A stretch of 64,000 nt of DNA from Paragordius varius (taxonomy: Eukaryota > Animalia > Nematomorpha). A model generated the notes under the pieces. That model made no database searches and was not told where the DNA came from. It saw only the letters and a program-made list of their open reading frames with translations. Of this stretch, positions 1 through 64,000 are shown piece by piece. Position numbers and translations under genes: made by a program. The DNA lies in the NCBI GenBank assembly GCA_964247055.1, contig OZ176060.1, positions 620,001 to 684,000 on the forward strand, given 5' to 3'. The first letter of the stretch is position 1. Each line of letters opens with the position of its first letter.

Positions 1-524
1 TTTGATTTGGTAGGAGAACAGACGGAACCTTTGGATCTTTAGCTGAAAAAACCTCCAAAAAGTATAAAAGATATTACTTCGGTATGTTCAAATGTTGATT
101 CCAATGACATAAGCTTGAATGATATTAATTTATTTAATGATATTAATAAAGCAAAACCTTTTGGGTCTATAAACTCTTCAAAATTGGGTAATATTATAGA
201 TTTATTCAATGTGATAAGATTTACATGTATAAAAGCGGCTTGGCCAAACATATTCGTTCGGTTCATGAACACATTAAATATCTGTGCAAAATTTGTTCAA
301 AAATGTTTTCTGCCAAAAGCAATCTTGCTAAGCACATTAAAATGATTCATGATAAAATTAAGCATGAATGTCCGATTTGCAAAAAAGAATTTACTCGAAG
401 AGGAGATGTTGCAACACGCATTCATGCTGTTCATGAGAAAATTAAACATGTATGTCTGAATTGCCATAAGGAATATACTGGAAAAGGCAATCTTACTAAG
501 CATATTAAAAATGTACATAAATGA
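1..524 (+). pseudogene. C2H2 zinc-finger paralog, copy 1 (5' part outside the window; 4 fingers)
   Basis: Colinear with the intact copy at 16407-17227. PLDLS is broken by TCG->TAG (gat ctt tag ctg), and the sequence before finger 1 is frameshifted. ORF 225-524 encodes CxxC-x12-HxxxxH fingers (HIRSVHE, HIKMIHD, HIKNVH). Confidence 0.85.
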
Positions 525-2695
525 ATATCTTTTGTTAATATCTTATCTTTTTATATATAAAATATTTTGAGATTCTACGTATTTTATGGCGACCTTTTAA
601 AAATGTATTAAAAACTACTTAATAATTAAATAAATATTTGGCTTTTTCTTGACTGGTCTGTTCTGGAGTTTAATTTTGTATCTTGAAAATCAATTACAGT
701 GGCCAATTAGCTATATAGTAGCGTATGATATAAAACAAATTTTGTCCACAAAATAAATAAGTTTAGTGTTTCATCTAGAATTGTATATTTCACACCGTTT
801 GTTGTTGTTTACTCACAGTTCCTGTATGGCCAATTGGCCTAAAATAATGTATTGGCCAACAATAAAATGGTCTAAGCTTTTTATTTAACTAATAAGTTCG
901 GTTAAATTAGCGAGTCACGCATAAAAATAAATTTAACAATGTTGCATAAGTAACAACACATATAAAATAATAATCGTAAACTACAGTTTGTCGTGAAATT
1001 CGGCTTGAACAAATAAAGGCTTATTTTTTTCAAAACAAAAAGCGTTATATATTGTCATATTTTACCCAAATGATAATATTCCAATTAATTTATATCCCGT
1101 TCCTAAAGTTTTCTTTAAATTAAATTGGGGTCTATAAAAAATGTCATGATAAATATATACATATTCTGATAGGAAAATGTATCAGGATTATCATAAGGCT
1201 TTTGGTTTTGGTCCTCAGGATAGATTTAACAAAAGATACTTTTACACTTTTGTTGAATGATTCATTACACTAGACAACAAATTTTATCTTTTTTTAACTG
1301 CCATTCTTGTAAATTTAAAATTTATTTCTGCATAATTATTATATCTGAAAAGAAAATTGGTCTAGCATGGAAGAATTTTTTTTTATTAGAGTTTATCGAT
1401 AATTTTTGACCCCGATTTAACATTAGACTCGAAATTTCGAAAATTTAAAGTTTTAGATATGAAGCCAAGTATTTTATATCATTCGAAAGAGCGCAAAAAA
1501 CTGCATCTTTTAAATGGTAGTAAGTCATTTAAATCAATCGGATGTAAAAGTTATTTGGATTTATATGGTCGACATTTTCAATCCTTAAATAAGTCAATAA
1601 TTTTCACAGACAAACTAATTTGAAAATCATATAAATTATTTTAATATAATTATTAGGGTTATATTAGTATTTAATTAAAAAAAATGTTTGAAAAAGCTTT
1701 TGGTTTGCTTTTTTAATGAAAATCTTTATTATCATAAATATTTTACCTAGTGGATACTAAAATGCATAGTTATAAGTGTAAATTTATAACATGATGGCTA
1801 TAAAAGATCAACCTTAAACTTTGTTTATCTTTAAAATTTCGAAATTATCAGCCTTGTAAAGAAAATAAATTAATATTGAGGAGATGGTAATTTTAATAAA
1901 ACAAAACTTAAAGGCTGTTTTGAGTGACATCAAAGCAATAATAAAATGTTTTAATCAAAAAAACTTTCTTGTGTTATCTATTTTGGACATTCATCACCAA
2001 CTAAACAAAGTTTGAGCTATTATCCATTAGTTTTAAAAAATATAATAATTTAAAAAAATGCTCTCGCTTCGCGCGTTTGTCGCTCTTTGTGTCCAATATT
2101 AACTGTCAATACATATTAGTATACATTTCATAGAGTTTTTAATACTCTTTCGAATGATATATTACAAATGGGCATTACTTGTATACTTTCAAAGAAAAAC
2201 ATTTTTTAGTAAAATTTTGATAAAGAGGGCGCATAATCTAAAAAATCAAATTATACAAAATTCTTCCAACGAGTTATAATTTTTATTTCAGATTTACTGT
2301 TAAAATGATATTAAATATCAAAAAATGCAAAAAACTCGAGTGGAGAAAAAATTTGTTGTCTAGTGTTATAAGCACAAATATTATTTATAGAAAAATACAG
2401 ATTATTTAACTAATGATATAGTATAAATTGTTTAATATTATTGGGTACTTACGTTTGCTATATGTACATTATCAAAGGACATTTTTAATTAAATTTTTGT
2501 TTAATAACCATAAATATATTTAGTACATTAAGTTAAGTTAGAAAATCATAAATTTTTTAGCGGAAAACGCCATCTTTATAGTATATATTAACACATATTA
2601 TGGAGATTATTTCTCGTAGCCTACCTTTGCAATTAGAAGTTATAGTACTTCCTATCAAGCAATAGGTGGCTTTGTGAAACGAAAATTTAAAGTGG

Positions 2696-2785
2696 ACAGT
2701 GTTTACCACGTGTCATAGTGTGATACGCGTTTCGTCCTTTTTGTGGACTCATCAGCCACACATAATGAGCACGGGTAAACACTGT
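2696..2785 (-). ncRNA. Type I hammerhead ribozyme, minimal palindromic stem III, cleavage triplet GUA
   Basis: Minus strand reads acagtgtttacc-cgtg-ctcat-tat-gtgtgg CTGATGA gtcc acaaaaa ggac GAAA cgcg TA tcacac-t-atga-cacg-t-ggtaaacactgt. It has the conserved core, a 4-bp stem II and an extended stem I. Confidence 0.88.
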
Positions 2786-3188
2786 CGTTAAAAGTTTGTA
2801 TATATACTGAGTATTTTAAGATTTTAAACCAATTATAGTTGGTGAAAGAGAAAACAGAGAACTTAAGCCCGGAGAGGGCAACCGATTGTACTTAGATTAA
2901 GCCAATTATCATATCTCCTTTTTATCCATTAGCCAGGGTGGGCTTATATAATTAGATATCTCCATAATATGTATTTAATATAAAGATGGCGTTTTCCGCT
3001 AAAAAAATTGTGATAGTCTAATTATATAAGCCCCATCCTGGCTAATGGATAAAAAGGAGATATGATAATTGGCTTAATCTAAGTACAATTGGTTGCCCTC
3101 TCTGGGCCTAAGTTCTCCGTTTTCTCTTTCACCAACTATAATTGGTTTAAAATCTTAAAATACTCAGTATATATACAAACTTTTAACG

Positions 3189-3280
3189 ACAGTGTTTACC
3201 CGTGCTCATTATGTGTGGCTGATGAGTCCACAACAAGGACGAAACGCGTCTCACACTATGAGACACGTGGTAAACGCTGT
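3189..3280 (+). ncRNA. Type I hammerhead ribozyme, minimal palindromic stem III, cleavage triplet GUC (predicted cut after 3250)
   Basis: CTGATGA at 3219-3225, stem II GTCC/GGAC, GAAA at 3241-3244, palindrome ACGCGT. Stem I pairs GTGTGG/TCACAC, CTCAT/ATGAG, CGTG/CACG and ACAGTGTTTACC/GGTAAACGCTGT. Confidence 0.9.
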
Positions 3281-3794
3281 CCCCTTTAAATATTCGTTTA
3301 TAAAGCCACCTATTGATTGATAGGAAGTACTATAACTTCTAATTGCAAAGGTAGGCTACGAGAAATAATCTCCATAATATGTTAAATATTTAAAATTACC
3401 TAGTTTGTTTTACACTTCCTTCATCATTAAAATATCCAATTAGAGGATGTTTTTCATTTTATTGGTTCACATATATGGAATAATTGCATATTTTGCAAAG
3501 TGCTTGATTGTTTTGTTTTTCGAAATAACTAGATTGCTCAAATGCTATTATAAGGAGTCATGTTTGACAAGTTTTAATGTTAAATAAGCATATTTAAATA
3601 TTTGATTTTTATTTTTTAAAAAATATATTAAAAAACAATATATTAAAAAACGATAAAATCTTTCTTTCTTCCAAAAAATTTTACAAGAGGATGGAGGGCC
3701 ATCAACGATCAATCTTATAATTTTTTTATTTTTTTTATACATGCTACGAATATTTATATTTTTATGAACTAAAATTTTAGACTTATTATAATCA

Positions 3795-5000
3795 GCCCGG
3801 GGAGGAGATAATGCATTTTGAATAGAGCTTATTAAAGAACAAATTCCTCCCAGTCGGAATTTTCGTGGGAGTCAAGAAGGTTATTAAAATTAGTGAAAGG
3901 AAAAGTATTTTTATTTAAAGCAGAGGATTTATTTAAAACTTTTATTCGGAGGTGGAAGTGCCTCATAAATACTCTCCTCAAGAATAGGAAAACGATTAGA
4001 TAAAGAGACTTCATTTTTAGAAAAGTAATTATAAATAATTTTTGTTTACCAAACTACTGGAATCCAGAATACTAGAATTTATATCCGTATTATTGCCTTC
4101 ATGTCCCTTACCAATGATGTTTGAGGTCGCACTCACTTTGGTAGGACAAGAATTAATTGGAGGGCTGGGTGGATCAACAAAATTTACTGAATGGGGAGAT
4201 GGCTCGACAACCTTAGGCTTATTAGACGGATTGAATCGGAGGTTTGACAAACTCAACGGTTTGCCGTGAGGATGAGGAGGTAGATTATAAAACATTTTAT
4301 GAGATAAGAGAGAGACATGCGCTTGGGAAACGACAAGTCACACTCATCACATGCGTGAGGCATTTGGACAATATGATATTTGAACGCAAAAATGCACACT
4401 TTCATATGTATACTTGGGTGAATAGATAAAACTTTGTTACAAGGTTTGCAAATATTAACTATTTTGATTAGTTCTTTATGGACCAGCTTAATATGACGTA
4501 GAAGAGACCTCTGGGCAGTCCAGGATTTACAACGAAATTGATGATTGCAAGATTCAAACGGACATAAAAAGTGATTCGGTAAAGGGAAATAGAAGGATAG
4601 AGTTTTGTCTTGCATGGTAGGTTGATGTGGCATCACTTTCAATAGGTCGCCATCATTATTAATTATCTTAAGCATTTTGTTGGCTGGATGGACAAAATCA
4701 AGGATGGTCTTGCGTTTAATGTTTGAATTGGGAGATTAGGCTTAATTGGTAGTTGAGGGCACGTTGACATAAATTTGGGATGAACGGATTGATTAGAATT
4801 GGTGTTCATGGAGAAAGAGAGCCAATATCGGTTGGAGTTGTGGACGGGTTGATACAGTATGAGGGATGGCTTTGAGAAATGACTGTAGTAACAGAGGTAT
4901 AACAGAGGGATGTCTTGCAGTATACTGGTTGATTATCATTATCACTTATTGTTAGGGGAAGACATGATTTGTGTTTGTTGGAGCTATAGATATAGTTGCT
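3795..5000 (-). mobile_element. 5' fragment of an RLE-type non-LTR retrotransposon (R2/NeSL/Utopia-like N-terminal zinc fingers), frameshifted
   Basis: GC-richer island. ORF 4253-4675 has FPLPNHFLCPFESC...W...SLLRHIKLVH, C-x2-C and ACDECDLSF. It is followed by a Pro/Ser-rich linker (4029-4295) and an F..LL....DWEEF segment (3832-4014), the usual N-terminal layout of such ORFs. No RT domain is seen. Confidence 0.65.
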
Positions 5001-5091
5001 TGAAATCATATCTAAAATAAAAAAAAACAAAATATGCTTTATAACATATGCTGTATTGCTAATTGTTCAACGATATATAATATGTATTGTG

Positions 5092-5346
5092 CAGAAAAAT
5101 CAAAATTATACGGACAAAACGCAATTTTTTTTTCAAAAGACAAAGCATACATTTTAAATTTATTTTATAAATAACATTAAATTAGAATCATAAAATATCT
5201 AATTGATTGTGTTACTAATTTTGTACAATTTGCAATGTAAAATATTAAGTAATAACCCAGAAAATCCAGATATAAAAATTATGGTTGTATTTAAGAAAAT
5301 AATTTCGTTATCTTTTTACGTTTTGTCCGTGTTTCAATGTATACTG
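5092..5346. mobile_element. Tc1/pogo-like MITE (family copy)
   Basis: Left end cagaaaaatcaaaattatacggacaaaacg and right end cgttttgtccgt...actg|ta. Same family as 26260-26555. Confidence 0.55.
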
Positions 5347-5639
5347 TAATTTTTTATCTACAAAAAAGGCCATAACTGAGTGGTCAAATAGCACTCCAAA
5401 TATTTTATTACCGATGCATTTTGCAATAAACGTCTTATAAAATATTATGAATCTCAATATCTTTTATTGAAAGCTCTAGAGACTTCATTTTAAAAATTTT
5501 CACTTCAATATATAAACTAAATATAAAATGTGAACCATTTCAGAAAATTTTAATTTTTAGATATGGGCACCGAAGTCACAAATTTTTCCGCTTTTCCGAC
5601 GCGATAAAAATTTTAAATATATGTTAAATTTTGGTACTT

Positions 5640-6130
5640 TTAAAATTTTTTAAAAATCTAATTTTTATCAAAAATTTGTTGAAGCGTACTTCCACTATTT
5701 TTGAGGTATGATGGGAACAGTATAAAAGTGACCAAAGATATTATAATAAAACTTCTACATAATTTAATGATGTAAAACATTTCTATTACCTTAGAACTTA
5801 GATTAAAAGATCTTTTAATTAAATTAAATATAAATTTTTACAATCCCAATAATTTAAAAGCAAACTAACTTTTCTAATTAAAGTTTTGAACTGTTTTAAA
5901 TATTTATTACTATTGAAATATATAGAAAAAGTTTTATTAATATATCTAAAGCGTTTTTATATAAGAAATGTAGAAATTTCATAACACATTACTTTTCTAA
6001 TATACAACACGAAATATTTTACTTACTAATTTTTAACATTAAAAACTATATCGTTTTTATTCGCGTATCAAAACTTATTAGACTTTAATTTTGCTTGCTA
6101 CAAACCAATTAGTTTAAAAATAAATGTAAT
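5640..6130 (-). mobile_element. Decayed LINE-like relic within a segmentally duplicated block
   Basis: Homologous to 13700-13900, 18650-18950 and 22640-22960 (shared gcgtacttccactatttttgaggtatga and tatatcgtttttattcgcgtatcaaaa). Confidence 0.35.
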
Positions 6131-6234
6131 TTCTTAAAATAAACATTTTATTTATAAAAAGGCGGTTTTATTATGAAATCTTAAATTTATAACAAAATAT
6201 TACATTAATCAATTTATTGAATTAATAGTGCAAA

Positions 6235-6521
6235 CAGGGGGGTAAATGGCTTTGCAGGCCGCATTTTTACATAAATTTCGACGAGCCGCATTCGAAATAT
6301 ATATGCGGGCATTCATAAATAATTTATTAAATTTCAAACATAAGCAAAGAAAACGGAAGGCAACTTCTCGTTCTTGCTATTTGGATAGATAGTATTTTGA
6401 AAAAAATATTGAAGGAATATAAATTACTAAGATTGTGAGAACATGTTTTTGCAAATTATAAATTCTAAGTTTTTTGCGGGCCGCACAGATATGTCAGAGG
6501 GCCAAACACGGCCCACCTCTG
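6235..6521. mobile_element. Degenerate hAT-like MITE
   Basis: Ends CAGGGG...CCTCTG with subterminal GGCCGCA / GCGGGCCGCA / CGGCCC motifs typical of hAT-derived MITEs. A decayed paralog lies at about 19700-19975. Confidence 0.45.
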
Positions 6522-7029
6522 GTGTAAATATCCTTTTTTTCTATTCAATTTCAGGCTTTTTTGTCATAATTAATTAACTGCTTTTCGAAAGGTATGATAT
6601 CAGAATTTTTAATGATGCAAAACATATTTATTATTGATTGAATATAATTAAAATATTATTTTTAATGAAATATAATATACTTATAATATTTACAATGTGA
6701 TAATTTTTATCAACATGTATTGAATAACCTATCAAACTCGTATACAAATTATTGTTAAGTGTCTGAATAATAAAAAACTGTTTTGTAATGGTTAATTTAT
6801 GCTATCCAATAAAATTTTAACATTCATTAAAAACTTATAATTTATATTATATATAATATAGTAATAATTTTAATTATACGGACAAAACACAAAAATATTG
6901 AACAATATTATTTAAATTGCAAAGTATTTAAATAGAATAAAGAAAGCTTCAAATAACTTTTGATAAAAAAATTAACTTTTGGAACAGAGTATGAATATTA
7001 TCGAAATAATTATTTTAATGCTATAATCA

Positions 7030-7400
7030 ACACTGAGATGTCCAACTTTAATAGCTTCGAGTGCCGCATTAGAAACAATATATATATGGGATAACAGGAA
7101 TATTTTATTAGGTTTCAAACACTAGACTCTAAAAGCAAAAGCACAATATAATGATTTTTCTAGTTAGCTACCAATAGGTAGACTTGTTCTCATTTCTATT
7201 GGGATTTTCTAAGTGTTTTCTGCAAATTGTGAATTCCTTTATCATTCGCATGTGGGAACAGTCCTGATCTCAATTACATTAATTATTTTTGGCAAATATC
7301 GGCGGACGAACATGTATTAAAGGACAAACTTGAAATATTTAAGACCTACAGAAAAGAAACATTCTTAAAGTGGAAGGTATATTTAGAATTAGTGTCAATT
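7030..7400 (+). mobile_element. Tc1/mariner transposase relic (C-terminal DDE region)
   Basis: The frame from 7242 reads SFACGNSPDLNYINYFWQ, which matches the spacing of the Tc1 motif SPDLNPIENLW. It is interrupted by stops upstream. Confidence 0.45.
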
Positions 7401-9154
7401 TAAAATGAGTTTAGTTAAATATTTTAAATAGAGAAAAATTTATATTTTTATTTATGAGAAAAGTTAAGAGTCGCAGCACAAATAGCTTAAGCATACGGGG
7501 CGTAAGCTTATCGGGAATTAATTAAGAGCTTATTTTATGAAAAAGTAACATATTTTTGACACATTTTTTTCAAGTAACAAACAAATGAACGAATATAAAA
7601 CCATTTAGCTTTTTTTGATAGCAGGACCGTAATTTTTTCATTAGTTAGATGGCATAACTGATAACATAATATATATCTTTTTACAAGTTTTTGGAATAAA
7701 CTTAACTTAAACTTAAATAAATATTTAATCTTTATAAAGTGGTAATAGGTATTTTCTTCTACGAAAGTAATAAATATTTAATACAAATATACAAAATATC
7801 ATCCTGTCACAATGCTATTAAAGTCTCCTAAACATCTTAATATTTTACTATTAATAAAAAATCACCAAAATTTTACTTTAAATATTCAAAAACCTACAAC
7901 CCTGTTAGGACTTTAGCGGGGTACCCCCCTCCCTATATTATGAGACTGAATAAAAGCTTATTCTCTATTTTTGCCTTCAGGTAATTATAAAGAGAAATCA
8001 TAAACATATAAAGACAAATATATTTTCCTAAAAGACAAACATACTTTTTTAAATTTTGTTTCGAATACTCTTTATCGTTTTTGGCTACAAAATAGGGTTG
8101 TTAATCGGTGGGAAATGTTATCATTAATATGGATGTCAATAGAAAAAAATGGTTGTTTTTATATGTTTACATTTTGTCCTTATTTCATTATTTACTCTAT
8201 GTGAAAACTATTTAAATGATATTTTATATCATTTTTCCGTATAAATGTTAGATTGCTTGATTTCCATTCATGTTACAATAATCAAAATTTTATAAATCCA
8301 TATTTTCTCTTTGGTACTCTGAAGAACTAAATGATGGTGACATCTTTAACCTTAGATTTGTAAATATTTTAAGGAATTTATATTAGAATACTTAAAGTGG
8401 TTAAGACGAAAAGACTTATTATTATTATCATTATCGCTAAAGTTTCTATCAAAACATATCTTTTACGAAAATGAAGGTTAAAATTTTGTCTTTTTAAAAT
8501 CAGTAGAAAATAATTAACATTTTAGTTTCCTTTTCTATTTTAAACACCAGGTCTAAAAACAACAACATGTCCTAAAATAAAAAAAGTAAAAAAACGCAAT
8601 ATAAAGAAAAAATATATATAATTTATTTAATTACAATTATTAAATATATAGTTTATTATTTCACCAATATATATTAAAATTTAAACAAAATTTAGGTTAT
8701 TTACCCATTGTAATACATCAACATTTTATTACGAAATTAATGCCTATATTATTTTATATAAACGTTAACCATCAAATATAATAAAACAACTTTATGCAAT
8801 TGAACGCTAACAAATTCTTTTATTTATATCAAAATATAGTTTCTATTTAATTTTGATTTATAATTTTTAATGATTGATTGTGGGACTTTTGTTTCTTTTG
8901 AATCGATGAAAAAAATGGTATAAATATTATAAATATAAAATGTAACTCAGCTACCTTATTTATTGTTAGTAAAATCCTGATTTATCCAAAAAATATTATT
9001 TAATTTTTGGCTATCAACAGGCCTAATATAATAATAAAAATTTTAAAATAACCTTAATAATGTAAAAAAAAACTTTTTTTGCAAAGGAAAATATTAAAAA
9101 TTTCTTATAATGGTTAATTATCTAATAAAACATTATTTTATGGTGTCATTATTG

Positions 9155-9218
9155 TGAATTTCTCGGCCTCTAGGCTAAGATCAAAGTATCGTCCCTTCTT
9201 ACCTTAATATTCTTAATA
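9155..9218 (+). pseudogene. U2 snRNA 5' fragment
   Basis: TTCTCGGCCTCTAGGCTAAGATCAAAGT (9160-9187) versus U2 TTCTCGGCCTTTTGGCTAAGATCAA(A)GT. Weaker similarity continues (ATC..GT..TTCTTACCTTAATAT), but the GTAGT branch-pairing segment is absent. Confidence 0.65.
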
Positions 9219-9629
9219 AAATTAATTGAACTTGATCTTATGCCATTTTTATACTTTTGCAAATGTAAACTGCCCCCTTTTAATTCATTATCTTTTGCAC
9301 TTTTTGTACCTTGTTTTTTAAATTTTGTGCCATTTAAATCTCCCCCTTTGGTAATGTTCACGTTCCTCATTGTTTACCCTCTTTTTGAAATTTCGCCCTT
9401 TTTCTAACCTCTTTTTCTAACTGTTTTTATATACTTCCCCCCTTTTTTACTCCTTTTACTTTAAATTCGCGCTGTCACCATTTTTTAAACGGTTTTTGTT
9501 TACTTTCTACATCTTTGTTAATTGTTAGTGAAATCGCGCCTCTCTTCATCTTTTAATCGCATGTTGTATTTTAATTTTTGGGTCTTTGAATTCCCGGCCC
9601 TTTTTGGTTATATATTAATTATCCGGGTG

Positions 9630-10101
9630 ATTATAAAAAAATGCAAAACCTATTGAGTCCTTAAACTCTTCAAAATTGAAAAATTGTTATCGATGTATTC
9701 AATGTGATAAAATATATAAGGATAAAAGCCGCTTGGCCACACATATTCGTTCTGTTCATGAGTAAACTAAATATCCTTGCAAAATTTGTTGTAAGATATT
9801 TTCTTGCAAAAGCTTTCTTACTCAGCACATTGATTCAGTTCATAAGAAAATAAAACACGAATGTCCGATGTGTAAAACTAATTTTTCTCAAAAAGGCAAT
9901 CTTGCAACACATATTCAATCCGTTCATGAATAAGTTAAGTATCCTTGTCCGATTTGTAAAAAAGATTTTTCTAGAAAATACCATCTTGCTAAGCACATTA
10001 AATCGGTTCATGAGAAAATTAAACATAAATGTCCGATTTGCCTAAAGGAATATACTGGAAAAGGCAATCTTACCAAGCATAATAAAAATATACATAATTG
10101 A
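9630..10101 (+). pseudogene. C2H2 zinc-finger paralog, copy 2 (5'-truncated; 5 fingers; two in-frame TAA)
   Basis: The frame from 9661 reads LNSSKLKNCYRCIQCDKIYKDKSRLATHIRSVHE*TKYPCKICCK...HKNIHN*. Stops are at 9763-9765 and 9931-9933. Confidence 0.88.
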
Positions 10102-11519
10102 ACACTTTATAATACACATGAATAATATATTGAATGTAGCATTAAATATATTTTGTTCAAATATCCATTTCGCAAATGATATATATTGAGACTCATATTT
10201 TTTATGAAGTTTTGCAAACATCTTTAATAAAATATTTGAAGTTTGACCGTTCTGTTCTAAAGTTTTATTTTGTAGATATTAAATAAATTAGAGTAAAAAT
10301 CAAAATTAAACCAAACGTAAAAATAAAAACACAAATATTTTTTCTTAAATACAACCATAATATATGTATCTTGATTTTTTTAATTATATGTTTTACAATG
10401 CATATTGTAAAATAGAGTTAATTTGGTTACATAATTAATTTTCTAATTAAATAATTTTTAGGGGAAAATGGATTTTAAAATATATAGTAGTTTTATGTTA
10501 GATTTATTTATCCGATTTCATAAATAGATGGCAAATATGTTGAAAATCTATCTCTTTAAAGTCTGTCAATTTTAAGACATTAATTGAAAATTTTTAACAC
10601 GAAAATTGTCGGATTAATATCGCTCTCGAATTATTGAAAAAAAATGTCTTATAAAAACATTAATTTATAAAATTATAGGTAAGTCTCCTTTTATCATTTG
10701 TGAAGTCCTCATACTTCAACAAATTATTTTTAATTTTTGGCTAACATTACCCTTAATATAATGTAAAAGAACACTTTTAAATAGAAGGTAAATAATGTTA
10801 TTGATTGAAGAAGGAAAATATATTAAATATAATGTAATTGGTTAATATTAATTATAAAGTTTATATCAGGTATGCATTGCAGATTATTCACTGCTATATA
10901 TATAGATTGGTTGTAAAAAAAAATTTTAACAAAAAATTTTATTTCATGAGATAGCTTATGACCAGCAGATTCATTTGCCAAATTTTTATTTGTTGACAAC
11001 CTAATTTTTGAAACATTGAGAGAAAATCGAATCGGGAAAAAAGTGAAAATTAAGGATAATTAAGGATAATTCAAAAAATAATGATAAAATTTTAAAAATT
11101 ATGGTTTATTATCATTTTAGGATTAATAGTAATGTTAGGTTACTGAGAATAACACACATGAAATCTGGAAATGTTTTTTTTATAAAATATTTCCTAAAAA
11201 TGACACACAATCATATGAAAATTATTTATAATAAATTATAAACCAATTTAATATTTTTCTTGAGAAAATATATGTTAATATTTACAAGATTTTCCAGTTT
11301 AATAAATTTTAGAATTTATAAAAATTTATCTATTTTTATTTTTACATCTAAATTTGAGTTTTATATTGTTTTTTTAAATATTCAATAGTGCATTGTGGCT
11401 TTTATAACTGACTAATCCGTAAACTTATAATATTTATTATTAAAATTATAGAACTGAATATTAATTAATTAATATTAAATTTTTAGATTTTACAACTGTT
11501 CATTAAAGCTTTTTATTTT

Positions 11520-11700
11520 GCAGACGATATTTGGGGGGGCATTTCATAATGAAGCGTAGTAAATAGACTAGTTTTAGGAGTTATTGTGCTTAATATAGTT
11601 ATTAATCTCTCTAGGTATTAGATAAAAAAATAGAATTCACAGTAAACCTCTAGAAATTCAGATAGCTCCAAAACACAATACAAACAGTTGATATTAAATA
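11520..11700 (+). mobile_element. Tc1 transposase relic
   Basis: DDIWGGIS (compare VMVWGGIS) and QIAPKHN (compare QDNAPKH) occur in the expected order, with stops between them. Confidence 0.35.
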
Positions 11701-11959
11701 TTGGTAAATTGTAATTTAGAAACTATCGAGGTTAATTTATATTTTTCGATTTGCGTGTATTCGCAGTTTACAAAATTAAAGAAAAAAATGGTGGCGAAAA
11801 AGTTTGACATGTGTGTTTATTTTATAATTATAGATACTTTAAAATTTCATCATAAATTTTTACTATTAGCCCAGTGAAAATATTACTTAGGTACAATATT
11901 AAAGGGAATGGAGTATGAAATTATCCCAAAAGTTAATGATATATTAATAAAATATTTAT

Positions 11960-12190
11960 TTATAGCCAAAAATTAAAAATATCTGGGAGACTTTAATAGC
12001 CACATTGGCGATAGTGTGGTATTATATATTTGAAAAATATTTAATGGTTATACACTTTATGGATATAAGAAAGTTGCTATTTTTAACCCTGTAAAGAATA
12101 AACTTTTAGTTAAATCATTTAAATTATAATCAGTCAAGGGTTTGAACTAAATAGTTAATCCATTTATAAATACACCATCTATATAATTAC
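11960..12190 (+). mobile_element. APE-endonuclease (LINE ORF2) relic
   Basis: tat ctg gga gac ttt aat agc cac att ggc gat = YLGDFNSHIGD, matching the GDFNAHIG motif. Confidence 0.4.
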
Positions 12191-13199
12191 TTTTTAAAAT
12201 AACCAGCCTCCAATTGTTAAAATTAAAGAGGCTAAATGATCTTTCAATGGTTTGTAGAAAAAGTGTGTTTCAGAAATGTTATGTTATGCTTAGTATTCTA
12301 TAAGCTTCTATTAATTTACATATACTAAGGGATGATGTTCAATAACTTATATTGGATGGGCCACATTAAATTTTCCTTCAGATAAATTGTGTTATAACTT
12401 CAAACAGCTTCCCGATTCTTTTATATTGACGTTTTCACATTCCGAATATATACATAAAAATCAGAATTTAATTCTAATAATAAAATTTCATAATTAAAAT
12501 AAAATTGTTAAAAATTCTTAAGAAGGCAATAATCGTTATCAAACGTAAAATCTGATTATTATTATAAATACAACTTTGACGTAATGTTCAGAGCATTAGA
12601 TTGGAGGTGATGTTCTGATATTTAACAAAAAATGATATAATAAAAGTTTTTCTATTATTTTTCCACCAGCTTCGAGGTTGGCGTCCTTTGGTAATAGAAA
12701 AAAAAATTCCAATAATATAAAAAACAATATAAATATCTATAAATATATCAACTAAAAATATATAAAAAAGTACATTGTCTTTTAGATGAACAAATCTGAA
12801 TTGGTATTATATTTTCAATACAAGAAATATACGGTTTAATTGAGCTACACTTGATGTAATTTTTAGTTAAAACCTGGTTTAAACCTTTATTTGAATAGAA
12901 ATATAAAAATAAATAAATTAAAAAATATTTTGGTTATTAATGTGTTTATTTATTTAACCAAATTGTATAAAAAATGACTCAAAATCCAATCTATCACTAA
13001 GGTTTTTTTTGAAAAATACATGGACACAAGAAATAAATCTTAAAAATGATAATCTAGATATACAGAAATATCTCATATATTTTGGAAATATAAGTAGTAA
13101 ATTACATATTTTGTGAAATCAAAACATTTAGCTCATTGCTTTTTCTTAGTTGATAAATTATCGTTAAAAATTTTTCACGATTTCTTAAATAAATGGCAT

Positions 13200-13800
13200 G
13201 TATATTTCCTCTAATTTAAATAACACCTATAAAATTCAAAATTTGGCATGTATTTTAAATTGAAAATAGCAGAGCCGTAAACCTTTACATTAATTAAAGA
13301 GATGGCATATTTTACATTTACATTGGTTAAATATTCACTAACTGACCTATTTTTAACCTAATGAAGTTTTTAAGCATACCATATTTATCTACATATTACT
13401 AAACTATTACCAATATGTCTGTTTAAGTCACCCCAGAATATAAATATTTGGCTATATTAATATTGTTAAAATTTCATTTTATTAATTCAAAAAACGAACT
13501 GAGGAGACACAACTGAAACGTATAAAATATTGGACAAAATTTAAATAATAAAGTTGACTATTTCTGTACCATATTATAGATTCATTTTTGCTTAAACGAA
13601 TATTATAACAATCATTTTGGAATATTTTTTATACTTGAAAGATAGTATTATATAAACTAAAAAAAGTTATTAGTCTGACATAGAAATATTTCATTTTATA
13701 AAAAGTTACAACATTTCCTTTATTAAATCTAACTTTCTTTTAAGAAATATTATTAAGATATACTAAGAACTATATCGTTTTTATTCGCGTATCAAAAATT
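13200..13800 (-). mobile_element. APE-endonuclease (LINE ORF2) relic
   Basis: The minus strand at about 13435-13400 reads FWGDLNRHIGNS, followed by DKYG. It is homologous to blocks at about 19230 and 23255. Confidence 0.45.
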
Positions 13801-15962
13801 ATTAAACTTGAATTTTGTTTGAGGAACAAATTTGTTTAAATTAAATTGACTAATTTCGCAATATAAACATTTATTCGAAAAGGACAGTTTTATTCGCAAA
13901 ATCTATAATTTTTTACAAAATATTATTGGCATGCTGTTACTCATTTTTATTTTATATCAATAAAAATAATTGACTGTTATTTAAAAAGATATGATATCAT
14001 AATTTGTAAAAAATGATTTAAAACAAATATGTATTAAATATATATATATATATTTTAAAATAGATATTTTTTAAAAAACCATTTTTTAATATATAATTAA
14101 CTATATAAAAAATTTAAACCTAAAAATTTTTATAATATTTCAAGAATTAATAAAGTTTTATAAAGCAAATGAAAAAAATTATATTTATTAGTAAAAAATT
14201 ATATTTGTTTTATTTTTAAACCATAAAATAATTGAAAACAAAAATTGAAATATAAAATGAAACGACAGGCGATTTCATTACTTAACGGTTTTTTTGAATT
14301 GTTTTTATTTATTCGAAAAAATATGGCAATTTATTTAAAAAATATGTAATTATATAAAAAAATATTATTAGAAATATATAAAATTTTTATTAATTTTTTT
14401 TATTTATTTGTAAATATTAAATTATCTTTAAATATTATTTATATTCCTCCCGTAATGTATAAGCCATCTTTTTTATGTTTAGTATTGTTATGTATAATAA
14501 CCTCTTTTAGTTAATTTAAACATAACTCACTAGGAATGTATAAAAGTTATGTAAAATGTTAACTGACCACTGACAAATTGACTGAAAAAATAATTATTTA
14601 TGCTAAAAACTGATTAAAACAAAATTTTTATTTTTGTAAAATATTAGTTTTAAATGGCAAAATGTTAAATAAAGATACAATCAATTCTTATTTTACAATA
14701 AATGATATAGAGCTGATATGGGATTAATTAGTATTCGAAAAAATGTGATTGTCTTTTAAAATAATTTTTATGTTTTGACTGTATATTAATTTTTAATATT
14801 ATTATAAACTAAAATAAGATAAATATCCGATCATAAAGTATTATAAATATAATTTATCTTTTTAAAACTAATATGCGCGGCATATAATTTAATTGTAATA
14901 AACATAAGAAAAACTAAAAATATACAATTTCGGATTTATAAATACACTATAATAAATGACCTGCGTATATATCAATGCGGACCTGAAATTTTTAAATAAA
15001 TAATAAACAATTATAATATTTAAATATTTTCTTTAATTTAATCTATACCATTATTTATCTATCTAATAATATTATTCTAAGTCACTGGTTAGGAAAAAAT
15101 TAAAAATTATTTATTGAAAAATTTTAATGAAGGTTTGAACAAGCCTACTTTGGAATATGGCTAAATATAATATTTGTTAAAATAGTTCGAGAGCCATACT
15201 AGTTCGATAATTAAGAATGTAAAAAATTAACAATTAAATATTCATATTAAATTAGATAACTATTTTATTTCAATATATTTGCCATGTATTTATAAAATCG
15301 TATATATCCATACTACGATAAATATAAACATTTATCAACCAATAAAAGCCAAAATTGATGATATCAATCTAAATTTTCAAATTAATAATCTGATCTTTGT
15401 CTAATTATATGAGATATTATTGTAGGATAAATTATATCTGGATATATGTCATTTTTAGTTTATATTTCTTGTTTAGTTCTATCGGTAATTTTATACTACT
15501 TTTTCATTGTTGAAGTCATTTAATATACCATTTTGTATTGTAATGCGTATGTTTATCTTTGTAAAAATAAAATACATCTATATCTCCAAATTTTTTAATT
15601 ATTTTTTTTTTATCTTGGGTTTTCTGTGCATATATTTTATCGTTTTAGTTTCTTAACTGCTTAACGGTTCGACAAGGTTTAAATAATTACTGAAAAAGCG
15701 GGACAGACTGATTGAACCGTAGAGCCTATTTGATAAAAAAAACCTAGAGTATATTTAATATACCCTTTTTATTGTTGGCCACTTCGCATTATTTTGGCCA
15801 GTTGGCAACACAATAACATGTGAATAAAAAACAACAAACGGTGTGAAATATATATTTTTCATATATCACAACATTAATTTTGTTTTTTAATTTATGGACA
15901 AGATTTGTTTTATATTCTACACTACTGTATTGCTAATTAGCCATCAATAAAGTGATACTGGA

Positions 15963-16223
15963 CAGTAAAAATTGAAATATACGGACAAAACGTGAACATA
16001 TAAAGACAATTTTTTCAAAAGACAAACTATATATTTTAGAATCATATCGTATATATAATTAGAATTGTAAAATACAAAATTGATTGTGTTACCAGTAAAG
16101 CTAATTTAGAATCTGCAGTTAAAACAATCAGTTATATTTAGGAAATCAAGATATAATGGTTGTCTTTAAGAAAAAGTATTTGGGTTTGAATTTTTACGTT
16201 TGGTCGTTATTCGATTTTAACTA
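15963..16223. mobile_element. Tc1/pogo-like MITE (family copy)
   Basis: Left TIR cagtaaaaattgaaatatacggacaaaacgtg. The right TIR is degenerate. Confidence 0.55.
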
Positions 16224-16406
16224 CAATATAAATTCTAGAGAAGAAGGTCAAATATCATTCCAAATATTTTATTAACGATGCATTTTGCAATAAACGTCTT
16301 TATAAAATAATATGAATCTCAATATCTTTTATTTACGAAATGGATATTTGAACAAAATATATTTAATGCTACATTTAATATATTATACATGTATTTTATA
16401 AAGTGT

Positions 16407-17227
16407 TCAATTATGTACATTTTTAATATGCCTGACGAGACTGCCTTTTTCGGTATATTCCTTAAGGCAAATCGGACATTTATGTTTAATTTTCTCATGA
16501 ACAGCATGAATATGTGTTGCAAGATACCATTTTTGAGTAAATGCTTTTTTGCAAATTGGACATTCATGTTTAATTTTCTCATGAACCGACTTAATGTGAT
16601 TACCAAGATTGTCTTTGCTAGAAAATATTTTCGAACAGATTTTGCACGAACATTTAACTTGTTCATGAACAGAACGAATATGTCTGGCTAAAACATGTTT
16701 AACCTTATAAATTTTATCACATTCAATACATCGATAACGATTCTCCAAATTTTGAGTGTTTAAGGACTCAATTGGTTTTTCATTCTTATTGTTATCATTA
16801 AATAGATTGTTAATATCATTAAAGCTTATGTCATTGTAATCAACATTTGAACACACCGAAGTAATATCTTTTACATTTTTTGGTGATTTTTTCAGAGAAA
16901 GATCTAAAGGTTCTGTCTGTTCTCCTACCAAATCAATAACTAGGGTATCTTTGTTGGTTTTGGTATCATTTTTATTTTCATAGTCAAAATTATTATTTTG
17001 TTGAGTGTTTTCGCTTTTGTGTTCCCTCAAATAACAAAGGTTATGGAAAGAAGCGTTCAAAATTCTCCGTAAATCATCATTTGTAAAATCTTCATTTTCC
17101 AATAAATTAAGAAATGAGGCCGGTTTAGATGGATCATCAATATATGTTTCTTGTTGATTTTTGAGTTCCACTTTATAAAGCTTAGTATCGAGATCACACC
17201 AAAGTTTGTAAGTCGAGTCGCCGAAAT
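16407..17227 (-). CDS. Main (last) exon of a C2H2 zinc-finger transcription factor with a PLDLS CtBP-binding motif and 4 fingers; the only open copy of the cluster
   Basis: The uninterrupted frame extends from the acceptor ttttttag|AT TTC GGC (AG at 17229-17228) through the listed 254-aa ORF. The ORF track's GTG start is internal, and the exon has no in-frame Met, so an upstream exon is required. It contains TEPLDLSLKK and four C-x2-C-x12-H-x4-H fingers. Confidence 0.8.
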
Positions 17228-18599
17228 CTAAAAAAATTGTGAAAATTAATTATAAAAAATGATTTGTAAATGACGAGTCGAAAATATATACGCCAAAAAC
17301 CGGTTTAATTTAATGACATTAGTTGAATATTACTAAATAAATACAAGAGAAAATGTAAGAAATAAAAAGACAAAAAATTTTCTTAAAAGATTACCATACC
17401 TTTTTAAACATTATTTTTTCCAAATAAATAATTTACTTACGTTCTAAAATATATAATAGATGTTACCACATACTTTTTTAATGTTGCTTTTTTACTTAAA
17501 TATCACGGTTTAGAATTGCCAAGTAAGAATTAGAGATATTTTGATATTTGTCTTTATATATTTAGGTTTTCTCCGTATAATTTTAATTTTTACTGTAATA
17601 TTTGAGTAACTTTGCAAAGATAAACTTTAATTAGACTTAAGAAAAAAAATATGTAAAATAATCTATAAAAAAAACTAAAGGACATTATAAATTAATATTA
17701 ATAAAATCTATACATAATATTTTTTTAAGAAAAGCGTGATAAAATAAGATTAGAAAAATGTTTTAAATAAAAAAAACTAGAATTCATTATTGCATAATCA
17801 GTTAAATTTTATCAATTATCTAATTAAAACGTACATGAATTACATGAGGCAATTTGATTAATAATGAATTTATTGATGAAACATTGGTATATATGGAATT
17901 TAATTTTTTCTATATATTTATTGAAATTATATTTATATGATGAATTTTTAATAAATTATTATTAAAAATAATTATATAAAAATAAAAAATAATAAAAATT
18001 TCAAAATCCATACTCTTTAATATGCTAATATATTTTAAAAAAAAGATGATCTAAATTAAATCAAAAATTCAATTAATAATACATATATATTGTATATTTT
18101 CAAAAATATAATTTATGAAAATAATGATATTGTAAATTATTTAAATATATATATATATATTAATTTAAAATAATTAAATTTTAATAACTATAAATATCAT
18201 ATAATGTATATTTAAATTAAAAAATAAAAATTATACCCATTTTCCAAATAAAATTGAATATTTTTTCGAATAAATAAAAAGCAGACAATTAATAAAAACC
18301 GTTCAAAAAAAATCGTCTGTCGTTTCTTTTTATACTTTTTATATTATTTTAATGGTTTAATTATAATTTTTTAAAAATTAATTTAAATATTTTAAATTAC
18401 ATTTAAAAATAGTTATTTTTAATAACTAGCTTTTAAATTATTGGAATTGTAAAAATATGTATATAACTTCTATTAATCGAAGTTCTGAACGTGATATAAA
18501 TTTTTAAAAATAGGCCCAGATGGCAAACTATATCGCTCTTCTAAAATGTGCTATTCCCCTAAAATTGCGAAAATGCCGAGATTGCGAGATAAAAGTTTT

Positions 18600-19650
18600 A
18601 ATATATGTTAAATTTAGTTACCAAAAATATTTATAAAAAAATGCAAAATTTATTTGAAGCGTGCTTCATACTATTTTGAGGTATGAAGGAAACAGTATAA
18701 AAGTGTTTTAAGATTTAATAAAAACATTTTTTCTACATAATTCAATGATGGTAAACATTTCTATCACCTGAGAATTTTGATTGTAAAATCTGTTAAGTTC
18801 TAAAAATTTATTTAAAATCCCAAAAATCTGAAAGAAACAAATTTTTCTAATAAAAATTCTGAACCGTTCGAAATGATTATCACTATTGAAGTATATAAAA
18901 AAATATTTTTATACCTTATATCGTTGTTATACCCTTTCCATAAAATTATTTTAAAAAACGAATAACAATTTTTGGTCACATTTTTTATCAAATAACAAAA
19001 AAACCTATAAAATCCAAAATTTACATGTATTTTATTTTGAAAATAGCAGAGCCATTAAAAGATGCATTTTAAATTATAATAATGTTGCGAATATTTGGTT
19101 AAAATAAAGTGTTTGTGTTAAAACACTTATTCTTTACAAGGTATATATATTCACTTTTTTTTACTTTTATGAAGTTATTTAAAATAACATATTTATTTCA
19201 TGTATATAACTAAACTATTTCCAATATGTCTGTTTATGTCACTCGGAATATCATCTCTAAACAAATCCAAATTTTCAAAAACTAACTAAGACTAACACAA
19301 CTGCTCGCCTCTGTTTAAATAACACCAAACAAATTTTTAATAATTATGTTGATTATAGCTTTTCTTTTATTTTATCAGCCTCTTTTGCTTAAACCTTTTT
19401 ATAATAATTATTTTATTTGGAATATTTATTATACTAAAGAAATAGTACATTGTAAACTCTAAAAAACTATTAGAATGGAATTTTGAGATAGAACGATTTT
19501 AAGTTTAAATTTAACACCACCTTCTAATATATTATAGCAGCATAATTTTTTAGGAAATTTTTGCACAATGATCTTTAATATTTATTTAAAACTAAAATAT
19601 AGTTAGAATTGAATTTTGCTGAAAAAATTTAAAAACTTATTAATTAACTT
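18600..19650 (-). mobile_element. Decayed LINE ORF2 relic (EN plus linker)
   Basis: The minus strand reads SDINRHIGN at about 19240 and FNSDNHFERFRILLEKLFLSDFWDFK at about 18880-18810. It is homologous to 22630-23390. Confidence 0.4.
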
Positions 19651-21102
19651 CGTGAAATATATTTTATTTAAAAAAGGCTGTTAAGTATAAAATAATAGAG
19701 AGCAAGGGGATCGACTTTTCGAGTCGCATTATTAGCTAATAAATTACGACCGGCTTCATTAGAAATATATATGGGCATTTATAAATAATTGATATGATTA
19801 ACGTAACAAATTTAACAATCATTTTTCATTTTTACTATTTGGATAAATAGACATAAAAAAAATATTCAAGGAATATAAGTTTTACTAAGATTTTGAGAAT
19901 ATGTTTTTGCAAATTATAAATTCTACGTTTTTCTGACCGCACTAAAAGTCTCAGATAGCCGAATGCGACCCTTGGTTTAACAACATTTGATTTTATATTT
20001 AAGATAAATAAATTTTAAATAAACTTCTCTAACCATTTTTCTGGCTTTTTTGCCATTATAATTAACTATCAAAATGTATGATATTAGAATTGCAAAAATG
20101 ATTGAAAAAAATAATTAATTAAATTTTATTAAAAAAATATTTTTTTAAATGAAACATAATTATATTTAATATACTAAATAAATTATCAATAAAAACTGAT
20201 AAAATTGTTAATAAATATAAGTTGGTATTTTTATAATACAATTAGTTATTAAAAATGAACTATTTTTAAATTTAATATAAACTATTTACATTAATTTTAA
20301 AAAAAATATAATTTTTAAACCATTAAAATAATAGAAAAAGTATAAAATGAAACGACAGACGATTTCTTTATTAAACGGTTTTTATTAATTGTCTGCTTTT
20401 CATTTATTCGAAAAAATATTCAAATTTATTTGGAAAATGGGTATATTTTTATTTTACTTTATTTTTAAATATTTTGATTATTTTAAAATATTTTTAATTT
20501 TTCATTTTGAATTATTTGATATCAATACAATTTTTATTAATATCATTATATTCAAACAAAAAATATACAATATGTAAATTTATTGTTAAATTAATTAATA
20601 ATATTTTTGTGATTTAATTAAATAATAATTATATTTTACTAAATTAGCATTTGTTATATATTTATAAACTAAAAATAATATTTTTAAATAATTTTTAGAT
20701 TTGGAAATTTTGTAATTTTTTATTTGATTTATGTAAATTTTTATTAAATTATTTAAAATCATAAAATAAAATCAAAAAATATATAGTTAAATTATTAACA
20801 TTAAATCAATAATCTATTCCAATGTTTAACAATAAATAATTAATAATCATCAAATAACTTATTAAAATTAAATAATTTTTGGCAGATCATATAATAATTC
20901 ATATTTTATTTATTTTTCTAAATTAATTAAATATTTTTAAAATCTTAATTAATCTCTTATATAATACTGTTGCCATTATTGGGGTTCATTGTTTAAAATA
21001 ATTTACTATAAACGACTTTAGCAACCTTATATTAATAAAAGATAATTATTATTTTTGAGTTCCTTTTATTAAAGTTATATTTTCAGAATTTCTCAAATAT
21101 TA

Positions 21103-21359
21103 CAGTAAAAATTGAAATTAAACGAACAAAACGTAAAATATAAAAAAATTTCTTATACTATTTGAATGTATTTATTTAAATGATAACTGAATGTTTTAAC
21201 CTGTAAAGTATAATATAGAGATGTTTGGTAATGCATTCAATTGTCTATATCACAACGTAAGTAAATAATTATTTTGAAAAAATTAATGTTTAAAAAAGTA
21301 TAGTTGTCTTTTTATAAATAATATTTATCTTTTTGTCAGTATAATTCCAATTTTTACTG
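21103..21359. mobile_element. Tc1/pogo-like MITE with TA target duplication
   Basis: ta|CAGTAAAAATTGAAATT...AATTCCAATTTTTACTG|ta. Confidence 0.7.
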
Positions 21360-21477
21360 TATCAGTGATATTTAACTAATGTCTGTTAACTTGATTTTAA
21401 ACCATTTTTTGGAATATGCCATTTGGTTTCATCATTTATAAATTATTTTTCATAATTAAATAAAACATACATTTTAG

Positions 21478-22214
21478 ATTTTGGTGATTCGACTAACAAA
21501 CTTTGGTGTGATCTTGATACTAAACTTTATAAAGTAGAACTCAAAAATCAATAAGAAACTTATATGGATGATCCATCTAAACCGGCCTCATTTCTTGATT
21601 TATTGGAAAATGAAGAATTTACAAACGAAGATTTAAGAAGAATTTTGAACGCTTCTTTCCATAACCTTTGTTATTTAAGGGAACATAAAAGCGAAAATAC
21701 TCAACAAAATAATAATTTAGATTATGAAAATAAAAATGATACCAAAACCAGCAAAGATACCCTATTTATTGATTTGGTAGGAGAACAGACAGAACCTTTA
21801 GATCTTTCGCTGAAAAAACCACCAAAAATTATAAAAGATATTACTTCGGTATGTCCAAATATTGATTCCAATGATATAAGCATGAATGATATTAAAAATC
21901 TATTTAATGATAACAATAATAATGGAAATGGTAGTGAATCTTTAAACTCTTCAAAATTGGAAAATAATTATCGATGTATTCAATGTGATAAGATATATAT
22001 GTATAAAAGCGGCTTGGTAACGCATATTCGTTCGGTTCATGAACAAGTGAAATATCCGTGCAAAATCTGTTAAAAGATATTTTCTTACAAAAGCCTTCTT
22101 GCTAGCCACATTAAGTCGGTTCATGAGAAAATAAAATATGAATGTACGATTTGCAAAAAAGAATTTACTGGAAAAGGCAATCCTACCAAGCATAATAAAA
22201 ATGTACATAATTGA
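21478..22214 (+). pseudogene. C2H2 zinc-finger paralog, copy 4 (3 fingers; in-frame TAA stops), head-to-head with copy 3
   Basis: It has the same acceptor (ttttag|ATTTTGGTGATTCG) as copy 3, CAA->TAA at about 21551, and TCA->TAA at 22071-22073 inside finger 2. PLDLS is intact. Confidence 0.85.
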
Positions 22215-22629
22215 ACACTTTATATTATAATAAATGTAGCATCTGTTTACATAAATGTAATTTTGGTTTAAATTTTATTTTTGCAAATAAAAATTGGGAT
22301 TTAATTCATTTAATGGAGATGTTTTGCATTATGCATTTTCATTTATAAAATATTTAGATAGCTATTTGACCAGTGATCTATTCTAGAGTTTTAATTGTAG
22401 AAAAAATTATGTAGTAATCAATATTATACCAACTAAAAGTAAAAATATAAACACAAAAATTTTTTCCTTTAAGCCATAATTTTATCTTGATTTTCTTGAT
22501 TATCACTGATTGGCATACACTGCAGACACAATTAATTTTTTAACAAATAATATTTAAAGGAAAAATGGATTTGAAAATTTATGGTTGTTTTAAAATTTTT
22601 TTTATATTATTACGATTTGTTCGTATATT

Positions 22630-23390
22630 TTCAAATATCACTGTACTTTCTTGATGCGTACTTTTTACTATTTTTGAGGTATGATAGAAACAGTATATTT
22701 AAGATAATATAAAACACTTTTCTAAATAATTGCATGATGTTAAACATTTGTATCATGGCAGAATTTCCATTAAAAGATCTATTTGTCTTCAAGTTGTATA
22801 TAATTTTTTTCACAATCCCAAAAATTTGAAAGCAAACGAATTTTTCTGATTAAAATTCTTAACCGTTGGAAATGTTTATCACTATTGAATTATTTGGAAA
22901 AAGTTTTTCTTAAAGCGTTTTTATACCCTTTCCAGAAAATTAATTTAAAAAAACGGGTAACAATTTTCGGACAAATTATATTAAATAACAAGCAAACCTA
23001 TTATATCTAAAACTTAGCACGTATTTAAACTTGAAAATAGCAAAGCCTTATATTACCCTTACTTTAATTAAACTGATGGCATATTATTAATTAAGAAGTA
23101 GTATTATAATATTATTAGGGGTAAAAATAAATTAACTGTGTAAATAATTTATTGTTCAAAAAGTATAGATATTCACCCCTTTTTTTACTTTTATAAAGTT
23201 AATAAGCATAAGATTTTAATCATAATAATATTACCAATCTATTACCGATATGTGGGTTTAAGTCACCCCATATATATAAATTTTTGGCTAAATAAAAAAA
23301 AATTTCTAATAATTTAATTATCTAAATTAATTCCATTTTTTTCAAAAAATAACCAAGAAGACTAACACAACTGAAACTCGACTCTTTTTC
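22630..23390 (-). mobile_element. Decayed LINE ORF2 relic (EN plus linker)
   Basis: The minus strand reads WGDLNPHIGN at about 23270-23240. It is homologous to 18600-19650. Confidence 0.4.
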
Positions 23391-24150
23391 CTTGCAAACC
23401 AAAGGGGGATAATGGAATGTGTCGCCTTGGATAAATCTTCCCATTCTTTCTTATTCTCGGGCAAAAACCTGTGGTGTATGGATTGGATATTTATTCATAG
23501 GACCAGACTCAACCTTATCCTTCTTAACAGCAAACCGGGAAGGTTAGACGATACATCTTGCAAAAGGTGCAAGAACTGGATTGAATCTGGATCACATGTA
23601 ATAAATCACTGCCTGATAGACACAGGTATACTCACCGAGCGACACAACAAGGTAGTCGATTACATCAAATCCATCCTACACAAAAAATCCACCGTTATAT
23701 CCGAAAATCAAAGAGTTGGTGATTCTAATTAACGACCTGATCTAATTATAACAGACAATACCAACTGCTACATCATCGATTCGACAATACCATATGAAAA
23801 GAAAATCTCCTCATTAGAGGACGCATATAACAAAAAATTTTATTAATCTGCAATCTATCTAAAACGTACCCAAATGTTAAAATAATTCCTCTAGTTATTA
23901 TAGAAGCCCTAGGCTCGTGGTACCCACCAAACGTCAAACTCTTTGACGCCCTTAAAATCAAATATCCCACCCGTTTTAAACAAGAACTCATCGCAGAAGT
24001 TCTCAAAACCTCCTGCGACATCTCCCATCTGTTCATCAGTGGCAGAAACGTTTAATCTCAACCTGATATTCCCTATAATTGCCTCACCCGTCAACCAGCC
24101 ACCGTGTTCAGGCCAAAGTTAGTCCTATGCAATCTCCCATTCCATCCCTC
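23390..24150 (+). mobile_element. 3' end of an RLE-type non-LTR retrotransposon (CCHC knuckle plus restriction-like endonuclease), decayed
   Basis: ORF 23412-23732 has WIFIHRTRLN...CKRC...ESGSHVINHC...RHNKVV. After one stop it continues RPDLIIT...IIDSTIPYE and ALGSWYPPN. These are hallmark C-terminal motifs of R2/NeSL/Utopia-type ORFs. Confidence 0.85.
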
Positions 24151-24409
24151 CTTCTCTTTATATTCATAATTATTTATTTAAACACTCAGTATTTATCTTA
24201 CAACAAAATATATGATCTTATCTCCTATTCACGCTTTGTCTTCTTTTCCCTAAATATATATATATATATACCATTCTACACAATTAGTATTAACTGTAAT
24301 ATATATTATATGTTATATGTTTCTATATTATCTACAATTAATTCCTGCCCTTGCATTTTTCTTTTACAGCAATGTATTTAAAATATTTAATTATTTAATA
24401 AATTGTAAT

Positions 24410-25230
24410 CAACTTCAACCAGAAAAAAAGCCAAATTTTTAACCAAATTTAGAGCTATATTGGGTTCTGCCCCAATAGCATCGTTTAATAAATTTGCGAC
24501 ACGCTTATATAATATAGTACGTCAAATTAAACAAAACCTCACATTTAATGCCCGACTATTATCCGAAACTCAAACGCCTAGACTCTTCAAGACTTTGACT
24601 CGATATCTCGTGGTTAGCAACAAGTGCCTTATCCACACTCCAAAAACGAAATATTATTCGAAAATTTACAGTAGAGCGCGTCGTCGCATCAAACCAAAGC
24701 CTAACATTTCTTCTTATACAATTTTTGAAATTTAAAATACCGGGACATTGGAAGTTTATACATAAAGCAAGGCTTAACTCATCCTAGTACCCACAAAAAG
24801 CCAAAGCATTTTGACAATCATGATTGCAGTTGCCGGAAACGAGAACCAATGAATCCACAGGCCACATATTCTTGCGTTTTGCCCCAAAAGAAGTGGATTT
24901 ATTAACTTGCGACACACTTATATAATATAGTGTGTTAAATCAAACCAAAAGCTCCCTCCCATCCAATTCCCGACTAATATCCGCCGAAAATCAAACTCCT
25001 CTAGATAAGGACCCGATCTCGTGATGACACTTGTCGATCCAACTTAAACCTACAAGAACAGGCCCCAAGACCTAGACCACGAAGCTCACAATATTAAGAT
25101 AGAAAAGTATCGTCACCTCATAGTTTTATTTTCCGGTTAATTTAACGGGGTTTTTCATTATCCCAATCGTCGTGGGCGCACACTTGGATCATGGCACACT
25201 CCAAAAACGAAAGATTATTAGAATATATTA
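24410..25230 (+). mobile_element. Two further decayed tandem 3'-end fragments of a related RLE-type element
   Basis: WKFIHKARLN at about 24748, HILAFCP at about 24865, gcgacac(a/g)cttatataatatag repeated at about 24496 and 24910, a PDLV-like segment at about 25012, and LGSWH at about 25182. Confidence 0.65.
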
Positions 25231-25497
25231 CAGTAGAAATTGAAATTATACCATGGACCCTTTAAAAATTCAAAGACAAATTTCTTTTAAAAGACAATAC
25301 TTTTTCAAAACCTTTTAATTTATTCTATTAAAATAATTACAATCGTATAATACAACATAAATTGTTTTATTAATTCATGTTTATTTACTTTATAGTTTGA
25401 AACAATGAGTTACAATTCAATTGTATGGTTGTCTTTTAGAAAAAAATATTTGTCTTTATATTTCTAGGTTTTGTTCGTATAATTTAAATTTTTACTG
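25231..25497. mobile_element. Tc1/pogo-like MITE with TA target duplication
   Basis: ta|CAGTAGAAATTGAAATTATA...TATAATTTAAATTTTTACTG|ta. Confidence 0.7.
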
Positions 25498-25687
25498 TAA
25501 TATGAAAAATAAGGAGTCGGAATTAAGAAAAGATATACTCATCGACACCATTCTTTAAAATATTCTTTAAATTTACGAATTCGTAAAACAATAACGCTCA
25601 ATTTTTATCTATATATCATTACTCTTTCATATATCCTTAAATATTTTTACTTTATACTTTATATTTTATTTTATATTTTAATTTTAA

Positions 25688-26061
25688 TTTTTACGTTTGA
25701 CAAAGATTACTTGTGGTAATCGAAAATTGATAATAAATCTACATCATTTAAGCTAAATTAAATATGCATATATAAAAATACAATAACGTTCAATTTTTAT
25801 AAATAATCAATTCTGTTCATGTGCCCCTATTTATATTCTTTTTAGTATTCTTAGCATTCTTAATTTATTATTATTGAAAAAATTGTTGTCAATTTATTGT
25901 TCGAAGGTATATTTTCTCCAGTTTATTCGATTGTAAGCGAGTGTTGTTAGCTGTTGTGAATAAAGATATATTCCTTAAATTATTTCTCTCACAATAAATA
26001 CAAAATTATATATATTTATTATTTTCCGATTACTACAAGTAATCTTTGTCAAACGTAAAAA
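25688..26061. mobile_element. MITE-like element with about 35-bp terminal inverted repeats (different family)
   Basis: acgtttgacaaagattacttgtggtaatcgaaaa (25693-25726) versus ttttccgattactacaagtaatctttgtcaaacgt (26022-26056). Confidence 0.6.
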
Positions 26062-26259
26062 ATAAAATAATATTTAATTTTTTTTTAAGTTAGACAAAGA
26101 AATATAATATTCATAATAAATTTATAAAATTTTAGCTGAATAATTGCATATATAATAAATACAAAACTTCAGCTTTTTTCTCAAAAATAAATTCAATAAA
26201 ATATTTTATGTTCTACATATGCTCGTGATTATTTTCCAATTAAATTATATATGGTATTA

Positions 26260-26555
26260 CAGTAAAAGCAATATTATACGGACAAAAAATAAAAGTATAA
26301 AGGCAAATATTTTTAAAAAACAACCATACTTTTTAAAACCTAAATGTTTCCCATATAAGCTACTTAGTTACGATTGTAAAATGAATAATTGTGTTAGTAA
26401 TATATATATATATATATATATATCTATTTTTGTCATTTCAAACAATGAGTTACATTTAAATAAATAAAGACTTAAAAAGTATGGTTGTCTTTTAGAAAAA
26501 AATATTTGCATAGATGAAATTTTATGTTTTGTCCATATAATTTCAGTTTTTACTG
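26260..26555. mobile_element. Tc1/pogo-like MITE with TA target duplication (best-preserved copy)
   Basis: ta|CAGTAAAAGCAATATTATACGGACAAAA...TTTTGTCCATATAATTTCAGTTTTTACTG|ta, with about 80-bp imperfect TIRs. Confidence 0.75.
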
Positions 26556-26763
26556 TAATTCGTTTCTTGTTTAATTTTTTAATTATATTCTCCATTTTTA
26601 GCGCATACTTAGATTTTTCTACTCACGCTTATGAGGAACCACTGTCCTAAAATCTTTTTACGCTTATGTGGGTTAAAATGATTATTCTAATGACCGAAAT
26701 TTGGGCAGAAGTATAAAAGGAATTTTTCAAGGGCCATTAAAATACCGATATATATATCATTTA

Positions 26764-27752
26764 CAATACAAAATCACCCTTAAATTTGAATTTCCCCTCT
26801 TAAACCATTCAAAAACTATTCAGGTTCAGTCCCTTGAATAAAAATTCACCCCATCGAACAATTGAAATTGACCCTTTAACAATTCAATATACTTCGAACA
26901 ATTTAATAACCTTTAACAATACAAATTCACCCTCGAACAATTTTTCACACCCTTAAACAATTCAAATTCATCCTTGAAGAGTTAAAATTCAACCTGAACA
27001 ATTCAAAAATTATTCAAATTCAGCCCCTTGAACAATAAAAATTCACCCCATCGAACAATTGAAATTGACTCTTTAACAATTCAAATTCACTCTCGAACAA
27101 TTGTTCACCCCCTTAAGCAATTCAAATTCAATCTTGAAGAGTTCAAAATAGCCTGAACAATTTAAATCACCATACAATTATGTGTTTTCAAGTTGCTAAT
27201 ACTCATTATTAAAGTGAAACATATCTTTATGGCGCATAATTGATTATTTTTTTAGTTATTTTTATTTTAAACAAAATTCATTTATTATAAATATGTATAA
27301 AAAATATAAATAATATTTAAACTTTAAAAAAGACAAAATTTATTTGAGGGTGAATTTGAAGTATTCAAGGGGATGAATTTAAATTGTTTAAGGTAAATTT
27401 GAATTGTACAAGAAGGTAAATTTGAATTGTTCAAGGGGGTGAATTTGAATTGTTCAAGAAGGTAAATTTGAATTGTCCAAGGGTAAATTAGAATTATTCA
27501 AGGGTGAATTTAAATTGTATAAGGGAGTAAATTTGAAAAATTCTAGGGTGAATTTAAATTGTTCAAGGGTGAATTTAAATTGTTTTAGGGGATAATTATA
27601 TTTGGAGGGTGAATATAAATAGTTCGAGGGGGTGAATCTGAACTGTTCAAGGGTTAATTTAAATTGTTAATGGTATATAATATTAAATTGTTGGAGGGTT
27701 AATTTGAATAGTTAAGAGGGGGAATTTGAATTGTTCAAGGAGGTGAATTTCA
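26764..27752. mobile_element. Foldback-like element: inverted arms made of tandem 20-22-bp units around an AT-rich core
   Basis: Left arm units caattcaaattcaccc(t/c)tgaa (26764-27172), right arm units ttcaagggtgaatttgaattg (27345-27752). Confidence 0.7.
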
Positions 27753-28374
27753 ACTCTAAATGGTATAACTATTGAATTTTTTGCTTAATACTAATGACAT
27801 AAAAATTATGATTATAAATTACTAGACAAATAATCCTGCTAAATCGGAAACCTGGATTAAAAAACGTTTGCCTCAAGTCTGCAAGAAAAACAAAAAATAA
27901 AATTATCTTTTTTAGTTTTAGGAAAACAGTTGGGAATTGTGTAACACAATAATATTTATTTGCCAAAAATATTTTATAAATGATTGATAAAAATGCGAAA
28001 AACGCCATCTTAATATTTATAAGGACATTGTATAGAGATTAAACTTAATTATAACTCATTGTTTTAAACTACAAAGTATAAAAAAGAACTGTAAATTGAT
28101 AAAATAATCAAATATATATATTATATATCATTTATAGGGAAAAACATTAGATTTAAAAAGTATGGGGTTGTCTTTTTAGAAATAAACTTTAGTCTTTATA
28201 TTTTACGTATTATCCAATTATTTCTTTTACTGTAATAGATAATTATATTTCTTGTCTGAAGATTGTATGGATTTGAATAATGTAAATTCCCTGATTTATT
28301 TAGTTAATTAGTGATTAATATATATAAAGTATGAGTAATATATTGATAGAAAGTAAATTATCAAATAAAAAATT

Positions 28375-28699
28375 TCTCTCTCTCTCTCTCTCTCACAATT
28401 CACTCTTTCATTCATCTCTCTTCTTCTCTCTCTCTCTCTCTCTCTCTAAAAATAATGTGAGTGAGTGAGAGAGAGAGTGAATGTGTTTGTTGACTAATAT
28501 ATATCTCATTCTCTCTCTCTCTCTCTCTCTCTCACAATTCACTCTTTCATTCATCTCTCTTCTTCTCTCTCTCTCTCTCTCTCTCTAAAAATAATGTGAG
28601 TGAGTGAGAGAGAGAGTGAATGTGTTTGTTGACTAATATATATCTCATTCTCTCTCTCTCTCTCTCTCTCTCACAATTCACTCTTTCATTCATCTCTCT

Positions 28700-28732
<33 letters not shown>

Positions 28733-28872
28733 AAAATAATGTGAGTGAGTGAGTGAGTGAGTGAGTGAGTGAGTGAGTGAGTGAGAGAGTGAATGTGTTT
28801 GTTGACTAATATATATCTCATTCACTCTCTCTCTCTCTCTCTCACAATTCACTCTTTCATTCATCTCTCTCT

Positions 28873-28905
<33 letters not shown>

Positions 28906-29035
28906 AAAATAATGTGAGTGAGTGAGTGAGTGAGTGAGTGAGTGAGTGAGTGAGTGAGAGAGTGAATGTGTTTGTTGACTAATATATATCTCATTCACTC
29001 TCTCTCTCTCTCTCTCTCACAATTCACTCTTTCAT

Positions 29036-29075
<40 letters not shown>

Positions 29076-29266
29076 ATTCACTCTTTCATTCATCTCTCTT
29101 CTTCTCTCTCTCTCTCTCTCTCTCTCTCTAAAAATAATGTGAGTGAGTGAGTGAGTGAGTGAGTGAGTGAGTGAGTGAGTGAGAGAGTGAATGTGTTTGT
29201 TGACTAATATATATCTCATTCACTCTCTCTCTCTCTCTCTCTCACAATTCACTCTTTCATTCATCT

Positions 29267-29304
<38 letters not shown>

Positions 29305-29438
29305 AAAATAATGTGAGTGAGTGAGTGAGTGAGTGAGTGAGTGAGTGAGTGAGAGAGTGAATGTGTTTGTTGACTAATATATATCTCATTCACTCTCTCT
29401 CTCTCTCTCTCTCTCACAATTCACTCTTTCATTCATCT

Positions 29439-29469
<31 letters not shown>

Positions 29470-29757
29470 AAAAATAATGTGAGTGAGTGAGTGAGTGAGT
29501 GAGAGAGTGAATGTGTTTGTTGACTAATATATATCTCATTCACTCTCTCTCTCTCTCTCTCTCACAATTCACTCTTTCATTCATCTCTCTCTTCTTCTCT
29601 CTCTCTCTCTCTCTCTAAAAATAATGTGAGTGAGTGAGTGAGTGAGTGAGTGAGTGAGTGAGAGAGTGAGAGAGTGAATGTGTTTGTTGACTAATATATA
29701 TCTCATTCTCTCTCTCTCTCTCTCTCTCTCACAATTCACTCATTCATTCATCTCTCT

Positions 29758-29790
<33 letters not shown>

Positions 29791-30071
29791 AAAATAATGT
29801 GAGTGAGTGAGTGAGTGAGTGAGAGAGTGAATGTGTTTGTTGACTAATATATATCTCATTCACTCTCTCTCTCTCTCTCTCACAATTCACTCTTTCATTC
29901 ATCTCTCTCTTCTTCTCTCTCTCTCTCTCTCTCTAAAAATAATGTGAGTGAGTGAGTGAGTGAGTGAGTGAGTGAGTGAGAGAGTGAGAGAGTGAATGTG
30001 TTTGTTGACTAATATATATCTCATTCTCTCTCTCTCTCTCTCTCACAATTCACTCATTCATTCATCTCTCT

Positions 30072-30104
<33 letters not shown>

Positions 30105-30244
30105 AAAATAATGTGAGTGAGTGAGTGAGTGAGTGAGTGAGTGAGTGAGAGAGTGAGAGAGTGAATGTGTTTGTTGACTAATATATATCTCATTCACTCT
30201 CTCTCTCTCTCTCTCACAATTCACTCTTTCATTCATCTCTCTCT

Positions 30245-30277
<33 letters not shown>

Positions 30278-30407
30278 AAAATAATGTGAGTGAGTGAGTG
30301 AGTGAGTGAGTGAGTGAGTGAGTGAGTGAGAGAGTGAATGTGTTTGTTGACTAATATATATCTCATTCACTCTCTCTCTCTCTCTCTCTCACAATTCACT
30401 CTTTCAT

Positions 30408-30447
<40 letters not shown>

Positions 30448-30638
30448 ATTCACTCTTTCATTCATCTCTCTTCTTCTCTCTCTCTCTCTCTCTCTCTCTC
30501 TAAAAATAATGTGAGTGAGTGAGTGAGTGAGTGAGTGAGTGAGTGAGTGAGTGAGAGAGTGAATGTGTTTGTTGACTAATATATATCTCATTCACTCTCT
30601 CTCTCTCTCTCTCTCACAATTCACTCTTTCATTCATCT

Positions 30639-30676
<38 letters not shown>

Positions 30677-30810
30677 AAAATAATGTGAGTGAGTGAGTGA
30701 GTGAGTGAGTGAGTGAGTGAGTGAGAGAGTGAATGTGTTTGTTGACTAATATATATCTCATTCACTCTCTCTCTCTCTCTCTCTCTCACAATTCACTCTT
30801 TCATTCATCT

Positions 30811-30841
<31 letters not shown>

Positions 30842-31129
30842 AAAAATAATGTGAGTGAGTGAGTGAGTGAGTGAGAGAGTGAATGTGTTTGTTGACTAAT
30901 ATATATCTCATTCACTCTCTCTCTCTCTCTCTCTCACAATTCACTCTTTCATTCATCTCTCTCTTCTTCTCTCTCTCTCTCTCTCTCTAAAAATAATGTG
31001 AGTGAGTGAGTGAGTGAGTGAGTGAGTGAGTGAGAGAGTGAGAGAGTGAATGTGTTTGTTGACTAATATATATCTCATTCTCTCTCTCTCTCTCTCTCTC
31101 TCACAATTCACTCATTCATTCATCTCTCT

Positions 31130-31162
<33 letters not shown>

Positions 31163-31443
31163 AAAATAATGTGAGTGAGTGAGTGAGTGAGTGAGAGAGT
31201 GAATGTGTTTGTTGACTAATATATATCTCATTCACTCTCTCTCTCTCTCTCTCACAATTCACTCTTTCATTCATCTCTCTCTTCTTCTCTCTCTCTCTCT
31301 CTCTCTAAAAATAATGTGAGTGAGTGAGTGAGTGAGTGAGTGAGTGAGTGAGAGAGTGAGAGAGTGAATGTGTTTGTTGACTAATATATATCTCATTCTC
31401 TCTCTCTCTCTCTCTCACAATTCACTCATTCATTCATCTCTCT

Positions 31444-31476
<33 letters not shown>

Positions 31477-31616
31477 AAAATAATGTGAGTGAGTGAGTGA
31501 GTGAGTGAGTGAGTGAGTGAGAGAGTGAGAGAGTGAATGTGTTTGTTGACTAATATATATCTCATTCTCTCTCTCTCTCTCTCTCTCTCACAATTCACTC
31601 ATTCATTCATCTCTCT

Positions 31617-31649
<33 letters not shown>

Positions 31650-31757
31650 AAAATAATGTGAGTGAGTGAGTGAGTGAGTGAGAGAGTGAATGTGTTTGTT
31701 GACTAATATATATCTCATTCACTCTCTCTCTCTCTCTCTCACAATTCACTCTTTCAT

Positions 31758-31798
<41 letters not shown>

Positions 31799-32678
31799 AA
31801 AATAATGTGAGTGAGTGAGTGAGTGAGTGAGTGAGTGAATGTGTTTGTTGACTAATATATATCTCATTCACTCTCTCTCTCTCTCTCTCTCTCACAATTC
31901 ACTCTTTCATTCATCTCTCTTCTTCTCTCTCTCTCTCTCTCTCTAAAAATAATGTGAGTGAGTGAGTGAGTGAGTGAGTGAGAGAGTGAATGTGTTTGTT
32001 GACTAATATATATCTCATTCACTCTCTCTCTCTCTCTCTCTCACAATTCACTCTTTCATTCATCTCTCTTCTCTCTCTCTCTCTCTCTCTCTAAAAATAA
32101 TGTGAGTGAGTGAGTGAGTGAGTGAGTGAGAGAGTGAATGTGTTTGTTGACTAATATATATCTCATTCACTCTCTCTCTCTCTCTCTCTCACAATTCACT
32201 CTTTCATTCATCTCTCTTCTCTCTCTCTCTCTCTCTCTAAAAATAATGTGAGTGAGTGAGTGAGTGAGTGAGTGAGTGAGTGAGTGAGTGAGTGAGTGAG
32301 AGAGTGAATGTGTTTGTTGACTAATATATATCTCATTCACTCTCTCTCTCTCTCTCTCACAATTCACTCTTTCATTCATCTCTCTTCTTCTCTCTCTCTC
32401 TCTCTCTCTCTAAAAATAATGTGAGTGAGTGAGTGAGTGAGTGAGTGAGAGAGTGAATGTGTTTGTTGACTAATATATATCTCATTCACTCTCTCTCTCT
32501 CTCTCTCTCACAATTCACTCTTTCATTCATCTCTCTTCTCTCTCTCTCTCTCTCTCTCTAAAAATAATGTGAGTGAGTGAGTGAGTGAGTGAGTGAGAGA
32601 GTGAATGTGTTTGTTGACTAATATATATCTCATTCACTCTCTCTCTCTCTCTCTCACAATTCACTCTTTCATTCATCT

Positions 32679-32720
<42 letters not shown>

Positions 32721-33002
32721 AAAATAATGTGAGTGAGTGAGTGAGTGAGTGAGTGAGTGAGTGAGAGAGTGAGAGAGTGAATGTGTTTGTTGACTAATAT
32801 ATATCTCATTCTCTCTCTCTCTCTCTCTCTCACAATTCACTCTTTCATTCATCTCTCATCTTCTTCTCTCTCTCTCTCTCTCTCTCTAAAAATAATGTGA
32901 GTGAGTGAGTGAGTGAGTGAATGTGTTTGTTGATTAATATATATCTCATTCACTCTCTCTCTCTCTCTCTCTCTCACAATTCACTCATTCATTCATCTCT
33001 CT

Positions 33003-33035
<33 letters not shown>

Positions 33036-33258
33036 AAAATAATGTGAGTGAGTGAGTGAGAGAGTGAATGTGTTTGTTGACTAATATATATCTCATTCAC
33101 TCTCTCTCTCTCTCTCTCACAATTCACTCTTTCATTCATCTCTCATCTTCTTCTCTCTCTCTCTCTCTCTCTCTAAAAATAATATGAGTGAGTGAGTGAG
33201 TGAGTGAGTGAGTGAGAGAGTGAATGTGTTTGTTGACTAATATATATCTCATTCACAA
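28375..33258. repeat. Composite satellite, about 30 units of about 140-230 bp built from (CT)n and (GAGT)n tracts
   Basis: Unit: (ct)n cacaattcactctttcattcatctct..(ct)n aaaaataatgt (gagt)n gagagagtgaatgtgtttgttgactaatatatatctcattca. I counted 30 aaaaataat anchors. Confidence 0.95.
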
Positions 33259-33780
33259 TTCAAATTTACCTTTGAACAATTCAAATTCATCCTTGAACAG
33301 TTCAAATTAACCCTTAAAGAGTTCAAATTCACCCTTAAACGATTCACATTAATCCTTTTTAAAAATTCCAAATTTATTCTTAAACAATTCAAATTCCCTT
33401 TCTAGAAACAATTCAAATTCACCCTTAAAAAATATTTAACCTAAAAAATATGTTTAAGGGCTAATATCTACCATTTACAGTTTAGATTCATTCTTGAACA
33501 AATTAAAATCACTTCCTCGAAAAATTCAAAATCACACTTGAATAATTCAATTTTACATTTGATATAAAATCATCTGTTTACAGGCAGCTTTTATAACTCA
33601 TTATTAATATGAAATATATACTTTTTTAAGTTTTTTTAAAAATTATGATAATTTTAAAAGATATTTCATTTTTTAAAAAAAAAACATATATAAAAAATAT
33701 GGATAATTTTTATAATCTAAAAAACATAATTTATTTGAGGGTGAATTCGAATTGTTACAGGGTTAATTTAATTTTTTAAA
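33255..33780. mobile_element. Second, truncated copy of the foldback-like element
   Basis: It has the same 20-22-bp units (33255-33560), the same core (actcattatta..tgaaa) and the start of the right arm (tttgagggtgaattcgaattg at about 33733). Confidence 0.65.
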
Positions 33781-35001
33781 TTTAATTACCTTATTTATAA
33801 ATTTTATTAAAAAAAATCTTAAATTAATTAATATTTATTAGAATAAATATAAACAATTATTATATATATATATATATATATATATTCGACACATACATAC
33901 ATTCACATAAAAATACAAATCAGCTGTGATAATGAAATTAGCATATAAAGAAAAAAACATATGTTTGCAAATAAAATTAATTATATTTATATAAACTAAA
34001 TAATTAATATATAAAATTTTTATTTATAAAATATTTAATTATAAAAACTTATAAATATTAAAGAAAAACAGCTGTAATTAAGATTTTGAAGCACATATGA
34101 TAAAATGAATGGCAAATCATATATTTATAATTTTTTAAACTATATAAATGGAGAAAAATAACTAAATTTATAAAAAAAATTATATATATATATAAACACA
34201 ATTAATAGTATAAATAAATAATTTTTAAATATAATTTTTAATTTATTTCAGAACATAAATTCAAAAGAAAATCACATTTTTAAAAATAAAAAATATCAAA
34301 TAAAGAAAACATGATAAATTAATATGTTTGATCCCGTAAAAATTCGTTAAATATGGAATTTTCTAGAATTATATATCAAATGTGTATTATTTTGAAAAAA
34401 AATGTTGACAAATAATTAAAGAGTTTGGATGAATGAATGACTTAAATCAGGTGTTGGCGCGAATAAAGCACCATATGTAAAAATATATTTAATTTTGAAA
34501 TTTTTACCAATCAGATGTTTTTAATCCACAAATGGTTGCGTGAATGAATGATATTTTTATTTTTTAATTTTAACCGCTTTTGTTAATATTTTATGAAACG
34601 AAGTTTCCAATATTCATCAGCTGTGCAAGAACATATGGTTTTTTTAATCCAAAATTTAGGCTTTATAATGAAAGTTATAAAATTATCAGCTGTTTTAGAC
34701 ATGTGAGCGCATGAATGAATGTATAAATGAATGAATGAGCCAAAGATATCTGGTTTGTTGTAATTTTCGGTTTTGTGTAAAAATAAAGATTGGTCCTTTT
34801 TCATTTTTTTTCTAAAAAATATATAAATAATTTAATTAAAAATAAATTATTTTGGTTTTTTTGTTGTTTGAAAAAATTAATATTTAAATACTTAAAATCA
34901 GCAAATTATTTGAAAAACTCGGTAGACTTATCCTATTTTTTAAATTATTATATAAAAATATGCTCAGATGCATGATTGCAAAACAAAAATCACATGATTA
35001 A

Positions 35002-36449
35002 TCATGTCTTGGAAACGAGCATTATACTAACAATAACTCCGTAAAGACCCAAAACTTTCGAAAAAAATAAAAATCTTAACTTTTTAAAAATAATAAAATT
35101 TTCTTATACAGCTGTTTTTTACACCTGATTTTTATGCATGAATGTAGCACATGTTAATTTGACTGTTTAATACCATCTGATTTCATAAAATCACCTGATT
35201 AATTATTTCTTGGAAACAAGCATAATACTAACAATTAGTCCGTATAACCCCAAAACTTCAGCATAAATAAGTAAAAGAATCATATTTTAAGACAAATTGA
35301 TATGAAACAGCTGTTTATGTAATTTAAATATTTTCAAAAATGCATAAATATAAACATTTTTCCCCATTTTAATGCATGAATGATTAAACATATCTATTGA
35401 TAAATCACCTGATTAATCATTTCTTGGAAACCAGCATTATACTAACAATTAGTCCGTATAGACCCAACACTTTAGCAATAATAAGTATAAGAATCATATT
35501 TTATGACAAATCTGATACATTTTAAATATAAAACAGCTGTTTATGTAATATTTTCAAAAAGTGCATAAATATAAACATAAGTTAACACTTGTTTTTAGGA
35601 ATGAATCAAGAAACACATGTTAATAATTAAATGTACAAAATCACCTGTTCAATTATTTCTTGGAAACGAGCATAATACTAACAATTAGTCCGTATAATCC
35701 CAAAACTTCAGCAAAAATATTTAACTTTTTTTCGAAAAAAATCAATTTTTATCTCAAGCATGGTTAATAAAAAAATAATGAATCGACAGCTGTTTATTTT
35801 TACACCTGTTTTTATGCATGAATGTAAATACAAATGCTAAATCAACTTTTTAATATCATCTGATTTTATTAAATCACCTGATTTAATCATTTCTTGGAAA
35901 CGAGCATTATACTAACAATAAGTCCGTATAGCCCCAACACTTCGGCAAAAATAAGAAGATGAATTTTAATTTTTTTAAAAATGTAATTTCCATCTACTTC
36001 GTTAAATAATAACAAATCCTAATTCTTAAACAGCTGTTTATACCTGATTCTTTAAAACATATGTTCAGATGTATGAATGATTAAACATATCTATTGATAA
36101 ATCACCTGTTTTCATTTCTTGGAAACAAGCATTATACTAACAATTAGTCCGTATAGACCCAACACTTCAGCAAAAATAAGAATTAAACTTTTTTTAAAAA
36201 ATATAAATTCTTATCTTAACTTATATAGGTTAAAAAAATAAATCGATAGTCAAAATTAATGATTTAACAGCCTTTTTACACGTGATTCTTATAAAACATA
36301 TGCTGGCACTTATTTTTAGGAATGAATGCAAAACACATGTTTTATTATTAATTCACCTGATTTTAATCCAATTATTTCTTGGAAACCAACATAATACTAA
36401 CAATTAGTCCGTATAGCCCCAATACTTCCGCAAAAATAAGTATAAGAAT
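35002..36449 (-). repeat. Seven tandem partial copies of the 3' end of V-ATPase c exon 5 (about 65-80 nt each, including the stop codon)
   Basis: Copies at 35002-35068, 35203-35283, 35417-35497, 35653-35718, 35887-35955, 36112-36180 and 36372-36449. Each translates close to (LI)[20 protein letters not shown]. Confidence 0.93.
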
Positions 36450-36607
36450 TATTTTAAATTTATAATTTTAAGACAAATCGGATATATTTGAGATATAACT
36501 GTTTCTAAAATTATTAAATTTTTAAAAAGTGCATAAATATAAACATATGCTTCCCCCTTTTAATGCATGAATGTAAAAACATATGATTAAATAAATCACC
36601 TGATTAA

Positions 36608-36747
36608 TCATTTCTTGGAAACAAGCATTATACTGACAATAAGTCCGTACAGACCCAAAACTTCTGCAAAAATAAGTATAAGAATCATTCCCACAAACAA
36701 ACGAGGTTGTTGTGCTGTTCCACGGACTCCTGCATCTCCAACAATAC
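36608..36747 (-). CDS. ATP6V0C: V-ATPase c coding exon 5 (last)
   Basis: tttttag|GT ATT GTT GGA GAT GCA ... TCC AAG AAA TGA; 140 nt. Confidence 0.95.
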
Positions 36748-39700
36748 CTAAAAACAGATGATAAAAAATCAGGTGATCAATGAATGAATGAAATCAATGT
36801 GTAAAAAGCTTGGATTTAAAAAAAATATCTTTAGGATTGTATAGTTTAATAAATAGATTTTTACAATCCTAAAAGACTATATATGAATCTTGCTTAAAAC
36901 ATATCGTAAACATGTGATTAGTGAATGAATGGATATGTGTTAATATAAAAATATATTGATTAATTTCTCCGTCAAAAATTTATTTGATTAAAAATGGAGA
37001 AAAAAGTAAATTTAATTATTTTAAATAAATAACCAGGTGTTTAGAAATGCATTTGATAATAATTTAAAACTTATTCTTCAATCCTTAAAACAGGTAATAA
37101 AAAATCAGGTGATCAATAAATGAATGAAATTGATGTGTAAAAAAAGTAGGATTTAAAAAAAAGATCGTTATGATTTGTATAGTAAATCAATAATACATAT
37201 ATTTATTTGAAATCCTAAATAACTATATATGACACTTGCCTAATATTTATCGTAACAGGTAATAATCAGGTGATTAATGAATGAATGAAAAATATGTATC
37301 AAAAAGTTGGATTAACAAAAAATCTTGTAAATCAATAATACATATATTTATTTGAAATCCTAAATAACTATATATGACAGCCTAATACCTCTGGTAGAGG
37401 TGTTAGAAATCAGGTATTTAGTTAAATTAAATTTATCAAAAAAAATATATTAAATAACTTTTTAAAGTTTTTAATTTTAAATTAAGAATTAAATTTTTAT
37501 TTATTTAAAATTTTAATTAAAAAATAGATAATTTTAAAAAAATATATAAATATTTATATATATATTTATATTTTTTAATTTTATTAAAAATTAAAATGAT
37601 TATTTTTAAATATTATTATAACTTTTTAATAAAAAAGTTTATTTATATTTTTGAATCGTATTAAAAATTATATTTAAAAAACTTAAAAAAATTAATTTAA
37701 ACATAAATATATAAACTTTTTATAATAAATATTTTGAATTATATTAAAAATTATATTTTATATATTAAATATTAAAAATTTATATAAAAAATATATTTAA
37801 TTTAAATATTATTCAATATTATATTTAATAATTTAAGACACATAATATTATTTAAAAAATTAATATAACTTATTAAAATATATATTTAAAATAATATTTA
37901 AAAAATAATTTTAAAAAATATTTTTTAATATATAAATAAAACATTTTTAAATACATATATTAAATAAATTATATTAATTTAAATAAATATTTTTAATAAA
38001 AATTAAATATTTTAAAAATAAATGATTTTTTAAAAAAATATTTACCAATAGCAAAACCAGCTGCTAAGCCTGAAAGTCCAACGCTAAGCCCTGCGCCTAG
38101 ATCTAGGAATCCTCTAGGAAAATAAAGAAAATAATTTTTAAAAAATATTTTAATTTAAAATAAAAAAAATTATAAAGTTTATTTAAAAAAATAATATAAT
38201 TTTTATATTTTAATAAAAATAATCATAATAATTTTCAAAATAATTAATTATAAAAATTTAAATTTAATAAAAAAATTTAAAGATTTAAGGTTAATTTTAA
38301 TATATAAGAATGTTGTTTATAAATAAAAAAAAATATCATTAAAGATTTAATAATTAATTTAATTTAAAAAAAAATTATATTTAAAAATTAATTTAAAATA
38401 AAAAATTATATTTAAAAATTAATTTAAAATAAAAAATTATTTAAAAATTAAAAAATATTTATTATTAATTTTTTGATTAAGAAAATTAAATATACAATAA
38501 TATTTAAAAAATAATATATTTACTAAATTATTAATTAGTTAGGAAAAATAAAATATTTTAATTTCAAATTATTATTACATATATTAATTTATTGAATAAA
38601 AATAAATTTAATTAAATAAAAAATATTTAATGAATAAACAATAAAAAATAAATAAATAAACATATTTAATATAAAATAAAAAATTTAAACGTTTAAAATA
38701 AAATATATATTTAAAAAAAAATAATTATTTTTTTAAATATTTTTTGCTAAAAAATTATAATTTTTTAGAATCAATTTTTTAAAGTTTTACATATATTAAT
38801 TTAAATATAATTATTTTTATTATAATAATTGGATAAATGTTTTTTTAAAAATTATTTTATAAAATTTTTTATAAATTATTTTTTATATTCTTTTAAAAAA
38901 ATATTTTTAAATTATTTTTATTAAATACTTGAAAAGAGAATAATTAGATCGGCTCATTCCATTGGCGATTAAAACCGCCACCACTAAACCATAAATACCT
39001 GATGATAAAAAAAACAGCTGATATATATATTTATAATTTATAAAAATATTAAAAGTATCTTTAAAAAATATTTAAATATCTAAAAACAGATGATATAAAA
39101 TAAATAAAATATAAATATTCTTTTTATTTAAAATTTTATTTTTTAATTATTTTAATAAAAACAGAGCTATTGATAAATTAAAATTAAGCTATCAGAATGT
39201 AGAAATTTTAATTTTATGTATATTGTAATATAATCAAACATTTTCAATAAAAATATAATCTTTTCAAAAAAAATATAGCTATATTTTTCAGTTTAAAACA
39301 TTTTATTTTTAAAACCAACAAAAATTTCCAAAAAACATCTAATCTTTTCATTATCGAAACCAGCTGATCTCATCAGCTGGTTTCAACATCTGTAAATTAA
39401 TCTTTCATAAGATCATATGTGCGTTACCTAGGATACCAGCCATAACAACTGGAATGATTGATCTCATTATAAGTTCCGGTCTCATGACAGACAATTTTTA
39501 ATTTTTTTTAAAAAAAATATTTTAATTAACATAAAAACAGCTGTTTCAGATAAAAAATTGGCAATAGAAGTTTTTATCTTTATAAAATTTGAGATATAAA
39601 AACATTAAAAAAAAATTTACAAAAAAGTAAAAAAATATTTTTTAAAATTTGATATTTACTAAAAATTCAGAAAATAAAAAAAAACATCTGTTGAAAATCT

Positions 39701-41663
39701 GATGTCGAAAACAGATCTCAACAGCTGCTTATAACAGCTGATCTCATCAGCTGCTTTTCGAATAAAATCATATGTTCGTTACCTAGGATACCAGCCATAA
39801 CAACTGGAATGATTGATCTCATAATAAGTTCTGGTCTCATGACAGACATTGCTGCAATCCCTGTTCCACTCTTGGCCGTGCCATATGCTGCGCCCAAAGC
39901 TAAAAATCAGGTGATTAATGAATGTATGAAAACAGATGATAAAAAACAGGTGATTTAGAAAAAAAATCATTTTTCGATTAATAAAAAATAATTAATTGAA
40001 TATATAAAAAACGACATTAATTATATTAATTTTAATAAAATCACCAAATTAATCGATAAATTAATATATTTAATAAATATATTAGCTGATTATGGATTAA
40101 TTTTCTTATTCAATTGTTGAGAGATAATTTAAAAAAAATTGAAAAAATGGTAATTAGTTTTAGTTTTAAATTTCAGTTCATTTTTAGCTGTGCTATATGC
40201 TGCACCCAGAGCTAAAAAACAGGTGATTAATGAGTGAACAAAACAGCTGGTAATGTAAGAATGTGTGACAACATATGTTAAAAACAGGTGATTAAATAAT
40301 AAATTGATAATATAAAAAACGAAATTAATTTAATTTATAATAATTATATAAAATGATTATAATATATTAAATTTTAATTTTAATAAATATGTAAAATTGG
40401 TTAAAGTAAAAAATTATCAAATTTTAAATTGATCAAATTAACTATTAAAATATATTAAGAAAAATAAATAAACCAGCTGACTACCAAATAAATATTTTCG
40501 ATTCTTGATAAAAATTTCAAAATGTTTTATTGAATAAATTCAAAAATGGTAAATATTAAGTTTTAAAATCACAGTTTCAATATTTAGCCGTGGCAAATGA
40601 GCCCAGAGCTTAACAAATCAGGTGATGTATGAATGAATTAAGTGTTAGAACAGGTGTTAATAAAACAGATGTTAAGAACAGATGTTTACATAGTTTATTC
40701 ACCAAAAATACTATTTAAAATAAATTAAGCAACCCTAAAATTAATTTTATAATCATGTGTTTCATGAATGTAAAACATGATTACATATAATTAAAACAGG
40801 TGATTAATGAACGAATGAAAATGCATAAAAGATAGGTTTTAAAATAAAAATAATTATTAAATCTAAAAGATATAACAAAAAATATTTATTCATTTAACAT
40901 TTTAAGATTTAAATTATATTATGAAAAATATATTTTTTCTAAATTAAAAATTTTAATTAAATAATATTTATTAAATTTTATATATTTTTATATTTAATAT
41001 TTTTTATTATATATTTTTAAATATAATTTTATTATTTTTTCAATTTTTAATTTATTTTATTTTTTTAAAAATTTAAATAAATAATACTCAATCAAATATT
41101 TATTTATCATTTATTAAATAGTTAATTTAATTTGAAATTTTATAATATAAAAAATATTAATTTAAATTTTAAAAAAAAATTTATTTAATATTATTTAATT
41201 ACATTTTTCATTTATTTATATTTTTTAATTTAAAATTATAAATTAAAAAATTTCAACTTATAAATAAATATTTTTTCACTTTTTAAATTTTTTTATTTTA
41301 TATCCAAATAAATAAATTAAATAAATAAATTTTAAAATTATTTTTTAAAATAAATAAATTAAAATATTATAATAAAATAATAATTAATATTATTAAAATT
41401 AATATTTATTTTTTTTATTTTTTAAAAAAATTAATATAAAATAAAATAATTAAACAAATATTTAAATAAATAAAATATTTAAACAAATAAATTAAAAAAT
41501 ATATTTTTTAATTATAAAATAAAAATTAATTTTTAAAAAATTAATTTTTTTAAAAATATTTTTTTTAAAAAATATTTTATTTACCACTAAATATGATTGC
41601 ACTACTCGCTCCAATAACTCCAAAGAAATAGCTATAAAGGGGATTATCATCTGTGTCCGCCAT
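36608..41663 (-). CDS. ATP6V0C: V-type H+-ATPase 16 kDa proteolipid subunit c, 5 coding exons, 157 aa
   Basis: join(41663-41585, 39899-39783, 38998-38929, 38113-38046, 36747-36608) = 474 nt with all introns GT-AG. Protein: [157 protein letters not shown]. The proton-carrying Glu in TM4 is present. Confidence 0.96.
38046..38113 (-). CDS. ATP6V0C: V-ATPase c coding exon 4
   Basis: cctag|A GGA TTC CTA GAT ... GCT ATT G|gtaaa; 68 nt. Confidence 0.93.
38929..38998 (-). CDS. ATP6V0C: V-ATPase c coding exon 3
   Basis: catcag|GT ATT TAT GGT ... CTT TTC AA|gtattt; 70 nt. Confidence 0.92.
39426..39493 (-). pseudogene. Partial copy of the exon 2 3' half plus donor
   Basis: Matches 39781-39848 except ATT->ATA and CCA->CCG, both synonymous. 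It has no acceptor. Confidence 0.9.
39783..39899 (-). CDS. ATP6V0C: V-ATPase c coding exon 2
   Basis: tttttag|CT TTG GGC GCA ... GGT ATC CTA G|gtaacg; 117 nt. Confidence 0.95.
40183..40610 (-). pseudogene. Two partial copies of the exon 2 acceptor plus 5' end (40183-40213 and 40583-40610)
   Basis: tttttag|CT CTG GGT GCA GCA TAT AGC ACA GCT AAA, and aag|CT CTG GGC TCA ... ACG GCT AAA. Confidence 0.75.
41585..41663 (-). CDS. ATP6V0C: V-ATPase c coding exon 1 (start codon; acceptor at 41676-41675, NAGNAG)
   Basis: ttttag|cagacaacaaa ATG GCG GAC ... TTT AGT G|gtaaat; 79 coding nt. Confidence 0.93.
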
Positions 41664-41832
41664 TTTGTTGTCTGCTAAAAAAATTAAAAAAAATAAAATT
41701 TATTTTAAATAAAACTATTTTTAATATAAAAATATTGTTAATATTTCATAAATATATATTTCAAATAGTTATAAAAATAATTAGTTTTAAACTTTTATAA
41801 TATTAAATTATGAAATATGAATAGAAAAGATT

Positions 41833-42599
41833 TCTGTGTGCGCCATTTTGTTGTCTGCTAAAAAAATAAAAAAAACAATTATTTAATTTTGAATAATTTA
41901 ATTAAATTTATTCTAAATATTTTAAGCTATATATATTTAATAAAAATTTTTATCACTAAATATATTATTAATATAAATTTTAAATAAAATTATCATCTGT
42001 GTCCGCCATTTTGTTGTCTTCTAAAAAATATAAATTTTTGAAATAATTTTTTTTAAATAATTTAATTAAATATATATAAATAAATTATTCTAAAATTTTA
42101 GATATCAATAATTTTATATAAATATATATTTTTTATATATATTATAGGTATTTTAAATAAAAAAAGATTATCATCTGTGTCCGCCATTTTGTTGTCTGCT
42201 AAAAAATATAAATTTTTGATATAATTTTTATTAATTTTTAGAATTTATATATAAAATTTAAAAAAAACATATTTTAATTAAAATATATTAGTAGATTTTA
42301 TTTCAAATAAAAAAGATTATCATCTGTGTCCGCCATTTTGTTGTCTGCTAAAAAATATAAATTTTTGAAATAATTTTTATTAATTTTTAGAATTTATATA
42401 TAAAATTTAAAAAAAACATATTTTAATTAAAATATATTAGTAGATATAAATTTTAAATAAAGGAGATTATCATCTGTGTCCGCCATTTTGTTGTTTGCTA
42501 AAAAATAAATTTAAAAAAAAAAAATTTTTTTATTTTTTAATTATAAATATAAATATAGCTATAAATAATTTATAATTTTAGATAAAAATATATTTTTAA

Positions 42600-42633
<34 letters not shown>

Positions 42634-42916
42634 TTCAAATAGATATAAATTTAAAATAGATTATCATCTGTGTCCGCCATTTTGTTGTCTGCTAAAAAAT
42701 ATTAAAAAAAAAATAAATTTTTTTAATAATTTTTTAATTTAAATTTATAAATAAATATTATTAAAATATTATTAATGTATATTATTAAATTATTTTTTTA
42801 ATATAATATATATTTCAAATAGTTATATTAATAATTAGTTTTAAAACTTTATGATATTAAATAAAGTAAGAACAAAAAAGTCATCTGTGTCCGCCATTTT
42901 GTTGTCTGCTAAAAAA
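41833..42916 (-). repeat. Seven tandem copies of the exon 1 acceptor plus Kozak plus first 5-7 codons (about 35-nt core)
   Basis: tcatctgtgtccgccattttgttgtctgctaaaaaa at about 41833, 41993, 42171, 42320, 42470, 42664 and 42881, separated by 110-180 nt AT-rich spacers. Confidence 0.92.
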
Positions 42917-44182
42917 ATTAACAAAAATTTTTTTTTTGAAATTTAATATTTTAAAAAATATTATATTTTAAACAATTTAATTGAATTAATATATTCATAA
43001 AATGTTAATAAAAGTTAATTTATAAAAATTATTTTTTTTTCTGAAAAATTATTTTGTTTAAGAAAATATATTTTTTAAAACCATTAATATTAGTTTTTAT
43101 AAATTAATTTCTTTTTTCTATAAAAATTCTAAAATTGTTTAAAATTATATAAATTTATAAATATAAATTATGGATAAATATTTGAAAATATAATTAATAA
43201 TATATATAAATTATTATTTAAAAATTTTATTTTTATATATAATTTTTATTTTTTAAATCATATTGTAAATATATTTTTATTTAATTATATTTATAAATAT
43301 TAGATATTTTAAACTTAAAATCTAATTAATTTACTTTTAAAAGTATAAATAAACTATATTATAAATATTTTTAATTCAAAATTTTAATATAAATTATATT
43401 TAAATAATATTTTAAAAATAAATTTTTTTATATATATATCAAAGTATATAAATATTAAAATTATTTATTAAATATTAAATAAATATAAATTATTTTAAAT
43501 AAATAATTTTAAAAATATATCTATTATTTTAATTTATAGTAAAAATTTTCATTAAACTAAAATATTATTTTTAAAACTTTTTTAAATATAAAATATTTTA
43601 AATAAATACTTTTAATAATTATTGCTGTTAATTAATTAAAACAATTATGAATAATAAAAAAATATAAATAATAAAAAAATATATTAAAATAAATAAAAAT
43701 AAAAATATTATATATTTTAAAAAAAAATTAAATAAAAATAAATAAAATAATATTTATATATTATGTAACTCCATTTTCAAAATATTAAACTTAAAATCAA
43801 AATTTTTGGTTTTATAAATTTTTAAAATAATAAAATTAATAAATCTAAATTTATAAAAATGTTTAAATAAAATATAATTGTATTAAATAAATTAGTTAAT
43901 AAAAAATTATTTTATTATATAAGCTTTATAATTTATACGCAAACTCTAAGATAACTCAAAAAACTTTAATATGATCTATAAAATAAATTAATAATATTAA
44001 TAAATTATAAAATCAATAAATATATTTTATTAAATTAATATATATATAAATAATAATTACTTGTAAATGATTTTCAATAAATATTCCTTATATTTTTAAA
44101 AAATTAAATAATATAGATATTTTTAAATTTAATAATCAAAAAAAATTAATTTTATAATATTAATAAATTATTAAATCAATAG

Positions 44183-44214
<32 letters not shown>

Positions 44215-44222
44215 TAAATTAC

Positions 44223-44350
44223 TTGTAAATGATATTTAATAATTCCTTCTTTAAATTTCCAATAAATTGTCTGCGTTCGGGAAAGCGTGTCAGCTGGTTT
44301 GAAGTGAGATGAAGGGGAACAAATGTTGACACACGAGGAAAAAGCAACCA
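44223..44350 (-). promoter_or_regulatory. Probable non-coding first (5' UTR) exon and TSS region of the V-ATPase c gene
   Basis: Isolated GC-balanced island upstream of the exon 1 acceptor, with a pyrimidine-rich start (ctttttcctcgtgtgtc). It ends at a candidate donor CAA|GTAATT (44222-44221), which is itself duplicated at about 44059-44092. Confidence 0.5.
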
Positions 44351-45889
44351 TAAATAAATTTAATTGAAGAATTTTTTGTTAAAATTAAAATTAAAAATAT
44401 TTTAAAATATATAAAAAATTATTTTAAATTTATTATATATATATATTTATAAAATATAATATATATATATATATATATACAAAAACAGTTTATAAACATT
44501 TGCTATAAAGTAAATCAAAATATTTTTAAAATAAATTAAAAAATAAAAATATATTTTTAAATTAAAAATTATTTTGGAAATATATAAATATATATATTAC
44601 ATTTAGATAAATTATATATATATATATAATTTTTGAAAATTATAAAATACGATTTGCTTAAATTAAAATTAAAAAATTTTATTTTGAAATTAAATTTGTT
44701 TAAATAAAAAATTGTTAATATATTTAATAATTATTTAATATATATAATTTATTTACTCTATATATACAAAAACGGTCTAATATCAATAAAATTTAAACTT
44801 ATTATATTTTTATAAATATATTTATATATTTATTTAATTATGTTAGTAAATATGAAATAAAATAGTCTTGGAATTTATTTGATATAAAATAAAATTAAAA
44901 AATTTTGAAAATTAAAAAGTAAAATAAAATATTTAAAATTATTTAATTCTTTATATTTTATATTTATTTATATTATAAAGGATGTTTTGTTTATTAAATG
45001 TTAAATACTATAACTAAATTTGCTATATATATCTAATTACAATTAAAAATTTGAGTTAATTATTTTAAATAATTTTAAATTTATATTTTTATATCATAAG
45101 ATTCTAATTAAGTATATATAATTTAATAGATATTGCCTCTGTAAATTTTGTTAAATTTAAATTATTTTTTTAAATGAGTTAATTTATTTTCTTTACTTAA
45201 GTAATTTACTTAATATTATATAAAATAATAAATATTTAAAATTATTATTACTATAAATATATCTTAATTTATCTGATTATAATCAAATTTTGTTTTATTT
45301 TTTTATAAACAGTAAAATAAATTTATATAAATATTTAAAATTGCAAAATTTTTAAAATATATATTGTCTTATATTTATAAAAATTTATATATACTAATTG
45401 GATATAAACAAATTAAATTGGGAGGATTTTTTTAAATTATATTTTATATTTTTTTTTTATTATAAAATTTAAAAACTATATATTTTTATTTTATTATTTT
45501 AATTATATACCTCTAGAAATAATTTAATATAAAAATTTCGAAAACAATTGTTTAGTTTAACTTATATATATATATATATATATATATATTTAATAACTAA
45601 ATTTATACCAAATTACTTTTTTTATAAAAAATATGAATTTAATTTACAGTCATATATCCTTTATTTTATTAAAATAAATTTATTTTTTTTCGTTAAAATA
45701 TTTTGTAAAGAATGAAAAAACAAGAAATCTATATTAATTTATAAATTTTTTTTGATGAATATAATATTATTATACTTTTTTATTAAATATAATATTATTT
45801 TACCATAGATATCTTTATTTTTCAATCTTTACAAAAATATTTATATATATTTATTTAACAAAAATAAATATTTTAAAAATTTTATTTTT

Positions 45890-46950
45890 GACAGTAAATT
45901 AAAAATTTTTATAAAAATTTATAATTGGTATAAAAGTAGTTTAAAAGATATTTATAATAAAAAATTAATTTTTGAAATATTTATAATTTAATAAAAAAAA
46001 TATTTTGTAAATTTAGTTTTTGACAGTAAATTAAAAAATTTTATATAATTAAAAATTTTGGAAATTTAGTTTTTAACATAAGTTATTATACTAAACATTT
46101 GTTTTTCGAAATTTTTATATTAAATTATTTCAAGGGATACATATATATAATTACAATATTTTAAAAATTTAGTTTTTGACATAAGTTAATATACTAAGCA
46201 ATTGTTTTTCGAAATTTTTATATTAAATTATTTCAAAAGAAATATGTAATTACAATATTTTAAAAATTTAGTTTTTGACTGTATATTATTATACTAAACA
46301 TTTGTTTTTCGAAATTTTTATATTAAATTATTTCAAAAGAAATATATAATTAAAATATTTTTCAAAATTTTTATATTAAATTATTTCAAGAGATATATAT
46401 AATTAAAATATTTTGAAAATTTAGTTTTTAACATAAATTATTAAACAATTGTTTTCAAAAAATTTTATATTATATTATTTCAAGAGATATATATATATAT
46501 ATATATATTAAAAATATTTTTCAAAATTTTTATATTAAATTATTTCAAAAGAAATATATAATTAAAATATTTTTCAAAATTTTTATATTAAATTATTTCA
46601 AGAGATATATATAATTAAAATATTTTGAAAATTTAGTTTTTGACATAAGTTATTATATTAAACAACTGTTTTCAAAATTTTTATATTAAATTATTTCTAA
46701 AGAAATATGTAATTAAAATATTTTGAAAATTTAGTTTTTAACAGTAAATTATTATACTAAGCAATTGTTTTTCGAAATTTTTATATTAAATTATTTCAAG
46801 AGATTTATATATAATTAAAATATTTTAAAAATTTATCTTTTGACTGTATATATATGATATTAAGTTATTATACTAAACTATTGTTTTCAAAAAAATTTAT
46901 ATTAAATTATTTCAAGAGATTTATATATAATTGAAATATTTATAAAAAAA
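45890..46950. repeat. AT-rich tandem repeat, about 100-bp unit, about 9 copies with partial units
   Basis: Recurrent tttagtttttgaca...tatactaa...ttgtttttcgaaatttttatattaaattatttcaagag. Confidence 0.85.
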
Positions 46951-46960
46951 ATAATTATTA

Positions 46961-46991
<31 letters not shown>

Positions 46992-47039
46992 TCATAAAAT
47001 TCAGAAGTCTAGCCTTGAACACAGTTTAGGGAAAACAGA

Positions 47040-50000
47040 AACCACATTTCGATTTCAAATAGTAAAAAAAAGTATTTAATCATTTATTAATATGTCACCT
47101 ATAAGAGGGTAATTAACCCCTATAGATTAAATTAAAAAATTTAAATTCAGAAATTATTCATGATTAAAAATTAGTTTTTTTCAAATAATGAAAATATTGG
47201 TGAGTTTTAAATAATAAAAATATCGAAGTTTTTATAAATAAAAATGAAAAAGGCCTTAAAATTTCAAAAAATCAATTAATAATGTACTTTTTATAATGTT
47301 GTTTTACAACAATGTTTATATATTATGCCTCGTGGATGATTATTTCAAATCAGCTGATTAAATCTAAAATTTCAAAAAAAATCAATATAATGTACTTTTT
47401 ATAACAATGTTTTAAGCAACATTGTTGTCTGATAACTATATTTCGATTTCAAAAAGTAAAAAAAACCAATTAATCATTTATTAATATGCCTTTTCAGAAG
47501 GTGATTTATTTCTAATTTTAAAATTAGCTTCAGAAATCACGCTTTTATATTAAAAATGAGGTTTTTAAATAATGAAATATTGAAGTTTTTTAATGGAAAA
47601 TAATGTACTTTTTATAAATAATGTAAATATTGAAGTTTTTTAAATTAGGAAAAAGACCTAAAATTTCAAAAAATAAATCAATCAATAATGTACTTTTTAT
47701 AATATTTTATAAATTTCTATGTCCTTTTTTAAATCAAATCTTAAATTCCATACCCCTGTAAAACAAATTTATCAATAATGTACCCTTTATAAGGTTGTTT
47801 TACAACAATGTTTATATATTGTGCCTCGTGGATGATTATTTCAAATCAGCTGATTAAATTTTAAATATCAACAAATTAATTAATAATATACTTTTTATAA
47901 TGTTTTATAAATAAGGATACTATTGGATTTTTTTAAAATAATGAAAAAATGCATAAGATTTTAACAAATCAATTAATAATGTACTTTTTATAATTTTGTT
48001 TTATACAACATTGTTGATTATTCTGACCTTTCAAATCAGCTGATTATCAAATCTTAAATTTTATAAAAATAAATATAGTTTACTTTTTATAATGTTTTAG
48101 AAATTTGCTGGGTATAATTATACCCTTTTTTAAATCAAATCTTAAATTGTATACCCCTGTAAAACAAATTTATCAATAATGTACTTTTTATAATGTTGTA
48201 TTACAACAATGTTTATATATTGTGCCTCGTGGATGATTATTTCAAATCAGCTGATTAAATCATAAATTTTAATATATAAATTAATGATTACTTAATTTTT
48301 ATAATGTTTTTTAAATTTGCTGGGTAAAATTATACCCTTTTTTAAATCAAATCTTAAATTCTACCTCACCCCTTTAAAAATAAATCAATCAATAATGTAC
48401 TTTCTATAATGTTTTATAAATTTGTTTTACAAATAATTATGATTAATCTGCCTTTTTAACCTTTCAAATCACCTGATCAAAAATTTCAATAAATCAATCA
48501 ATCAATAATGAACTTTTTATAATATTTTATTATATTTTACAGATTTGCTGGGTATAATTATACCCTTTTTTTAATTCAAATCTTAAATTTCAACAAATCA
48601 ATCAATAATGTACTTTTTATAATATTTTACAAATGATTATATATTGTACCTCGTGGATGATTATTTCAAATCAGCTGATGATCAAATTATAAATTTCAAA
48701 AAATAAATCAATTAGTAATGAACTTTTTATATTTTGTTTTATACAAATTCTGTAGATTTCTATATTTCAATTTCAAAAAGTCAAAAAAAGTATTTAATCA
48801 TTTATTAATATTATTTTATATTTTAAATTTTAATTTTTATTATATGTATGCAAATGACATTGCAATTATTTTACAACTATATATTTTTAAAATATTTTGA
48901 ATCTCTTGAAATATAATTTAATCTTAAAAATTTGAAAAAACAATTTTTAGTTTAACTAAGATATATAAACTACATTTTTACCAAATTATTTCAAAAAGTA
49001 AAAAAAAAGTATTTAATTATTTATTAATATGTCACCTATAAGAGGGTAATTAACCCCTATTTTTAAAATTAACTTCAGTAAATTAAAATATGTATAAAAA
49101 AATAAAATAATGAAAAAGTAAAATAAAAAAAATGTAAAATTTATAAAATTAACTTCAGTAAATTAAAATATGTATAAAAAAATATAATAATGAAAATATT
49201 GGGTTTTAAATAATTAAAATATATAAGTTTTTTAAATAAAGAAAATATTGGTGAGTTTTAAATAATGAAAATATTGTTTTTATAAATAATTAAATATTGA
49301 AGTTTTTTTTAAATTAAAAAGAATATTGAAGTTTTTATAAATAATAAAAAATTTGGTTTTATAATGTTTTTTACAAATTTTAGTTTTTAATAAAGAAAAT
49401 ATTTGGGTTTTTAAATAATAAAAATATTGATTCTATAAATAATAAAATCCTTAAAAATTTCAAAAATAAATCAATAATGTACTTTTTATAATGTTTTAAG
49501 CAACAATGTTTATATATTGTGCCTCGTGGATAATTATTTCAAATCAGCTGATCTAAAATCCTAAATTTTAATATATAAATTAATAGTTTACTTTTTATAA
49601 TGTTTTAAAAATTTTCGTTTTTAATAATGAAAATATATATTGATTATAAAAAGTAAAAAAAGTATATTTAATCATTTATTAATATTATTATTTTTTTATA
49701 TTTTAAATTTATTATTATATATATGCAAATGACATTGCAATTATTTTACAATTCTATATTTTTAAAATATTTTAAATCTCTTGAAATAATTTAATCTTAA
49801 AAATTTGAAATTGGTTAGTTTAACTTAGATATTTATAAACTACATTTTTACCAAATTATTTTTTTAAAAAGAAAATATTAGGGTTTTTATTTATATTTGG
49901 GTTAAATTATGAAAATATTGAAGTTTTTTTAAATAAAAATGAAAAAGGCCTTAAAATTTTAACAAATTAATCAATATAATGTACTTTTTATAATGTTTTA

Positions 50001-50640
50001 AGCAACATTGTTGTCTGTGAATTGATTAAATTTCGATTTTAAAAAGTAAAAAAAAATATTTAATCATTTATTAATATGCACCTATAAGAGGGTAATTAAC
50101 CCTTATTTTTAAAATAATATATAAAATAAAATAAAAAAATGTAAAATTAATAAAATATAGATATTAAAAGTGAGGTTTTTAAAAAATAATGAAAATAAAG
50201 TTTTAATAAAAATGTAAAATTTATAAATTAATATATATAAAAAAAATTAAAATAATATATAAAATAAAAAAAAATGTAAAATTAAAATATAACTTTAGAA
50301 ATGAAAATATATTTAAAAAATTAAAATAATATATAAAATAAAATAAAAAAATGTGAAATTAATAAAATTTATAAATTAATATATATAAAAAAAATTAAAA
50401 TAATATATAAAAAAAAATAAAATTAAAATATAACTTCAGAAATTAAAATATATATATAAAAAATTAAAATAATATATAAAATAAAATAAAAAAGTGTAAA
50501 ATTAATTAAAATAATATATAAATTTAAATATATATAGAAAATTAAAATAATATATAAAATAAAATTAAAAAAAATGTAAAATTAATAAAATTTATAAATA
50601 TATATATATAAAAAATGAGGTTTTTAAAAAATAAAAATAT
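47040..50640. repeat. Modular composite repeat, block 1 (shuffled palindromic modules)
   Basis: Recurrent modules atgtcacctataagagggtaattaacccct, tgcctcgtggatgattatttcaaatcagctgat, gcaacattgttgtctg, aatgacattgcaattattttacaac and gggtataattataccc. Confidence 0.85.
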
Positions 50641-50689
50641 TTGGTTTTTAAATAATAAAAATATTGAAAAGACCATAAAATTTCAACAA

Positions 50690-52200
50690 AATAAATTTTA
50701 CAAATTTTATCTTTTTATACATTGTTTCATGAATTTAAATTAATTTGAAACAATTATTTTAAAACTATATATATATATATATATATATTGTTTAAATATA
50801 TATTATTATTTTTTTGAATAAAAAAAATATAATTATATTAATTCGATATAAAAATAAATAAAATTTAAATTAAATAATTAAATTTTATAAATTTTATCTT
50901 TTTATACATTGTTTCAAGAATTAAATTAAAATAAATTAAAATTATATATATATATATATATATATTGTTTAATTATATTTTATATTTTATTATTTTTTTG
51001 AAAAAAAAAACTTAAATATATTAATTCGATATAAAAATAAATAAAATTTAAATTAAATAATTAAATTTTATAAATTTTATCTTTTTATACATTGTTTCAA
51101 GAATTAAATTAAAACAATTATTTTGAAAATATTTTTATATTATATTTTATATTTTATTATTTTTTTGTAATAAAAAAAAACTTAAATATATTAAAAAATA
51201 AATAAAATAATTAAATTTTAATTAAATTTTATAAATTATCTTTTTATACATTGTTTCAAGAATAATTAAATTAAATTGAACAATTATTTTAAAACTATAT
51301 ATATATATATATATTCTTTAATTATATTTTATATTTTATTATTTTTTTGAATAAAAAAAAACTTAAATATATTAATTCGATATAAAAATAAATAAATTAT
51401 TAAATATTTAAATAATTTTAAAATAAATTTCATCTTTTTATACTTTGTTTCATGAATTAATTAAATTAAATTAAACAATTATTTTAAAATTATATATATA
51501 TTATTTAATTATATTTTATATTTTATTATATTTTATATTTTATTATTTTGAACAAATAAAATAATAAACTTAAATATATTAATTCGATTATAAAAATAAA
51601 TAAATTATTAAATATTTAAATAATTTTAATTAAATTTCATCTTTTTATACATTGTTTCAAGAATAATTAAAATAAATTGAAACAATTATTTTTGAATTAT
51701 ATATATATATTATTTAATTATATTTTATTATTTTTTTGAATAAAAAAAACTTAAATATATTAATTCGATATAAAAATAAATAAATTATAAAATATTTAAA
51801 TAATTTTAAATTAAAATTCATCTTTTTATACATTGTTTCAAGAATAATTAAATTAATTGAAATAATTATTTAAAAATATAATATATTTTTATATTTATTT
51901 TTGAAAAAAAAAATTAAATATATTAATTCGATATAAAAACAAATAAAATTTAAATATTTTAATTAAATTTTATAAATTTTATCTTTTTATACATTGTTTC
52001 ATGAATTAAATTAAATTATTTCAAAATTATATATATATATATATATATATATTATTTAATTATATTTTATTATTTTTGAATATAAAATAATAAACTTAAA
52101 TATATTAATTCGATATAAAAATAAATAAAATAATTAAATATTTTAATTAAATTTTATAAATTTTATCTTTTTATACATTGTTTCATGAATTAAATAAATT
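50690..52200. repeat. Tandem repeat, about 170-200-bp unit, about 9 copies
   Basis: Recurrent tttttatacattgtttca(a/t)gaatt...(ta)n...tattaattcgatataaaaataaataaa. Confidence 0.85.
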
Positions 52201-52229
52201 AAATTGTACAAATATTTTTATCAAAAGAC

Positions 52230-52499
52230 AAAACCCCATAAAACCTTATATATTTAAGAATTAAATTGTTTAATCAGCTGATCTGCAAAAAATTATTTGA
52301 TTTTAAACCTATATGTATATATATATACAGTAAAAATTGAAATTATATACGGACAAAACGTGTAAAAATATAAAGACAAATATATTTTTTTCTATAAAAC
52401 TATTTAAACGTTAATTAATTTTAGAATAAAACTGATTAATCAGCTGATATGAAAAAAATAATAAATTTTAAACTTATATATATATATATATATATATAT

Positions 52500-52535
<36 letters not shown>

Positions 52536-52849
52536 TAAAAACTGAAATTATATACGGACAAAACGTGACAATATAAAGACAATTTTTTATTTTTTAAAAG
52601 AAAACCCCATAAAACCTTATTAATTTTAAAATAAAACTGATTAATCAGCTGATCTGCAAAATATCATTTTATATTCTAAACCTATATATATACAGTAAAA
52701 TTTAAATTATACTATAGACAAAACGTGTAAAAATATAAAGACAAATATTTTTTCTAAAAAACAAACAACCCTTTATTTTTAAGTAAAATCTTAATTTTTT
52801 TATATTTAAAACTGATTAATCAGGTGATCTGCAAAAAAAATTAAATTAA

Positions 52850-52888
<39 letters not shown>

Positions 52889-53559
52889 AAAATTAAAATT
52901 ATATACAGTAAAAACTGAAAATATATAAAGACAAATAATTTATTTAAAAAAACTCATAAAAGCCTTATTTTTTAAAATAAAATTGATTTATCAACTGATC
53001 TGCAAAAAATAATTTCATTTTTAACTTATATATATATATATATATATATACAGTAAAAATTAAAAAATTAATATGGACAAAACTTGTAAAAATATATAAA
53101 GACTAATATTTTTCCTAAAATAAACATATTTTTTAGAAAATTTTGTTTTTTTTAAAAATATAATTGATTATCAGCTGATCTGGAGAAATTATTTTATTTT
53201 AAACCTATATATATATATATATATATTTATATATAACAGTAAAAATTGAAATTATATACTATGGACAAAACTTGTAAAAATATATAAAGACAAATATTTT
53301 TTTTAAAACATTAAACCTTATTAATTTTATTAAAACTGATAAATCAGCTGATCTGCAAAAAATATTTGATTTTAAACCTTTATATATATTTATTTATACA
53401 GTAAAAATTCAAATTTTTAGTAAAAAAACGTGTAAAAATATATAAAGACAAATATTTATTTTTAAAAAGACAACCAACTCCATACTTTTTAGGTAAATTT
53501 TTGATTTATTTCTTAAAATTAAAACTGATTAATCAGCTGATCTGCAAAAAAATCATTTC

Positions 53560-53608
<49 letters not shown>

Positions 53609-53741
53609 TAAAAATTAAAATTATATACGGACAAAATGTGTAAAAATATATAAAGACAATTTTATTATTCAAAAAACCCCATAAAACCTTATTAATTTTA
53701 GAATAAAAGTGTTTAATCAGCTGATCTGCAAAAAAACATTT

Positions 53742-53777
<36 letters not shown>

Positions 53778-53917
53778 AAACTGAAATTATATACAGTAAA
53801 AACCAAAAATATATAGACATATATTTTTTTCTAAAATAAAACATATTTTTAAGAAAATTTTGTTTTTTTTAAATAAAACTGATTAATCAGCTGATCTGCA
53901 AAAAATTTTTAATTTTA

Positions 53918-53956
<39 letters not shown>

Positions 53957-54627
53957 TAAAAATTATAATTATATACGGATAAAACGTGTAAAAATATAAA
54001 GACAAATATTTTTTTCTAAAATAAAACATATTTTTTAGAAAATTTTGTTTTTTTTAAAAATATAATTGATTAATCAGCTGATCTGAAAAAAAAATATTAA
54101 ATTTTGAACCTTTATATATATATTTATATATACAGTAAAAATTGAAATTTTATACTACGGACAAAACTTGTAAAAATATATAAAGACAAATATTTTTATC
54201 AAAAGACAAAACCCCATAAAACCTCATTAATTTTAAAATAAAACTGATTAATCAGCTGATCTGCAAAAAATTATTTGATTTAAACTTTTATATAACAGTA
54301 AAAATTAACATTATACGCAAAAAACGTGTAAAAATATATAAAGACAATTTTTCTTTGAAAGACAACCAACCCCATACTTTTTAGGAAAATTATGATTTTT
54401 TTCTTAAAACTAAAACTGATTAATCAGCTGATCTGCAAAATATTATTTGATTTTAAACCTATATAATATATATATAATATATATATATACAGTAAAAACT
54501 TAAAATATATAAAGACAAATATTTTTATCAAAAGACAAAACCCCATAAAACCTTATTAGTTTAAAATTAAAACTGATTAATCAGCTGATCTTAAAAAAAT
54601 TATTTGATTTTAAATCTATAATATAAA

Positions 54628-54664
<37 letters not shown>

Positions 54665-55304
54665 AAAACTGAAATTATATACGGACAAAACGTGACAATA
54701 TAAAGACAAATATTTTTTCTAAAAAGACAACCCTTTACTATTTAAGTAAAATCTTAATTTTTTTATATTTAAAACTAATTAATCAGCTGATCTGCAATAA
54801 ATTATTTTATTCTAAACTATATATATAGTAAAAATTCCATACTATGAAAACGTGTAAAAATATATAAATAACAATTTTATTATTCAAAAAACCCACATAA
54901 AACCTTATTAATTTTAAAATAAAACTGATTAATCAGCTGATAGGCAAAAAAATATAAATAAACACATATATATAAATATATATTATATATATATATATAC
55001 AATAAAAATTGAAATTATACGCAAAAAACGTGTAAAAATATAAAGACAAATATTTTTATCTAAAAAGACAAAACCCCATAAAACCTTATTAATTTTAAAA
55101 TAAAACTGATTAATCAGCTGATATGCAAAAAAAACTTTTATTCTAAACCCCTATATATATAGTTAAATTGAAATTATATACGGACAATACGTTTAAAAAT
55201 ATAAAGACAAATATTTATTTCTAAAAAGACAACCCCATAAAACCTTATTAATTTTAGAATAAAACTGATTAATCAGCTGATCTGCAAAAAATATAAAATT
55301 TTAA

Positions 55305-55335
<31 letters not shown>

Positions 55336-55950
55336 CAGTAAAAATTGAAATTATATAAATGTTAAAATATAAAGACAATTTTTTTTCTAAAAAGACAACC
55401 CTTTACTATTTAAACCTTAAAATTTTTAAAAAAAACTGATTGATCAGCTGATATGCAAAAAAATATTTGATTTTAAACCTATATATATATATTATATATA
55501 TATATATATATATAAATATACAGTAAAAATTAAAATTATATACGGACAAAACGTATAAAAATATATAAAGACAAATAATTTTTTTATCAAAAAAACAACC
55601 CTTTATTTTTTAAGTAAAATCTTAATTTTTTATATTTAAAACTGATTAATCAGCTGATCTGCAAAAAAACATTTGATTTTAAACCTATATATATATATAT
55701 ATAAAGTAAAAATATAAAGACAAAATTTTTTTTTAAAAATATAAAGACAAATATTTTTTTCTAAAATAAAACATATTTTTAAGGAAATTATAATTTTTTT
55801 CTTAAAAACTAAAACTGATTAATCAGCTGATCTGCAATTGTTAATTTTATTCTAAACTATATATATATATATATATATATACAGAAAAATTGAAATTATA
55901 TACTGACAAAACGTGTAAAAATATAAAGACCAATATATTTTAATCTTTTA
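52230..55950 (+). repeat. Tandem array (about 21 units, about 180 bp) of MITE left ends alternating with an ATCAGCTGAT module
   Basis: Unit: aaaactgattaatcagctgatctgcaaaa...aaacc(ta)n|cagtaaaaattgaaattatatacggacaaaacgtg...aaagacaaatattt...aaaagacaac. The second half equals the left TIR of the MITEs at 15963, 21103 and 26260. Confidence 0.88.
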
Positions 55951-56849
55951 AAAAACAAATTTTTAGGGAAATTTTGTTTTTTTTTAAATAAAAAATAAAA
56001 TTTGAAAAAAATATTAGATTTTCATATCTCTTTTTAAAAAATATCATTTTATTAAACTTAATTAGCTGATTATAATATATTTTGTTTATATTTAAATATA
56101 ATTATTTTATATTTTTTAGATTGTAAAAAAAACAGTTTATAAAAAATAAAAATAAATATAACATTTCGATAAAAAAATATATATATTTTAAACAATTTAA
56201 AATTTAAAAAAAAGTTAAAGTTTAAAATTAATTTATTTAAATCAGCTGATTAAAATAATAAAATAAATTATATATAATACAATATAAACACATTATAAAT
56301 TTATTATTATAATTGCAACAATGTAATAATACAATGTATGGACAAGGTAAGCAATTATATCCAAATCAGCTGTTTTTCAAAAAAATATTTAATTTTTTAG
56401 TAAAATATTTTTAATTTTTACCAAAAATATATTTTTATAATTTTATTAATTTTTAATTTTTTGATAATTACATTTATTTAATTTAATTTATTTTCATTTT
56501 TATTAAATTTTAATTATTTGATAATTTGAAAATATTTTTAATTTAATACCAAAAAATAATCTTTCCATATTTTTATTATTTGAATTTTTCAAAAATTTAT
56601 TAATTTACCTTTTATAAATATTGTGAAAAATTATTAATATAAAAAAATTTTAGTTTTTTCAAAAATTTATTAATTTATTTTTTATTCAAATTTAAATAAT
56701 TAATATTAAAAAATTTTTTTAATTTTAAAAATGTTTAAAATATTTTTTTTAATATATCTTTAATTTTAAGATTCTAAAAAATATTTAAAAAAAATTATTT
56801 TTTAATTTTTTTTTAATTTTTATAAAAATATTTTTATTAAATAAATTGT

Positions 56850-56970
56850 TTCAAAACAATGTTGCAATAACAATGAGTAAAAGTAATGCAGAATCCAACA
56901 AAATTGTCGTCAGGTGATTGCGTGAATGAATGAATGAACCAGATGATTTCTTGGTTCCGCCCCCGTGAAC
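56850..56970. other. Unique GC-richer island (possible regulatory element or small exon)
   Basis: Contains ACAATGTTGC, CAGGTG, (TGAA)3, CAGATG and CCGCCCCC within an AT sea. A decayed partial copy lies at about 56312-56372. Confidence 0.4.
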
Positions 56971-56999
56971 AAAATAATAAAAATATTGAGGTTTTTTAA

Positions 57000-59900
57000 A
57001 TAAGAATAAATAATAAAGTTTTTTTAAATAATTAAAATATTGTTTTTTTAAATTAGAATAAATATTGAAGTTTTTTTAAATAAAAGATATATTAGAGTTT
57101 TTAATAATAAAAATATTGAAATTTTTTAAATAATTAAATAAATATTTGGTTTTTAAATAACGAAAATATTTGGTTTTTTAATAATTAAAATATTATTGTT
57201 TTATAAATAATGAAAATATTGAAGTTTTTATAAATAATTAAAATATTGGGTTTTTTAAATAATAAAAATATATTGGGGTTTTTTAATAATTAATTAAATA
57301 AAAAAAATATTGAAGTTTTTTAAAAAATTAAAATATTTGGTTTTTTAAATAACGAAAATATTGAGGTTTTTTGCTCAAAAAAAAGATTTTAAATTTCAAA
57401 TAATAAATCAATCAATAATATGTACTTTTTATAATGTTTATTAAATTTAACTGTAGATTATTATTTTAACTCCAATAAAAAAAGTATTTAATCATTTATT
57501 AATATATCACCTTTAAAAGGGTGATTTATTTCTATTTTTATAATTAAAAAATAAATAAAAAAATTAAAATATTTATATCAGAAATTACCCCACCTATAAA
57601 ATTTGGTTTTTATATAAATGAAAAAGCCTTAAAATTTTAATAAATCAATCAAAAGTTTACTTAAATTTTATAATATTTTACAAATTTTCTGGGTATAATT
57701 ATACCCTTTTTTAAATCAAATCTAAAATTTTAAAAATAAATCAAAATAATGTACCCTTTATAATGTGTTTTATAAATTTATATACCCTTTTTTAAATCAA
57801 ATCTTAAATTAAACCCCACCCCTCTAAAAATAAATCAATCAATAATGTACTTTTTATAATGTTTTAAAACAATGTATAACGCAACATTGTTGCCTCGTGG
57901 ATGAATATTTCATATCAGCTGATCAAATCTTAAATTAAATTGTAATAATAAATCAATAGTTACTTAATTTTAATAATATTTTACAACAATTTTTTCATAG
58001 ATTACTATATTTCAATTTCTAAAAGTAAAAAAAAGTATTTAATCATTTTTTAATATTATTTTATATTTTAAATTTATATATATATGCAAATGACATTGCA
58101 ATTATTTTACAACTTTATATATTTTCAAAATATTTTGAATCTCTTGAAATAATTTAATCTTAAAAATTTGAAAAAACAATTTTTAGTTTAACTTAGATAT
58201 ATAAACTACATTTTTACCAAATTATTTTTTAAAAGTTTAAATTTTAAAATTTTCAAAAAATAAATTTAATTTATTTATAATTTTGTTTTATATAAATTTT
58301 CCTCTAGATTACTATATTTCAATTTCAAAAAGTAAAAAAAAATTTAATCATTTATTAATATGTCACCTATAAGAAGGTAATTAACCCCTATTTTTAAAAT
58401 TAGAATAAATATTGAAGTTTTTATAAATAATAAAATATATAAGTTTTTCTAATAATTAAAATATTGTGGGTTTTTAAATTAAAATAAATATTGAAGTTTT
58501 TAGATAATAAAAATATTGAAGTTTTTTAAATAATAAAAAATATAAGTTTTTATAAATAATGAAAAAGCTAAAATTTTAACAAATCAATCAATAATGTACC
58601 CTTTTATAATATTTCACAAATTAACTGGGTATATTTATACTCTTTTTTAAATCAAATCTTAAATTTTACACCTGTAAAAATAAATCAATCAATAATGTAC
58701 TTTTTATAATATTTTATAAATTTATCGGGTAAAATTATACCCTTTTTTTAATTTCACCCCACTCCTTTAAAAATAAATCAATCAATAATGTACTTTTTAT
58801 AATGTTATTTTACAACAATGTTTATATTTTGCCTCGTGGATGATTATTTCGAATCAGCTGATTATTAAATCATAAATTTCAACAAATCAATCAATAAAAT
58901 GTACTTTTTATATCTTTTACAAATTTTCTGGGTAAAATTATACCCTTTTTTTAAATCAAATCTTAAATTCCATACCCCTGTAAAAATTAATCAATCAATC
59001 ATGAACCCTTTTATAATGTTGTTTTACAACAATGTTTATATATTGTGCCTCGTGGATGATTATTTCAAATCAGCTGATCATCAAATCTTAAATTTTTTTA
59101 ATAATGTTTTATAAATTTTTCCATAGATTACTAAATTTCGATTTTAAAAAGTAAAAAAAGTTTTTAATCATTTAATAATTTTTTTTTATATTTTAAATTT
59201 ATATATATATATAAATGACATTGCAATTATTTTACAACTATATATTTTCAAAATATTTTGAATCTCTTAAATTAAATAAATCTTAAAAAATTGAAAAAAC
59301 AATTTTTAGTTTAACTTAGATATATATATAAACTACATTTTTACCAAATTATTTTTTTTAAAACTATTTAAAATTATAAAATAAAAATTAAATTATATAA
59401 ATCAGCTGATTAAACAATGTTTTAGGCAACATTGTTGTCTGTAAATAATATTTCGATTTCAAAAAGTAAAAAAAAGTATTTAATCATATATTTTAAATTT
59501 ATTATTATATATATGCAGATGACATTGCAATTATTTTACAACTATATATTTTTAAAATATTTTGAATCATTTGAAATAATAATTCAATCTTAAAAATTTG
59601 AAATTTTTAGTTTAACTAAGATATATAAACTACATTTTTACCAAATTATTTTTTTTAAATCAGCTGATCAAATTCTAAATTTAAATAAATTAATCAATAA
59701 TGTACTTTTTATAATGTTTTAAGCAACATTGTTGTCTGTGAATAACTAAATTTCGATTTCAAAAAGTAAAAAAAATAAATTCAACTATTTATTAATATTA
59801 TTTTATATTTTAAATCTATATATATATATATACAAATGACATTGCAATTATTTTACAACTAATATTTAAAATATTTTGAATCTCTTGAAATAATTCAAAC

Positions 59901-62900
59901 TTAAAAATTTAAAAAAACAATTGTTTAGTTTAACTTAGATATATAAACTACATTTTTACCAAATTTTTTTTTTAAAAAAGAAAAAGACTTAAAATTTTAA
60001 AAAATCAATTAATAATTAACTTTTTATAACAATGTTTTAGGGCAACATTGTTGTCTGTGAATAATATTTTGATTTCAAAAAGTTAAAATTATTTAATTAT
60101 GTATTAATATGTCACCTATAAGAGGGTAATTTATTATTTTGAAATTAAGACTTCAGAATAAGGAAAAAATATATAAAAAATTAAAATAAATGTATATAAA
60201 ATAAAATAATTTATAAAATAAAATAAAAAAATGTAAAATTAATAAAATATAGATATTAAAATAATATATAAAATAAAAAATTAAAATAATATATAAAATA
60301 AAATATATATAAAAAATTAAAATATATATATAAAATAAAATAAAAAAATTAAAATAATATATAAAATAAAATAAAAAATGTAAAATTAACTTTAGAAATT
60401 ACCCCTTTCATATTAAAAATGAGGTTTTTAAAAAATAATGAAAATATTAACTTTAAATTCGAATAAATATTGAAGTTTTTTTAATAATTAAAATATTGAA
60501 GTTTTTTTAAATAATAAAAATATTAGGGTTTTTTAAATAATGAAAATATTGAGGTTTTTTGCTCAAAAAAGAAAAAGACCTAAAATTTCAAAAAATCAAT
60601 CAATTAATAATGTACTTTTTATAATGTTTTATACAACATTGTTGATTATTCTGACCTTTCAAATCAGCTGATCAAATCTAAAATTCAACAAATCAATCAA
60701 TCATAAATGTACCCTTATATAACAATATTTTTAAATTTAACGGGTAAAATTATACCCTTTTTTAAATCAAATCATAAATTCCTTACCCCTGGAAAAAAAT
60801 TTTAATCAATAATGTTCTTTTTATAATATTTTACAACAATGTTTATATATTGTGCCTCGTGGATTATTATTTCAAATCAGCTGATTATCAAATCTAAAAT
60901 TTTAAAAAATAAATTCAATAGTTTACTTAATTTTTAAATTTCAAAAAATAAATTAATCAATAATGTACTTTTTATAATGTTTTACGCAACATTGTTGTCT
61001 GTAAATAATAATATTTCGATTTTCAAAAAATAAAAAATAGTATTTAATCATTTATTAATCTTATTTTATATTTTAAATCTAAATTTATATATGTATGCAA
61101 ATGACATTGCAATTATTTTACAACTCTATATTTTCAAAATATTTTGAATCTCTTAAAATAATTTAATCTTAAAAATTTGAAATTATTTAGTTTAACTTAG
61201 ATATATAAATTACATTTTTACCAAATTATTTTTTTAATTAATAATAAAAAATATTCTAAAATTTCAATAAATCAATCAATAATATACTTTTTATAATGTT
61301 GTTTTAAAAATTTTTTCGTGAAAAACTAAATTTCGATTTCAAAAAGTAAAAATAGTATTTAATTATTTATTAATATTATTTAATTAAATTTATATATATA
61401 TATATATATATATTCAAATGACATTGCAATTATTTTACAACTATATATTTTTAAAATATTTTGAATTTCTTGAAATAATTTAATCTTAAAAATTTGAAAA
61501 ACAATTTTTAGTTTAACTTAGATATATAAACTACATTAAATTTTTTTTTAAATAATAAAAAGACTTTAAATTTCAAAAAATAAATTAATAAATAATGTAC
61601 TTTTAATAATGTTTTATACAAATTTATTGTCTGTAAATAATATTTTGATTTTCAAAAAATTAAAAAAGTATTTAATCATTTATTAATATGTCACCTATAA
61701 GAGGGTGATTTATTTCTAATTTTAAAATTAGGACTTCAGTAAATGAAAATATATATAAAAAATGAAAATAATATATAAAATAAAATAAAAAAATGTAAAA
61801 TTATTAAAATTTATAAATTAATATATATAAAAAAATTAAAATAATATATAAAATAAAAAAAAAATGTAAAGTCAATAAAATTTATAAATTAAAATATGTA
61901 CAAAAAAATGTAAAATTAAAATATATAAAAAATTAAAATAATATATAAAATAAAATAAAATAAAAAAATTAAAATAATATATAAAATAAAATAAAAAAAT
62001 GTAAAATTAATAAATTGTAGACCCCTTTGATATTAAAAATGAGGTTTTTAAATAATGAAAATATTAGAGTTTTTAAATTAGGAATAAATATTGAAGTTTT
62101 TAATTTAGAATAAATATTAGGGTTTTTTAAATATTGAAAATATTGGGTTTTTTACATAATGAAAATATTGAAGTTTTTATAAATAATTAAAATTTTGGGA
62201 TTTTTTATAATAAAAATATTGGGGTTTTTTGAAATAATGAAAAGGCTATAAAATTTCAACAAATCAATCAATAATGTACTTTTTATAATATTTTACAAAT
62301 TTGCTGGGTATAATTATACCCTTTTTTCAATCAAATCTTACATCCTTACCCCTTTAAAAATAAATTAATCAATAATGTACTTTTTTTAATGTTTAACAAA
62401 TGAATGTTTGTATATACCTCGTGGATTATTATTTCAAATCACCTGTTCAAATCAGCTGATTATATCTTAAATTTCAAAAATTAATCAATTAATGTACTTT
62501 TTATAATTTTGTTTTACAAATTTGCTGGGTATAATTATACCCTTTTTTAAGATCAAATCTAAAATTTCAAAAATTAATCAATTAATAATGTTCTTTAATG
62601 TTTTATAATGTTGTTTTACAACAATGTTTATATATTGTGCCTCGTGGATTATTATTTCAAATCAGCTGATTAAAAACATTTATAAATACCCCTGTGAAAT
62701 AAAATAAATGTACTTTTAATAATGTACTTTTTATAATGTTTTAAGCAACATTGTTGTCTGTGAATAACTAAATTTCGATTTTCAAAAAGTAAAAAAAGTA
62801 TTTAATCATTTATTAATATTATTTTATATTTTAAATCTAAATTTATTATTATATATATGTATGCAAATGACATTGCAATTATTTTACAACTATATATTTT

Positions 62901-63400
62901 TTCAAAATATTTTGAATCTCTTGAAATAATTAAATCTTAAAATTTTGAAAAAACAATTTTTAGTTTAACTAAGATATATAAACTACATTTTTACCAAATT
63001 ATTGTTTTTAAATAATAAAAAGGCCTTAAAATTTCAACAAACTGTATTTATAATTTTGTTTTATACAAATTTTCCTATAAATTACTATATTTTAATTTTA
63101 AATTTTAAAATTATTTAATCATTTATTAATATGTCACCTATAAAAGGGTAATTAACCCCTATTTTTAAGATTAATTTCAGAATAATTAAAATATATATAT
63201 AAATTAAAATAATATATAAAATAAAATAAAAAAATGTAAAATTAATAAAATTAAATTAAAAAATTAAAATATTTATAAAAAAATAAAATAATATATAAAA
63301 TAAAATATAGACCCCTTTAATATTAAAATTGAGGTTTTTAAATAATAAAATATTGGCGTTATTTAAATAATAAAATATTGGCGTTTTTTAAATAATAAAA
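57000..63400. repeat. Modular composite repeat, block 2 (same modules as 47040-50640)
   Basis: Same modules as block 1, in varying order and spacing. Confidence 0.85.
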
Positions 63401-63459
63401 ATTTAGAATTAATAAATAATTAAAATATTGGGATTTTTAAATAAAAAAAATAAATATAT

Positions 63460-63575
63460 AAATTCGATTATAAAAATAAATAAAATTATTAAATATTTAA
63501 ATAATTTTAATTAAATTTCATCTTTTTATACATTGTTTCATGAATTAATTAAATTAAATTGTACAATTATATTAA

Positions 63576-63613
<38 letters not shown>

Positions 63614-63777
63614 TAATTATATTTTATATTTTATTATTTTTTTTGAAAAAAAAAAACTTAAATATATTAATTCGATATAAAAATAAATAAAATTTAAATA
63701 TTTTAATAAAATTTTATATATTTTATCTTTTTATACATTGTTTTAAGAATAATTAAATTAATTGAAACAATTATTTT

Positions 63778-63835
<58 letters not shown>

Positions 63836-64000
63836 TAATTATATTTTATATTTTATATTATTTTTGAATAAAAAAAACTTAAATATATTAATTTGATATA
63901 AAAATAAATAAATTATTAAATATTTAAATAATTTTAATTAAATTTCATTTTTTTATACATTGTTTCATGTTAATTAAATTAAATTGAACAATTATATATA
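63460..64000. repeat. Resumption of the 50690-52200 tandem repeat; runs off the window end
   Basis: ttttatacattgtttca units at about 63525, 63728 and 63952. Confidence 0.8.

Follow-up and report, generated by a model that had tools for sequence, protein, structure and literature searches.

Why would a housekeeping gene be followed by a row of truncated copies of its own last exon, and why would the nearest of these copies differ from it only at silent sites? This question is raised by the locus of V-ATPase subunit c in the 64-kb stretch of DNA from Paragordius varius analyzed here, which we call the window. At this locus, truncated exon ends that look non-coding carry a clear signature of selection on the peptide, and they belong to an essential housekeeping gene. 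If the copies are decoded, the gene models of the phylum overlook a class of exons, or else a mode of joining them; if they are not decoded, extreme population genetics is required, either exchange with selection or the capture of alleles.

The host gene encodes the 16-kDa proteolipid of the V-ATPase (subunit c, PF00137) and runs on the minus strand from 41663 to 36608. We rebuilt its five coding exons at 41663-41585, 39899-39783, 38998-38929, 38113-38046 and 36747-36608, and together they give a protein of 157 amino acids. The first coding exon is part of a feature at 41585-41674 in which an acceptor is followed by CAGACAACAAA and then by the reading frame from ATG to IIFS. The peptide of exon 2 ends in VVMAGIL and that of exon 3 in (K). 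Introns 1, 2 and 4 are of phase 1, and G is the last exon base before each of them, as illustrated by the donor of exon 4 (ATTG/GTAAAT). Exon 5, which has PF00137 relatives, begins behind the acceptor TTTTTAG/GT at 36748 and closes with the stop codon TGA at 36608-36610. All five real acceptors of the gene read YAG. The G+C content of the window is 21%, with some 1-kb stretches going down to 6-10%.

Searches at the protein level place this gene next to that of another horsehair worm. A profile assembled from a foreign full-length protein and exon pieces from the window recovered the ortholog of Gordionus sp. m RMFG-2023, the nearest named relative, from the protein collection; the species' own V-ATPase c protein was not among the matches. 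A protein search with the open reading frame of exon 5 returned foreign fragments only, and exact look-ups of two short open reading frames of the array matched no record.

Within 1.7 kb downstream of the live exon 5 follow seven copies of its end, all truncated at the 5′ side and spaced by 201-260 nt. A 28-nt core of the exon-5 tail has eight minus-strand matches, namely the live exon and the seven copies, and none elsewhere. About zero would be expected by chance, and the seven orphan copies of the original prediction are thereby recovered in full. In each unit of the array, the last 17-27 codons of the exon are followed by a stop codon, then by the CAGGTGA box and a spacer. The copies begin at five distinct truncation points (ATGATT in C5 and C6, ATTCTT in C1, CTTATT in C2 and C3, ATTTTT in C4 and a point near GAAAG in C7), and all seven are devoid of the native acceptor of exon 5.

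We used the last 22 codons of the live exon (36673-36608) as the reference for counting differences in the copies, which all lie on the minus strand. C1 (36372-36449), which ends in TAA, carries ten silent differences, four of them private to this copy. Five are present in C2 (36112-36183; stop TGA), which also has an in-frame 6-nt gap in the part encoding ILIL, six in C3 (35887-35955; stop TGA) and nine in C4 (35653-35718; stop TAA). None of these four copies has a replacement, and the exact recount over 22 codons agrees with the 30 synonymous differences reported before. The peptide of C1-C4 equals that of the live exon, and the cassettes add no protein difference among the intact copies. 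Replacements occur only in the three distal copies. Next to six silent changes, C5 (35417-35497) carries F>I and E>K; C6 (35203-35283; stop TAA) has eight silent changes together with F>Y and, further upstream, I>L. All four of these replacements are located upstream of the AAG site that is discussed below. C7 (35002-35067), the most distal one, shows I>F, A>S, E>K, L>V and K>T as well as a box changed to CATGTGA, and is a decaying copy.

The silent differences follow the genetic code closely. In C1-C4 they include CTT>TTG, CTG>TTA and TGA>TAA, and a C>T change in the first position of a leucine codon is found only with A or G in the third place (TTA, TTG). Fourfold sites show up to four states, with all four bases present at one of them among the tails, and twofold sites are fixed. 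The mosaic distribution of alanine, valine, glycine and leucine codons that had been noticed earlier is evident from the alignment columns, where the tails share states such as GCA/GCG/GCT/GCC, GTT/GTA/GTG and GGT/GGG/GGA. Likewise, the copies do keep G or C in third positions, at 6-9 of 21 as compared with seven in the live exon, in an array whose spacers have a G+C content of about 0.2. The flanks are AT-rich as had been stated, at a measured 77-83% AT in the spacers rather than 85-90%.

How improbable is such a pattern? Counting states per column, the live tail and C1-C4 require a minimum of 16 independent synonymous events and not a single replacement. For a random change in the tail, the probability of being synonymous is 0.23-0.28, and a 3-fold or 10-fold bias of GC>AT leaves it at 0.23. 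The probability of 16 silent changes to no replacement is therefore between 6e-11 and 1e-9. A comparison of pS and pN, on the lines of the dN/dS check that the original prediction had called for, points in the same direction: among these five sequences, mean pS is 0.38 (dS about 0.53) and pN is about 0. Changes private to single copies amount to six silent and no replacement in C1-C4, and to two silent and about nine replacements in C5-C7.

Other readings of the conserved block do not account for this pattern. At positions where the sense peptide does not vary, the antisense frame has replacements (R/S/N, N/K), with the third positions being common to both frames. It is thus less conserved than the sense frame, which identifies the sense peptide as the selected product and removes an antisense reading frame from consideration. 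A micropeptide starting at the ATG of C5 and C6 fails as well, since C1-C4 have no ATG. C1-C4 evolved under purifying selection on the encoded peptide. The claim that the copies passed through protein-level selection is sound, given code-aware changes and an antisense frame that is less conserved.

The divergence of the silent sites adds a further constraint. It is at least as high as that of the spacers, which show 12-20% mismatch in their aligned parts and many indels in addition. Taken together, the silent-only counts, the code-aware changes and the relation of silent to spacer divergence lead us to reject neutral decay, snapshots taken in a series over time, and errors of assembly. Neutral decay of C1-C4 is excluded by the statistics of silent versus replacement changes. 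A ladder of snapshots taken from the live exon predicts that about three-quarters of the copies' own changes are replacements and that the copies' own changes as a whole outnumber the silent ones of the exon, the opposite of the private changes counted in C1-C4. It also predicts an order by distance that is absent, because the nearest copy, C1, differs most from the live tail and has private silent changes of its own. Homogenization by gene conversion or concerted evolution is at odds with silent sites that are diverged no less than the spacers. An origin as processed pseudogene or retrocopy does not fit units that are arranged in tandem and in the same orientation, share common spacer types of non-transcribed appearance and have no A-tail at their ends.

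The history of the array can be traced in some detail. Tandem arrays with periods of 50-390 nt crowd the neighborhood, and array-making is commonplace in this genome. The array of 201-260-nt units stems from this widespread tandem duplication, in which one of the breakpoints fell within exon 5; a breakpoint inside an exon necessarily entails an intact exon and truncated copies outside that exon. Later block duplications and unequal crossovers between units turned it into a mosaic. Unit U1 resembles U4, U2 resembles U5 and U3 resembles U6, which amounts to a three-unit higher order. U2 and U5 share 36 identical nucleotides of spacer, a run that marks C5 and C2 as recently related. In their second halves, U4 and U5 are similar to U0, and these two units are hybrids of U1 and U2 with U0, the expected products of unequal crossover between units. 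In addition, the grouping of tails is at odds with that of spacers (tail C4 is nearest to C6, spacer U6 nearest to U3), which shows that exchange among the copies has taken place. Between block partners, both of which are silent copies, we count six silent changes to no replacement for C1/C4, 7:1 for C3/C6 and 1:2 for C2/C5. A search of Rfam gave no match in the array; chance miRNA-like matches fell in the satellite around 33.0-33.2 kb. Folding revealed nothing unusual in the array (z = -0.48).

Comparison with Gordionus dates these events in relative terms. All eight tails share derived states with respect to the Gordionus ortholog, and the array therefore arose within the lineage studied here. 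The ortholog has three coding exons and is without introns 2 and 4 of the V-ATPase c gene in the window. No tail copy was found within 10 kb downstream of it, nor any enrichment of the palindromic box described next at its locus. Silent sites are saturated between the two species (pS 0.81).

A second conserved element follows the stop codons. In the live unit, the box CAGGTGA lies at 36596-36602 on the minus strand, 5 nt past the stop, and forms the core of ATCAGGTGAT. It recurs 3-12 nt past the stops of C1-C6, at 36353, 36102, 35874, 35641, 35405 and 35191, and is invariant in seven of the eight units despite this variation of the linker, the exception being C7. As a palindrome of 10 bp, ATCA(G/C)(G/C)TGAT (ATCASSTGAT), it was observed 46 times as compared with 0.12 expected. 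It occurs once per unit of the neighboring 170-220-nt satellites at 47-62 kb and also directly before the acceptors of exons 2 and 5. We know of no protein that binds it. A well-known box-bearing satellite is alpha satellite with its CENP-B box, which likewise has one short box of protein-binding type per roughly nucleosome-sized unit. What sets the present case apart is the palindromic box and the fact that one of the arrays has an exon end in its unit.

By which route, then, might selection reach the copies? Judging from the sequence, use as alternative terminal exons appears to be the only decoding route that is visible, and we tentatively favor the idea that the copies are directly decoded in this way, as cassette exons at the end of the message. 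A candidate acceptor is available in the form of a pyrimidine tract followed by AAG (ATTTTTGCNGAAG, at 36661-36673 on the minus strand in the live exon), which lies right at the 5′ border of the conserved block, both in the live exon and in seven of seven copies. Its AAG has its last base at 36661 in the live exon and at 36425, 36165, 35940, 35706, 35470, 35256 and 35055 in the copies. The phase of this site matches the donors of exons 1, 2 and 4, which are of phase 1 and end in G, so that in-phase upstream donors exist, and an open frame leads from the site to TGA or TAA (G plus TN encoding Val, then 16 codons). In C7, the exon-derived bases before the AAG are even more T-rich. Downstream of the AAG, six of the seven copies have no replacement at all. 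The earlier argument that ordinary splicing cannot translate the copies for want of an acceptor is right about the native one; its conclusion is not secure in view of the tract and AAG found in all of them.

If the copies are decoded, selection on them would be direct. The phase-1, G-ending donor of exon 4, and likewise the donors of exons 1 and 2, would be spliced onto a copy behind its pyrimidine tract and AAG/, the split codon would be read as Val, and 16 residues and the stop would follow. The box after the stop might serve as a signal on the 3′ side, either as CAG/GTGA resembling a 5′ splice site or as a binding site for a protein. Decay of the distal copies would follow from their lesser use.

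Several observations speak against decoding. The AAG is preceded by purines and is a weak acceptor, in contrast to the YAG of the gene's five real acceptors. The predicted product would be short of 29 residues, among them the essential proton-binding Glu of TM4, and there is no obvious reason for the exact sequence of such a product to be important. Nor is it obvious why seven redundant cassettes should be kept up. Moreover, C1-C4 show no replacement in the codons that precede the AAG either (IFAE; ILIL in C1), and coding constraint over the whole homologous span fits this as well as constraint on a pyrimidine tract does. Because of the weak acceptor and the truncated product, we hold direct decoding with well under even confidence. 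Canonical splicing at homologous points was considered separately and drops out, as there is no AG/GT inside the tail.

A different possibility is that the copies are selected through exchange in the germline. Unequal crossover or gene conversion would move the tail of a copy into the expressed position, and haplotypes bearing replacements would be purged. This idea, which does not require splice signals and could therefore extend to intronic copies elsewhere in the genome, draws on an array visibly shaped by unequal crossover, as seen in the U4 and U5 hybrids, the three-unit order and the discordant groupings of tails and spacers. Constraint drops with distance from the exon (C5-C7), and the replacements of C5 and C6 are found at the inner 5′ side, which would be transferred least often. 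Exchange that imposes selection, however, would also erase silent divergence, and this divergence is no less than that of the spacers. The live tail, known from one haplotype, has three private states (GCA, CTG, GTC) and differs from every copy by at least 5 nt.

These observations limit the model quantitatively. Under germline exchange, the selection coefficient on a copy equals its rate of transfer. By our own estimate, since the live tail has private states, is distant from every copy and the silent divergence among units is high, transfer or turnover can proceed at only about 1-20 times the mutation rate per site, and selection would be effective only if 4Neμ reaches about 0.2. What evidence there is on diversity, which is little, points away from such a value, toward about 0.5%. 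Contigs of two samples, possibly from one inbred line, hold 85-92% of the 31-mers of 36500-40000, which corresponds to a difference of at most 0.5%. For the exon-5 stretch, 100% of the 31-mers are present in one sample and 75% in the other. Gordionus, a related horsehair worm, has a heterozygosity of 0.55%. The exchange and archiving of silent cassettes in a hyperdiverse population, as put forward in the original prediction, is therefore quantitatively strained, with private states in the live tail, no homogenization and a need for diversity of about 0.2 or more. We consider germline exchange unlikely.

The silent-only differences could also be explained without any present use of the copies. 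The copies would then be snapshots taken not long ago from functional alleles of very high divergence, acquired through unequal exchange with a long-diverged working haplotype or an introgressed species, and their silent differences would date from the time when they were part of an expressed exon. Spacers as diverged as silent sites agree with this explanation, and so does C5, which has C2 as a recent relative and shows neutral-looking decay between the two. The price is at least four or five functional alleles at a pS of 0.3-0.5 and a neutral diversity of about 0.2 or more. To our knowledge, a pS of 0.3-0.5 among alleles lies beyond any known animal diversity, and the two samples differ from the assembly by no more than about 0.5%, though they may represent one inbred line. 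The captured-allele explanation also leaves unexplained why partners that are both silent copies (C1/C4, C3/C6) still diverged silently and why C1 has four silent changes of its own. We regard it as quite improbable.

Strong selection, high silent divergence and low population diversity would all be reconciled if the live exon were joined to a copy at a homologous point in a non-heritable manner, in the soma or in RNA, with the germline array escaping homogenization. The truncated exon ends would be translatable parts for homology-guided joining, either by programmed DNA rearrangement in the soma or by non-spliceosomal joining of RNA, a role for them to which we give little credence. The joining might be marked by ATCASSTGAT, which is placed once per unit after the stops and could label sites of breakage. 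Box-dependent breaks that are mended by annealing would be one conceivable way, template switching another; somatic recombination and template switching had both been among the mechanisms offered in the original prediction. Such a step would account for partial exon copies whose codons stay clean as their silent sites drift. Annealing between repeats of 66-80 nt at 85-92% identity is normally very inefficient, though, and recombination from box to box would delete copies rather than express them. We know of no such case of non-heritable exon joining in Nematomorpha, and as an account of this array we find it rather doubtful.

Finally, an artefact, that is, haplotypes stitched together by the assembler or neutral pseudo-exons with a pattern due to chance or to nucleotide-level constraint, is very improbable: the k-mer look-ups of independent runs did leave out the tail array at 35002-36455, but five truncation points and three or more spacer types with indels in mosaic arrangement are not a product of stitched haplotypes, the probability of chance is below 1e-8, the antisense frame is conserved less than the sense frame, and there is neither an Rfam family nor an unusual fold.

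Literature searches returned no description of exon-end arrays. The closest parallels share some properties of this array and differ in others. Exons born by tandem exon duplication have reportedly been surveyed by Kondrashov and Koonin and by Letunic, Copley and Bork. As in tandem-duplicated alternative exons, the copies here are adjacent, in the same orientation, open in frame and under purifying selection. In contrast to them, the duplication here took in no more than the 3′ third of the exon and left out the native acceptor, all intact copies encode the same peptide, and the present case is known from sequence. Similarly, arrays of silent cassettes feed an expression site by gene conversion in trypanosome VSG, Borrelia vlsE, Neisseria pilS and the chicken pseudo-V genes. 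These systems also place truncated, promoterless copies beside one expressed copy. Their cassettes, however, serve to create diversity and vary at replacement sites, whereas C1-C4 differ at silent sites only. Furthermore, the gene here is a housekeeping gene, and its live exon, in the one haplotype, contains no recent cassette tract. From the same phylum, coding palindromes have been described in mitochondrial genes of Nematomorpha (PMC6649704). These are repeats that overlap coding sequence as well, but they are mitochondrial, inverted and perfect, and those of the V-ATPase c locus are truncated direct repeats of nuclear DNA with strong divergence at their silent sites.

Edges of other exons of this gene have been copied too, all on the minus strand. 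A donor-side copy at 39428-39492 comprises the 3′ half of exon 2 and its donor and has two differences, both silent, a count that is not significant. The start of exon 2 has an acceptor-side copy at 40176-40211 and an older one at about 40608. Unpolarized, the former shows five silent changes to one replacement in its first ten codons. Polarized with the older copy, three of the silent changes fall on the lineage of the live exon, and the copy's own lineage is left with two silent changes and at least three replacements, all of them GC>AT, which looks like ordinary neutral decay. Upstream of the gene, at 41857-42908, seven copies that span the acceptor, the 5′UTR and the initial 7 codons of the first coding exon are near-identical at all positions including the 5′UTR, and hence have no synonymous signature. 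Their conservation is of a different kind from that of the tail array which, as these other exon-edge copies carry no silent signature, is the only array at this locus that is compelling as coding sequence.

The 10-bp palindromic box ATCA(G/C)(G/C)TGAT was found 46 times against an expectation of 0.12, at 47349-62670 and 34990-40626. Tandem arrays with units of 170-220 nt carry one box per unit, and within the V-ATPase subunit c gene it lies immediately before the acceptors of exon 2 and exon 5. The box also directly follows the tail stops, the stop codons of the live exon 5 and its truncated downstream copies. At the locus of the ortholog in the horsehair worm Gordionus it is not enriched. 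The box may be bound by a protein or act as a recombination mark.

The Gordionus ortholog (L001, 10001-24750, compared with 36608-41663 here) has three coding exons. Two phase-1 introns found here, at AGIL|G|IYG and GFAI|G|IVGD, are additional to those of Gordionus, which has G|G(T/A) within uninterrupted coding sequence at both positions; they reflect either gain in the Paragordius varius lineage or loss in Gordionus. The 3'-terminal ~79 nt of intron 4 (CATTCATTCATTGATCACCTGATTTTTT...AG) occur three times at 36747-37322, twice inside the intron itself; behind both of these internal copies, the exon-5 part has decayed to AT-rich sequence. Within exon 5, a GCA confined to the live exon creates an extra AG (TTTTTGCAG|AAG), three bases before the candidate acceptor AAG of the tract at 36661-36673. 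This extra AG is likewise in phase 1, and the G of exon 4 joined to AA would give Glu.

Upstream of the first coding exon, an acceptor followed by CAGACAACAAA and ATGGCGGACACAGATGATAAT occurs in seven copies on the minus strand (41857-42908), which are near-identical at all positions, UTR included. Their core AAAATGGCGGAC is similar to a YY1-type site.

At about 29000-33250 lies a G+C-richer satellite (about 39% G+C), whose ~148-nt units are made of (CT)n and (GTGA)n runs. Against Rfam it yields chance hairpin hits to miRNA families of plants, every one under the family's gathering score. About 8 tandem copies of a 21-nt repeat, ACAATTCAAATTCACCCTTAA, lie at 33255-33433.
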